Shown: in pieces, positions 1 through 64,000 of the stretch
How positions within the stretch are numbered: position 1 is the first letter of the stretch
Layout of the letters: the number at the start of each line of letters is the position of its first letter
Origin: Escherichia coli
GTDB lineage: Bacteria > Pseudomonadota > Gammaproteobacteria > Enterobacterales > Enterobacteriaceae
Strand: one strand, 5' to 3'
Assembly: GCF_001677475.2 (NCBI RefSeq)
Contig: NZ_CP015229.1
DNA length: 64,000 nucleotides
Notes under the pieces: generated by a model
Told to the model about the DNA's origin: nothing
The model's input: only the letters and a program-made list of their open reading frames with translations
Databases searched by the model: none
Translations under genes and position numbers: made by a program

Positions 1-639
1 CAGCATGGCGAAACTTGCAGAAACACCGCCCATCGTCGGGTCGGTCAGCACGGAGATGTACGGCAAGCCGCGCTCCTGCATTTTTGCCAGTGCCGCAGAG
101 GTTTTCGCCATCTGCATCAGCGACATCAGTGCTTCCTGCATACGTGCGCCACCAGAGGCGGAGAAGCAGATCAGCGGGCAGTTATCTTCCAGCGCCTGCT
201 CAACGGCACGCACGAAACGTGCACCCACAACAGACCCCATTGAACCGCCCATAAAGGCGAACTCGAATGCCGCAGCGACAACCGGCATTCCATACAGAGT
301 GCCTTTCATCACCACCAGCGCATCTTTTTCGCCGGTTTCTTTCTGCGCAGATGCCAGACGGTCTTTATACTTCTTGGAGTCACGAAACTTCAGCACATCT
401 TTCGGCTCAAGCTCGCTACCCAGCTCCACAAGGCTTCCTTCATCTAACAGGCTATGCAGGCGATTACGCGCTGTCATACGCATGTGATGGTCACACTTCG
501 GACAGACCTCAAGATTACGTTCCAGCTCAGCGCGGTATAAAACCTGACCGCAGCTATCACACTTAGTCCACACCCCTTCAGGAATGCTCGCCTTGCGGGT
601 GGGAGTAATGTTGCTTTTAATTCGTTCAATCCAGCTCAT
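1..639 (-). CDS. accD: acetyl-CoA carboxylase carboxyltransferase beta subunit, 5' portion (C-terminus lies beyond window start)
   Basis: Reverse-strand translation from ATG at 637-639 reads [61 protein letters not shown]..., including the Cys4 zinc-finger; reading frame runs off the window edge. Confidence 0.9.
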
Positions 640-794
640 TAGGGACCTTTCTGTCTGAACCTGGTTCGATGCCAGTTTTATCTTTGGGGACGCATAATGC
701 CATTTTTGCCCCCAACAGACCATGAATGTTGCACATTAAAACATAACAGCCCGAAACTTTGGATAAAAAAGTGGTCGAACCGCGGAGTTACTTT

Positions 795-1454
795 TTATTT
801 TGCGGCGCGTGCCGCAGCGCGTTTGTGACGGATTATTTCGATGACGCCCGGCAAAATAGAAACCACAATAATCCCGACGATCAGCAGCTTAAGGTTATCC
901 TGAACCATCGGGATTGTACCGAAGAAATAGCCTGCGTAGGTAAAAAGCAGTACCCACAACAGTGCGCCGATCACGTTATAAGCAGCGAAATGACGGTACG
1001 ACATGTGGCCCATTCCCGCAACAAACGGGGCGAACGTTCTGACGATCGGCACAAAACGGGCGAGAATAATCGTTTTGCCGCCATGTTTCTCATAAAACTG
1101 ATGGGTTTTGTCGAGATAACTGCGACGGAAAATTTTCGAATTGGGATTACTGAATAACTTTTCACCGAACAACCGCCCGATAGTGTAATTGACCGCGTCA
1201 CCCACAATCGCGGCGATCAGCATCAGCACCACCATCATATGGACGTTGAGATCGTTGGTTTCCAGTGATGCCAACGCTCCGGCAACAAACAGCAATGAAT
1301 CACCCGGTAAAAACGGCGTTACCACCAGACCGGTTTCACAGAACAAAATTAAGAACAAAATGGCATAAACCCAGACGCCGTACTCCGCGACCAGCTCTGC
1401 CAGATGCACGTCAATGTGCAGGATAAAATCGATGAGGAAATAAATCAGGTCCAT
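795..1454 (-). CDS. dedA: DedA-family inner membrane protein
   Basis: 219-aa [59 protein letters not shown]..., multi-TM hydrophobic profile. Confidence 0.9.
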
Positions 1455-1536
1455 ATTTGCCTATGCCTTGTACTCGTCATCTTTCAGGCTGTAACTACGT
1501 TGGCTACAGCCTGAAATGTTCCGAGCATTATTCTTG

Positions 1537-2349
1537 TTAGTCCGCCAGAAATAGCGGGCCCATTGGCGGTTTTGGAAGATCATACCGGTCAGGGTAATCC
1601 ACCGCGACCAGATACAGCCCTTCCGCTTTTGCCGTTGCTGCCGCCAGCGTTCTGTCCTTTGCCGCCAGCAACTCTGCTATCCAGCTCTCCGGCTGGTTGT
1701 GGGCACCGACTTCCATCAGGCTGCCGACAATATTCCTGACCATATGATGTACAAAGGCATTCGCTTTGATATCTACCACCACATAAGGACCGTGACGCGA
1801 GACATTAATATGCATAACGTTGCGCCACGGGGTTCGGGACTGACACTGCACCGCACGGAACGAGGTGAAATCATTCTCGCCCAGCAAGCATTGCGCAGCC
1901 CGATGCATCCGTTCAGCGTCCAGCGGTTCGTAAAAATGGGTTACCCCTTTACTCAGTACCGCCGGGCGCAGCCGATGATTGTAGATGATGTAGCGATAAC
2001 GGCGAGCCGTGGCGCTAAATCGGGCATGAAAATCATCAGGTACAGCTTTAACCCAACGCACGGCGATGTCACCAGGTAAATTCGCATTTACGCCCAACGT
2101 CCACGCAGCGTCTTTGCGCTGCGCGGTCGTTTCGAAATGCACAACCTGCCCGGTGCCGTGTACACCTGCGTCAGTACGCCCGGCGCAGAAGACGGTGATC
2201 GGTTCGTTCGCCACCTGGGAGAGCGCCTTTTCCAGCTTCTCCTGCACACTGCGGACTTCGTTCTGCCGTTGCCAGCCGTAATACTTACTGCCGTCGTACT
2301 CAATGCCCAGCGCAATTTTATAAACTGGCGGTTGTTGCTGGTCGGACAT
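1537..2349 (-). CDS. truA: tRNA pseudouridine(38-40) synthase
   Basis: 270-aa [32 protein letters not shown]... with the GRTDAGVH catalytic motif; start overlaps the usg stop. Confidence 0.93.
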
Positions 2350-3362
2350 TAGTACAGATACTCCTGCACCAGTTTCTCGGCGATTTTTACTGCCATCAGC
2401 GCGCCGCCAAAGCGAACGTTATCAGCCACCGACCAGAACTGGACTTGCTCCGGCATACCGTAGTCATTACGCACACAGCCCACAGAAAGATGCGGCGTAC
2501 CCGAAGCATCCCCTACCTGAGTCGGGAATTCGTTCTCTTCAGAGAGCACAATATCTTCGCCCTGAGAAAACGCATCACGCGCTTCTTCTGCCGCCAGCGG
2601 ACGCAGTGCTTCAAAGTTGACCATCTGGGCATGACCGTAGAATACCGGTGCCTGGACGACGCTTGCCGAAATCATCAGCCCTTCGTCCTGCAGGATTTTG
2701 CGTACTTCGTCAACGATACGACGTTCTTCACGCACGCTACCTTCGCTATCCGGCAGTAACGGCAGCATGTTGAACGCCAGCTGACGCCCGAAGAAATCTT
2801 CTTCGTCAATCGGAATGCCGTTGAGCAATTTAGCACTCTGCCCCGCTAACGCATCGACCGCTTTTTTGCCCTGGGCGGAGGCTGAAATCAGGCTGGTAAC
2901 GCTGATACGTGATAAACCGCCCTGATCGATTAACGGTTTCAGTGCCGCCAGCAACTGGCTGGTCAGACTGTCCGGTACGGCGATGACATTCCGGTTGCGG
3001 TAATCGGTCAGTACAAACGGGTTTACTTCCGGCACCACCAGCGGTACGTCGGGTTCGAGAGCAAACAGTCCGCTGCTGTCGATCACCAGGCAACCTGAGT
3101 TGGTCGCTTCTTCAACCCAGGCAGCGGTAGCTTCTTTGCCTGCGACAAAAAATGCCAGCTGCGCCTGCGTCCAGTCAAATTCAGCGGCATCCTGCACGGT
3201 GATTGTCTTACCACCAAAGCGCAATTGTTCGCCTGCGCTTTCGTTACGTGCCAGTGCATAAATTTCCCCAACCGGGAACTGACGTTCAGCCAGCGTTTCA
3301 AGCAGGGCTTCGCCCACAGCGCCAGTTGCGCCCAGGACGGCAATGTTCCAGCCTTCAGACAT
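2349..3362 (-). CDS. usg: USG-1 protein, aspartate-semialdehyde dehydrogenase homologue
   Basis: 337-aa [27 protein letters not shown]... with N-terminal Rossmann GxxGxxG; position between pdxB and truA. Confidence 0.9.
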
Positions 3363-3427
3363 GGTGGTTTACTCCAGAAATAGCAAAGCTCCCTGCCAAT
3401 GTTACAGCAGAGAGCATGAAGAAGAGA

Positions 3428-4564
3428 TTAACGTGCCGGATGATGAACGGCGTTAAAACCCAGTTTACACAGCAATGATGCCGCACTGGCGTCATCACAA
3501 ATTACATACAGAGATGACCATTCACGGCGCTCAAGATAGTTTTTGCGCAGTTTATCGAACTCACCCGGTATCCCGGCGACTTTACGCAGCGGTGCGTCAT
3601 CGCGTCGCACATCATACACCAAATGCACCAGCCTTTTCAGCGTCGGTTGATCGAGCGGACCATGCAGCGTAATGCGGCCAAACTCTGGCGCGGGCAGCAA
3701 CGTATCCAGCGCAACGTGTTGTTCATGCCCAATAAACTTGCTATAGGCTTCAAACACTTGCGTCGTGCCACGCGCTTTACCTTCCAGGGTATAACCTGCG
3801 ATATGCGGCGTGCCGATATCCACTTTTTTCAGCAGCTCGACGTTGAGTTCTGGCTCGCCTTCCCAGACATCCAGCACTACGCTTAACTGCTGGCCTTCAT
3901 TCAGGCAGGTCAGCAGCGCAGTATTATCGACGACTGCGCCACGGCAGGCGTTAATCAGAATCGCTCCCGGCTTCAGGCTACGGATCAGTTTTTCATCCGC
4001 CAGATGCAGCGTTTTGTACGGCCCGTCTTTGAAGAGTGGCGTATGGAAAGTCAGAATATCCGCATGCTGAACTAATTCATCCAGCGAGCGGAAATCACCC
4101 TCATCCCCACGGTCAGCGCGAGGCGGATCGCAAAGCAAGGTTTTAATCCCTAACGCTTCCAGTCGCGCCTGCAATCGACGTCCAACGTTACCAACGCCCA
4201 CGATCCCCACCGTACGGTTGTGCAGTGAAAATCCATCGCGTTCGGCAAGCATCAGTAGTGAGGAGAGAACATATTCCACCACCGCAATCGCATTACAGCC
4301 TGGTGCCGCAGAAAAACCAATTCCCGCCTGCTTTAACCATGCTTCATCGACATGGTCGGTCCCCGCTGTGGCAGTACCAACAAATTTAATGGGTTTTCCT
4401 GCCAGCAAAGATTCATTCACTTTCGTGACCGAACGCACCATCAGTGCATCCGCGTCTGCCAGTTGAGCGACGGGGATTGGACGCCCGGGAACCGCGGTCA
4501 CCTCACCCAAACGGCTAAATAAGTCGCGGGCATAAGGCATATTTTCATCAACAAGGATTTTCAC
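3428..4564 (-). CDS. pdxB: erythronate-4-phosphate dehydrogenase
   Basis: 378-aa [25 protein letters not shown]...; D-2-hydroxyacid dehydrogenase GxGxxG (GIVGVGNVG). Confidence 0.93.
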
Positions 4565-4662
4565 GTTTGTGTTACCTGTATGAGACGAGAGTTAACCGGA
4601 CAAGTGTGCCATAATCTCGCGGCCAGGCATACTTGCGAAGATTTCAGGTATAAGGATACGTA

Positions 4663-6836
<2,174 letters not shown>

Positions 6837-6994
6837 TTACTCCAGAATGCAGCGCAAGGCGAGGAATTTCCCCGTCTCATCTCTCTGGTTTCAGGGTTAC
6901 GGTGCGTTGGCAGGATTTAACGCGTACGTCTTTTCAGAAGGAAATCGACAAAGCGGGAAGTTTGCCTGGAACAGGCGGCGATTGTCAATGATGT

Positions 6995-7020
6995 GAAAAA
7001 GGGAACCATCGGGTTCCCTT
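6995..7020 (-). terminator. putative rho-independent terminator downstream of fabB
   Basis: Hairpin gggaacc-atcg-ggttccc at 7001-7018 preceded on the plus strand by AAAAA (a U-tract on the minus strand). Confidence 0.5.
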
Positions 7021-7029
7021 TGGCGTTAG

Positions 7030-7100
7030 TGCCGGAGGCCGCATTGGCGCGTAATGTCGGATGCGACGCTGGCGCGTCTTATCCGACCTACTCCGGCCTA
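7030..7100. repeat. REP (repetitive extragenic palindrome) element
   Basis: gccgcattggcgcgtaatgtcggatgcgacgctggcgcgtcttatccgacctac: typical REP core (cggatgcg...cttatccg) in the fabB 3' region. Confidence 0.7.
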
Positions 7101-7107
7101 CTGCGAA

Positions 7108-8328
7108 TTAATCTTTCAGCTTGCGCATTACCAGCGTGGCGTTGGTGCCGCCGAAGCCGAAGCTGTTAGACATAACGGTGGTCAGTTCGCGATCGGTCGT
7201 TTCGGTCACGATGTTCAGACCCGCAGCCTGCTCGTCCAGCTCTTCAATGTTGATGCTCGGGGCGATAAAACCGTGTTCCAGCATCAGCAGAGAGTAGATA
7301 GCTTCCTGTACGCCAGCAGCGCCCAGTGAGTGACCGGTCATGGCTTTGGTTGCAGAAATCGCCGGGCTCTTATCGCCGAACACTTCACGGATAGCTGCCA
7401 GTTCTTTCACGTCGCCAACCGGAGTCGAAGTACCATGAGAGTTCAGGTAGTCGATTGGGGTATCAACACCGTGCATCGCCATCTTCATGCAGCGCACTGC
7501 ACCTTCGCCAGACGGAGCAACCATGTCTGCGCCATCAGAGGTTGCGCCGTAGCCAACGATTTCAGCATAGATGTGAGCACCACGCGCCAGCGCGTGTTCC
7601 AGCTCTTCAACCACTACCATACCGCCACCGCCAGCGATAACGAAACCGTCACGGTGAGCGTCGTAAGTACGGGAGGCTTTTTCCGGGGTGTCGTTGTATT
7701 TAGTAGACAGCGCACCCATCGCGTCGAATTCGCAAGCCATTTCCCAGCACAGCTCTTCACCGCCGCCAGCAAACACGATGTCCTGTTTGCCCAGTTGGAT
7801 CTGCTCTACTGCGTTACCGATACAGTGTGCGGAAGTCGCACACGCGGAGCTGATGGAATAGTTAACGCCATGAATTTTAAACGGCGTGGCGAGGCAGGCA
7901 GAAACGCCGGATGCCATCGCTTTGGTGACCACATACGGGCCAACCGCTTTCAGGCCGCGCGGGCCGCGCATTGCGTCAGCGCCGAATACCTGGAAACGCG
8001 GGGAACCGCCGCCGGAACCTGCAATCAGGCCAACGCGCGGGTTATTCTGGTAAGCTTCCGGAGAGAGGCCTGCATCTGCGATTGCCTGCTCCATAGAAAG
8101 GAATGCATAAATGGATGCGTCGCTCATAAAGCGCACAACTTTGCGGTCAATGAGGCCAGTGGTATCCAGTTTTACGTTGCCCCAGACGTGGCTACGCATG
8201 CCGGAATCCTTCAGCTCCTGAGAGAAAGTGATCCCTGAACGTCCTTCACGCAGAGATGCCAGGACTTCCTGCTGGTTATTACCGATGCTGGAAACAATGC
8301 CCAGGCCAGTAATCACTGCACGTTTCAT
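7108..8328 (-). CDS. fabB: 3-oxoacyl-ACP synthase I (KAS I)
   Basis: 406-aa [25 protein letters not shown]... with active-site context [11 protein letters not shown]. Confidence 0.95.
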
Positions 8329-8420
8329 TCAATACCTCTGTAAGTCGCACATAGAGTAAGTTTCGAATGCACAATAGCGTACACTTGTACGCCGAACAAG
8401 TCCGATCAGCCAATTAATAG

Positions 8421-10493
<2,073 letters not shown>

Positions 10494-10499
10494 TCAGCT

Positions 10500-10610
<111 letters not shown>

Positions 10611-10613
10611 AAC

Positions 10614-10892
10614 TTACTGCTGTGACGCCTGCTGAAACAGGTTTTCCCACATTTCGGTAACCAGCGCCTGGTCACGCGGCGACAATTCACCGGCGCCAAT
10701 GGCTTTTTCTAGACTCTGGCTAACGGTTGTATGCACCGCCTGGGCGGAGTGGTCATCACCACTTTCCAGTTCTGCGATGGCTAATGTCAGGTGGCCACGC
10801 AAATACCCACTGGCAAACAACTCATCATCACTGGCATGGTCAACCATACCGTCGATTAATGCCAGAATGCGTGATTCAAACTCCGCGATCAT
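10614..10892 (-). CDS. yfcL: uncharacterised protein YfcL
   Basis: 92-aa [29 protein letters not shown]... Confidence 0.85.
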
Positions 10893-10925
10893 CTTCTTTC
10901 CTCATTGTAAAACGTGGCGCTGGCT

Positions 10926-11474
10926 TTAGTTGAGCGCTTCCGGCCACGGGAACTGTTCCGCCGTAAGTTCCGGCGTGTGATAATAATTTTGTAATGCTTT
11001 AATGAAGCGTGCCGGGCGTTCAGGAATGCCGTTTTCCAGATAATCCATCACCTGCGCATATACCCGCCGTTGAAACACCACGCGATCCGGTTCGAAATCC
11101 CCTTCCAGATTGTCGCAACTGACGTTAAACGGATATCCCGCCGCCACGCAGAACAACCAGTCCAGCGCCTGCGGCTTCACTTCAACATCTTCAAACTGGC
11201 TTTGCGTTTGGGCATCGCGTCCGTCCGGGCAATACCAGTAGCCGAAATCAACCAGTTCACGGCGCGCTTTCCCGGCAATACACCAGTGCGAAATCTCATG
11301 AATTGCGCTGGCATAAAAACCATGAGCAAAGACGATTCGGTTATACGGTACTTCCGCATCAGCAGGAAGATAGATCGGTTCGTCGTCGCCTTTAATCAGA
11401 CGGGTATTAAATTCATCGGCAAAGCAGCTATTAAAAATTTCAATCAACTGCTCATAGTGGTGTGTACTGTTCAT
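10926..11474 (-). CDS. epmC: elongation factor P hydroxylase
   Basis: 182-aa ORF MNSTHHYEQLIEIFNSCFADEFNTRLIKGDDEPIYLPA... (formerly yfcM). Confidence 0.88.
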   Translation of the reverse strand: MNSTHHYEQLIEIFNSCFADEFNTRLIKGDDEPIYLPADAEVPYNRIVFAHGFYASAIHEISHWCIAGKARRELVDFGYWYCPDGRDAQTQSQFEDVEVKPQALDWLFCVAAGYPFNVSCDNLEGDFEPDRVVFQRRVYAQVMDYLENGIPERPARFIKALQNYYHTPELTAEQFPWPEALN

Positions 11475-12283
11475 TAGTTCATCCCCAACCAGTGGAGGAT
11501 CTCCTGTCCGTGGCTATCATAAAGTAATTTGGCACTCATCACCGCCGATACAATAACGATCATCGGGCGGATCAGCTTTTGTCCTTTGCTCAACACCAGT
11601 CTTGAACCCATGCGCGCGCCGAGGAACTGCCCCACCAGCATGACAAAGCCCGTCGCCCAAATCACTTTACCGCCGAGAATAAACAGCAGCAGACCGCCAA
11701 TGTTTGACGTTGCGTTGAGTAATTTGGCGTGAGCCGTGGCTTTGGCGAGGTTGAATCCGCACAGCGTAACGAAGGCCAGCGCGTAAAACGATCCGGCAGC
11801 CGGGCCAAAGAATCCGTCATAAAAACCGACGCAGCCACCGGCAATTAACGCGAAGGGTAAACCGTACATCCGGCGCTGGCGATCTTCTTCACCCAGCTTT
11901 GGCATCAGCAAGAAATAGAGGCCGATACAAATCACCAGAATGGGCAAAATCTGCCGTAAGACATCAGCCTGAACATACTGCACCAGCAATGCGCCGCTCA
12001 TTGAGCCGACAAAGGTCATGGCGATATTGAGTTTCTGATCGCTTAAACTAACCACTTTGCGGCGAATAAAGTAGATAGTGGCGGAAATAGAGCCGCCGCA
12101 GGCTTGCAGTTTATTGGTTGCCAGCGCGTTAGCGGGAGACATCCCCGCCGCCATCAATGCCGGAATAGTGAGTAACCCACCGCCACCGGCAATCGAGTCG
12201 ATAAATCCCGCCAGCATGGCGACAAAAAAGAGAACTCCCAGCAACAGCGGGGAAACCATAAACAGGCTATTAAACGTTTCCAT
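11474..12283 (-). CDS. yfcA: TauE/SafE-family inner membrane protein
   Basis: 269-aa polytopic membrane ORF; start overlaps mepA stop. Confidence 0.88.
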   Translation of the reverse strand: METFNSLFMVSPLLLGVLFFVAMLAGFIDSIAGGGGLLTIPALMAAGMSPANALATNKLQACGGSISATIYFIRRKVVSLSDQKLNIAMTFVGSMSGALLVQYVQADVLRQILPILVICIGLYFLLMPKLGEEDRQRRMYGLPFALIAGGCVGFYDGFFGPAAGSFYALAFVTLCGFNLAKATAHAKLLNATSNIGGLLLFILGGKVIWATGFVMLVGQFLGARMGSRLVLSKGQKLIRPMIVIVSAVMSAKLLYDSHGQEILHWLGMN

Positions 12284-13107
12284 TAGATCACGTGCTCATC
12301 CAGTAGCGCCTGGCAGGAAGGCGGCAACGGAGGCGGTGTCTTCTTCTCAGGCTTTGTTGTTCCCGGTTTTGGAGGTTCAAACCAGCTTTGCAGTTCTGCC
12401 CCGCAACCATCGCCCGGTGGCGGTAAAGGTTGATCTTCACACTCCAGACTATCGGCAGGGCAACGTAATCGTACATGCATATGCGCGCGATGCTGGAACC
12501 AGGGTCGCACTTTGCGCAACCAGTCGCGATCGGTACCCGCATCAAGGCAAAGTTGTTGTTTAATCGCCGGATTAACAAAAATGCGCGTGACGTCTTTGTC
12601 CTGGGCGGCGAGTTTGATCAAGCTGAAAATTTCTGGCTTCCACAGCGTGGAGACAACGTGTTTACCGTCGCGGGAAACTAAGTCCAGTGCTTGCGGGCGC
12701 AAAAGTTGCGCGGAGGTCCAGCGTGTTTTCGGCAGTTGCAGAAAGATATCGACATCCAGTCCGGTCTGGTGGCTGGCGTGACCGCCGTTGAAACGACCAC
12801 CAGCAGGCATCCCCATATCGCCAATCAGCACCGTGCCCAAGCCCAGATTGCTCACCTGGCTACTCAGACGCTGGATAAACATCACCAGATCCGGGTGACC
12901 GAAATAGCGACGCTGATCGGTACGCATGACCTGATAATGTTCGGACTGTATCGGCAGCGTGTCAGCACCGACGATACAACCATTAGAAAAACTGCCTATC
13001 GATTGTGCGCTACCCGGCACAGGTTGGGTTATTTTTTGCCACGGCGTCGCTGCCAGGCTGGCGCTACTGGCAAGCAGGGCCAGCAGCGCAATCGCGGTTT
13101 TGTTCAT
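12283..13107 (-). CDS. mepA: penicillin-insensitive murein DD-endopeptidase
   Basis: 274-aa ORF with signal peptide [23 protein letters not shown]... Confidence 0.92.
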
Positions 13108-13110
13108 TTT

Positions 13111-14196
13111 TTACCAGCGTGGAATATCAGTCTTCACATCGGCATTTTGCGCCCGCTGCCGTAGCAGGTGATCCATTAAAACGATCGCCAGCATCGCTTC
13201 AGCGATCGGCACCGCGCGGATCCCGACACAGGGATCGTGACGGCCTTTGGTGATCATCTCAACTTCTTCGCCAAAGCGGTTAATGGTACGCCCCGGCACG
13301 GTTATGCTAGAGGTCGGTTTCAGCGCCATATGGGCAATGATTTGCTGCCCGCTGCTGATACCGCCGAGAATGCCGCCCGCATGGTTGCTCTGGAAACCGT
13401 CTTTGGTGATTTCGTCGCGGTTCTGGCTGCCGCGCAGCGCCACCACGTCAAAACCGTCGCCAATTTCCACGCCTTTCACCGCGTTGATGCTCATCAGCGC
13501 ATGGGCGATGTCGGCATCCAGGCGGTCAAAGACCGGCTCGCCAAGTCCGGCAGGAACGCCACTGGCAACAACGGTGACTTTCGCGCCGATGGAGTCGCCC
13601 TCTTTTTTCAGCGCACGCATCAACTCGTCTAACGCGTCGATTTTGTCCGGGTCCGGGCAGAAGAACGGATTTTGCTCGACCAGCGACCAGTCTTTGATTT
13701 CCAGCGGAATGTCGCCCATCTGGGTCAGGCAACCGCGAATCTCAATGCCAAATTTCTCGGCGAGATATTTTTTGGCAATCGCCCCTGCTGCAACGCGCAT
13801 AGCGGTTTCACGGGCGGAAGAACGTCCACCGCCGCGATAATCGCGCAGACCGTATTTTTGTTCGTAGGTGTAATCGGCATGGCCTGGACGGAAAACGTCC
13901 TTAATCGCACTATAATCCTGAGAACGCTGGTCGGTATTTTCGATCAACAAGCCAATGCTGGTGCCAGTAGTAATGCCTTCAAAAACACCGGAGAGGATTT
14001 TGACCTGATCCGGCTCACGACGCTGGGTGGTATAGCGCGATGTCCCAGGGCGACGACGATCAAGGTCATGTTGCAGGTCCGCTTCCGTCAGCGGAATGCC
14101 TGGCGGAACACCATCGACGATGCAGCCGAGCGCCAGCCCGTGCGATTCGCCGAAAGTGGTTACGCGAAAGAGTTGTCCAATTGTGTTTCCAGCCAT
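13111..14196 (-). CDS. aroC: chorismate synthase
   Basis: Track ORF starts [21 protein letters not shown]...; start placed at the second Met (361 aa). Confidence 0.94.
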
Positions 14197-14230
14197 CACG
14201 GCTCCGTTATTGTTGTGTTTGCGTGTTTAC

Positions 14231-15163
14231 TTAATCTTTATAAATCGCGAAATGTTCTCGTGCGGCAATAAGCTGCTCTTTGGTGAGCATAAACACACCA
14301 TCGCCGCCGTTATCAAACTCCAGCCAGGTGAACGGAACATCCGGATATTGTTCCATAAGATGTACCATGCTGTTGCCGACTTCACAAATCAACACGCCAT
14401 CATCAGCAAGGTAATCTGCCGCGTTACCGAGAATGCGACGCGTCAGTTTCAGGCCGTCGGTGCCAGATGCCAGGCCCAGTTCCGGCTCGTGACGGTACTC
14501 ATTTGGCAGGTCGGACATATCTTCCGCATCGACATACGGCGGGTTAGTGACAATCAGGTCGTACTGCACTTTCGGCAAGTCGCGGAACAGATCGGATCGA
14601 ATCGGAATGACGTTATGGATCAAACCGTGTTCTTCGATGTTCTGTTCGGCAACCGCCAGCGCGTCGGGAGAGATATCCACCGCGTCGACTTCCGCTTCCG
14701 GGAAGGCATAAGCGCAGGCAATGGCAATGCAGCCGCTGCCAGTGCACATATCCAGAATATGCTGCGGTTGTTTGCTGATGAGTCCTGCAAATTTATTGTT
14801 GATCAGTTCACCAATCGGCGAGCGCGGAACCAGTACGCGTTCATCGACGAAAAATTCGTGACCGCAGAACCAGGCTTTGTTAGTCAAATAGGCCACCGGA
14901 ATGCGTTCGTTGACGCGGCGGATCACGCGCTCAACAATACGGTGTTTTTCGCTGGAGGTCAGGCGGGCGTTACGCATATCTTCCGGAATATCCAGCGGCA
15001 GATAGAGCGATGGCAATACCAGTTGCACTGCTTCGTCCCACGGGTTGTCTGTGCCGTGACCGTACCAGATATTTGCCGCGCTGAAGCGGCTAACCGACCA
15101 GCGCAACATGTCCTGAATGGTTTGCAGCTCATTTACTGCTTCATCGACGAAAATTTTATCCAC
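14231..15163 (-). CDS. prmB: ribosomal protein uL3 glutamine N5-methyltransferase
   Basis: 310-aa ORF with SAM-binding [12 protein letters not shown] and the NPPY motif (VTNPPYVD). Confidence 0.92.
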
Positions 15164-15328
15164 GTATTCCTCCAGGGCATGGTCGCATTAATTTCGGCGG
15201 CTAGTTTGCCATGAAGATGACGATAAATCAGCATTCACGCGGCGATGACGCAGGAAAATTATGTTTTGACCGATCGATTGTGCTGCGAGTCGGGTAAACT
15301 GTAGGAAAATTAAAACAGAGATACATAA

Positions 15329-15880
15329 ATGAAAAAGAAAACAACACTCAGCGAGGAGGATCAGGCACTGTTTCGCCAGTTGATGGCGGGTACTCGCAAA
15401 ATTAAGCAGGACACGATTGTCCATCGTCCACAACGAAAGAAAGTCAGCGAAGTGCCGGTCAAGCGGTTGATTCAGGAGCAGGCGGATGCCAGCCATTATT
15501 TTTCCGATGAGTTTCAGCCGTTATTAAATACCGAAGGTCCGGTGAAATATGTTCGCCCGGATGTGAGTCATTTTGAGGCGAAGAAACTGCGCCGTGGCGA
15601 TTATTCGCCGGAGCTGTTTTTGGATCTGCATGGTCTGACGCAACTTCAGGCCAAACAAGAGCTAGGCGCGTTGATTGCCGCCTGCCGCCGTGAACATGTA
15701 TTTTGCGCCTGTGTGATGCATGGTCACGGGAAGCATATTTTGAAGCAGCAAACGCCGCTGTGGCTGGCGCAACATCCGCATGTCATGGCGTTTCACCAGG
15801 CACCGAAAGAGTATGGTGGCGACGCGGCGTTGCTGGTGTTGATTGAAGTGGAAGAGTGGCTGCCGCCAGAATTGCCCTGA
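15329..15880 (+). CDS. smrB: Smr-domain protein (ribosome rescue endonuclease)
   Basis: 183-aa [27 protein letters not shown]... with Smr core LDLHGLT...HGHG. Confidence 0.9.
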
Positions 15881-16097
15881 ATGACAACAACCGGATATAG
15901 AATTTGCAGGTCGGATAAGATGCGCCAGCATTGCATCCGACAAGAAATGCCGGATGCGGCGTGAACACCTTATCCAGCCTACGCAAGACTGAATGACAAC
16001 AACCGGATATGGAATTTGTAGGTCGGATAAGATGCGTCAGCATCGCATCCGACAAAAAGTGCCGGATGCGGCGTAAACGCCATATCCTGCCTGGGCG
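15878..16097. repeat. tandem duplication of a ~112-bp REP/BIME-containing unit (2 copies, ~90% identical)
   Basis: Copy 1 at 15878-15989 and copy 2 at 15990-16097 both begin tgaatgacaacaaccggatat and contain paired REP cores (cggataagatgcg ... gccggatgcggcg). Confidence 0.8.
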
Positions 16098-36384: not shown

Positions 36385-36418
36385 AATTCACCAAATTTGC
36401 TTAACCAGGATGATAAAA

Positions 36419-37852
36419 ATGACGCAATCTCGATTACATGCGGCGCAAAACGCACTAGCAAAACTTCACGAGCGCCGAGGTAACACTTTCTATCCCCATT
36501 TTCACCTCGCGCCTCCTGCCGGGTGGATGAACGATCCAAACGGCCTGATCTGGTTTAACGATCGTTATCACGCGTTTTATCAACATCACCCGATGAGCGA
36601 ACACTGGGGGCCAATGCACTGGGGACATGCCACCAGCGACGATATGATCCACTGGCAGCATGAGCCTATTGCGCTAGCGCCAGGAGACGAGAATGACAAA
36701 GACGGGTGTTTTTCAGGTAGTGCTGTCGATGACAATGGTGTCCTCTCACTTATCTACACCGGACACGTCTGGCTCGATGGTGCAGGTAATGACGATGCAA
36801 TTCGCGAAGTACAATGTCTGGCTACCAGTCGGGATGGTATTCATTTCGAGAAACAGGGTGTGATCCTCACTCCACCAGAAGGAATCATGCACTTCCGCGA
36901 TCCTAAAGTGTGGCGTGAAGCCGACACATGGTGGATGGTAGTCGGGGCGAAAGACCCAGGCAACACGGGGCAGATCCTCCTTTATCGCGGCAGTTCATTA
37001 CGTGAATGGACTTTCGATCGCGTACTGGCCCACGCTGATGCGGGTGAAAGCTATATGTGGGAATGTCCGGACTTTTTCAGCCTTGGCGATCAGCATTATC
37101 TGATGTTTTCCCCGCAGGGAATGAATGCCGAGGGATACAGTTATCGAAATCGCTTTCAAAGTGGCGTAATACCCGGAATCTGGTCGCCAGGACGACTTTT
37201 TGCACAATCCGGGCATTTTACTGAACTTGATAACGGGCATGACTTTTATGCACCACAAAGCTTTTTAGCGAAGGATGGTCGGCGTATTGTTATCGGCTGG
37301 ATGGATATGTGGGAATCGCCAATGCCCTCAAAACGTGAAGGCTGGGCAGGCTGCATGACGCTGGCGCGCGAGCTATCAGAGAGCAATGGCAAACTCCTAC
37401 AACGCCCGGTACACGAAGCTGAGTCGTTACGCCAGCAGCATCAATCTATCTCTCCCCGCACAATCAGCAATAAATATGTTTTGCAGGAAAACGCGCAAGC
37501 AGTTGAGATTCAGTTGCAGTGGGCGCTGAAGAACAGTGATGCCGAACATTACGGCTTACAGCTCGGTACTGGAATGCGGCTGTATATTGATAACCAATCT
37601 GAGCGACTTGTTTTGTGGCGGTATTACCCACACGAGAATTTAGACGGCTACCGTAGTATTCCCCTCCCGCAGCGTGACACACTCGCCCTAAGGATATTTA
37701 TCGATACATCATCCGTGGAAGTATTTATTAACGACGGGGAAGCGGTGATGAGTAGTCGAATCTATCCGCAGCCAGAAGAACGGGAACTGTCGCTTTATGC
37801 CTCCCACGGAGTGGCTGTGGTGCAACATGGAGCACTCTGGCTACTGGGTTAA
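36419..37852 (+). CDS. cscA: sucrose-6-phosphate hydrolase / invertase (GH32)
   Basis: ORF MTQSRLHAAQNALAKLHERRGNTFYPHFHLAPPAGWMNDPNGLIWF... with GH32 WMNDPNG and RDP motifs; start placed at the ATG following AGGA. Confidence 0.93.
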   Translation: MTQSRLHAAQNALAKLHERRGNTFYPHFHLAPPAGWMNDPNGLIWFNDRYHAFYQHHPMSEHWGPMHWGHATSDDMIHWQHEPIALAPGDENDKDGCFSGSAVDDNGVLSLIYTGHVWLDGAGNDDAIREVQCLATSRDGIHFEKQGVILTPPEGIMHFRDPKVWREADTWWMVVGAKDPGNTGQILLYRGSSLREWTFDRVLAHADAGESYMWECPDFFSLGDQHYLMFSPQGMNAEGYSYRNRFQSGVIPGIWSPGRLFAQSGHFTELDNGHDFYAPQSFLAKDGRRIVIGWMDMWESPMPSKREGWAGCMTLARELSESNGKLLQRPVHEAESLRQQHQSISPRTISNKYVLQENAQAVEIQLQWALKNSDAEHYGLQLGTGMRLYIDNQSERLVLWRYYPHENLDGYRSIPLPQRDTLALRIFIDTSSVEVFINDGEAVMSSRIYPQPEERELSLYASHGVAVVQHGALWLLG

Positions 37853-37859
37853 CATAATA

Positions 37860-38855
37860 TCAGGTGGAACAACGGATCAACAGCGGGCAAGGGATCCGCG
37901 TCACTCTTCCCCCTTCACGACCTTCAATAATATGCAATGCAGCTTCCCGCCCGATAATGTCATGTGGAAGCTGAATTGTGGTCAGCGGCGGTAAAAACAG
38001 ATGCCCGACGCCAACCAGATTATCAAAGCCCATTACGGCGACATCCTGCGGGATACGTACCCCCTTCGCCAGGAGAACCTGATAAGCGACAAAGGCTGCG
38101 CGATCGTTACCACATATCAGAACATCAAAATCTGGTTTGCCAGATTGGAAGTGGGCATTGAGTAAACTTGCGAGATCGGTGTAGTGATCATCACCTGTTG
38201 CCATGTGAAATTGTTTCACCTCAGCCAGATCTCGTCCAGCATCACGCCAGGCCTGCTCAAATCCCTGCCGACGATACCCTGTTGCCAACGCACTTTCCGG
38301 TAGCCAGAAGCATAACGGTTGACGATAGCCCGCCGCGAGCAAATGCTGTGTTGATTCATATTGTGCAGTGTAATCATCAGGGATATAACTGGGTAACACT
38401 GGGTCATCCGCCACACAGTTCGCCAATACAATATTTTCACCATACAGAGACTCAGGCAGCGTGATATGTCGCAGCCCCATTGTAGTATAGATAATGCCAT
38501 CCGGACGGTGGGCAAGCAGCTGACGTGCCGCGCGGGCAGCGTCATCTTCAGAAAAAATATTGATTAAAAAACTATTCCAGCCGAACTCGCTGGCGGTTTG
38601 CTCAATGGCAAGCAGAATATCAACAGAGAAAGGAGTGGTAGCAGTGTCCTGCGCCAGCACGGCGAGAGTCGACGGCTTACGTCCTTGAGCGCGCATCTTA
38701 CGGGCGGAAAGATCAGGAACATAATTCAGGGTCTGGATTGCCTGCAATACGCGGTCACGCGTTGCAGGACGCACAGATTCTGCATTATGCATCACCCGGG
38801 AGACTGTCATCATCGACACTCCCGCCAGGCGTGCGACATCCTTTAATGAAGCCAT
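37860..38855 (-). CDS. cscR: LacI-family sucrose operon repressor
   Basis: Track ORF is 397 aa; start placed at MASLKDVARLAGVSMMTVSRVMHN (HTH), giving 331 aa with a periplasmic-binding-protein-like core. Confidence 0.9.
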   Translation of the reverse strand: MASLKDVARLAGVSMMTVSRVMHNAESVRPATRDRVLQAIQTLNYVPDLSARKMRAQGRKPSTLAVLAQDTATTPFSVDILLAIEQTASEFGWNSFLINIFSEDDAARAARQLLAHRPDGIIYTTMGLRHITLPESLYGENIVLANCVADDPVLPSYIPDDYTAQYESTQHLLAAGYRQPLCFWLPESALATGYRRQGFEQAWRDAGRDLAEVKQFHMATGDDHYTDLASLLNAHFQSGKPDFDVLICGNDRAAFVAYQVLLAKGVRIPQDVAVMGFDNLVGVGHLFLPPLTTIQLPHDIIGREAALHIIEGREGGRVTRIPCPLLIRCST

Positions 38856-39097
38856 ACCCATGCCGTTTGCCGTAAAACGGGCACTGTAGCAGAAACAGAC
38901 GTCACTGGCGAGATCCAACGATATTCTTAACGCCCTATCACCCGACACGGCAATACAATAAAAAATAACAATAATTGCCGGATAATTGTACCCAATTCCG
39001 CCCCTGTTCTCGCCAACGAGTAACCATATAGGCAAGTAAGTAAAACATGCCAACTGACATCGCCAACCTGGATAAGAAAATATAAATATGGATCATT

Positions 39098-39316
39098 GTG
39101 CTGCCGCTGTATCCCGACATCAGCCCGGAAATTATTGCGATTGCTATCGGTTCAGGTGCGATTGGCTGCACGATCGTTACGGACTCGCTTTTCTGGCTGG
39201 TGAAGCAATATTGCGGCGCTACGCTTAATGAAACATTTAAACACTATACGACAGCGACATTTATCGCTTCAGTCGTCGCTCTGGCGGGCACATTCCTGCT
39301 GTCATTTATCATCTAA
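39098..39316 (+). pseudogene. dsdX: 3'-terminal remnant of the D-serine permease gene (GntP family)
   Basis: 72-codon frame ...[71 protein letters not shown] immediately upstream of dsdA; only the last ~2 TM helices of a ~445-aa permease are present. Confidence 0.7.
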
Positions 39317-39333
39317 GCGCAAAGAGACGTACT

Positions 39334-40662
39334 ATGGAAAACGCTAAAATGAACTCGCTCATCGCCCAGTATCCGTTGGTAAAGGATCTGGTTGCTCTTA
39401 AAGAAACCACCTGGTTTAATCCTGGCACGACCTCATTGGCTGAAGGTTTACCTTATGTTGGCCTGACCGAACAGGATGTTCAGGACGCCCATGCGCGCTT
39501 ATCCCGTTTTGCACCCTATCTGGCAAAAGCATTTCCTGAAACTGCTGCTACTGGGGGGATTATTGAATCAGAACTGGTTGCCATTCCGGCTATGCAAAAA
39601 CGGCTGGAAAAGGAATATCAACAACCGATCAGCGGGCAACTGTTACTGAAAAAAGATAGCCATTTGCCCATTTCCGGCTCCATAAAAGCACGCGGCGGGA
39701 TTTATGAAGTCCTGGCACACGCAGAAAAACTGGCTCTGGAAGCGGGGTTGCTGACGCTTGAAGATGACTACAGCAAACTGCTTTCTCCGGAGTTTAAACA
39801 GTTCTTTAGCCAATACAGCATTGCTGTGGGCTCAACCGGAAATCTGGGATTGTCAATCGGCATAATGAGCGCCCGCATTGGCTTTAAGGTGACAGTGCAT
39901 ATGTCTGCTGATGCCCGGGCATGGAAAAAAGCGAAACTGCGCAGCCATGGCGTTATGGTCGTGGAATATGAGCAAGATTATGGTGTTGCCGTCGAGGAAG
40001 GACGTAAAGCAGCGCAGTCTGACCCGAACTGTTTCTTTATTGATGACGAGAATTCCCGCAGGTTGTTCCTTGGGTATTCCGTCGCAGGCCAGCGTCTTAA
40101 AGCGCAATTTGCCGAGCAAGGTCGTATTGTCGATGCTGATAACCCTCTGTTTGTCTATCTGCCGTGTGGTGTAGGCGGTGGTCCTGGTGGTGTCGCATTC
40201 GGGCTTAAACTGGCGTTTGGCGATCATGTTCACTGCTTTTTTGCCGAACCAACGCACTCCCCTTGTATGCTGTTAGGCGTCCATACAGGATTACACGATC
40301 AGATTAATGTTCAGGATATTGGTATCGACAACCTTACCGCAGCGGATGGCCTTGCAGTTGGTCGCGCATCAGGCTTTGTCGGGCGGGCAATGGAGCGTCT
40401 GCTGGATGGCTTCTATACCCTTAGCGATCAAACCATGTATGACATGCTTGGCTGGCTGACGCAGGAAGAAGGTATTCGTCTTGAACCTTCGGCACTGGCG
40501 GGTATGGCCGGGCCTCAGCGCGTGTGCGCATCAGTAAGTTACCAACAGATGCACGGTTTCAGCGCAGAACAACTGCGTAATGCCACTCATCTGGTGTGGG
40601 CGACGGGAGGTGGAATGGTGCCGGAAGAAGAGATGGAGCAATATCTGGCAAAAGGCCGCTAA
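39334..40662 (+). CDS. dsdA: D-serine ammonia-lyase (D-serine dehydratase), PLP-dependent
   Basis: 442-aa [34 protein letters not shown]... with PLP-lysine context SGSIKARGG. Confidence 0.95.
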
Positions 40663-40770
40663 TTAATTTTCAATGCAGCATCGCCATCCTTTCCCTAGGT
40701 GAGCGATGCTGCCGATGGCGCAGGCTTAAGATTCTACCGTCTTACCTGCTATAGCTCTCTCTTTTTACCA

Positions 40771-42309
40771 TCACCCAACACCTTTCGCTGTAAACGGCGG
40801 TTTCGCAAACCAAACCAATACCGTAAGTAAGATAAAAGCAATAGCCGCCATACGGAAAATCTCATTTGCAGAAATTGAAAGTGACTGCTGAGTTATTTCA
40901 TTATTAATTTCATTAAGAACCCCTGAAAGCGAACCATAGTATTTATCCATAATTTGTGACGATGAATTAAACACGGGGTTAAATTGATCGATTGTTGCTG
41001 TCAACTGACTATGGTGTAATGATTCTCGGCGTCCCCACAGCGTCATTGTCAACGACGTACCAACGGATCCTGACAAGGTACGAAAAAAATTACTCATACT
41101 CGAGGCATTGGCAAATTTATTATCTGGCAAACCTGAAAACGAAATCGTTGTTAAGGGTAAAAAGAAACAGGCGACGGCGAATCCCTGAAAAAACTGTGGC
41201 AAAATGATGCCTGTAAAATCAATCGTTGGCATAAATGTCACAGAACGCCAGTAATAGCAAACCGCATACATTAAAAAACTAAATGTCACCAACAACCGCA
41301 TATCAATTTTGTTGCCATAACGTCCTATCAAAGGTGATATTAATAGCGGCATGATGCCGATGGGCGCATAGGCAAGTCCGGCCCATATCGCATTATACCC
41401 CATCGTTTCCTGGAGTAACTGCGGCATAAGGACTATCGCCCCAGAGTAAAATAAATACGCGCATGTGATACTCACAATACCAATGGTGAAATTACGGGAC
41501 TTAAACAAACTGAGATCAAGAATCGGATTCTCTGAGGTCGACTCCCAAATGACTAAAGAAATCAGAGAAATAACTGACACTACTGTTAGTATTATTATTG
41601 TACTCGAGTTGAACCAATCCAGATCGCGCCCTTTATCAAGCATTATCTGCAAGCCACCAACACCGAGCACTAACAGGGTCAGTCCTGGTAGATTCATTTT
41701 GACCGGTGAAGTCTCAGTTTCTCTTCCTTTAAGTAAGGTTAAGCATAATGTCAGAACGATAATCCCCATAGGGACATTGATTAAAAATATCCAACCCCAG
41801 CTAAAGTTGTCACAAATATAGCCGCCCAATATCGGCCCACATATCGGAGCGATAATTACGGTCATTGACCATAATGCCAAAGCAAATGTTCTTTTTTCTG
41901 GCGGATAATTCCTTAATAATAAACTCTGTGACAGTGGAATTAACGGCCCCGCCATTAACCCCTGAACGACTCTAAAAAATATCAACACATCAAGATTGGT
42001 CGATAGGCTACACATTAATGAAGACAGCGAAAAAAAGGTTACTGAAAGTAAAAATAATCTTAATTCGCCTATTCTTTGTGCCAGCCTGCCGGTAACAGGG
42101 ATCGCAATGGCATTTGCTACGCCAAACGAGGTGATAACCCAGGTGCCTTCGTCTGTTGATGCTCCCAGAAAGCCAGATATTGTCGGTATTGCGACGTTAG
42201 AAATAGTGGAATCCAACATTTGCATAAACGTCGCTAATGACAATGCAATAGTGACGCACCATAACGTCCCACCGGTTAATGGTGCCGGAGTTGATTTAGT
42301 GATTGCCAT
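40771..42309 (-). CDS. emrY: MFS multidrug efflux pump (EmrB paralogue)
   Basis: 512-aa 14-TM ORF; start overlaps emrK stop. Confidence 0.9.
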   Translation of the reverse strand: MAITKSTPAPLTGGTLWCVTIALSLATFMQMLDSTISNVAIPTISGFLGASTDEGTWVITSFGVANAIAIPVTGRLAQRIGELRLFLLSVTFFSLSSLMCSLSTNLDVLIFFRVVQGLMAGPLIPLSQSLLLRNYPPEKRTFALALWSMTVIIAPICGPILGGYICDNFSWGWIFLINVPMGIIVLTLCLTLLKGRETETSPVKMNLPGLTLLVLGVGGLQIMLDKGRDLDWFNSSTIIILTVVSVISLISLVIWESTSENPILDLSLFKSRNFTIGIVSITCAYLFYSGAIVLMPQLLQETMGYNAIWAGLAYAPIGIMPLLISPLIGRYGNKIDMRLLVTFSFLMYAVCYYWRSVTFMPTIDFTGIILPQFFQGFAVACFFLPLTTISFSGLPDNKFANASSMSNFFRTLSGSVGTSLTMTLWGRRESLHHSQLTATIDQFNPVFNSSSQIMDKYYGSLSGVLNEINNEITQQSLSISANEIFRMAAIAFILLTVLVWFAKPPFTAKGVG

Positions 42310-43472
42310 TAAAGTTGTCCATTATGCGAAATAATGTTGCTAATTTCTTTTTCTATCGGACTGGTATCGATAACTAAAGCCTTACTGGTATAAGCCGGCA
42401 TGGACGTCACGGTTGAAGCCAGATCAGGCATCTCAGCAATGTCTTCGTCCTTCGTATCAATAGTTGCAGTCATCGATAAACCAATGCGCAAGGGGTGTTC
42501 CATGAGTTCTTTTGGATCAAGAGAAACTTCAACCGGTACACGCTGAACGATTTTGATCCAGTTCCCTGTCGCATTTTGTGCAGGTAATAAGGAGAACGCA
42601 TTGCCGGTTCCCATATTGATCCCTGTCACCCGGCCATGAAACACAACATTCTCACCATAAAGATCGCTGATAATATTGACCGATTGACCAATCCGTACAT
42701 CCGTGAGTTGTGTTTCTTTAAAGTTGGCATTAACCCACATTTGACGTGCCGGTACGACAGCCATTAACGATTGTCCGGGACTCACTGTTTCGCCGACCTG
42801 AACACTTCGCTGGGCAATATAGCCGGTAACCGGACTCTTAATATCCGTACGTTTAAGCGCCAACCAGGCTTCTTTGGTTGCATCCGCAGCTTCAACGACT
42901 TGTGGCTGACGGTTTAATGGTGTGTTCATTACTAAAGCTTTATTCGCTTTATAAGCCTGGATAGCGGCATTCAATGCCGCTTTGCTACTTATTAACGTAT
43001 CTTTGGTATGCTCCAGCGTTTCTTTTGAAATAACCCCCTGCTTCGCTAACGGCACTCGACGGTTATAATCTTCTAAAGATTGTTGATACTGAATACGTGC
43101 TGAAGCGACTTCGGCACTGTATTGTTTATCCTGTAAGTATAGTTTATTCGTTTGCCGAACAATATTTGCCAGATTATTTTTAGCTTTATTGAGTGCGATA
43201 GTGGCATCAGTTTTATCCAGTGAAACTAAAATGTCACCTTGTCGAACGTAGTTCGTATCTTTATGATTAACTACAGTGACACTACCTGAGACTTGTGCAG
43301 AAATTGGATCTGCATTCCCCGTGACATAGGCGTCATCTGTACTAATCATGTCTTCTAATTCCATTGACCAATAGGCATAGGCACCTGAAAACGCAATAAA
43401 TAAAACTACCGCCAATAAAGAAAAGTATTTTCTTCTGTTAGAATGTTTTTTATTTGAATTAATCTGTTCCAC
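42309..43472 (-). CDS. emrK: membrane fusion protein of EmrKY efflux system
   Basis: 387-aa ORF with N-terminal TM anchor and coiled-coil / HlyD-like region. Confidence 0.9.
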   Translation of the reverse strand: MEQINSNKKHSNRRKYFSLLAVVLFIAFSGAYAYWSMELEDMISTDDAYVTGNADPISAQVSGSVTVVNHKDTNYVRQGDILVSLDKTDATIALNKAKNNLANIVRQTNKLYLQDKQYSAEVASARIQYQQSLEDYNRRVPLAKQGVISKETLEHTKDTLISSKAALNAAIQAYKANKALVMNTPLNRQPQVVEAADATKEAWLALKRTDIKSPVTGYIAQRSVQVGETVSPGQSLMAVVPARQMWVNANFKETQLTDVRIGQSVNIISDLYGENVVFHGRVTGINMGTGNAFSLLPAQNATGNWIKIVQRVPVEVSLDPKELMEHPLRIGLSMTATIDTKDEDIAEMPDLASTVTSMPAYTSKALVIDTSPIEKEISNIISHNGQL

Positions 43473-43645
43473 TATTATCTCTCATTTCGCATAGATGAAA
43501 TTTATGAATTGAATGAAAAGAGTATTCATTCTTCATATCAAACACAGTGCATGTGTTGCACATTATCCCAGGAACGTTGGAGGCCTAATTTAAATGAGGT
43601 GCAAAAAAAACAACAGAGGACTAAACCGTGGCTTTTGCAATACAA

Positions 43646-43663
43646 TTCTTACGCCTGTAGGAT
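43646..43663. promoter_or_regulatory. EvgA box-like inverted repeat in emrK-evgA divergent region
   Basis: TTCTTACG-CC-TGTAGGAT resembles the EvgA consensus TTCYTACA-N2-TGTARGAA. Confidence 0.55.
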
Positions 43664-43887
43664 TAGTGAGAAGACTTATAGTGCTAATGTGAAACTATAA
43701 ATCATCGGTACAATCCCTGATTTTATTGTTGACATTTCATATATGCCGACTATTTATATGGTATACTTGTCGAATTATCTTAAAGGAAGCTCAAATTTTC
43801 TTATTTTTATTGAGAAAATGAGATGATGCCTTATGTCTGTATTACTACAGGGAGAAGGGAGATGCTTCATTGCAAAGGGAATAATCT

Positions 43888-44502
43888 ATGAACGCAATAA
43901 TTATTGATGACCATCCTCTTGCTATCGCAGCAATTCGTAATTTATTGATCAAAAACGATATTGAAATCTTAGCAGAGTTGACTGAAGGCGGAAGTGCCGT
44001 TCAGCGGGTGGAAACACTTAAGCCTGATATCGTCATCATTGATGTCGATATCCCCGGAGTTAACGGTATCCAGGTGTTAGAAACGCTGAGGAAGCGCCAA
44101 TATAGCGGAATTATTATTATCGTCTCCGCTAAAAATGACCATTTTTACGGGAAACATTGTGCTGATGCTGGCGCTAATGGATTCGTGAGTAAAAAAGAAG
44201 GCATGAACAATATCATTGCGGCTATTGAAGCTGCAAAAAATGGCTACTGCTATTTCCCCTTCTCTCTCAACCGGTTTGTTGGAAGTTTAACGTCCGACCA
44301 GCAAAAACTCGACTCCTTATCGAAACAAGAAATTAGTGTCATGCGGTATATTCTTGATGGCAAGGATAATAATGACATTGCTGAAAAAATGTTCATCAGC
44401 AACAAAACTGTCAGCACGTATAAAAGTCGCCTGATGGAAAAATTAGAATGTAAATCACTGATGGATCTTTACACATTCGCGCAACGTAACAAAATCGGCT
44501 AA
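43888..44502 (+). CDS. evgA: NarL/FixJ-family response regulator
   Basis: 204-aa ORF MNAIIIDDHPLAIAAIRNLLIKNDIEIL... with receiver domain and C-terminal LuxR HTH. Confidence 0.94.
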   Translation: MNAIIIDDHPLAIAAIRNLLIKNDIEILAELTEGGSAVQRVETLKPDIVIIDVDIPGVNGIQVLETLRKRQYSGIIIIVSAKNDHFYGKHCADAGANGFVSKKEGMNNIIAAIEAAKNGYCYFPFSLNRFVGSLTSDQQKLDSLSKQEISVMRYILDGKDNNDIAEKMFISNKTVSTYKSRLMEKLECKSLMDLYTFAQRNKIG

Positions 44503-44506
44503 TCAC

Positions 44507-47500
44507 ATGAAGTTTTTACCCTATTTTTTTCTTCTCTGTTGTGGTCTTTGGTCGACCATAAGTTTCGCAGACGAAGATTACATCGAATATCGTGGCATCA
44601 GTAGTAACAACCGTGTCACACTTGATCCACTACGTCTGAGCAACAAGGAATTACGTTGGTTAGCGAGCAAAAAAAATCTTGTGATTGCAGTACACAAGTC
44701 CCAAACGGCTACGTTGTTGCATACCGATTCGCAGCAACGGGTTCGTGGTATTAATGCTGATTATTTAAATCTTTTAAAAAGAGCGTTAAATATCAAATTA
44801 ACACTCCGGGAATACGCCGATCATCAAAAAGCAATGGACGCGCTGGAAGAAGGTGAAGTCGATATAGTGTTATCACATTTAGTTACTTCGCCGCCTCTTA
44901 ATGATGACATTGCTGCAACCAAACCACTGATAATTACCTTTCCGGCGCTGGTCACCACCCTTCACGATTCAATGCGACCGCTTACCTCATCAAAACCAGT
45001 AAATATTGCTCGAGTAGCAAACTATCCCCCTGACGAGGTAATTTATCAATCATTTCCAAAAGCAACAATTATCTCTTTTACAAATTTATATCAGGCATTA
45101 GCATCCGTCTCAGCCGGACAGAATGATTACTTTATTGGTAGTAACATCATTACCAGCAGTATGATTTCCCGCTATTTCACTCACTCCTTAAATGTAGTGA
45201 AATATTATAACTCACCGCGTCAATATAATTTTTTCTTGACCAGAAAAGATTCAATCATTCTTAATGAAGTACTCAATCGATTTGTTGATGCTTTAACAAA
45301 TGAAGTTCGCTATGAAGTATCACAAAATTGGCTTGATACAGGAAACCTGGCCTTTCTGAACAAGCCATTAGAACTCACTGAACATGAAAAACAGTGGATT
45401 AAGCAGCATCCCGATTTAAAGGTGCTGGAAAATCCTTACTCGCCCCCCTATTCTATGACGGATGAAAATGGCTCGGTTCGGGGCGTTATGGGGGATATTC
45501 TTAATATTATTACCTTGCAAACAGGTTTAAATTTTTCTCCGATCACCGTTTCACACAATATCCATGCTGGAACACAGCTGAATCCCGGCGGATGGGATAT
45601 ATTACCCGGTGCTATTTATAGTGAAGATAGAGAAAATAATGTTTTATTTGCTGAAGCCTTCATAACAACGCCTTACGTTTTTGTCATGCAAAAAGCGCCT
45701 GACAGTGAACAAACATTAAAAAAAGGAATGAAAGTTGCCATTCCATATTATTATGAGCTGCATTCGCAATTAAAAGAGATGTATCCGGAGGTAGAGTGGA
45801 TAAAAGTCGATAACGCCAGCGCTGCATTTCACAAGGTCAAGGAAGGTGAACTTGATGCTCTGGTCGCGACACAGTTAAATTCGCGTTACATGATCGACCA
45901 TTACTATCCTAATGAACTGTATCATTTTCTTATTCCCGGCGTTCCGAATGCATCGCTTTCGTTCGCTTTTCCTCGCGGAGAACCGGAACTTAAGGATATT
46001 ATTAATAAAGCACTGAATGCAATCCCCCCAAGCGAAGTTCTGCGCCTGACGGAAAAATGGATTAAAATGCCCAATGTGACCATTGACACATGGGACCTCT
46101 ATAGCGAGCAATTTTATATTGTTACGACATTATCCGTTTTATTAGTTGGCAGTAGCCTTTTATGGGGATTCTACCTGTTACGCTCAGTTCGTCGTCGTAA
46201 AGTCATTCAGGGTGATTTAGAAAACCAAATATCATTCCGGAAAGCGCTCTCGGATTCCTTACCGAATCCAACTTATGTTGTAAACTGGCAAGGTAATGTC
46301 ATTAGTCATAATAGTGCTTTTGAACATTATTTCACTGCGGATTACTACAAAAATGCAATGTTACCATTAGAAAACAGTGACTCACCCTTTAAAGATGTTT
46401 TTTCTAATGCGCATGAAGTCACAGCAGAAACGAAAGAAAATCGAACAATATACACACAGGTATTTGAAATTGATAATGGCATCGAGAAAAGATGCATTAA
46501 TCACTGGCATACATTATGCAATCTGCCAGCCAGCGATCATGCTGTTTATATTTGTGGTTGGCAAGATATTACCGAGACGCGTGATTTAATTCATGCACTC
46601 GAAGTAGAGAGAAATAAAGCGATCAATGCAACTGTCGCAAAAAGTCAGTTTCTGGCAACAATGAGTCACGAAATAAGAACACCAATAAGCTCCATTATGG
46701 GCTTCCTGGAACTTCTGTCGGGTTCTGGTCTTAGCAAGGAACAACGGGTGGAGGCGATTTCACTTGCCTACGCCACCGGACAATCACTCCTCGGCTTAAT
46801 TGGTGAAATCCTTGATGTCGACAAAATTGAATCGGGTAACTATCAACTTCAACCACAATGGGTCGATATCCCTACTTTAGTCCAGAACACTTGTCACTCT
46901 TTCGGTGCGATTGCTGCAAGCAAATCGATCGCATTAAGTTGCAGCAGTACATTTCCTGAACATTACCTGGTTAAGATCGACCCTCAGGCGTTTAAGCAGG
47001 TCTTATCTAATTTACTGAGTAATGCTCTCAAATTTACCACCGAGGGGGCAGTAAAAATTACGACCTCCCTGGTTCATATGGATGACAACCACGCTGTTAT
47101 CAAAATGACGATTATGGATTCTGGAAGTGGATTATCACAGGAAGAACAACAACAACTGTTTAAACGCTATAGCCAAACAAGTGCAGGTCGTCAGCAAACA
47201 GGTTCTGGTTTAGGCTTAATGATCTGCAAAGAATTAATTAAAAACATGCAGGGCGATTTGTCATTAGAAAGTCATCCAGGCATAGGAACGACATTTACGA
47301 TCACTATCCCGGTAGAAATTACCCAACAAGTGGCAACTGTCGAGGCAAAAGCAGAACACCCCATCACACTACCTGAAAAGTTGAGCATATTAATCGCGGA
47401 TGATCATCCGACCAACAGGCTATTACTCAAACGCCAGCTAAACCTATTAGGATATGATGTTGATGAAGCCACTGATGGTGTGCAAGCGCTACACAAAGTC

Positions 47501-48100
47501 AGTATGCAACATTATGATCTGCTTATTACTGACGTTAATATGCCGAATATGGATGGTTTTGAGTTGACTCGCAAACTCCGTGAGCACAATTCTTCCTTAC
47601 CCATCTGGGGGCTTACAGCCAACGCACAGGCTAACGAACGTGAAAAAGGGTTAAATTGCGGCATGAACTTATGTTTGTTCAAACCGTTGACCCTGGATGT
47701 ACTGAAAACACATTTAAGTCAGTTACACCAGGTTGCGCATATTGCACCTCAGTATCGCCACCTTGATATCGAAGCCCTGAAAAATAATACGGCGAACGAT
47801 CTACAACTGATGCAGGAGATTCTCATGACTTTCCAGCATGAAACGCATAAAGATCTACCCGCTGCGTTTCATGCACTAGAAGCTGGCGATAACAGAACTT
47901 TCCATCAGTGCATTCATCGCATTCATGGTGCGGCTAACATCCTGAATTTGCAAAAGTTGATTAATATTAGCCATCAGTTAGAAATAACACCTGTTTCAGA
48001 TGACAGTAAGCCTGAAATTCTTCAGTTGCTGAACTCTGTAAAAGAACACATTGCAGAGCTGGACCAGGAGATTGCTGTTTTCTGTCAACAAAATGACTAA
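44507..48100 (+). CDS. evgS: hybrid sensor histidine kinase (periplasmic sensor domains, HisKA/HATPase, receiver, HPt)
   Basis: 1197-aa ORF; H-box ATMSHEIRTPISSIMGF, receiver domain LSILIADDHPTNRLL, C-terminal HPt. Confidence 0.94.
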   Translation: MKFLPYFFLLCCGLWSTISFADEDYIEYRGISSNNRVTLDPLRLSNKELRWLASKKNLVIAVHKSQTATLLHTDSQQRVRGINADYLNLLKRALNIKLTLREYADHQKAMDALEEGEVDIVLSHLVTSPPLNDDIAATKPLIITFPALVTTLHDSMRPLTSSKPVNIARVANYPPDEVIYQSFPKATIISFTNLYQALASVSAGQNDYFIGSNIITSSMISRYFTHSLNVVKYYNSPRQYNFFLTRKDSIILNEVLNRFVDALTNEVRYEVSQNWLDTGNLAFLNKPLELTEHEKQWIKQHPDLKVLENPYSPPYSMTDENGSVRGVMGDILNIITLQTGLNFSPITVSHNIHAGTQLNPGGWDILPGAIYSEDRENNVLFAEAFITTPYVFVMQKAPDSEQTLKKGMKVAIPYYYELHSQLKEMYPEVEWIKVDNASAAFHKVKEGELDALVATQLNSRYMIDHYYPNELYHFLIPGVPNASLSFAFPRGEPELKDIINKALNAIPPSEVLRLTEKWIKMPNVTIDTWDLYSEQFYIVTTLSVLLVGSSLLWGFYLLRSVRRRKVIQGDLENQISFRKALSDSLPNPTYVVNWQGNVISHNSAFEHYFTADYYKNAMLPLENSDSPFKDVFSNAHEVTAETKENRTIYTQVFEIDNGIEKRCINHWHTLCNLPASDHAVYICGWQDITETRDLIHALEVERNKAINATVAKSQFLATMSHEIRTPISSIMGFLELLSGSGLSKEQRVEAISLAYATGQSLLGLIGEILDVDKIESGNYQLQPQWVDIPTLVQNTCHSFGAIAASKSIALSCSSTFPEHYLVKIDPQAFKQVLSNLLSNALKFTTEGAVKITTSLVHMDDNHAVIKMTIMDSGSGLSQEEQQQLFKRYSQTSAGRQQTGSGLGLMICKELIKNMQGDLSLESHPGIGTTFTITIPVEITQQVATVEAKAEHPITLPEKLSILIADDHPTNRLLLKRQLNLLGYDVDEATDGVQALHKVSMQHYDLLITDVNMPNMDGFELTRKLREHNSSLPIWGLTANAQANEREKGLNCGMNLCLFKPLTLDVLKTHLSQLHQVAHIAPQYRHLDIEALKNNTANDLQLMQEILMTFQHETHKDLPAAFHALEAGDNRTFHQCIHRIHGAANILNLQKLINISHQLEITPVSDDSKPEILQLLNSVKEHIAELDQEIAVFCQQND

Positions 48101-48104
48101 ATAG

Positions 48105-48138
48105 CGGCTCCCACAATATTCAAATGTGGGAGCTATTT
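48105..48138. terminator. bidirectional terminator between evgS and yfdE
   Basis: gctcccaca-atattcaaa-tgtgggagc hairpin between two convergent genes. Confidence 0.6.
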
Positions 48139-48155
48139 ACCAGCACATCTTACAT

Positions 48156-49301
48156 TTATGATGAGAACTCCTGGCGAATTTGTTCCCCATGCTGGTCGAG
48201 CGTTGCCGCTCCCGGCATAACATGCGGGTCCGCGCAGCCGCTGATTTTTATCGGATTACCCGGCATCATTATTCCCCCGGCTTCAATCAACATATTTCTC
48301 GCCTGAGTTTGTGGCAAATTAATGGCCTCAGCCACACTTAATAACGGCGCGACGGGCACACCAACTTCATGTATTTTGGCTAACCAAACTTCAGCTGCCT
48401 GCGTTTTTAACATCCGCTCAATATATTGTTTAAGAGTAGCCTGGTTTTGTACGCGTAAAATATTGCTGCTAAATCGGGGATCATTAACCAGTTCCGTAAG
48501 CTCCAGTGCCTGGCATAACGCAGAGAAAAGCTTGTCATTACCACAACAAATCGTAATCGGCTTATCCTGAGTATCGAAAACATCAAAAGGTGCCATGTAG
48601 GGATGGCGATTTCCCAGGCGTTGTGGTGACTTCCCTGTCGCAATATATGCCATCAGACCATGCTCCAGAAAACTCAGCGTGGCATCAAACATCGCTATAT
48701 CGACATGCGCCCCTCTCTGGCTCTTTTCGCGGCCATAAAGTGCACTTACTATTCCACTGAATAAATAGACACCGCCACATAGATCCGCAAGAGAAGTACC
48801 AACGCGCACTGGCGGAGCATCAGGGTATCCCGTTTCCATCATTATCCCGCTCATTGCCTGAATGATGGTATCGTAGGCAGGAGCATCTTTTAGCGGACCG
48901 GTATGTCCGAAACCTGACGATGAAGCATATATGAGGCGCGGGTTGATTTCTTGTAACCTTTCCCATGAAAACCCCAGTTTTTCCATTGTACCTGGGCGAA
49001 AATTCTCAGCTAATACATCAGCTTGTTTGAGCATATTTATAAATATACTTTTATCGTGATCATTCTTTAAATCAAGAACCACACTCTCTTTGCCATGATT
49101 AATAAAACTGTAATAGAGTGACTGTCCATCCACATAGGGACCAAATGTGCGGGTATCATCACCATGACCCGGCGGCTCAACTTTAATTACCCTTGCACCC
49201 ATATTACAAAGAAGTTGAGTTCCGAAAGGTCCATTAAGGACATGTGTCATATCGATAACTAATAAGCCTTCAAACGGCCCTTTGCTTTCATTATTTGTCA
49301 T
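48156..49301 (-). CDS. yfdE: acetyl-CoA:oxalate CoA-transferase (family III CoA-transferase)
   Basis: Start placed at MTNNESKGPFEGLLVIDMTHVLNGPFG (381 aa); track ORF has a 13-codon upstream extension. Confidence 0.88.
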   Translation of the reverse strand: MTNNESKGPFEGLLVIDMTHVLNGPFGTQLLCNMGARVIKVEPPGHGDDTRTFGPYVDGQSLYYSFINHGKESVVLDLKNDHDKSIFINMLKQADVLAENFRPGTMEKLGFSWERLQEINPRLIYASSSGFGHTGPLKDAPAYDTIIQAMSGIMMETGYPDAPPVRVGTSLADLCGGVYLFSGIVSALYGREKSQRGAHVDIAMFDATLSFLEHGLMAYIATGKSPQRLGNRHPYMAPFDVFDTQDKPITICCGNDKLFSALCQALELTELVNDPRFSSNILRVQNQATLKQYIERMLKTQAAEVWLAKIHEVGVPVAPLLSVAEAINLPQTQARNMLIEAGGIMMPGNPIKISGCADPHVMPGAATLDQHGEQIRQEFSS

Positions 49302-49374
49302 TTGCTTATGCCTTGAAAAAAGCCGAAGGTGAAAAGACACTTCGGCATTTATGTAAAATCAATAACATGATTAA

Positions 49375-50319
49375 TTATGAAACCAGTCGACTGACATAAA
49401 TCCACAAGGGAGCCGTGACGACAAAACCCAGTACGCTCACAGCCAATGACGCTGTACCTGTGCGGGTGTAGACATTAAACCGGCTGGCAATAATGATTCC
49501 GGAGAATGCCGGCGGTAATGCGCCTGCCAGTACCATCATCTGCAAATGTTCGCTGTTCAGATGACATGCCATACCAACGAGAAGCAGCGCCAGTGGCATC
49601 AGAATCAGCTTCAGGAAGGTGTTATAAGCAATTTCGGCACTGAACTCGAATTTATGTGCAGCCAGAGTCAACCCCGCAGCGAATACCGCTACCCCTGAGT
49701 TAGCCTTCGCAATCAGATTAAAGGTTGGGTCCCATGCTGCCGGAATTTTTACCCCAACCAGCACCAGGATCGTTGCCAGAACAGGTGCCCATACTACTGG
49801 CTCCTTTGCCGCAGAAATTAATGCGCTCAGATTACTATTCTTCTTACCATCCGCTCCTGAGGAAGGATTCAGCAAATACAGACCAATAGGAATAGTAATT
49901 GCGTTAACAATAATAGAAATAATTGCTACCACTAAACCTGTTGATACGGAATCACCATAAATAGGATCGAGAACTGCAAACCCCAGGAATCCAATGGTAG
50001 GTGAACCTGCAATTAATGCACATACTGCTGCTTCTGCATGGGTACGTTTAAAAAATTTGTAGCAACCGAACCAGGAGAAAAAGAAACATCCGACAATAAC
50101 CACAAGTGATACAAGGGTCAGACGAGTGTCCGCAAAAATCATTTCCCTGTTTGCCCGGGTAATAGATACAAATAGAGCCGCAGGAAGCGCGTAGTTTAAT
50201 ACCAGTTTATTAAATGCCCGAGCTTGATCTTCTGAAAATGTTTCTCGTCTGCCGCTAAAATAACCCAACAGCATGATTACGATAATAGGCAATAAATCGC
50301 CAATAAAAAATGTTAGCAT
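49375..50319 (-). CDS. yfdV: AEC-family transporter
   Basis: 314-aa polytopic membrane ORF between oxc and yfdE. Confidence 0.88.
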
Positions 50320-50388
50320 AATAGTATTTCCGATAAGGGTCCCCTCACCATCGCATAATGAGTTGGCAAGAGGAGACGATGTCAGTAT

Positions 50389-52083
50389 TTAATTACCAGC
50401 GACTTGTTTTGGGTTCAGTTTGGTAATATGGCCACTTTCAGTTCCTGCTGCAGGGTCGATGACCACATTAATAATGGTCGGTTTGCGCGACTGAATACCG
50501 GTGGTTAAAGCATGACGAAGTTCATCTGTCGTGGTGACGTTATAGCCAACACCACGAAACGCATCCATTAATTTGTCATACCTTGCATGGTGCAACAGAT
50601 CCGTTGGTGATGGTGCACCAGCGCCACTGAGATCAACACCGTCTCCTCTGTAGATGCCGCCATTATTAAAAATAACGATCGTCACCGGAAGGTTATATCG
50701 ACAAATCGTTTCAATCTCCATCCCACTGAAACCAAAAGCACTATCACCTTCAATGGCGACAACTGGAGAACCAGAGGTCACGCTAGCACCGATGGCATAG
50801 CCCATACCGATGCCCATGACACCCCAGGTACCACAATCCAGACGACGACGAGGTTTATACATATCAATAATATTTCGTGCATTATCCAGGGTATTTGCAC
50901 CTTCATTAACTAAATAAATATCCTGGTTCTCGCGCAATACATCGCGCACAGCACTTAATGCATTAAAGTAATTCAATGGTTGGGTATCTGTACTTAATTT
51001 TTCATGCATTTTTTGTGCATTTTGCTGCTTGTGGATATTTAAAATATCGCGCCACACCAGTGGAGTCGTAAATGTGTTTTGTTTCAATTCTGCCAGCATA
51101 CCTTGCATACTGGATGCAATATCACCAACGACTGGCACTGCAATGGGGCGGTTGCTGTCAATTTCCTGCGGTTCAATATCCAGTTGAATAAACTGTGTAT
51201 CTGCCGCCCATCCTTTTTTACCGTGTGCCAATAACCAATTCAGTCGTGCACCAACAAGCATGACAACGTCAGCATTTGCCAGGGCAAACGAACGCGCAGC
51301 TGCCGCAGAAAGTGGATGCGTATCTTCAAGGATCCCTTTCGCCATAGACATTGGCAGGAATGGAATCTGAGCACTTTCAATAAATTCACGAAGCTGTTCA
51401 TCAGCTTGTGAATACGCCGCGCCTTTGCCAAGGATAATTAATGGCCGTTCAGCTTTTGCTAAAAGCGAAATTGCGCTAGTGACTGACTTCGGGCATGGCA
51501 ATAATGCTGGCGACGGATTTTCAACTTTAACAATCGTGGTTAACGCTTCGTCTTTTTCCATCGTCGCGGCCAGGACATTTGCTGGCAAATCAAGATAAAC
51601 TCCGCCAGGGCGACCCGATACTGAGACCCGGATAGCGCGTGCCAATGCAATGCCAAGATCCTGCGGCTGATTAACGCGGAATGCTGCTTTGGCATACGGT
51701 TTTGCCGCATTCATTTGGTCCAGCTCTTCATAATCACCTTGTTGTAAGTCGACGATCGCGCGGTCGCTGGAGCCGCTAATCATGATCATCGGAAAACCAT
51801 TTACCGTTGCGTTGGCCAATGCGGTCAAACCATTAAGGAATCCTGGCGCAGACACTGTCAGGCAGATCCCCGGTTTTTGGGTAAGAAAACCGCTTGCCGC
51901 AGCGGCATAGCCTGCCGACTGCTCATGACGAAAACCAATATAACGAATGCCTTCCGCCTGGGCATGGCGTGCCATATCCGTCACAGGAATACCTACAACA
52001 CCATAAATAGTGTCAATATTATTCTGTTTTAATGCTTCAACGATGATATGCATACCATCTGTCATTTGAAGTTGATCTGACAT
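50389..52083 (-). CDS. oxc: oxalyl-CoA decarboxylase (ThDP-dependent)
   Basis: 564-aa ORF MSDQLQMTDGMHIIVEALKQNNIDTIYGVVGIPV... with ThDP-binding motif GDSAFGFSGMEIETICRYNLPVTIVIFNNGG. Confidence 0.93.
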   Translation of the reverse strand: MSDQLQMTDGMHIIVEALKQNNIDTIYGVVGIPVTDMARHAQAEGIRYIGFRHEQSAGYAAAASGFLTQKPGICLTVSAPGFLNGLTALANATVNGFPMIMISGSSDRAIVDLQQGDYEELDQMNAAKPYAKAAFRVNQPQDLGIALARAIRVSVSGRPGGVYLDLPANVLAATMEKDEALTTIVKVENPSPALLPCPKSVTSAISLLAKAERPLIILGKGAAYSQADEQLREFIESAQIPFLPMSMAKGILEDTHPLSAAAARSFALANADVVMLVGARLNWLLAHGKKGWAADTQFIQLDIEPQEIDSNRPIAVPVVGDIASSMQGMLAELKQNTFTTPLVWRDILNIHKQQNAQKMHEKLSTDTQPLNYFNALSAVRDVLRENQDIYLVNEGANTLDNARNIIDMYKPRRRLDCGTWGVMGIGMGYAIGASVTSGSPVVAIEGDSAFGFSGMEIETICRYNLPVTIVIFNNGGIYRGDGVDLSGAGAPSPTDLLHHARYDKLMDAFRGVGYNVTTTDELRHALTTGIQSRKPTIINVVIDPAAGTESGHITKLNPKQVAGN

Positions 52084-52136
52084 GATTAATAACCTCGAAA
52101 TTTTTATAAATTGGGAGCCAGAAGCCCCCGTTAATA

Positions 52137-53387
52137 TCAGATGGCGTGGTTTTGCTTCATTGCAGCAATTTCATCGTCGCTATAACCCAGCTCCTGCAAT
52201 ACAGCTGCGGTATGTTCACCTAATAGCGGCGCAGCTTTAATATCCGGCGTAAAGGCAGAGAATTTCATTGGACAACCAACTGTCAGATATTTTCCACGCA
52301 ACGGTTGTTCCACTTCAACAACACTGCCACTTTGGCGCAAAGAGGGATCTAGTGAAATTTCTTTCATACTTAAAACCGGTGCGCAAGGAATATCAAACTG
52401 AGTCAAATAGGCCACCGCTTCATGTTTATCAATAGTGACAGTGTATTTTTCGATTTCAGCAAAAATATCGAAAATATGTGGCTGTCGGGCATGGGCTGTA
52501 CTGTATGCCGGATCGGTAATCCATTCTGGTTTGCCGATGGCTTTACAGGTGTTTTCCCAATTTTGCTCCTGAATAGTGAAATAAATATAGGCGTTAGGAT
52601 CGGTTTCCCAGCCTTTACATTTCAGGATCCAGCCAGGCTGACCACCACCACCCGCATTACCACCGCGGGGAACTGCATCACCAAATGTACCATTCGGATA
52701 CTGCGGGTATTCTTCCAGATAACCCAATTTATCGAGACGCTGCTGGTCGCGTAATTTCACGCGGCAAAGGTTCAACACGGCATCCTGCATTGACATAGTG
52801 ACTCGTTGCCCACGCCCCGTTTTTTCGCGATGCAGCAAGGCAGCAAGTAAACCGATCAGCAAATGCATTCCGGTGTTGCTGTCACCCAACGCTGCAGCGC
52901 TTACCAGCGGCGGACCGTCCCAAAAACCCGTAGTAGATGCCGCGCCACCCGCTGCCTGAGCAACGTTTTCATAGGCTTTTACATTCACATAAGGCGAACA
53001 CTCATCAAACCCTTTGATCGAACCAAAAATCAGACGTGGATTGATTTCTTGAATATGCTCCCAGGTGAAGCCCATATGATCAATGGCCCCTGGATGAAAG
53101 TTCTCGACTAAGATATCAGCTTCGCGGATCAGCTTTTCCATTACCTCTTTGCCTTCCGCTGTTTTGGTATTTAATTCAATAGAACGTTTATTACTGTTAA
53201 GCATGGTGAAGTAAAGCGCATCGATATCAGGAATATCTCGCAGCTGGTGACGCGTTACGTCACCAACGCCGGGACGTTCAATTTTAATGACATCAGCGCC
53301 AAACCAGGCCAGCATCTGAGTACAAGATGGGCCAGATTGCACACCGGTGAAATCGAGAACTTTAATTCCTTGAAGTGGAGTTGACAT
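52137..53387 (-). CDS. frc: formyl-CoA:oxalate CoA-transferase
   Basis: 416-aa [46 protein letters not shown]... Confidence 0.93.
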
Positions 53388-53638
53388 AGCAATACCTATT
53401 AGTTAATTAAATATGTGTTAATTTAGCGTTTATTTAAGGCATAACGCCCTCTATAAATAATCCGCAAAATATCGTCGTAGCTGCACTCGATATTTTTAAA
53501 TTACTGTATCAAGTGCTGAAAATCATTTCATCGCTACTTCCAATTCCTTTCTGCATGGTAAGTAGTGAGGACGAAAAGAAGAATATGATAAATATTGGTT
53601 CGCGGTAATCAGAGAGAACCGCGACATTTGTGATGTTA

Positions 53639-53656
53639 TTCTTACAACTGTAAGAA
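53639..53656. promoter_or_regulatory. EvgA box (perfect consensus) upstream of frc operon
   Basis: TTCTTACA-AC-TGTAAGAA: exact match to TTCYTACA-N2-TGTARGAA, about 250 bp upstream of the frc start. Confidence 0.65.
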
Positions 53657-53899
53657 GCGCCGGTGATTGACAGGTAAGGGTATGATTACGCTTTTTAAAG
53701 CGTACCATAAAACATAACATAATAAATGATTTGTGATGACACGGGATTATTGCGGTTTAATTTGAGGAATATAAAATGCGAGTTTATAGCACCGCGAGCG
53801 CCAAATAATTTTATGACCACAACCTGTCGTATTGTGGTCATAAAAAATTGTCGGCTGGAGGGAGTTAAATCCTTTACCTCGATGTACTGCCTGTCAGCA

Positions 53900-54532
53900 T
53901 TAGTTCACAAACAGTGCTTCACTATCGACGATGATTCCATCTTCCGCACCTTTAAGCGCCAGATTTGCCTCGTAGTATTGCTTTTTATCAAGCAGTTTCT
54001 GCGCATCAGCAAGTGCATTACGAGTCTGTTTAAGCGGCATCAGATATTGGTTTTCCATTACGCCAACACCGGCCAGGCGAAGCTCTTCCATTGCGCCCTT
54101 TTTATCCCCTTTCGCCATTTTTTCATTGGCAATTTTTATCGCGGCTTCTTTTTCGGGTGTCGCTACATAACTCTCAGAAATTCCGACAGATGCATTAATG
54201 ACAATATATTGGTCATCATTGAGATTGGTCTTTTTACCTGGCTTAGCGAACTTTGCCCATTCGGTACTGTCATCTGACAACAAAGCGGAAGCTTCATTGG
54301 TCAGTTCTTTTGCCTTTTCTGGATCGCCATGAAACAGAGCCAGGCGCGCTACCTGCACGTCACGCATCGCATATAAACCTTGTTCAGAGATACGCTCTGC
54401 TGCTGCCGTTTTCTGGGTTTGCTGAACTTGCTGAGCTTGCTGTTGTGCCGCTACCGGTGCATTATCAGCAGCCCATACAGTTGAAGATGCCAGAATTGCT
54501 GTGACCATCGTAGCCATAATTAAACGTTTCAT
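53900..54532 (-). CDS. yfdX: periplasmic YfdX-family protein
   Basis: 210-aa ORF with signal peptide [26 protein letters not shown]... Confidence 0.9.
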
Positions 54533-54628
54533 ACTTACCTCATTCTTTAACAGTTTTAGAAAACGCCGCCATCATATTGGGTGAGCATGAAATGAGAAAT
54601 CAGAGAGCAACGGTCATTTTGAAAGGGT

Positions 54629-54646
54629 TATCTTACAGTTGTAGTT
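54629..54646. promoter_or_regulatory. EvgA box-like site upstream of yfdX (distal)
   Basis: ATCTTACA-GT-TGTAGTTA: partial match to the EvgA consensus. Confidence 0.45.
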
Positions 54647-54667
54647 ATTATCGCAAGAAGTATTTTA

Positions 54668-54685
54668 GTCTTACAATTGTAGGAA
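54668..54685. promoter_or_regulatory. EvgA box-like site upstream of yfdX
   Basis: GTCTTACA-AT-TGTAGGAA: 15 of 16 match to the EvgA consensus. Confidence 0.6.
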
Positions 54686-54827
54686 TATGCTTCCTGTCAC
54701 AGAGAACTATTCTTATGTACCACAAAGAGATGTAATTTATTATATCGATGTAAATATTGATTAATTATATGTAAATACAGCCATAACATCGTACATTCTC
54801 AGTGAACCATTTTCAGGATAACTTTCT

Positions 54828-55103
54828 ATGAAAGTAAACTTAATGCTTTTTAGCTTATTTTTATTGGTCTCTATTATGGCATGCAATGTTTTTGCATTTT
54901 CCATTTCTGGTGGTGGAAGTGAGAGGAGCTATAAAGAGACTGAAAAAACATCAGCGATGACGACAACTCACTCTACAAAATTTCAGCCATCACAGGCGAT
55001 TTTGTTAAAAATGAGAGAAGATGCGCCACCATTAAACCTCACAGAAGAAATCACGCCCACTTATCCGACAAAGGCGAGTTATCTTATTCATCCTTTGCGA
55101 TAG
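54828..55103 (+). CDS. ypdI: small secreted protein / putative lipoprotein
   Basis: 91-aa ORF MKVNLMLFSLFLLVSIMACNVFAFS... with signal sequence and Cys. Confidence 0.8.
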   Translation: MKVNLMLFSLFLLVSIMACNVFAFSISGGGSERSYKETEKTSAMTTTHSTKFQPSQAILLKMREDAPPLNLTEEITPTYPTKASYLIHPLR

Positions 55104-55179
55104 CGTCTGTCACATGGCAGGTGAACAATCATGTCTGATGCTGATGTGAACACCTGCCCAAATGAGCCATCCTGACCCA

Positions 55180-55422
55180 CTATCGCCTGCCATACCCCAC
55201 CATAAAGCGAATCATCAAGCCACAAGCCGGGGCAAGAAACATAAATATCCCCGTCACCAGTTCATTACCGCCAGTTAACCACATGGTGAAGTAATAAATG
55301 AGTGCAGCGAGGATCACCATGCCGAAGAAAGAAGAGACCGCCGATACCACGTTCAGTACCTGACCGATGTAGCCGCTGACGCAGACAATACACAGGGCGA
55401 GAAACATCCATAAATAAATCAT
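55180..55422 (-). CDS. yfdY: small inner-membrane protein
   Basis: 80-aa ORF with two predicted TM helices (MIYLWMFLALCIVCVSGYIGQVL...). Confidence 0.8.
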   Translation of the reverse strand: MIYLWMFLALCIVCVSGYIGQVLNVVSAVSSFFGMVILAALIYYFTMWLTGGNELVTGIFMFLAPACGLMIRFMVGYGRR

Positions 55423-55774
55423 AGCTCAACCTCCTGCCGCGCTAAAAAACCTGTAACTTCAGTCACTTTAATAGTAAGACAATCCTTAACCTCTGGCAAT
55501 TTTTGCTAAGCATCAATGAAAACAATATGTTAAATGCAAGACTGTTATGCACGGAAAAATATTTACTTTGCACGATTAATAATCAGTAGCTGAAAGCAGT
55601 CAGCGAGTGATAAAGTACAAATACCGCATTCATGCTCCTCGTGGTTATGTCCTGACTAGTCTTTACACTCTTTACAGGAACCATTGTCGTACATGATGGC
55701 CTAATCAATTGAGTGTACCGCTGTCGACATGGAATCTTCTGCGATACAACAATTCGTATCTACAGAAGGTAACT

Positions 55775-56695
55775 ATGTTTCCACAATGCAAATTTTCCCG
55801 CGAGTTTCTGCATCCTCGCTACTGGCTCACATGGTTTGGGCTTGGTGTACTCTGGCTTTGGGTACAGCTTCCTTATCCTGTTCTCTGCTTTCTCGGCACG
55901 CGTATTGGCACAATGGCGCGACCATTCCTGAAACGTCGTGAATCTATCGCCCGTAAAAACCTGGAACTTTGTTTCCCGCAGCATTCTGCTGAAGAGCGCG
56001 AGAAGATGATTGCCGAAAACTTTCGTTCACTCGGCATGGCGCTGGTAGAAACCGGCATGGCATGGTTCTGGCCCGACAGTCGCGTACGTAAATGGTTTGA
56101 TGTTGAAGGGATGGATAACCTTAAACGCGCACAAATGCAAAATCGCGGCGTAATGGTTGTCGGCGTCCATTTTATGTCGCTGGAACTGGGCGGTCGCGTG
56201 ATGGGACTTTGCCAACCAATGATGGCCACCTATCGTCCCCATAATAATCAGCTGATGGAATGGGTGCAGACCCGTGGTCGCATGCGCTCTAACAAAGCGA
56301 TGATCGGCAGAAATAATCTGCGCGGCATTGTCAGTGCACTGAAGAAAGGTGAAGCGGTATGGTTTGCTCCCGATCAGGATTATGGTCGTAAAGGCAGCTC
56401 CTTCGCGCCGTTCTTTGCGGTGGAAAATGTCGCCACAACCAATGGCACCTATGTCCTCTCTCGTCTCTCTGGCGCAGCCATGTTGACCGTAACGATGGTA
56501 AGAAAAGCGGATTATAGCGGATATCGTTTGTACATCACCCCAGAGATGGAAGGCTACCCGGCAGATGAAAATCAAGCCGCTGCCTATATGAACAAGATTA
56601 TCGAGAAAGAGATCATGCGCGCACCGGAGCAGTACCTCTGGATCCACCGTCGCTTTAAAACGCGCCCGGTGGGAGAATCGTCGTTATACATTTAA
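55775..56695 (+). CDS. lpxP: lipid A palmitoleoyltransferase (cold-induced late acyltransferase)
   Basis: Start placed at MFPQCKFSREFLHPRYWLTWFGLGVLWLWVQLPYPV (306 aa); track ORF has a 22-codon extension; LpxL/LpxM/LpxP-family sequence. Confidence 0.9.
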   Translation: MFPQCKFSREFLHPRYWLTWFGLGVLWLWVQLPYPVLCFLGTRIGTMARPFLKRRESIARKNLELCFPQHSAEEREKMIAENFRSLGMALVETGMAWFWPDSRVRKWFDVEGMDNLKRAQMQNRGVMVVGVHFMSLELGGRVMGLCQPMMATYRPHNNQLMEWVQTRGRMRSNKAMIGRNNLRGIVSALKKGEAVWFAPDQDYGRKGSSFAPFFAVENVATTNGTYVLSRLSGAAMLTVTMVRKADYSGYRLYITPEMEGYPADENQAAAYMNKIIEKEIMRAPEQYLWIHRRFKTRPVGESSLYI

Positions 56696-57050
56696 CAAAC
56701 TGCTCTCACTCTTTCCCTCCTCAAATCAGCCATAATAACCTCATGGTTTTTATGGCTTTTTTCTTAAGGTTTTTTCCTTCGCTGAATATCTAATTATTAC
56801 CGTCAGAAATTAAACTGTCGCCGATATGAGACACCTGTAAGTTACTAAAAGTAAATAAGAAAATGCCTCTTGTCTCGTTTCAGTTTTAGGCGTACATTAG
56901 CGCCGTCTCGAGCAGTTTAGCTCAGAATTCTGGGGTGATGCCCACGGTAAAATACAGGACTTTTAAGGTCGTATTGCCCGGTGTCAACTCACTGTATCAG
57001 GTGTGATGAAGTCATTCAGGCGTAACAGTAATTACGCGGAGAGATGTAAA

Positions 57051-57122
57051 GTGAAATATTTCTTTATGGGCATTTCTTTTATGGTCATCGTTTGGGCCGG
57101 TACTTTTGCCCTGATGATCTAA
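57051..57122 (+). CDS. ypdK: 23-aa small membrane protein
   Basis: GTG-initiated 23-codon ORF (V)KYFFMGISFMVIVWAGTFALMI*, a single hydrophobic helix, preceded by ggagag; too short for the ORF track. Confidence 0.6.
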   Translation: MKYFFMGISFMVIVWAGTFALMI

Positions 57123-57139
57123 AAGCAAACTGTGCAATG

Positions 57140-57172
57140 AAAAACAGGAGCCATCAGGCTCCTGTTTGCATT
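57140..57172. terminator. bidirectional terminator between ypdK and alaC
   Basis: aaacaggagcc-atca-ggctcctgttt perfect 11-bp stem with U-rich flanks. Confidence 0.7.
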
Positions 57173-57187
57173 TCTGACGACGGTTTT

Positions 57188-64000: not shown

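Follow-up and report, generated by a model that had tools for sequence, protein, structure and literature searches.

The 217-nt spacer between the convergent genes smrB (plus strand) and a yfcO-like adhesin gene (minus strand) was found to be occupied from stop codon to stop codon by a tandem REP array, which as a whole is, with good confidence, a two-unit atypical BIME filling the convergent spacer, with a long linker that is probably L-derived. All coordinates refer to the window, that is, the whole stretch of 64,000 nucleotides that was analysed. The array is an ordinary REP/BIME of a well-described family; the locus and the linker variant are new.

The smrB gene (15329..15880, plus strand, 183 aa) was recognized as an open reading frame with a match to Pfam Smr (E=8e-22), and its orthologues are annotated 'endonuclease SmrB'; its stop codon TGA is at 15878-15880, and the array begins at this codon. 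The yfcO-like fimbrial adhesin gene (16098..16964, minus strand, 288 aa from ATG) was recognized in the same way by a match to Pfam DUF2544 (E=3e-66); its stop codon lies at 16098-16100 on the minus strand, its E. coli orthologue is annotated 'StfH/YfcO family fimbrial adhesin', and fimbrial subunit genes come after it. The exact YfcO-like protein is present in NCBI assemblies having a spacer of identical length (217 nt), and it is carried by 86 blocks of the public collection, GCA_016118665.1 and GCA_018428365.1 among them. With its position between the two stop codons the array has the extragenic location (typically in a 3' UTR) of REPs. As a separate observation, sequences residue-identical to the 183-aa SmrB protein of the window are indexed in 25,751 blocks of a public collection, and the DNA of ten such copies that were checked was about 94-95% identical to the window; purifying selection on SmrB is very strong. 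The yfcO-like gene (16098-16979 of the window) is hypervariable, with 82-87% identity where smrB has ~99% and aroC/prmB 95-98%, which suggests that the yfc fimbrial operon is under diversifying selection or recombines in a cassette-like manner. Further along the window, an argW-like tRNA-Arg gene (anticodon CCT) was located at 33454-33528; in E. coli, prophages and islands classically integrate at this tRNA.

Tandem Repeats Finder reported a single array at 15877-16092 (period 112, 1.9 copies, 90% matches, no indels, score 362), and a repeat search returned copies of 104 nt at 15877-15980 and 15989-16092 (90% identity, offset 112). In pairwise alignment the two copies were identical at 94 of 104 positions, or at 97 of 112 when extended to the yfcO stop codon; the right edge of the repeat is fuzzy, and the final 8 nt before that stop codon match at 3 positions. 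An earlier note on this DNA had described a tandem duplication of ~112 bp with ~90% identity, placed between smrB and the yfcO 3' end, and had proposed comparing the region with itself as a check. This comparison revealed the second copy and the periodicity of 112 (the best ungapped diagonal within 15700-16300 scored 74; in 200 shuffles the mean was 8.6 and the highest score 12), so that the duplication was borne out by repeat finder, alignment and shuffles alike, and its placement by the open reading frames and Pfam matches given above. The coordinates proposed for the copies (15878-15989 and 15990-16097) were right in location and off by 1-5 nt at the ends. The two-unit structure was found again in L095 (100% identical), L096, L003 (a complete chromosome) and L093 (a metagenome contig); since independent assemblies have the same structure, the array is no assembly artefact.

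Each unit consists, in this order, of a linker of 29-35 nt, a z2-type REP, a 7-nt linker and an inverted y-type REP; one inverted REP pair per copy, as the earlier note had it, is thus what the array contains. Unit 1 starts with a 29-nt L-like linker copy (CTGAATGACAACAACCGGATATAGAATTT, 15877..15905, plus strand), which overlaps the smrB stop codon and is identical to 15989-16017 at 27 of 29 positions; read as the reverse complement, it is collinear with the L linker of BIME-1. REP1 (15906..15941, plus strand) is of z2 type in REP orientation, has GCAG instead of GTAG at its 5' end and aligns to the Z2 half of naRNA4. It is followed by the 7-nt tail-to-tail linker AAGAAAT (15942..15948), the counterpart of AATAAGT in the ybhC-ybhJ BIME-2 unit, and by iREP2 (15949..15982, plus strand), an inverted y-type REP with an intact 3' CTAC and an exact match to the y-REP pattern. 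The two units are joined by the 35-nt head-to-head linker GCAAGACTGAATGACAACAACCGGATATGGAATTT (15983..16017, minus strand), which is L-type-like, diverged and inverted, with a 6-nt insertion. In unit 2, REP3 (16018..16053, plus strand) is of z2 type, has its 5' GTAG intact and matches the z2 REP of the ybhC-ybhJ BIME-2 array in E. coli at every position; the tail-to-tail linker is AAAAAGT (7 nt, 16054..16060), and iREP4 (16061..16094, plus strand), an inverted y-type REP, has CTGG instead of CTAC at its 3' end and stops 3 nt short of the yfcO stop codon. The GTAG/CTAC tetranucleotide is accordingly kept in the inner pair (iREP2, REP3) and lost in the outer pair (REP1, iREP4). All four elements are imperfect palindromes of 34-36 nt, within the 20-40 nt of REP palindromes, and each folds with a stem. 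Single REP pairs fold at -31 to -44 kcal/mol, and the RNA fold of the region compared with shuffles gave z = -4.5 (plus strand) and -5.1 (minus strand). A simple scan for terminator-like sites (GC-rich hairpin plus U tract) gave none in 15877-16100 on either strand, and a simple scan for promoter-like sites gave none inside the array.

When the array was searched with BLAST against 5426 complete E. coli genomes, dozens of matches per genome were obtained, solely over query positions 33-223 (the REP parts). The top matches were in the ybhC-ybhJ spacer, which holds a canonical BIME-2 array with a 92-bp period and a copy number of 2.1 in one strain and 3.1 in another. Identity to the ybhC-ybhJ unit is 72 of 77 positions for the REP pair of unit 2 and 69 of 77 for that of unit 1; together with scores above the gathering threshold of Rfam model RF02564 (given below), these figures support the earlier identification of the repeat as REP/BIME. 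Like BIME-2 arrays (ybhC-ybhJ; REP325 at yjdM-yjdN), the smrB-yfcO array has z2 REPs alternating with y iREPs, short tail-to-tail linkers (7 nt, AAGAAAT/AAAAAGT) and multiple head-to-tail tandem copies (1.9-2, period 112) that are well conserved within the locus. It differs from the ybhC-ybhJ array in having only two units and in its period, 112 instead of 92 bp, the longer period being due to a head-to-head linker of 35 nt, against 15 nt at ybhC-ybhJ; the linker sequence is also different and resembles L instead. A further difference from BIME-2 is that the outer GTAG and CTAC are degenerate. BIME-2 and atypical BIMEs are both described as occurring in tandem copies with conservation at the level of the locus and with linkers variable in length and sequence, and atypical BIMEs as multi-copy chimeras of y, z1, z2, L, S, s, l and r motifs (PMC3333891). 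Since y, z2, a short linker and an L-related linker are combined here in two copies, atypical BIME is the best label, with the difference that the combination and the linker sequence had no extended match in the 5426 complete E. coli genomes. A second BIME was observed in the window at 10510-10596, just downstream of a long open reading frame (8427-10493); it consists of an inverted y-type REP, an 8-nt head-to-head linker (GGTAACAT) and a z2-type REP.

The flanking genes were used to place the window. Identity over aroC-prmB-smrB was 94.0% to K-12, 93.4-93.8% to E. whittamii and 90.2% to E. albertii, and none of the 5426 complete RefSeq E. coli genomes was above 95% identity to the window in the smrB part. 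The closest species representative was CP089930.1 (labelled E. coli E69), with 96.1% in aroC/prmB, 99.3% in smrB and 95-96% over the flanks, and the locus was carried at 100% and 99.8% identity by GCA_016118665.1 and GCA_018428365.1. Judged by these identities (~94% to K-12 in flanking genes), the window is not from E. coli proper; the lineage is probably a cryptic Escherichia clade. Two units were present in all six sequences carrying the unit, namely the window, L095, L096, L003, L093 and L094, the last of which has its contig end inside unit 1. The suggestion of the earlier note that copy number may differ between strains was therefore not confirmed for the window allele, and it holds for other BIME arrays (smrB-yfcO alleles described below, and ybhC-ybhJ). 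Seven differences between the copies are common to the window, L003 and L093, whose lineages are 2-5% apart in aroC/prmB, and the duplication is therefore older than the split of these lineages. In the window lineage, unit 1 carries four further substitutions, three of them in REP stems, and unit 2 carries none. In L094 (1-180), the partial unit 1 was seen to have unit-2-type bases at three sites; either the two units have undergone gene conversion, or this is an artefact, the contig starting inside the repeat. Window and L003 are 98.2% identical in the array and 99.3% in smrB. The possibility that the array is under purifying selection was considered, since conservation seemed higher in the array than over the locus in general, and dropped, as region-by-region counts gave a conservation no better than that of smrB (array divergence 1.8-2.3%, smrB 0.7-1.3%).

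Across Escherichia (window compared with L001-L011 and L083-L092) the smrB-yfcO spacer was found in at least seven architectures unrelated to each other, and in most E. coli strains identity to the window ends exactly at the smrB stop codon. In K-12, the comparison suggested in the earlier note, the spacer has 70 nt with one GC-rich hairpin and no REP; L083 has the same ~70-nt type. L001 and E. albertii have other hairpins, L084 a 125-nt sequence without REP, E. whittamii one y REP, L011 and L086 a y REP plus a ~40-nt insert, L089 y-L-z1 (BIME-1), and L091 y-L-z2-y; L085 is built like L091 with a 79-bp L+z2 unit in 1.9 copies. The tandem L+z2 unit of L085 set against L091 implies that BIME copy number varies at smrB-yfcO in E. 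coli, not in the window allele. From these comparisons the spacer is a hotspot of REP/BIME turnover. An unrelated GC-rich hairpin in the spacers of K-12 and E. albertii also means that some 3' hairpin is present in most lineages. It was further observed that in L011 (3550-3620, Escherichia sp. E1V33) and L086 (3053-3120, same SmrB protein) the ~40-nt insert after the smrB stop codon ends in a second copy of the last bases of smrB (GCCCTGAATGCTG), followed by the y REP, a further rearrangement at this point of the locus, and that the single y REP of E. whittamii (L004, about 3590-3600) is also 3 nt from the yfcO stop codon, as in the window (16094-16100). A REP abutting the yfcO stop codon is thus a feature that recurs across different spacer alleles.

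With regard to the origin of the array, a single unit would have been amplified in tandem before the lineages split, either by replication slippage or unequal crossing-over, or by strand transfer by TnpA_REP (RAYT). Within inverted REPs TnpA_REP cuts at CC|TAC, and within linkers at C|T, at times a long way from where it binds; it assembles tandem BIMEs in vitro (PMC3333891). The unit boundaries of the smrB-yfcO array lie on C|T (CCC|TGAATG and AGAC|TGAATG), a dinucleotide that is too common for the boundaries to decide between the routes. The array resembles REPINs in that the REP pair is an inverted doublet and the boundaries are on the minimal cleavage signal C|T (PMC3333891), and in that pair 1 on the minus strand folds as one long hairpin (-43.7 kcal/mol); it differs in that two of the four REPs are without the GTAG required by TnpA_REP, and no RAYT gene was seen near the array.

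What the array might do can be proposed from its family. The convergent transcripts of smrB and yfcO would both end in stable REP hairpins, which may block 3'-to-5' exonucleases and so stabilize the transcripts, and may also serve as bidirectional, partial terminators that depend on Rho; in addition, the y/z2 DNA may provide a gyrase-binding site where the positive supercoils of convergent transcription collect. REPs have been described as stabilisers and partial Rho-dependent terminators; a REP lies between the genes of about 30% of convergent pairs in E. coli, with higher expression of these pairs, and nearly 40% of the REPs between convergent genes lie within predicted bidirectional terminators (bioRxiv 10.64898/2026.03.23.713779). 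Binding of gyrase, IHF and Pol I by REPs has been reviewed (PMC3333891), where binding and cleavage of BIME-2 by gyrase are cited from Espeli & Boccard 1997. That the array is a REP/BIME was observed directly, and by analogy with its family a stabiliser, partial terminator and gyrase role is likely. As a further effect, the y REP iREP4, 3 nt from the yfcO stop codon, may lower YfcO translation. According to Liang, Rudd and Deutscher in 2015, REPs within ~15 nt of a stop codon reportedly make terminating ribosomes stall and reduce expression; the distance between REP1 and the smrB stop codon is 25 nt, outside this range. None of these effects on smrB or yfcO is likely to be essential.

The strongest competing explanation treats the array as neutral selfish DNA in decay: a remnant REPIN/BIME, amplified on one occasion and drifting since then, with no effect on its neighbours. 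Several of the results above are in its favour: the outer GTAG and CTAC are lost, unit 1 has four lineage-specific substitutions and unit 2 none, the divergence of the array (1.8-2.3%) at least equals that of smrB (0.7-1.3%), K-12, E. albertii and many E. coli strains have an unrelated spacer, sister lineages replace the spacer as a whole, and the simple scan gave no terminator-like or promoter-like site in the array. The loss of GTAG/CTAC, the drift of unit 1, the replacement of the spacer and a conservation no better than that of smrB would all fit neutral selfish DNA equally well. Against it, the two-unit state has been kept across lineages 2-5% apart, neither collapsed nor expanded, and genome-wide, convergent genes with a REP between them tend to be more highly expressed; neither point is decisive. 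We regard neutrality as a serious possibility, though somewhat short of an even chance.

A further functional proposal goes beyond the family-based role. Here the array would be a regulatory boundary, maintained at exactly two copies over lineages 2-5% apart because of its function, combining a bidirectional terminator with a gyrase site, with iREP4 throttling YfcO by ribosome stalling and the C|T edges as a TnpA_REP footprint. If this were true, a conserved smrB block would be separated from a hypervariable yfc adhesin cassette, and the C|T edges would be the footprint of a TnpA_REP-driven amplification reaching into the smrB stop codon. Taken as a whole, this combination is improbable.

The long linker bears both on the label of atypical BIME given above and on a rival reading, in which the array is an IHF-binding element of BIME-1 type (RIB/RIP, y-L-z1 plus IHF site) and the linker recruits IHF. 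A 39-nt probe across the unit 1 leader gave no match at E <= 10 in the 5426 E. coli genomes, a search in which matches of at least ~21 nt are detectable. A 26-nt linker pattern occurs only twice in the window, and in a metagenome-wide scan a 24-nt pattern was found in two contigs only, both at the smrB-yfcO locus. The reverse complement of the linker shares AAATTC[C/A]ATA with all four L linkers examined, and contains GTTGTCATTCA, a match of 11 of 11 to the L linker at the same locus in assembly L091; the score of this block was reached in 8 of 20000 shuffles. The two blocks are collinear with the L linker, with 6 extra bases between them. The long linker is thus probably a diverged, inverted BIME-1 L linker, as indicated by these two short blocks of 10 and 11 nt. 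Two other accounts of the linker were set aside. The first, in which it was a unique local sequence copied by plain segmental duplication including the smrB stop codon, is weakened by the two collinear L-linker blocks; since the block TGAATGACAAC of the L-like motif contains the smrB TGA, copying of the smrB stop codon by the duplication is not secure. The second was an inversion of L via the flanking inverted REPs, which would have explained the y-like z2 stem; both stem arms are y-like, and the same variant occurs at ybhC-ybhJ.

In favour of an IHF-binding BIME-1, the REPs stand head to head, the linker of 35 nt is in the length class of L, its reverse complement has two L blocks in L order, and AAATTCxATA and GTTGTCATTCA are common to L linkers, including those at smrB-yfcO in some E. 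coli. However, the linker is inverted relative to the y/z REPs and carries the 6-nt insertion between the blocks, and its closest approach to the IHF consensus WATCAANNNNTTR departs from it at 2 positions, both within the conserved CAA core, whereas the L linkers at the smrB-yfcO locus of E. coli L089 and L085 have 1 mismatch. The partner REP is of z2 type (36 nt, with a GCGTCAGCATCGC core), not z1, and two tandem units are present, unlike the single copy of BIME-1 (PMC3333891). The array therefore has neither the y + z1 composition, nor the IHF-bearing L linker, nor the single copy of a BIME-1. IHF binding, which the earlier note had suggested for such arrays, is not predicted for smrB-yfcO, and a BIME-1 type element recruiting IHF is distinctly unlikely.

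A reading as a pair of naRNA4-like genes (nucleoid-associated small RNA, HU-binding, chromosome condensation) could be based on the Rfam matches. On the minus strand the REP pairs of unit 1 (15909..15979) and unit 2 (16021..16091) scored 62.4 and 66.5 bits against naRNA4 (RF02564), both above the gathering score of 59.5. RF02564 is a covariance model built on the y/z2 REP pair of REP325, and the alignment covers the Y and Z2 halves. The ybhC-ybhJ units reach 72-78 bits against the same model, which means that RF02564 detects generic y/z2 pairs and gives no evidence of a small-RNA gene. The locus is moreover smrB-yfcO and not REP325 (yjdM-yjdN), the array has no promoter-like site in the simple scan, and a 2026 preprint finds REP325/naRNA4 without measurable nucleoid compaction (bioRxiv 10.64898/2026.03.23.713779), so that naRNA4-like genes at this place are very unlikely. 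The notion that the repeat encodes real small proteins can be dismissed: the two minus-strand open reading frames starting MSDAML(A/T)HLIRP do exist (15662-15943 and 15783-16055, 93 and 90 aa), and they are spurious, as the earlier note had held, because neither matches Pfam and both lie antisense across smrB, with TTG starts inside REP stems and a common N-terminus that is translated REP.

In annotation the array should be masked as REP/BIME, which would keep the MSDAML frames from being called as genes and the naRNA4 matches from being taken for small-RNA genes. Contigs of short-read assemblies are also likely to break at the 112-bp repeat, and contig L094 starts within the array. Beyond annotation the array itself matters little. 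The smrB-yfcO spacer is a further documented case of BIME turnover, and its variability fits the published view that BIMEs are a main source of intergenic polymorphism and could tune the behaviour of 3' UTRs without any change of protein.

Follow-up and report, generated by a model that had tools for sequence, protein, structure and literature searches.

At argW in E. coli, the csc genes take the place of dsdC and part of dsdX, a replacement for which later papers credit Jahreis et al. (2002) and Moritz & Welch (2006). The tRNA gene is a hot spot for recombination and integration (PMC4366372, PMC13054288), and the csc junction can be detected by a triplex PCR that combines a cscR primer with a dsdA primer (PMC13054288). 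The use of D-serine follows the dsd locus, and strains with the csc locus do not grow on this amino acid (PMC13054288). Of 1591 strains, 1561 carried dsdA, and the phylogeny of the gene was similar to that of the core genome (Connolly et al. 2015, PMC4366372). The exchange of dsdC and dsdX for csc genes, which leaves dsdA stranded, is a long-known and very common allele of E. coli and not a new one.

The consequences of this arrangement have been described for O157:H7, in which D-serine does not support growth but inhibits it (O'Boyle et al. 2020, PMC7486766). Its intact dsdA gene is expressed at a very low level, and D-serine does not induce it (PMC7486766, PMC13012123); the gene has been termed a "silent enzyme", and fusions of the wild-type upstream region to gfp give low fluorescence (PMC7486766). 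The gene product works when it is re-expressed, and spontaneous deletions of 1.1 kb and 5.6 kb that remove cscR increase dsdA expression 33-fold, with a gain of D-serine catabolism (PMC7486766). After the deletion of cscR, the reactivated gene is driven by read-through from cscAp or z3622p, and CscR does not repress dsdA directly (PMC7486766). Disruption of dsdA in EHEC raises the basal activity of the recA promoter (PMC13012123), and there are hints that the EHEC gene has some low-level function. D-serine is taken up by EHEC via YhaO (Connolly et al. 2016, PMC4699771). In UPEC, CycA is known to transport D-serine, and both CycA and SstT have been implicated in the entry of D-serine into EHEC (O'Boyle et al. 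2020, PMC7486766). Thus, the loss of DsdX does not block D-serine entry.

We analyzed a 64-kb stretch of E. coli DNA, hereafter called the window, in which a dsdA gene is located next to a complete set of csc genes (Table 1).

Table 1. Features of the argW-emrY region, with positions given in the coordinates of the window.
Feature	Position	Strand	Evidence and remarks
argW, tRNA-Arg(CCU)	33454..33528	+	ARAGORN; annotated as tRNA-Arg in the nearest genome; left edge of the variable island
50-aa ORF between argW and cscB	33738..33890	+	Annotated as DUF4942 domain protein in relatives
cscB, sucrose:H+ symporter (oligosaccharide MFS transporter)	33970..35217	-	TIGR00882, 593 bits; RefSeq name cscB
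cscK, fructokinase	35289..36203	-	NF006957, 506 bits (cut-off 450)
cscA, sucrose hydrolase (invertase)	36410..37852	+	TIGR01322, 480 bits; same strand as dsdA
cscR, LacI-family repressor of the csc genes	37860..38855	-	LacI-family matches from residue 1; RefSeq name cscR
cscR 5' region	38856..39098		243 bp; ends at the csc/dsdX junction 39098/39099
dsdX remnant, pseudogene, last 72 codons (residues 374-445)	39099..39316	+	NF007395, positions 374-445 of 445
dsdA, full-length D-serine ammonia-lyase, 442 aa	39334..40662	+	TIGR02035; K118; 4 lineage-private substitutions
emrY	40771..42309	-	Conserved right-hand flank, colinear with K-12

The start of cscA is placed at 36419 in RefSeq, 9 nt further into the gene than in our table. 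The exact CscR protein was found in public databases, in a cluster that includes the "Sucrose operon repressor" of E. coli W. The cscR gene is divergent from dsdA and convergent with cscA, and the stop codons of cscA and cscR are separated by 7 bp. No NCBIfam match was obtained in a profile search with the short ORF next to argW, which is probably a leftover of an element formerly integrated at this site. To the right of dsdA, emrY and emrK are located on the minus strand, followed by evgAS. A perfect 10-bp inverted repeat with an 18-nt loop (GCAGCATCGC ... GCGATGCTGC, 40675-40712) lies between the convergent dsdA and emrY genes and is probably a terminator shared by both. The sole SNP between the window and its closest relatives, at position 40697, falls in the loop of this repeat. 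Elsewhere in the window, a chaperone-usher fimbrial operon (16098-22565, minus strand) is located at the yfc position, with smrB and sixA on either side. The operon is approximately 78% identical to that of the closest complete genome, with flanks at 95-96%, and at the sequence level it is a divergent fimbrial allele.

The original prediction for this locus described dsdA as an intact gene with the PLP lysine, dsdC as missing, dsdX as reduced to a C-terminal fragment, and the cscR 5' region on the opposite strand as the only upstream DNA. Within the window, our analysis agrees with all of these points. The ORF at 39098-39316 encodes 72 amino acids that are 97% identical to residues 374-445 of K-12 DsdX (tblastn), and the same stretch of dsdX is annotated in RefSeq in other strains as a pseudogene ("incomplete; missing N-terminus"). 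Nucleotide homology to K-12 starts at 39099, and the K-12 locus aligns from its position 8968 onward only; the junction happens to create a GTG start codon at 39098. A tblastn search with K-12 DsdC gave no match anywhere in the 64 kb (best E=1.7), and the dsdC-dsdX intergenic region of K-12 is likewise absent from the window.

In K-12, the DsdC-dependent promoter sits upstream of dsdX. Since dsdC and the dsdC-dsdX control region are both missing from the window, induction by D-serine via DsdC is impossible at this dsdA. With no divergent dsdC, and with homology that begins at dsdX codon 374, the locus is not a DsdC-regulated dsdXA operon of the K-12 type. Instead, it has the features of the csc replacement allele: cscB-cscK-cscA-cscR are inserted between argW and dsdA, the common junction lies inside dsdX, only the C-terminal remnant of dsdX is left, and dsdC is absent from the window.

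The encoded DsdA protein matched the D-serine ammonia-lyase family TIGR02035 with 807 bits (cut-off 368) and NF002823 with 773 bits (cut-off 246), covering residues 2-442. These full-length matches above the curated cut-offs place it among the D-serine ammonia-lyases. Over residues 1-442, it shares 98.2% of its amino acids with K-12 DsdA, and it can be aligned end to end with PDB 3SS7. The lysine K118 within SGSIKARGG is conserved in 113 of 113 orthologues, which were taken from Citrobacter, Kluyvera, Klebsiella, Raoultella and others, and the GSTGNLG motif and the GVGGGPGG loop are both present. We take K118 to be the lysine that forms the Schiff base with PLP, and GSTGNLG and the glycine-rich GVGGGPGG to be motifs of fold-type II PLP enzymes. 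The DsdA protein of the window is probably still catalytically competent.

The frequency of the allele was estimated from 5426 complete E. coli genomes. The stretch from cscR through the spacer and the dsdX remnant to dsdA was found in 2660 of these (at least 80% of the query covered), and the block from cscB to dsdA in 2646. A dsdC gene was found in 2734 of the 5426 genomes, 202 of which have two dsdC places. The genomes with the csc junction and those with dsdC add up to 5394, as compared to 5395 genomes that hold dsdA, in line with a largely either/or polymorphism of the csc junction and dsdC. Some overlap may occur: a second dsdA-matching place was observed in two of 30 sampled csc+ genomes (NZ_CP103645.1, strain 961, handle H58; NZ_CP116123.1, handle H65). 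This is possibly a second dsdCXA copy, as has been reported for K1 strains.

In dsdCXA+ genomes, every sampled one first matches the window at exactly position 39099. The csc/dsdX junction sequence is identical in all 13 csc+ loci that were fetched, which include O157:H7 F7508 and strains from dogs, chickens, humans and salad. This identity points to a single ancestral event that has been spread by recombination. The spacer between cscR and the dsdX remnant varies among csc+ strains, with a 12-bp deletion in three loci (L010-L012; window positions 38918-38929) and a 13-bp deletion in another (L013; 39049-39061), and a 21-bp deletion was observed within the dsdX remnant of locus L014. The dsdA gene is intact in L010, L012, L013 and L014, and L011 has a separate frameshift in dsdA.

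None of the 5426 complete RefSeq genomes searched exceeded approximately 98.8% identity to any tested segment of the window. Two draft assemblies (GCA_016118665.1 and GCA_018682815.1) differ from the window by a single mismatch in 7.3 kb. Judged from these identities, the lineage appears to be without a representative among complete RefSeq genomes. We rejected the idea that the window had been artificially mutated or originates from another species, given that third codon positions account for a disproportionate share of the differences and that near-identical drafts exist. The exact DsdA protein is public (ANO90143.1 and others) and is listed in 47 collection blocks; it has a csc context in all six places listed, with 17 further places grouped as similar.

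Based on these comparisons, we consider it highly probable that the window carries the common csc allele with a stranded dsdA gene that is weakly transcribed, non-inducible, probably competent and potentially reactivable, in a strain that is sucrose-positive and D-serine-sensitive. We directly observed how the locus is built, how frequent it is in the population, that its junction is shared and that dsdA shows no clear decay. The silence of the gene, the sensitivity to D-serine and the potential for reactivation in the window strain would follow from the published experiments on O157:H7. The original prediction had left it open whether dsdA is silent, constitutive or decaying; for O157:H7, this had already been resolved by experiment, with the gene being silent but functional.

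According to this explanation, one ancestral event would have placed cscB-cscK-cscA-cscR where dsdC, the dsdC-dsdX control region and dsdX codons 1-373 had been, and homologous recombination would then have spread the csc junction across the species. The dsdA gene would have become stranded with the loss of the DsdC- and D-serine-dependent promoter of dsdXA, with 235 nt from the 3' part of dsdX and the leader of the divergent cscR gene left upstream. As the junction is the same as in O157:H7, transcription of dsdA is predicted, by extension, to be low and non-inducible. The strain would then not grow on D-serine and would be inhibited by it, and it is expected to use sucrose, while CycA, SstT and YhaO would continue to import D-serine. 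Deletions that remove cscR could re-awaken dsdA by letting the co-oriented cscA promoter read into the gene. The ORF may have been kept intact because csc and dsd states exchange often relative to the rate at which dsdA diverges, and a low-level role that is independent of DsdC may also have contributed.

In EHEC, the 5.6-kb deletion that reactivates dsdA is flanked by the repeat CCGGATAA (PMC7486766). The cscR-proximal copy of this 8-bp repeat is present in the window at 38978-38985, and no second copy was found within 33000-39400. Thus, the exact route of the 5.6-kb deletion in EHEC may be unavailable here.

It is unlikely, in our judgement, that dsdA in the window lineage (ANO90143.1) is something other than simply silent. 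In that case, either SNPs at the junction would have created a promoter that provides constitutive detoxification of D-serine, or selection across csc+ strains would maintain the gene for a low-level housekeeping role. Such a role, hinted at by the phenotype of the EHEC dsdA mutant (PMC13012123), might for example be to limit endogenous D-serine or basal SOS stress.

Another explanation is that the intact ORF is in an early stage of decay, drifting towards loss of function as a silent gene under relaxed selection, which we find quite improbable. We compared the dsdA gene of the window with those of 13 csc+ and 10 dsdCXA+ loci. Four amino acid substitutions (T208M, T243R, S325N and A376T) and four synonymous changes are private to the window branch relative to the sampled csc+ and dsdCXA+ sequences, a ratio that could signal decay. 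All four substitutions are located at positions that are 97-100% conserved among the 113 orthologues, and the site of T243R is invariant. However, 76% of all DsdA positions are equally conserved, so that the chance of four out of four is approximately 0.33, which is not significant. Moreover, the window allele is found unchanged in at least 24 contigs with differing flanks, and the stranded dsdA of O157:H7 is, as noted above, still functional.

Inactivating mutations in csc+ strains, which the original prediction had raised as a test, were found in one of the 13 fetched loci: a 1-nt deletion at nt 220 causes a frameshift in strain 2013C-4830 (NZ_CP027325.1, locus L011). The gene is intact in the other 12 loci and in the window, that is, in 13 of 14 csc+ sequences. 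The frameshift is in line with decay, but dsdA was also found to be interrupted by an IS3-family element in a dsdCXA+ genome (NZ_CP061754.1, O18ac:H14 873.10, handle H90), and inactivation thus occurs in both backgrounds.

We also carried out the dN/dS comparison that had been proposed across csc+ strains. The mean pairwise dN/dS (Nei-Gojobori) was 0.090 for csc+ and 0.047 for dsdCXA+ sequences, an approximately twofold difference in the direction expected from decay, and 0.060 between the groups, although these pairwise values say little about selection in the csc state since csc+ and dsdCXA+ alleles intermix. The two classes are interspersed in a neighbour-joining tree of dsdA, with the genes of the csc+ strains S19-141 and TUM12355 being 0 nt from that of K-12 MG1655, and another csc+ strain differing by 5 nt from the dsdCXA+ B2-like strain 83972. 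The DsdA accession WP_000426426.1 was found in both classes. Thus, most of the divergence in dsdA is older than the csc or dsd state that each strain now has, which explains why the ORF looks healthy. Among variants restricted to one class, we counted 27 synonymous and 19 nonsynonymous variants in csc+ sequences and 19 and 7, respectively, in dsdCXA+ sequences, as compared to 75 and 13 for shared variants. The difference in nonsynonymous share between the csc+ and dsdCXA+ classes was not significant (Fisher p=0.31; 13 and 10 sequences). The csc+ variants suggest a trend toward relaxed constraint that is indistinguishable from noise in this sample, and there is no clear decay of dsdA in the sampled csc+ sequences.

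Expression of dsdA could instead be coupled to sucrose, with induction of cscAp reading through the antisense cscR gene into dsdA and making the deaminase conditionally sucrose-inducible. We rate this as less probable than early decay. Both genes are on the plus strand, cscA up to 37852 and dsdA from 39334, and a scan of 37700-40900 revealed no terminator-like site on this strand from 37853 to 39281. In line with such coupling, cscAp drives dsdA after the deletion of cscR, and the tolerance is lost again when CscR is provided in trans (PMC7486766). However, GFP was low with a wild-type fragment spanning cscAp to dsdA (PMC7486766), and read-through would produce approximately 1.5 kb of untranslated RNA, inviting Rho-dependent termination, and would run into convergent transcription from cscR. 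The failure of csc-locus strains to grow on D-serine, mentioned above, also speaks against sucrose coupling.

Very unlikely is a lineage-specific sigma-70 promoter at the csc/dsdX junction, created by the change 39057 G>A and perhaps 39073 G>A, which would provide constitutive dsdA expression and tolerance to D-serine in a strain without DsdC. The candidate site is located on the plus strand at 39054-39081 (CTGACA, 16 nt, GAAAAT) and has 9 of 12 matches. The change at 39057 converts CTGGCA into CTGACA and thereby raises the site from 8 to 9 matches, so that it reaches the scan threshold in the window lineage only. It is private to this lineage, since CTGGCA is present in all 13 other csc+ loci, and dsdA transcription may for this reason deviate from that in O157:H7. 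The site is the sole promoter-like match in 37700-40900, and the same sequence is found in at least six related assemblies. However, nine matches are few, and shuffled sequence gave on average 3.7 promoter-like matches, as compared to the one observed in the scan. As a sequence match, the site may serve as a lead but is no evidence by itself. The 243-bp spacer contains five private SNPs in the window lineage, which is close to the neutral rate, given four private synonymous changes in approximately 316 sites in dsdA; two further private SNPs are located in the dsdX remnant, at 39226 and 39242. The private substitutions in DsdA and the improved promoter-like site are both likely to be neutral.

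The least credible explanation is that regulated D-serine catabolism is restored by a dsdC gene, or by a complete dsdCXA copy, at another place in the genome: second copies have been reported in K1 strains, "dsdC often retained" has been stated for some csc+ isolates, and second dsdA-matching and dsdC places were seen in our own survey, but the counts of dsdC and of the csc junction sum almost exactly to the number of dsdA genomes, and the dsdC-dsdX control region is absent beside this dsdA, leaving DsdC in trans with no known target here. A dsdC gene elsewhere that drives this dsdA, the refuting result suggested in the original prediction, is thus mechanistically unlikely with the DsdC-dependent promoter region deleted. 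DsdC in trans could act on its own copy only, and a second complete dsdCXA copy would confer D-serine use by itself and not through the copy in the window.

The common csc allele with a stranded, latent dsdA, which we favor, can finally be compared with the described systems. The csc allele of O157:H7 EDL933/TUV93-0 has the same gene order (argW, cscB, cscK, cscA, cscR, dsdX remnant, dsdA, emrY), an identical junction, the same 72-codon dsdX remnant, an intact dsdA gene encoding 442 amino acids and no dsdC. It differs in that dsdA of the window is approximately 1.4% diverged, with four private substitutions in DsdA and five private SNPs in the spacer. The cscB, cscK, cscA and cscR genes are also arranged in the same order and orientation at argW as in the csc regulon of E. 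coli W / EC3132, and no structural difference from the window was found. The dsdCXA locus of K-12 and UPEC has the 235 nt directly upstream of dsdA and the emrYK-evgAS flank in common with the window, together with a DsdA protein that is 98.2% identical; unlike the window, it also contains dsdC, the dsdC-dsdX control region and codons 1-373 of dsdX. The choice between csc and dsdCXA at argW is an established niche determinant in E. coli, with D-serine use favoring strains from urinary tract infections and meningitis, and its loss accompanying LEE-positive intestinal pathogens. By analogy with these systems, the window strain would be assigned to the sucrose-positive, D-serine-sensitive class with a latent dsdA gene.

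Follow-up and report, generated by a model that had tools for sequence, protein, structure and literature searches.

Between the divergent emrKY and evgAS operons of Escherichia coli lies a short spacer in which the acid-sensing response regulator EvgA is expected to bind, and this arrangement raises two questions: which bases form the EvgA site, and whether that site serves the emrKY operon, the regulator's own operon, or both. In the window, by which we mean the whole 64,000-nucleotide (64-kb) stretch of E. coli DNA analyzed here, positions 43473-43887 are exactly the 415-bp non-coding emrK/evgA spacer, with the two genes diverging on either side. To its left, on the minus strand, emrK (42309..43472) begins with a GTG codon at 43472 and encodes a 387-aa membrane-fusion subunit of the EmrKY pump with Pfam HlyD/CusB domains. 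To its right, on the plus strand, evgA (43888..44502) begins with an ATG at 43888 and encodes a 204-aa response regulator composed of a receiver and a LuxR/GerE-type helix-turn-helix domain (Response_reg and GerE in Pfam), and evgS (44507-48100) is the next gene after it. The identities of emrK and evgA were taken from annotated E. coli genomes that are 99.9% identical and from the K-12 annotation, and the genes are named emrK, evgL, evgA and evgS both in the matching E. coli chromosomes and in K-12. A match to the 701 bases around the spacer was obtained in 5398 of 5426 complete genomes, with 99.9% identity for many annotated E. coli chromosomes. Compared with K-12, the spacer of the window carries 9 differences in 415 positions, all of them outside the 18-mer discussed below, so the K-12 literature is directly applicable to the window. 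The spacer is itself polymorphic in E. coli (95-99% identity for most records) and has served as a host-source marker (PMC11267920). Two further observations concern the records: 20 spacer matches fall on records typed as plasmids, and emrK is frameshifted by annotation in the closest genome, XH990, the open reading frame being intact in the window.

Direct binding of EvgA to the emrK/evgA intergenic region, and direct activation of emrKY, are stated in secondary sources (PMC5093140, PMC8174306, PMC5573083, citing Kato 2000 and Tanabe 1998). Dependence of emrKY on EvgA has been reported repeatedly (PMC8174306, PMC6393483, PMC4283999), and in Shigella the induction of emrKY is abolished in an evgA mutant (PMC6393483). 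The presence of an EvgA box in this spacer is already known and is nothing new to the field. Given the domains of EvgA, together with the binding and activation described in these secondary sources, the box is taken here as the site of a dimer of phosphorylated EvgA (EvgA~P) acting on emrKY. Three entries for EvgA are found in the PDB (5F64, 8ZWN and 3F6C, the first two of the full-length protein); a literature search for papers on the structures 5F64 and 8ZWN gave unrelated matches only. Full-text searches with the motif name and with literal site sequences gave nothing useful.

The EvgA motif was reportedly described by Masuda and Church in 2003 as an 18-bp inverted repeat of 5'-TTCPyTACA-3', and the site at 43646-43663 is presumably one of six published EvgA inverted repeats. 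Mutation of the repeat is said, in the same work of 2003, to have abolished EvgA-dependent induction at ydeP and b1500; no such mutation is known to have been reported for emrK. Binding is assigned to exactly these 18 bases on the logic of the motif and on the repeat attributed to Masuda and Church. The 18-mer, TTCTTACGCCTGTAGGAT on the plus strand, is an imperfect inverted repeat in an 8-2-8 arrangement, consisting of the halves TTCTTACG (43646-43653) and TGTAGGAT (43656-43663) around a CC centre, and its midpoint precedes the emrK start codon by 182.5 bp. In K-12 (NC_000913.3), the 18-mer occupies 2,483,513-2,483,530. Against the consensus TTCYTACANNTGTARGAA (TTCYTACA-NN-TGTARGAA), 14 of the 16 specified positions match, the mismatches being G8 and T18, and by eye the two halves share only 5 of 8 bases. 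With up to three mismatches allowed, the exact 18-mer is matched nowhere else in the 64 kb.

The consensus used for the pattern scans, the one attributed to Masuda and Church, was also recovered by a search that made no use of it. When up to three mismatches are allowed, TTCYTACANNTGTARGAA has four matches in the 64 kb, against 0.59 expected and a count that 0 of 100 shuffles reach, and each of the four precedes an EvgA-regulated operon: one in the emrK/evgA spacer, one at frc and two at yfdX. In the consensus-free search for the best shared 18-mer among five EvgA-target upstream regions, 43644-43661 was chosen in the emrK/evgA spacer, which is the same site as the box, and the total distance was 13 compared with a null minimum of 17 over 60 resamplings. 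A position matrix was also built in leave-one-out fashion, trained on the frc, yfdX, safA and ydeP sites alone; with it, the box reaches 18.8 bits and ranks fourth in the 64 kb after three training sites, whereas the next untrained site reaches 11.8 bits and the next best position within the spacer 4.1. On sequence grounds, then, the spacer offers no alternative place for an EvgA site. The original prediction of an EvgA box-like site at 43646-43663, between the divergent emrKY and evgAS operons, is thereby confirmed with a matrix that had left the site out, and its use of the site as an internal control of the motif scan was sound, the scan having recovered an EvgA box shared with other EvgA-activated promoters. 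Elsewhere in the spacer, a lone half-site-like TTACTACA (43842-43849, one mismatch to TTCYTACA) occurs within the evgA leader, shortly before the ribosome-binding site of evgL, and is probably there by chance.

The sister boxes place the emrK site in a family. Within the window, the frc (yfdW) box, TTCTTACAACTGTAAGAA (53639..53656), is a perfect palindrome located 252 bp ahead of frc/yfdW, and two boxes precede yfdX (54668-54685 with one mismatch and 54630-54647 with three), their centres 38 bp apart. In K-12, the pattern TTCYTACANNTGTARGAA is also found upstream of safA-ydeO (one mismatch) and ydeP (two mismatches). The inverted repeats upstream of yfdX and yfdWUVE are bound by EvgA (PMC3720670), and every direct EvgA target is said to carry an EvgA site (PMC4283999). 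The emrK box has in common with those of ydeP, safA-ydeO, frc/yfdWUVE and yfdX the 18-bp 8-2-8 inverted repeat and a -10-like hexamer 53-54 nt past the box. Read on the emrK strand, as ATCCTACAGGCGTAAGAA, it takes a form shared with safA (TGCCTACAGCTGTAAGAA) and ydeP (AGCCTACACCTGTAAGAA), namely xxCCTACAxxxGTAAGAA. It is weaker than the frc box (two mismatches vs none) and, unlike the other boxes of the regulon, is located in a divergent spacer beside the regulator's own operon, with the regulator gene adjacent. Likenesses extend beyond the boxes at other members of the regulon. The decamer CTCTCTGATT is found 22 nt after both the frc box and the proximal yfdX box, which suggests a duplicated promoter module, and the safA and ydeP promoter regions are visibly alike over about 40 nt past the box, as if duplicated.

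Could the match be fortuitous, or belong to another regulator of the NarL/FixJ family such as NarL? Members of this family recognize related TAC-containing repeats, TACGCCTGTAGGATTA resembles a NarL 7-2-7 site with two mismatches, and the half-sites are imperfect, agreeing at only those 5 of 8 positions. However, the motif is common specifically to promoters of the EvgA regulon, far above background; it is kept across lineages, where it changes toward the EvgA consensus; and nothing ties NarL or another member of the family to emrKY. Chance or a different family member is therefore a very improbable explanation. Judged from its sequence, the 18-mer at 43646-43663 is very probably the EvgA operator of the E. 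coli emrK/evgA spacer, bound by a dimer and activating emrKY.

Conservation within the species was assessed in eight E. coli spacers sampled down the identity ranking, in which variation affects 24 of 415 columns but spares all 18 columns of the box. The 34-mer around the box (43634-43667) is exact in 4890 of 5417 records; three of the non-exact records were sampled, and two of them have a C-to-A change at 43655, a central unspecified base, the third differing outside the box only. When one genome per species was scanned, two divergent emrK-evgA spacers orthologous to this one came up. The first, L004, is from a divergent genome labelled E. coli (spacer identity 79%), and its box TTCTTACACCTGTAGGAA has no mismatch and is a perfect palindrome. 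The second, L005, is from a genome labelled Yersinia vastinensis (spacer identity 65%), and its box TTCTTACACGTGTAGGCA has one mismatch. Changes in the orthologous boxes hit unspecified positions or go toward the consensus, and this pattern, read from the sequences, is as expected of a constrained operator. A stronger description of the box as the most conserved island of the spacer was dropped after a sliding-identity test: in raw identity against L005, the box comes 92nd among 398 sliding windows, and the evgA leader shows higher conservation. The L005 locus (NZ_CACVAF010000001.1, Yersinia vastinensis IP38594, 949-3115) is an Escherichia-like emrK-evgA pair on a 590-kb contig, with an EvgA that is 94% identical and with the EvgA box kept; its presence under a Yersinia label may reflect horizontal transfer or mislabelling.

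If the box is an emrKY operator, a promoter would be expected at a defined distance from it on the emrK side. The emrK, safA, ydeP, frc and yfdX promoters were anchored on their boxes and scanned for a shared -10-like hexamer. The best common register is 53-54 nt past the box, with a mean of 3.94 bits against 2.16 +/- 0.49 in the null of random rotations; this score is equalled by 4 of 1000 rotations, and the register is unchanged when emrK is left out. At emrK, the register points to a candidate -10 hexamer TAAATT on the minus strand (43587..43592), which starts 54 nt after the box, and the neighbouring register, 53-58 nt past the box, has TTAAAT in L004 and TAGAAT in L005. A leader length of 178 nt has been given for ydeP (PMC11210196), which places the ydeP start 66 nt past its box and the box centre at -74.5. 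Transferred to emrK, this layout predicts a start near 43580 and again a box centre near -74.5. The presumed -42..-36 region would then contain the minus-strand heptamer AGTCCTC (43616..43622, 24-30 nt after the box), whose counterparts at exactly 24-30 nt past the box are AGTCCTA at safA and AGTCTTA at ydeP; TCTTC is retained in L004 and L005.

A layout in which the box centre is at about -41.5 or -42.5 (class II) is usual for activators of the LuxR and TraR type. Applied to emrK, it would put the box centre at -41.5, overlapping the -35 region, with TTTAGT (43625-43620) as the -10 hexamer and a start near 43613. As a -10, the hexamer reaches 2.7 bits, and its counterpart in L004 is TTTAAT; no part of the upstream spacer is better conserved than the flank of the box on the emrK side, TTGTATTGCAAAA (94% vs L005). 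On the other hand, TTTAGT becomes CATTGT in L005, the register common to the five EvgA-target promoters is 53-54 nt past the box and not 21, and the length of the ydeP leader favours a distal position of the box. The class II layout was favoured at first and was downgraded because of the box-anchored -10 register test; it is now regarded as an unlikely arrangement, although one still given some weight, and the distal layout with a start near 43580 is preferred.

Published start-site data were searched for the emrK and ydeP promoters. No entry for the emrK or ydeP start sites was found in the start-site table of Ettwiller 2016, and the table of Kim 2012 (PMC3415461 supplement) holds nothing for ydeP, b1500, yfdX or yfdW and, at emrK, only an internal antisense start. 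The latter is a plus-strand start at about 43275 inside emrK, antisense to it and 613 nt upstream of the evgA ATG, which Kim et al. 2012 assigned to evgA (PMC3415461). Another candidate promoter, TTGATA-17-TTTCAT, the third in this region, was listed near the emrK start codon (PMC3946193). A simple promoter scan returned a single minus-strand candidate (43749-43720), whose transcription would run across the box and which was for that reason rejected as the EvgA-dependent promoter. Past the predicted start and ahead of the start codon, the emrK leader contains a terminator-like hairpin on the minus strand (43547-43561), GTGCAACACATGCAC followed by TGTGTTTGAT, one such element being found where shuffled sequences give an expectation of 0.1. 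E. coli retains it, with stem position 43555 varying among the eight sampled spacers; L005 does not. An Rfam scan of 43300-44000 found no RNA family.

The following mechanism can be proposed for emrKY. Proteins of the NarL, TraR and RcsB type bind dyad-symmetric sites as dimers. EvgA, once phosphorylated, would as a member of the NarL/FixJ family likewise bind as a dimer, one subunit on each 8-bp half-site, the TTCYTACA sequences being inverted and separated by a 2-bp gap. EvgA~P on the box would then activate a sigma-70 emrKY promoter on the minus strand, with the box centre near -74.5, the -10 hexamer TAAATT at 43592-43587 and a start near 43580, a box-to-promoter spacing like that at ydeP, safA-ydeO, frc and yfdX. 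Transcription of evgAS comes from a promoter of its own with a consensus -35 element (TTGACA), 110-120 bp away on the far side of the box. The analysis itself shows the sequence, its gene context, its membership of the motif, its conservation, the domains of EvgA and the annotated 5' ends of the evgA leader, and the secondary literature supplies the binding of EvgA to this spacer and the activation of emrKY. We infer the dimer binding, the emrK start with its spacing, and the weak role of the box in evgAS expression.

Better-described systems share parts of this arrangement. BvgAS of Bordetella has been described as the closest homologue of EvgAS (PMC5573083). BvgA, which acts at the fha and bvg promoters, is like EvgA in belonging to the same protein family and in having an unorthodox phosphorelay kinase as its partner. 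Promoters controlled by BvgA have an inverted-repeat primary site well upstream of the -35 element, a position that they share with the emrK box. Cooperative binding of additional dimers extends to the -35 region at BvgA promoters, whereas only one full site is detectable in the emrK/evgA spacer; a conserved half-site-like AGTCCTC is present in the presumed -42..-36 region of emrK. The tra box of TraR and the lux box of LuxR are 18-20 bp inverted repeats bound by GerE-type dimers and thus resemble the EvgA box as dyad-symmetric operators of about 18 bp for a GerE-domain dimer. They differ in position, being usually at -41.5 or -42.5 where the EvgA box is apparently near -74.5, and in the signal, TraR and LuxR being activated by an acyl-homoserine lactone ligand and EvgA by phosphorylation. 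The EvgA box works like other operators of LuxR/GerE-type dimers, though probably from a distal position and not from that of class II, which recalls the upstream primary sites of BvgA.

On the other side of the spacer, a core promoter for evgA can be outlined on the plus strand (43729..43774). It comprises a consensus -35 element TTGACA (43729-43734) and a -10 region with TATTTA/TATATG (43751-43760) and TATACT (43762-43767). The annotated 5' ends of evgA are at 43764 (-124) and 43774 (-114): the leader begins with TACTTGTCG at 43764 (PMC11052181 supplement), and 5' ends at -114 and -124 have been given (PMC11210196). Genomic SELEX with the RpoD holoenzyme listed the evgA promoter, TTGACA-19-TATATG, as constitutive (PMC3946193). 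Downstream of these starts, the nine-codon leader ORF evgL (43862..43891, plus strand, MLHCKGNNL; b4781 in K-12) ends with a stop codon that overlaps the evgA start (ATGA). It belongs to the evgA leader and not to the EvgA box, and has been found to be translationally coupled to evgA and repressed by CsrA (PMC11210196). The leader containing evgL is the most conserved part of the spacer. In L005, a deletion removes the segment that holds, in E. coli, the TATACT -10 element and both annotated evgA starts (43764 and 43774).

Does the same box also act on evgAS? The original prediction treated both the activation of emrKY and the autoregulation of EvgA as documented here. Activation of emrKY is well attested (PMC8174306, PMC5093140, PMC5573083), but autoregulation is disputed, with early work for it and two later papers against (PMC8174306, PMC6393483). 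A single box that activates both emrKY and evgAS and so gives positive autoregulation, as was assumed there, agrees with summaries of Tanabe 1998 and Kato 2000 according to which EvgA binding here regulates both operons (PMC5573083, PMC5093140). A near-palindromic box could also work in either direction, and in Klebsiella, Buttiauxella, Enterobacter and Hafnia half-conserved TTCCTAC..TGT sites are found upstream of evgA homologues. These sites, of the form TTCCTAC(A/G)nnTGT, have four mismatches, however, which is near noise level. Later reports describe evgAS as not autoregulated, citing Eguchi 2003, with constant levels of EvgS (PMC8174306), and evgA mRNA as unchanged while emrKY is induced via EvgA (PMC6393483). 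The evgA promoter has a consensus -35 element and was selected by RNA polymerase holoenzyme alone (PMC3946193), and the centre of the box is at -109.5 or -119.5 from the evgA 5' ends, so that about 110-120 bp separate it from that promoter. Nearest to the box on the evgA side, the -10-like hexamer GCTAAT is polymorphic, reading GCCAAC in K-12. Finally, evgAS is intact in E. coli NCTC10444 (L093, NZ_LR134092.1), where the sequence upstream of it amounts to just 179 bp and lacks the box. The match of this strain to the window covers 43709-43887 only, an IS1 and a fimbrial operon standing in place of everything to the left of 43709, including emrKY and the half of the spacer that holds the box. 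Taken together, these data suggest that the box serves mainly as an operator of emrKY; autoregulation through it is possible but doubtful, and the evgA promoter probably has little or no dependence on the box.

A more specific version of this reading can be put forward only tentatively, as something that we hold slightly less probable than its contrary. The EvgA box would be unidirectional and part of a fixed module, made of the box, AGTC(C/T)T(A/C) at 24-30 nt and a -10 hexamer at 53-54 nt, at emrK, safA and ydeP, the spacing from box to -10 being found at frc and yfdX as well. Expression of evgAS would be constitutive and not autoregulated, and G8 and T18, where E. coli departs from the palindrome, would reflect weakening of the site in one lineage, a sister Escherichia lineage having the perfect form.

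Recovery of a known operator at the right place means that the other EvgA-box calls of the motif scan deserve some trust. For the emrK promoter, the layout with the box centre near -74.5 is a testable prediction, and NCTC10444 provides a natural test of box-independent evgAS expression. The argument from sequence that the box serves emrKY rather than evgAS bears directly on the disagreement in the literature over the autoregulation of EvgAS.

Follow-up and report, generated by a model that had tools for sequence, protein, structure and literature searches.

EvgA-type inverted repeats upstream of frc, yfdX and ypdI in Escherichia coli, and a conserved hairpin downstream of yfdX

Three 18-bp inverted repeats in the frc-yfdX-ypdI region of Escherichia coli are EvgA-type sites in EvgA-controlled promoters, and they are the same as, or include, sites that have been published, with EvgA binding and direct activation known from the literature for yfdX and frc. 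We consider it highly probable that the three repeats are dimer sites of phosphorylated EvgA (EvgA~P) for three promoters, and that a hairpin at the 3' end of the yfdX mRNA ends or stabilizes this transcript. Judging from promoter layout, from the joint absence of this box and ypdI in some loci, and from co-expression, the better of the two boxes that had been assigned to yfdX most likely drives the oppositely oriented ypdI. Sequences, statistics, conservation and shared layout come from the present analysis, co-expression from published data.

The window (the whole stretch of 64,000 nucleotides that was analyzed) is the Escherichia evgAS / yfdE-yfdV-oxc-frc / yfdX / ypdI locus. The gene for EvgA, a NarL/FixJ-type response regulator, also lies in the window, about 10 kb upstream, and 295 bp separate yfdX from ypdI. 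The features discussed below are collected in Table 1.

Table 1. Genes, EvgA boxes, promoter elements and hairpin, in positions of the window (offset-25 element, half-site-like sequence 25 nt past a box)
Feature	Position	Strand	Description
emrK-evgA spacer box	43646..43663	.	TTCTTACGCCTGTAGGAT; fourth match, internal positive control
frc	52137..53387	-	formyl-CoA transferase; leads frc-oxc-yfdV-yfdE; ATG at 53387
frc -10 hexamer (predicted)	53580..53585	-	TATTCT; TATTAT in Yersinia-type loci
frc offset-25 element	53606..53613	-	TCTGATTA; exactly 25 nt past the frc box
frc EvgA box	53639..53656	.	TTCTTACAACTGTAAGAA = TTCTTACA-AC-TGTAAGAA; perfect 8-2-8 inverted repeat
Hairpin	53809..53845	-	15-bp stem, 7-nt loop, tail UUAUUUGG; 3' end of yfdX mRNA
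yfdX	53900..54532	-	periplasmic YfdX-family protein, 210 aa
yfdX -10 hexamer (predicted)	54571..54576	-	TATGAT; TAnnAT invariant in six lineages
yfdX offset-25 element	54597..54604	-	TCTGATTT; exactly 25 nt past the proximal box, yfdX direction
Proximal box	54630..54647	.	ATCTTACAGTTGTAGTTA; 3 mismatches; proposed to serve the yfdX promoter as EvgA box
Distal box	54668..54685	.	GTCTTACAATTGTAGGAA; 1 mismatch; proposed to serve the promoter of divergent ypdI as EvgA box
ypdI offset-25 element	54711..54718	+	TCTTATGT; exactly 25 nt past the distal box, ypdI direction
ypdI -10 hexamer (predicted)	54738..54743	+	TATTAT; conserved
ypdI	54828..55103	+	91-aa putative lipoprotein; divergent from yfdX; EvgS/EvgA-responsive

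Boxes were searched as the 18-bp inverted repeat TTCYTACA-NN-TGTARGAA. With up to three mismatches, the 64-kb window contains four matches against 0.59 expected, and none of 100 shuffles reached four. A preliminary description of this DNA had claimed an exact consensus match upstream of the frc operon, and the frc box indeed shows 0 mismatches to TTCYTACANNTGTARGAA. The consensus used there also proved sound: with two mismatches at most, the pattern is found in K-12 upstream of safA, ydeP, yegR and emrK/evgA, and K-12 has identical boxes at the orthologous positions. Masuda and Church in 2003 and Itou et al. in 2009 reportedly described the 18-bp repeat upstream of ydeP, safA-ydeO, yegR, emrK, yfdX and frc. 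There is no categorical difference between the published EvgA box and the repeats seen here, which agree in sequence pattern, genes and organism group. The region upstream of K-12 gadE has no box with up to four mismatches. A two-mismatch match inside mdtE of K-12 was treated as chance.

A weight matrix was trained on four sites outside the frc-yfdX-ypdI locus (safA, ydeP, yegR, emrK). It scored the frc box at 22.4 bits (300 simulated windows peak at 21.1), the distal box at 14.5 bits and the proximal box at 12.1 bits; for the latter two scores, 0.13 and 0.5 sites, respectively, are expected in a window. The three sites rank second to fourth in the window, behind the emrK-evgA training box, and the next site reaches 9.0 bits. 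Such a matrix check, which had been suggested with the preliminary description, recovers all three boxes from external sites, with the proximal score alone at chance level window-wide; the proximal box is therefore not significant by sequence alone. Both matches reported upstream of yfdX exist, the proximal one a single base away from the register given before (54629-54646).

EvgA control of this region, as asserted in the preliminary description, agrees with the literature, where it is published for the oxalate/acid-resistance genes frc and yfdX. A passage of PMC3720670, citing Masuda & Church 2003, reports EvgA-bound inverted repeats upstream of yfdX and yfdW/frc. [quoted passage not shown] In an evgS-constitutive mutant, log2 expression rises by 8.37 for frc, 6.97 for yfdX and 2.75 for ypdI (PMC4283999 supplement). 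The EvgA iModulon includes b2376 (ypdI), yfdX and frc (PMC10833566 supplement), and ypdI was induced 5.5-fold along with the EvgA regulon (PMC5811628). Because control of yfdX and frc by EvgA through inverted repeats is published, the core finding is known already.

Beyond the boxes themselves, we found a common, rigid promoter layout, in which the box is followed after 25 nt by TCYNAT and about 22 nt further by a -10 hexamer. TCYNAT stands exactly 25 nt past the box in the gene-ward direction for six of seven Escherichia boxes and in the reverse direction for none of the seven (base rate 0.003 per position), and a TAnnnT hexamer is present at index 28-29 after each offset-25 TCYNAT. The full layout leads from the frc box to frc, from the proximal box to yfdX, and from the distal box to ypdI; it is absent from the distal box toward yfdX and from any box in the reverse direction. 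It recurs in Yersinia-type loci, in locus L090 and in Buttiauxella, and the linker between box and TCYNAT varies freely, in 12-17 of its 25 columns. A 42-column downstream matrix from four training sites was noisy and failed to tell the frc promoter apart from background; it was replaced by a short fixed-offset element test, in which only the offset-25 element discriminates. Neither this proposed layout nor the suggested assignment of the distal box to ypdI, both read from sequence, was found described in the literature searched.

Conservation was assessed in six lineages, with YfdX identity down to 68%. Half-sites of the boxes are conserved, versus 73-79% variable columns in the remaining spacer, and the 2-bp centre is variable in both columns in the frc and proximal boxes. 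For the frc box, 3/16 half-site columns are variable versus 193/264 in the remaining spacer (Fisher p = 2e-5). The offset-25 element of frc is half-site-like, overlaps the frc -35 region and is near-invariant across the six lineages (the L005 variant is TCCGATTA). The frc box is centred 260.5 bp ahead of the frc ATG and, with transcription predicted to start near 53573 after which a leader of about 186 nt (53388-53573) would follow, at about -74 relative to this predicted start. A divergent plus-strand promoter from the frc box was rejected, as this box lacks an offset-25 element on that side. Among the matches listed in an Frc-based genome scan, most were distant oxalate degraders; the informative ones were one other Escherichia lineage plus Moellerella and Providencia, and no box was present in either of these two genera.

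The preliminary description had assigned both spacer boxes to yfdX. Of the two, only the proximal box has a layout that points toward yfdX; the distal box has an offset-25 element and a -10 hexamer only in the direction of ypdI, with transcription predicted to start near 54750. The ypdI element is conserved in K-12 and in L005 and L089. Both boxes might still act on yfdX as tandem EvgA dimers that give strong induction, with the co-induction of ypdI being indirect or due to a shared bidirectional site, a reading that we regard as possible, if clearly the less probable one. It is consistent with yfdX being among the strongest EvgA-induced genes (1000-fold is quoted in PMC6339873), with conservation of both boxes in all four Escherichia lineages, with the modest induction of ypdI, and with the ability of a palindromic site to work both ways. 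Against it, the promoter elements that the distal box lacks toward yfdX are both present toward ypdI, and the two boxes are 38 bp apart from centre to centre, which does not correspond to an integral number of helical turns. Moreover, yfdX promoters of the Yersinia type keep the proximal box only (ypdI and the distal box are both missing from these loci), and L090 and Buttiauxella show one box per divergent gene, the second box with its layout being directed at divergent hdeD (L090 and L092). The loci without a distal box form one related group, and the homology break there could be a mere island boundary. It was also seen that ypdI is induced far less than yfdX despite its better-matching proposed box.

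Assignment of the distal box to ypdI is part of a broader reading, to which we give about even chances: ypdI would be a direct EvgA target via 54668-54685, and a bipartite architecture would be common to Escherichia, Yersinia-type islands, Buttiauxella and Klebsiella-type loci. Within this broader reading, the half-site-like TCYNAT at about -40 could be a second EvgA contact beside RNA polymerase.

A hairpin in the frc-yfdX spacer had been described as a 10-bp perfect stem that probably terminates yfdX. The perfect arms (atgaccacaa/ttgtggtcat) are real and belong to a conserved RNA-type structure; the coordinates given for them (about 53811-53840) were shifted, and the few G-C pairs and weak U-tract make the case for a terminator less strong than that description suggested. 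The arms lie at 53813-53822 and 53832-53841, A-U pairs extend the stem to its full 15 bp, and the stem begins 55 nt past the yfdX stop. Folding of the 111-nt hairpin region yields -33.3 kcal/mol (z = -4.35). In the lineage alignment, the arms are conserved and the loop is variable, with 92% of cells paired. One pair reads AU, GU or GC depending on lineage, and the G·U intermediate, found in L087, is tolerated only in yfdX sense-strand RNA. Covariation support is not claimed, because only one compensatory pair was found, which was not significant versus shuffles. No curated RNA family (Rfam covariance models) matched across 53300-54900; the best score, for mir-6128, was sub-threshold and spurious (27 bits versus a gathering score of 92).

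We conclude that the hairpin is probably a leaky intrinsic terminator or a 3'-end stabilizer. It resembles Rho-independent terminators in having a stable stem-loop after the stop codon and a U-rich tail on the coding strand, and it differs from them in its A-U rich stem (4 G-C pairs of 15), its interrupted tail (UUAUUUGG, 5 U in 8, with UUAUUU as the U-tract) and the poor conservation of this tail, which reads CUCUCUGC in Yersinia-type loci and is absent in L090. These departures would also fit a hairpin that does not terminate, and serves instead as a processing or stability element in one yfdX-frc-oxc-yfdV-yfdE transcript or as a palindromic protein-binding DNA site. Databases list these genes as a single operon, and in the Klebsiella-type locus L091 a spacer of 123 bp, which contains no box, separates yfdX from frc. 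A role other than termination nevertheless seems rather unlikely to us: a permissive terminator scan was passed on the minus strand only, the structure is stable, the G·U intermediate fits only the yfdX sense strand, and frc is provided with a conserved box and a promoter of its own.

The proximal box, with a yfdX transcription start predicted near 54564, is convincing only by the combination of its position, its conservation and the sequence layout downstream of it. Its three mismatches and chance-level matrix score would fit a fortuitous match, with yfdX driven from the distal box alone, perhaps via the extended -10-like TGCGATAAT and with the box overlapping the -35 region. A promoter scan indeed picks out TTGTAA-18-GATAAT, with a TG motif, in overlap with the distal box, and TGnGATAAT is invariant in all lineages. 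We nevertheless judge this very improbable. At the score of the proximal box, the matrix scan translates to about 0.002 chance matches expected inside the 295-bp spacer; half-sites are far less variable than the surroundings (5/16 columns versus 141/179 elsewhere, six lineages, p = 1.5e-4); the box is kept in Yersinia-type and L090 loci, including those where the distal box is missing; and it has the exact box-25 nt-TCTGAT-TAnnAT layout of other EvgA promoters.

Taken as EvgA operators, the three boxes suggest the following sequence of events. Mild acid would activate EvgS and thereby generate EvgA~P, a dimer of which would occupy each of the 18-bp 8-2-8 boxes, whose centres lie at about -74 relative to the presumed starts. 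From there, EvgA~P would recruit RNA polymerase to promoters with a poor -35 region, where TCYNAT at about -40 to -35 resembles a half-site core and the TAnnnT -10 hexamer follows about 22 nt on. Three separate EvgA-dependent promoters would result, for frc-oxc-yfdV-yfdE, for yfdX and for ypdI (from the frc, proximal and distal boxes, respectively). In K-12 coordinates (NC_000913.3), the three predicted starts correspond to about 2493440 for frc, 2494434 for yfdX and 2494620 for ypdI. Most yfdX transcripts would be ended or stabilized at the hairpin, and frc would therefore rely mainly on its own box.

Similar arrangements are known for related regulators. BvgA of Bordetella, the EvgA orthologue, recognizes TTTCCTA-type heptads in inverted orientation, and secondary sites extend as far as the -35 region. 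BvgA sites are like the EvgA boxes in their half-site core (TTCCTA/TTCTTA), and they likewise combine a far-upstream primary inverted repeat with a half-site-like element beside -35. The gap in BvgA promoters is filled by several dimers that bind cooperatively, whereas the 25-nt linker of the EvgA promoters varies freely in sequence. NarL 7-2-7 sites are inverted heptamers 2 bp apart; NarL belongs to the same GerE/LuxR helix-turn-helix family, and its sites share with the EvgA box the two half-sites around 2 unspecified bp, but the half-sites differ (TACYYMT versus TTCYTACA).

In the KvhAS/KvgAS-linked yfdX-hdeDB clusters of Klebsiella and relatives, yfdX adjoins an evgAS orthologue as it does here, and the divergent gene is hdeD. 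The boxes of L090 and Buttiauxella L092 (TTCTGACA-NN-TGTCAGAA) have this 25-nt layout in the direction of either divergent gene, and their half-site differs from that of the EvgA box in having G, not T, at position 5. In K. pneumoniae, unlike here, yfdX together with hdeDB is reported to be regulated through RcsB (PMC6394985), and GTAAGAATAAC at the frc box looks by eye like positions 1 to 10 of the quoted RcsB consensus KMRGAWTMWYCTGS; recognition of the repeats mainly by RcsB or another NarL-family regulator rather than EvgA is nonetheless extremely unlikely, as nothing corresponds to the second half of the RcsB box, the motif is common specifically to promoters of the EvgA regulon, and all these genes respond to the evgS constitutive mutation and together make up the EvgA iModulon.

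What the analysis mainly offers is confirmation: the preliminary description, made without tools, correctly recognized the cis-elements of an acid-response regulon that has been studied well, and the sites show the behavior expected of functional operators. The site that looks weakest, the proximal box, is probably the true operator of yfdX. If true, the assignment of the distal box suggests that ypdI merits annotation as a direct EvgA target. The layout rule shows which way an EvgA box points, and it could sharpen regulon prediction for regulators of the EvgA/KvhA type in other Enterobacterales.

Aligned end to end, positions 42133-60132 of the window and 2482000-2500000 of E. coli K-12 (NC_000913.3) are 97.9% identical. 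Of 5426 complete E. coli genomes, 5416 have the 1440-bp region carrying the sites, at no more than about 98.5% identity to the window. With 40000-52000 tested as well as 53388-54827, identity was at most about 98.6% in all 5,426, so the window would belong to a lineage missing from this set, possibly a Shigella or an unusual Escherichia lineage. YfdX has 210 residues here and 211 in K-12; near-identical homologues in E. coli range from about 192 to 222 aa, as if a repetitive stretch of the protein were prone to indels. That EvgA controls these genes, the core reading of a preliminary description, agrees with published data and is thus established knowledge: inverted repeats bound by EvgA have been reported ahead of yfdX and of yfdW/frc (PMC3720670, citing Masuda & Church 2003), PyfdX, described as "directly activated by phosphorylated EvgA", has served as a reporter (PMC5706723), frc is the most induced gene in an evgS-constitutive mutant (log2 8.37, with 6.97 for yfdX; PMC4283999), and mild acid induces yfdX, frc, yfdV and oxc.

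Coordinates of genes, boxes and associated elements in the window
Feature	Position	Strand	Sequence	Source
evgS	44507-48100	+		K-12 annotation, ORF list
yfdE, yfdV, oxc, frc	frc 52137-53387	-		K-12 annotation, ORF list
yfdX	53900-54532	-		K-12 annotation, ORF list
ypdI	54828-55103	+		K-12 annotation, ORF list
emrK-evgA box	43646-43663		TTCTTACGCCTGTAGGAT	
frc box	53639-53656		TTCTTACAACTGTAAGAA	
Proximal box	54630-54647		ATCTTACAGTTGTAGTTA	
Distal box	54668-54685		GTCTTACAATTGTAGGAA	
Distal box, element toward ypdI	54711-54718		TCTTATGT	
Distal box, hexamer toward ypdI	54738-54743		TATTAT	
frc leader repeat	53466-53474, 53488-53496		AAAATATCG/CGATATTTT	
8-2-8 palindrome	53687-53704		TACGCTTT-TT-AAAGCGTA	
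Mini-ORF	53776-53808	+		
yfdX-frc hairpin	53809-53845	-	UUUUAUGACCACAAU[ACGACAG]GUUGUGGUCAUAAAA, then UUAUUUGG	
Motif upstream of proximal box	54647-54655	-	TGCGATAAT	

The 8-2-8 arrangement of the EvgA box parallels the 7-2-7 sites of NarL, and the half-site core is similar to that of BvgA, the EvgA orthologue. All sequences quoted in the preliminary description are present in the window. The frc box is a perfect inverted repeat centred 260.5 bp from the frc ATG and the distal box has one mismatch, while the proximal box exists but had been placed one base off; in register it has three mismatches. A search of the 64 kb with TTCYTACANNTGTARGAA at up to three mismatches returned four sites (0.59 expected; none of 100 shuffles reached four), the fourth lying in the emrK-evgA spacer. 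The consensus given in the preliminary description also held up, as the pattern occurs at up to two mismatches in the K-12 spacers upstream of safA, ydeP, yegR and emrK/evgA, the other reported EvgA targets. With a weight matrix trained solely on those four K-12 sites, the frc box scored 22.4 bits (above the best of every one of 300 simulated windows), the distal box 14.5 and the proximal box 12.1; the next best site in the window reached 9.0. The proximal score is at chance level for the whole window (0.5 expected), and the chance expectation inside the 295-bp spacer is about 0.002.

In K-12, the mdtE coding region (L004 7887-7904) contains a 2-mismatch match, TTCTTACGCATGAAAGAA, and no match at up to four mismatches was found upstream of gadE, which some lists include among the targets of EvgA. 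A perfect palindrome lies 30 bp from the frc box, on the yfdX side. K-12 has an identical copy, the copies in L005 and L089 are degraded (one change there looks compensatory), and Yersinia-type loci lack it.

The orthologous loci compared come from a distinct Escherichia lineage (L005, DNA about 91% identical), a contig resembling E. coli (L089), Yersinia alsatica together with a related lineage (L085-L088, 82-84% YfdX identity) and a contig at greater distance (L090, 68% YfdX identity); Klebsiella-type and Buttiauxella loci (L091, L092) complete the set. In a six-lineage alignment, 3 of the 16 half-site columns of the frc box were variable, versus 193/264 in the remaining spacer (p = 2e-5); for the proximal box the figures were 5/16 and 141/179 (p = 1.5e-4). 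The two central positions were free in both boxes (AC, GT, GC, CG and GA were seen), which is exactly the expectation for an NN spacer. Among the frc-scan matches listed, Moellerella and Providencia had the frc cluster and no box, and unrelated frc loci (about 700 kb) gave no match at up to three mismatches. Directly upstream of the proximal box, TGCGATAAT resembles an extended -10 element or an operator extension; TGnGATAAT is invariant in five of the six lineages, L090 retaining only TGTGATA, and is also kept in lineages without the distal box and ypdI. At L085 1-12615 (Yersinia alsatica) and L087, the whole yfdX-frc-oxc-yfdV-yfdE-evgS module lies beside a phage-type integrase and an IS1 fragment, and YfdX is 84% identical to that of the window, which suggests that the EvgAS acid-resistance island has been transferred horizontally.

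When all EvgA target promoters were anchored on the box, an element fitting TCYNAT was found exactly 25 nt past it (TCCTATTT at safA, TCTTATTT at ydeP, TCCTATTC at yegR, TCTGATTA at frc, TCTGATTT at yfdX from the proximal box and, as a near miss, TCCTCTGT at emrK), with a TAnnnT hexamer at index 28-29 counted from this element. Six of seven Escherichia boxes had TCYNAT at offset 25 toward the gene, versus none of seven in the reverse reading; every other offset gave at most one match in the gene direction, and local intergenic DNA has the element at a base rate of 0.003 per position. Element and hexamer stay conserved between lineages as the 25-nt linker drifts, and the layout recurs at the frc gene of Yersinia-type and L090 loci and at the yfdX gene of Buttiauxella and Klebsiella-type loci. 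The emrK-evgA box has it toward emrK only (hexamer TAAATT) and not toward evgA. If the hexamers are -10 elements, box centres would lie near -74, and starts are predicted at about 53573 (frc), 54564 (yfdX) and 54750 (ypdI). The predicted frc leader of about 186 nt (53388-53573, minus strand) is nearly invariant within Escherichia over its first 75 nt or so, and holds an inverted repeat with conserved arms and a variable loop that could be a regulatory leader structure.

Both spacer boxes had been described as lying upstream of yfdX. The proximal one fits yfdX; the distal one, the better match of the two, shows the layout in the ypdI direction and not in the yfdX direction, where offset 25 reads ACAACTGT. 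Yersinia-type loci have no ypdI, and E. coli homology there starts exactly at TTTGCGATAATAACTACAGCTGTCAGATAA, so that the proximal box is kept and the distal box is missing. In L090 and Buttiauxella the divergent neighbour is hdeD, and the canonical layout is found in the hdeD direction from a second box (TCTTATAT and TCTTATTT). Published data show ypdI induced 5.5-fold alongside yfdX, yegR, ydeO, emrK, frc and oxc (PMC5811628), raised by log2 2.75 in the evgS-constitutive mutant (PMC4283999), and, as b2376, a member of the EvgA iModulon (PMC10833566). Together, these observations indicate that one match probably serves yfdX and the other ypdI, with the caveat that all loci without a distal box belong to one related group. 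That both boxes serve yfdX appears rather unlikely on this evidence, although ypdI induction is far weaker than that of yfdX and a palindromic site could act in both directions.

A 10-bp stem said to probably terminate yfdX was found (arms 53813-53822 and 53832-53841) and extends to 15 bp. The 111-nt hairpin region has z = -4.35 versus shuffles, and a permissive scan for terminators accepts the hairpin on the minus strand only, that is, in the yfdX sense. Its arms are conserved and its loop variable across lineages, with 92% of cells paired in the given register versus 33-52% with the partner slid. At one pair, A-U, G·U (L087) and G-C (L090) were all seen, which is compatible solely with sense-strand RNA; covariation is limited to this single pair and is not significant versus shuffles. 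A-U pairs predominate in the stem, and the U-tract is weak and not conserved. The hairpin is read as a terminator that leaks or an element that stabilises the 3' end. Such a reading is consistent with frc possessing a box and a promoter of its own, and also fits the literature, which varies between yfdX plus yfdWUVE and one operon (PMC3720670, PMC10833566). The Klebsiella-type yfdX-frc spacer (L091 5625-5747) is just 123 bp long and has no EvgA-type box, hence the separate Escherichia frc promoter is not universal; a different 9-bp hairpin is present there. An Rfam scan of 53300-54900 gave no family match. A mini-ORF of 10 codons (MRVYSTASAK), which has a Shine-Dalgarno-like GAGGA and runs antisense to yfdX and frc, ends 1 nt short of the hairpin; it is kept in L005 as MRFYRTASTK, with two synonymous and three non-synonymous changes, and is possibly due to chance.

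The boxes are known EvgA sites, and among known systems the EvgA box itself is the nearest. What is added here is modest, namely corrected coordinates, a fixed promoter layout, and the probable assignment of the distal box to ypdI.

Follow-up and report, generated by a model that had tools for sequence, protein, structure and literature searches.

The window analyzed here, a stretch of 64,000 nucleotides from Escherichia coli contig NZ_CP015229.1, raises at positions 57051 to 57122 the question of whether a GTG-initiated open reading frame (ORF) of only 23 codons is a gene, where its product begins, and what the product and the RNA around it might do. An earlier note, made from the letters of the window, had read this frame as the small membrane protein gene ypdK, preceded by a ribosome-binding site and followed by a bidirectional terminator, and had argued that a length cut-off hides real genes in the window. 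The results described below leave us highly confident that 57051-57122 is ypdK, a real gene for a 23-residue single-pass protein with a predicted location in the inner membrane. This gene is already known and annotated, which makes the observation right but unremarkable; the sole point that is possibly new is a conserved folded RNA leader 5' of ypdK.

Identity and coding status of the 23-codon frame

On the plus strand, positions 57051-57122 comprise a GTG start, 22 further codons and a TAA stop, and encode (M)KYFFMGISFMVIVWAGTFALMI. The codons read GTG AAA TAT TTC TTT ATG GGC ATT TCT TTT ATG GTC and then ATC GTT TGG GCC GGT ACT TTT GCC CTG ATG ATC TAA, translating into VKYFFMGISFMVIVWAGTFALMI followed by the stop, and both the coordinates and the translation given in the earlier note match the sequence exactly. 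The proposed identity was borne out as well: the frame was identical to ypdK of K-12 (b4680, NC_000913.3 2496921..2496992) at 72/72 nucleotides and 23/23 amino acids, and the NCBIfam equivalog model NF033437 (YpdK) aligned over 1-23 of 23 with 57.5 bits at a cutoff of 30, the Pantoea and Serratia variants scoring 54.0 and 55.4 bits, respectively. A search of complete genomes matched the ORF in 5422/5426, with "membrane protein YpdK" as the annotation under it in each E. coli record among the matches listed; six protein variants carry this name at NCBI/UniRef. Searches with YpdK matched no Pfam family, and no solved structure in the PDB contains it. The GRAVY value was 1.73 for the whole peptide and 1.99 for residues 3-23. 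Compared with K-12, the setting is the same (lpxP, which is cold-induced, upstream, convergent alaC, then pyrS/ypdA, with the same GTG, Shine-Dalgarno [SD] sequence and terminator); the window differs nowhere inside the gene and at 4/206 positions of the leader, all four outside the helices H1, H2 and H4 described below. The window does not stem from K-12 itself, its identity to that genome being 95-98% along the backbone and 77% at the yfc fimbrial operon.

The window sequence alone cannot tell such a frame from chance, because a 3.3-kb segment already contains 48 ORFs of 20 aa or longer. This density would suit a chance open frame in noncoding DNA, for example the 3' flank of alaC or a small RNA, whose peptide is not made, as would the conserved structure of the surrounding RNA and the missing proteomic signal, since in a published comparison table (PMC12350097) neither mass spectrometry nor the PIRT-seq fusion screen detected ypdK. 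Comparative data, however, set ypdK apart from chance. The convergent placement next to alaC that is seen in the window, in K-12 and in other E. coli recurs in 75 of 80 species genomes anchored on alaC, spanning three families, where the ORF is single-copy and always occupies the same syntenic site, and the 76 sequences collected all start with GTG and encode 23-24 aa, representing 41 distinct proteins. Entropy at codon positions 1, 2 and 3 was 0.61, 0.20 and 1.18, so that third positions are about six times more variable than second ones, and pN/pS was 0.28 in the ypdK frame but 1.14 and 2.22 once the frame is shifted. Frame conservation and substitution pattern had both been named beforehand as checks, and both came out on the coding side: the frame is kept across Enterobacteriaceae and also in Erwiniaceae and Serratia, the substitutions are synonymous-biased, and the protein is identical in E. 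coli, Salmonella, Citrobacter and Yokenella. The third check, retapamulin ribosome profiling, points the same way, since ypdK is on the detected list for E. coli BW25113 (PMC12350097, Suppl. Table 1), where the table places it under the column "Ribo-ret only" as a listing rather than a profile. Together with the fixed length, the GTG in 76/76 sequences and a GGAG at SD distance, these results leave the chance reading close to refuted, with next to no probability of being true; ypdK is held at 23-24 codons under purifying selection in Enterobacteriaceae, Erwiniaceae and Serratia. A second gene in reading frame +2, which has 0 stops in 69/69 sequences, was also considered and rejected, as T at second codon positions explains its openness and its pN/pS is 2.2.

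The start codon was likewise resolved by comparison. The ribosome-binding site proposed earlier is present as GGAGAG at 57038..57043 (+), its GGAG being invariant in the Enterobacteriaceae alignment and ending 9 nt 5' of GTG 57051 in the window. A GGAG lies 6-10 nt 5' of the start in 75/76 sequences, most often at 9 nt (47 sequences), then at 7 nt (15), 8 nt (9), 6 nt (3) and 10 nt (1). Between the SD and GTG stands a start-stop pair, ATG-TAA (57044..57049, +), out of the ypdK frame and with its ATG only 2 nt 3' of GGAGAG; in Enterobacteriaceae this ATG hardly varies, and several genera have TAA or TGA after it.

Under mechanical ORF calling the ypdK frame begins at GTG 57003 and has 39 aa, and conservation favors GTG 57051. 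If the true product were a longer protein of 38-39 aa from ATG 57006 or GTG 57003 (MMKSFRRNSNYAERCKVKYFF...), the AGGTG directly 5' of ATG 57006 would fit, as would a frame that both the window and E. coli keep open from 57003, but the AGGTG-ATG spacing is 2 nt only, the added stretch makes the conserved RNA helix H4, and its residues already differ nonconservatively when the window is set beside the E. coli representative. An in-frame stop lies 1-2 codons 5' of GTG in Citrobacter, Salmonella, Enterobacter, Kluyvera and others, and the upstream peptide is unrelated in those genera where the frame is open. Because such stops stand just 5' of GTG in most genera, the extension was ruled out, and we consider it extremely improbable. 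A shorter, 18-residue product from the internal ATG 57066 is compatible with conservation taken by itself, M6 being invariant, but GTG, K2 and Y3 are as invariant as M6, and the SD would be 24 nt from ATG 57066.

The argument about the length cut-off also held, including its expectation that other genes of fewer than 60 codons exist in the window: the 9-codon evgL (b4781) is present at 43862-43891, identical to K-12. A 60-codon ORF cut-off therefore hides at least two annotated genes here, ypdK and evgL. Moreover, ypdK makes a useful positive control, as a 23-codon gene with the correct start was picked from raw sequence without tools.

Transcription unit and terminator

The ypdK gene is an independent transcription unit composed of a conserved putative promoter, a structured leader, the ORF and a hairpin common with alaC. 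The distal promoter, P1, has a -35-like hexamer, TTGTCT (56870..56875, +), 17 nt 5' of a -10-like hexamer, TACATT (56893..56898, +), which is followed by a conserved AGCGCC. A block of TA.ATT plus AGCG was found 5' of ypdK in 70/76 sequences, with TACATT in 49, TAAATT in 9, TAGATT in 5 and TATATT in 2, while at the -35 position most Enterobacteriaceae have TTGTCA, TTGTAA, TTGTCT or TTGTTT and Erwiniaceae have TTTATT. By consensus and conservation, TTGTCT-17 nt-TACATT (56870-56898) is a putative conserved sigma-70-type promoter. Published expression data agree with its position: a K-12 tiling-array transcript at 2494795-2494997 (+) starts 148 nt before the ypdK GTG and is up ~2-fold after UV (PMC3009722 supplement 3), and its start maps to window position ~56903, where K-12 is collinear with the window. 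Inspection by eye for a LexA box near P1 as the cause of the UV induction revealed none. In addition, TGTATC at 56993..56998 (+) is the counterpart, in the alignment, of a TATACT/TATAAT box that other genera conserve strongly. This -10-like element lacks a clear -35 and is degenerate in Escherichia, and it may serve as a further promoter or be a motif of the RNA.

Downstream, ypdK and alaC (alanine transaminase; 57188..58426, minus strand), its convergent neighbor and the synteny anchor used above, have in common a hairpin at 57142..57167 with an 11-bp GC-rich stem (arms 57142-57152 and 57157-57167) and an AUCA loop, the alaC stop codon being at 57188. The fold reaches -24.3 kcal/mol on the plus and -22.8 kcal/mol on the minus strand (z = -3.5 to -3.7; 0/200 shuffles as stable), and a stable hairpin lies 3' of ypdK in 76/76 sequences, with a median minimum free energy of -24 kcal/mol over 65 nt. 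The tails after the stem, UUUGCAUUUC (+) and UUUUUCAUU (-), lie partly within the stem. A simple terminator consensus scan did not call the hairpin at 57142-57167, because both U-tracts are interrupted; what it flagged instead was a 5-bp stem at 57082-57099, within the ORF, a hit taken as chance and disregarded. For the plus strand, termination is backed by a Term-seq 3' end classed as "primary" for ypdK at K-12 position 2497040 (+) (PMC7815308 supplement 1), equivalent to window position 57170, 3 nt past the stem. The passage of that study on this site gives no minus-strand 3' end at the hairpin. Of the bidirectional terminator described in the earlier note, then, the ypdK direction stands on a mapped 3' end and the alaC direction on sequence.

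From these ends, the ypdK RNA would measure ~268-270 nt, made up of a 148-nt leader, 72 nt of ORF and 48 nt after the stop. The leader as a stand-alone small RNA was considered and set aside, as the Term-seq passage on this site shows no 3' end between the lpxP and ypdK terminators.

The conserved leader

The 5' leader of the ypdK mRNA, from transcript start to start codon, occupies 56903..57050 (+) and is ~146-148 nt long. Single-sequence folds of it are not unusually stable (z = -2.3, -1.4 and -0.4), and the case for structure therefore rests on covariation, which supports three helices, H1, H2 and H4, as candidates for conserved folding.

Helix H2 pairs its 5' arm, GGGGTGATGC (56932..56941, +; SD-like GAGGTGATGC in relatives), with its 3' arm, GTGTCAACTC (56981..56990, +). 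Both arms were covered by the same tests: across 37 genera-level sequences, H2 was 94.9% paired, with a covariation of 0.455 versus 0.284 (0/500), a shuffle control that, for this and the other leader helices, can overstate covariation among related sequences; slid controls reached at most 0.152. On the model-fitted alignment, H2 was 95.4% paired, and RNAalifold predicts it independently. Helix H1, with one bulge (56906..56926, +; 56906-56913 / 56920-56926), showed changes on both sides in 7/7 pairs, its covariation being 0.209 versus 0.127 in shuffles (0/500), and the equivalent helix of Erwiniaceae has a different sequence, 90.5% pairing and a covariation of 0.556 versus 0.269. Helix H4 (57020..57037, +), formed by GCGTAA (57020-25), a 6-nt loop and TTACGC (57032-37), abuts the SD. 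It was paired in 84.6-91.6% of cells, with a covariation of 0.40-0.44 versus 0.24 in shuffles (0/500), compensatory types including GCATAC/GTATGC and GCGCA/TGCGC, and its local fold has an energy of -7.1 kcal/mol (z = -3.7). RNAalifold returned no structure on the short SD-proximal alignment (A2), and H4 was found by explicit pair counting. Two further elements were tried and rejected, namely a pairing of an upstream TCAT with the ATGA between the SD and GTG, which showed no covariation and was no better than shuffles, and a conserved upstream ORF from the ATG of GAGGTGATGC, as Enterobacter leaders lack an ATG at that place.

A covariance model built from 37 ypdK leaders gave 55 matches in 758 kb, one per locus, all directly 5' of ypdK and none elsewhere. 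Rfam 15 searched against window positions 56500-57300 gave best scores of 14-24 bits at gathering thresholds of 41-70, located at the ORF or the terminator, and searches with leaders of six other genera yielded nothing at the leader. The most likely use of the helices is to tune ypdK translation, with H4 abutting the SD; H2 would hold the SD-like GAGGUGAUGC paired to CAGCUCUC, a pyrimidine-rich segment that might base-pair with the true SD if left free. More tentatively, the leader (56903-57050) might constitute a structured RNA element, conserved and not described before, that could switch ypdK translation or enable the ~270-nt RNA to work as a dual-function RNA, a proposal that we regard as possible and still rather doubtful.

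Possible roles of YpdK and its RNA

The distribution of conserved residues offers a starting point for the protein. K2, Y3, M6, G7 and S9 and, further on, W15, G17, T18, F19 and M22 are invariant, and in the helix core one hydrophobic residue readily replaces another. We infer that YpdK inserts with its N terminus (fMet-Lys2) in the cytoplasm and its C terminus outside, in which case the invariant residues would cluster at both membrane interfaces and could pack specifically against a helix of a larger membrane protein. The combination of invariant interface residues and a variable core thus suggests, at about even chances, that YpdK adjusts how active or how stable such a protein is, by analogy with characterized small membrane proteins. 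E. coli has several small inner-membrane regulators of this kind, including AcrZ-AcrB, MgrB-PhoQ, MgtS-MgtA, CydX-CydAB, KdpF-KdpABC and PmrR-LpxT. YpdK resembles them in having one hydrophobic helix of fewer than 50 aa, in being missed by length cut-offs, and in conserved residues suggestive of helix-helix packing, but ypdK is in no operon with a membrane complex, and at 23 aa YpdK is shorter than all those named. The sensor kinase PyrS (YpdA), encoded nearby, was considered as the partner and is weakened as a candidate, as a Salmonella locus with an identical YpdK has no pyrS match within ~4 kb on either side of alaC; a dozen other loci also lack a pyrS match in the flank, and all retain YpdK.

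A very short hydrophobic single-helix peptide also recalls type I toxins such as IbsA-E, TisB, DinQ, ShoB and ZorO, and YpdK might be a membrane-damaging peptide of this type whose translation is held off by the structured leader. A structured 5' untranslated region of ~146 nt is unusually long for a 23-codon ORF, one of its helices abuts the SD, and long structured leaders of this type, extending near the ribosome-binding site, are carried by the tisB, dinQ, shoB and zorO mRNAs; the ~2-fold rise of the transcript after UV would fit as well, although no LexA box was seen by eye near P1. Type I loci, however, are patchy and often multicopy, whereas ypdK is single-copy, syntenic and broadly conserved across three families, and Rfam detected no antitoxin-like RNA family on either strand. 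No conserved opposite-strand promoter was seen in the leader alignments. Tight residue conservation, too, fits a peptide that makes a specific contact better than one that disrupts membranes generically, and we consider a toxin unlikely, with only a small chance of being correct.

Alternatively, the main function might reside in the ~270-nt RNA, through base-pairing, protein titration or modulation of alaC by convergent transcription, with the peptide as a secondary product. Its size and intrinsic terminator are typical of small RNAs, the leader contains covariation-backed helices and conserved single-stranded blocks, and the tail-to-tail arrangement with alaC is conserved. The peptide, however, is under clear purifying selection and hence not incidental, the ypdK 3' end at 57170 falls short of the alaC coding end at 57188, and the supplements of one RIL-seq-derived study do not list ypdK, so that this reading seems improbable, if somewhat less so than a toxin. 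The dual-function RNAs SgrS/SgrT, AzuCR/AzuC and Spot 42/SpfP offer a parallel, as the ypdK RNA is likewise ~270 nt long, has its own promoter and an intrinsic terminator, and joins a very small ORF to conserved structured noncoding sequence; the ypdK ORF differs in being far more widely conserved than theirs.

A modulator of a larger membrane protein remains the reading that we favor for the peptide. YpdK belongs to a large set of conserved small membrane proteins, and its identity between E. coli and Salmonella, together with forms recognizable as far as Pantoea and Serratia, indicates a specific task. Its conserved promoter and structured leader provide testable handles on when and how YpdK is made, and they may help to identify the conditions in which a phenotype appears.

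Identity, conservation and start of ypdK

The open reading frame (ORF) at 57051-57122 on the plus strand, read directly, comprises GTG, 22 sense codons and TAA and encodes the strongly hydrophobic peptide VKYFFMGISFMVIVWAGTFALMI* (GRAVY 1.73); the coordinates and translation proposed from sequence alone were thus exact. A mechanical ORF call returned 48 ORFs ≥20 codons long in the same 3.3 kb and began this frame at GTG 57003 (39 aa), and one sequence alone cannot show that such a short ORF is real. The 551 bp around the ORF matched 5422 of 5426 complete Escherichia coli genomes, with the annotation "ypdK: membrane protein YpdK" beneath the match in every record among the matches listed; the best identity around ypdK was 98.2-98.4%. 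Its K-12 MG1655 counterpart, b4680 (2496921..2496992), lies between lpxP and the convergent alaC and is identical to the window ORF at 72/72 nt, while the peptide scored 57.5 bits against a cutoff of 30 with the NCBIfam equivalog model NF033437 (YpdK), bearing out the identification in the earlier note as this small membrane protein. Six variants from other genera all carried the name "membrane protein YpdK" at NCBI/UniRef; searches with the YpdK peptide found no Pfam family and no relative among solved structures. In a 2010 paper (PMC3009722), ypdK is one of the 18 small ORFs attributed to Hemm et al. 2008 and is described as a putative single-transmembrane peptide. By every testable feature the ORF belongs to the YpdK family, with in vivo translation taken from the literature and membrane location predicted. 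Because ypdK is already known and widely annotated, its recognition here is correct but ordinary.

Sampling of relatives was anchored on the neighbor AlaC, avoiding the choice of loci already having the ORF. The resulting set of 80 loci, one genome per species, extended from Escherichia as far as Pantoea, Erwinia, Mixta, Serratia, and Lonsdalea; in 75 of them, a YpdK-like ORF lay directly downstream of alaC and convergent with it. In one of the five others, the contig stops 53 nt past alaC. The Erwinia endophytica locus is a natural loss of ypdK: the last nine codons (TGGGTGGGTGTTTTTTATCTGATGCTATAA, encoding WVGVFYLML*) remain ∼60-130 nt downstream of alaC, with unrelated sequence in place of the 5' part. 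Three distant loci, from Symbiopectobacterium, Lonsdalea, and a contig whose record names Pseudomonas, had no ypdK. The AlaC of this last contig (record title, Pseudomonas resinovorans DSM 21078) shares 91% identity with the window protein, a value unusually high for Pseudomonas that could stem from horizontal transfer, contamination, or a wrong label.

With the window included, all 76 sequences (69 distinct nucleotide and 41 distinct protein sequences) start with GTG and are 23 or 24 codons long, and all three stop codons occur. Residues Y3, M6, G7, S9, G17, T18, and F19 are invariant and K2, W15, and M22 nearly so, with free variation among hydrophobic residues at the positions between. Mean entropy at the three codon positions was 0.61, 0.20, and 1.18, and pooled pN/pS was 0.28 in the ypdK frame compared with 1.14 and 2.22 when the frame was shifted; the synonymous-site pattern that the earlier note had named as a check therefore speaks clearly for coding. 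A chance ORF is essentially excluded, being contradicted by the conserved frame and start together with this pN/pS signature. Frame +2 over ypdK is also free of stop codons, which is explained by T at most second codon positions, and its reading as a second gene was rejected.

Upstream of GTG 57051, the frame is open to ATG 57006 or GTG 57003 in both the window and E. coli, which would give a product of 38-39 aa. This form is excluded: an in-frame stop lies 1-2 codons before GTG in Citrobacter, Salmonella, Enterobacter, Kluyvera, Yokenella, and others, and among genera with an open upstream frame the "peptide" encoded there is unrelated from one to another. The extension is therefore unconserved, and the stretch concerned is an RNA helix instead. 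The ribosome-binding site suggested in the earlier note, GGAGAG at 57038-57043, held up across relatives, with GGAG ending 9 nt before GTG in the window and spacings of 6 (n=3), 7 (n=15), 8 (n=9), 9 (n=47), and 10 nt (n=1). An internal start at Met6 is compatible with conservation taken alone; however, such a start would be separated by 24 nt from the Shine-Dalgarno (SD) sequence and would not explain why GTG, K2, and Y3 are invariant. Between the SD and GTG, an ATG-TAA start-stop pair occupies 57044-57049; its ATG is nearly invariant in Enterobacteriaceae, with TAA or TGA next in several genera. A test for pairing between this ATG region and a TCAT further upstream gave no support.

Promoter, terminator and structured leader

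A TA.ATT-AGCG block occurs 120-195 nt before GTG in 70 of the 76 sequences (TACATT in 49, TAAATT in 9, and TAGATT in 5), preceded by an A-rich stretch and, 17 nt ahead, by TTGTCA, TTGTAA, or TTGTCT, or by TTTATT in Erwiniaceae. In the window, this conserved distal promoter (P1) combines a -35-like TTGTCT (56870-75) and a -10-like TACATT (56893-98) on the plus strand with 17-nt spacing, a predicted sigma-70-type promoter about 150 nt upstream of ypdK. Expression data come from K-12 or BW25113, a different strain from that of the window. A tiling array recorded a plus-strand transcript at 2494795-2494997 (older coordinates, with ypdK at 2494943-2495014), beginning 148 nt upstream of the ypdK GTG and rising by 1.06 log2 units after UV (PMC3009722 supplement 3), and Term-seq placed a plus-strand 3' end, "primary" for ypdK, at 2497040 (PMC7815308 supplement 1). 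Since this region is collinear between K-12 and the window, these ends map to ∼56903, the position expected from the promoter, and 57170, giving an RNA of about 268 nt. Moreover, ypdK is listed under "Ribo-ret only", that is, seen with retapamulin-arrested initiating ribosomes, and was missed by mass spectrometry and a transposon-fusion screen in the same method comparison (PMC12350097); the earlier note had pointed to such ribosome profiling, and the listing answers it in favor of translation.

The mapped 3' end lies 3 nt past a hairpin with an 11-bp GC-rich stem (57142-57152/57157-57167, both strands), located between the ypdK stop and the stop of the convergent 412-aa alaC ORF (57188-58426, minus strand). 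It folds at -24.3 kcal/mol on the plus strand and -22.8 on the minus strand (z about -3.5; 0/200 shuffles as stable), and interruptions in both U-tracts kept a simple consensus terminator scan from calling the site. Downstream of ypdK, a stable hairpin is present in 76/76 sequences (median, -24 kcal/mol over 65 nt), its sequence varying from family to family. The earlier note had called this a bidirectional terminator: the ypdK direction is backed by the 3' end, and we infer use in the alaC direction, the Term-seq passage of PMC7815308 giving no minus-strand 3' end at the hairpin.

Covariation supports three helices in the leader, H1, H2, and H4. Against shuffles, which overstate significance because the leader sequences are related, covariation among 37 Enterobacteriaceae leaders was 0.209 versus 0.127 (0/500) for H1 (56906-13/56920-26), where both sides changed at 7/7 pairs, and it was 0.455 versus 0.284 (0/500; slid controls, ≤0.152) for H2 (56932-41/56981-90), a long-range helix predicted by RNAalifold and 94.9% paired. 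An equivalent H1 hairpin of unrelated sequence in 15 Erwiniaceae was 90.5% paired (0.556 versus 0.269). The H2 5' arm reads GAGGTGATGC, a close SD mimic, in most genera. H4 (GCGTAA/TTACGC, 57020-25/57032-37) ends immediately at the SD and was 84.6-91.6% paired; GCATAC/GTATGC is one of its compensatory types. A covariance model of the leader gave 55 matches in 758 kb, one per locus and always directly upstream of ypdK, with none elsewhere; in its own alignment, which is biased towards the fitted structure, 16/21 pairs showed double changes and 87.1% of cells were paired versus 77.1% in shuffles (slid controls, ≤0.088). Single-sequence folds were not unusually stable (z = -2.3, -1.4, and -0.4), and RNAalifold found no structure in A2, a short SD-proximal alignment. 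The window leader differs from that of K-12 at 4 of 206 nt, all outside H1, H2, and H4.

Within Escherichia, the region inside H2 is degenerate, and a 33-nt deletion there (window 56944-56976) in the E. coli species representative spares the three helices and the ORF, which fits dispensability of this variable region in Escherichia. In most non-Escherichia Enterobacteriaceae, a strongly conserved CTCTC-TATACT/TATAAT-CAG box lies directly after the H2 3' arm, 47-54 nt before GTG; it is -10-like without a clear -35, aligns with TGTATC (56993-56998) in the window, where it is degenerate as in E. coli, and may be a second promoter or an RNA motif. Rfam 15 has no family at the leader in the window and six other genera, and neither Rfam nor the searchable literature describes the conserved promoter and structured leader.

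Other features of the window

The expectation that the length cut-off conceals further short genes was also realized: evgL (MLHCKGNNL*, 9 codons, 43862-43891, plus strand), a second sub-60-codon gene, overlaps the evgA start and is identical to K-12, where it is annotated as b4781; it is unannotated in the PGAP record of strain LH10-b-1. In the PMC7815308 supplement, Term-seq places a very strong minus-strand 3' end at K-12 2498307, 12 nt upstream of the alaC ORF (window ∼58437), suggesting that an RNA terminates within the alaC 5' UTR, either through attenuation or as a 5'-UTR-derived RNA. A promoter-like GCGACA-17 nt-AATAAT at 56793-56821 (minus strand) reads leftwards into the terminator and 3' end of lpxP, exactly where the Term-seq table has the old candidate small RNA tpke70 annotated as antisense. 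The window comes from neither K-12 nor any other complete E. coli genome in the collection. Away from ypdK it is 95-97% identical to K-12, falling to only 77% in the yfc fimbrial operon (16949-22769 in particular), and the stretch at about 33-39 kb, with the csc sucrose genes near tRNA-Arg, is missing from K-12.

Possible roles of the peptide and its leader

The leader probably sets translation of ypdK. H4 abuts the SD, and the pyrimidine-rich H2 3' arm with its extension (CAGCUCUC) could pair with either the SD mimic or the true GGAGAGAUG, giving a three-part switch, on which covariation is uninformative because the SD is invariant. A function centered on the RNA, as a dual-function RNA or through an effect on alaC, is possible alongside the peptide; the coding constraint rules it out as a replacement. 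By analogy, a tiny hydrophobic peptide behind a long structured leader would also fit a type I toxin; against this, ypdK is single-copy, syntenic, and spread over three families, and Rfam gave no antitoxin RNA signal on either strand. PyrS was rejected as a required partner: pyrS lies beyond alaC in most genomes, and a Salmonella locus without a pyrS match within ∼4 kb of alaC keeps an identical YpdK. The gene lpxP adjoins ypdK only in Escherichia, Citrobacter, Salmonella, and Enterobacter.

These results show that ypdK is an independent, conserved transcription unit whose peptide is under purifying selection. With Lys2 as the sole charge, the N-terminus would stay cytoplasmic and the 21 following residues would span the inner membrane. 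Invariant residues at both helix ends around a drifting core argue for specific contacts over a generic anchor, and there is perhaps an even chance that YpdK, like characterized small membrane proteins, acts by binding to a larger membrane protein whose activity or stability it modulates.
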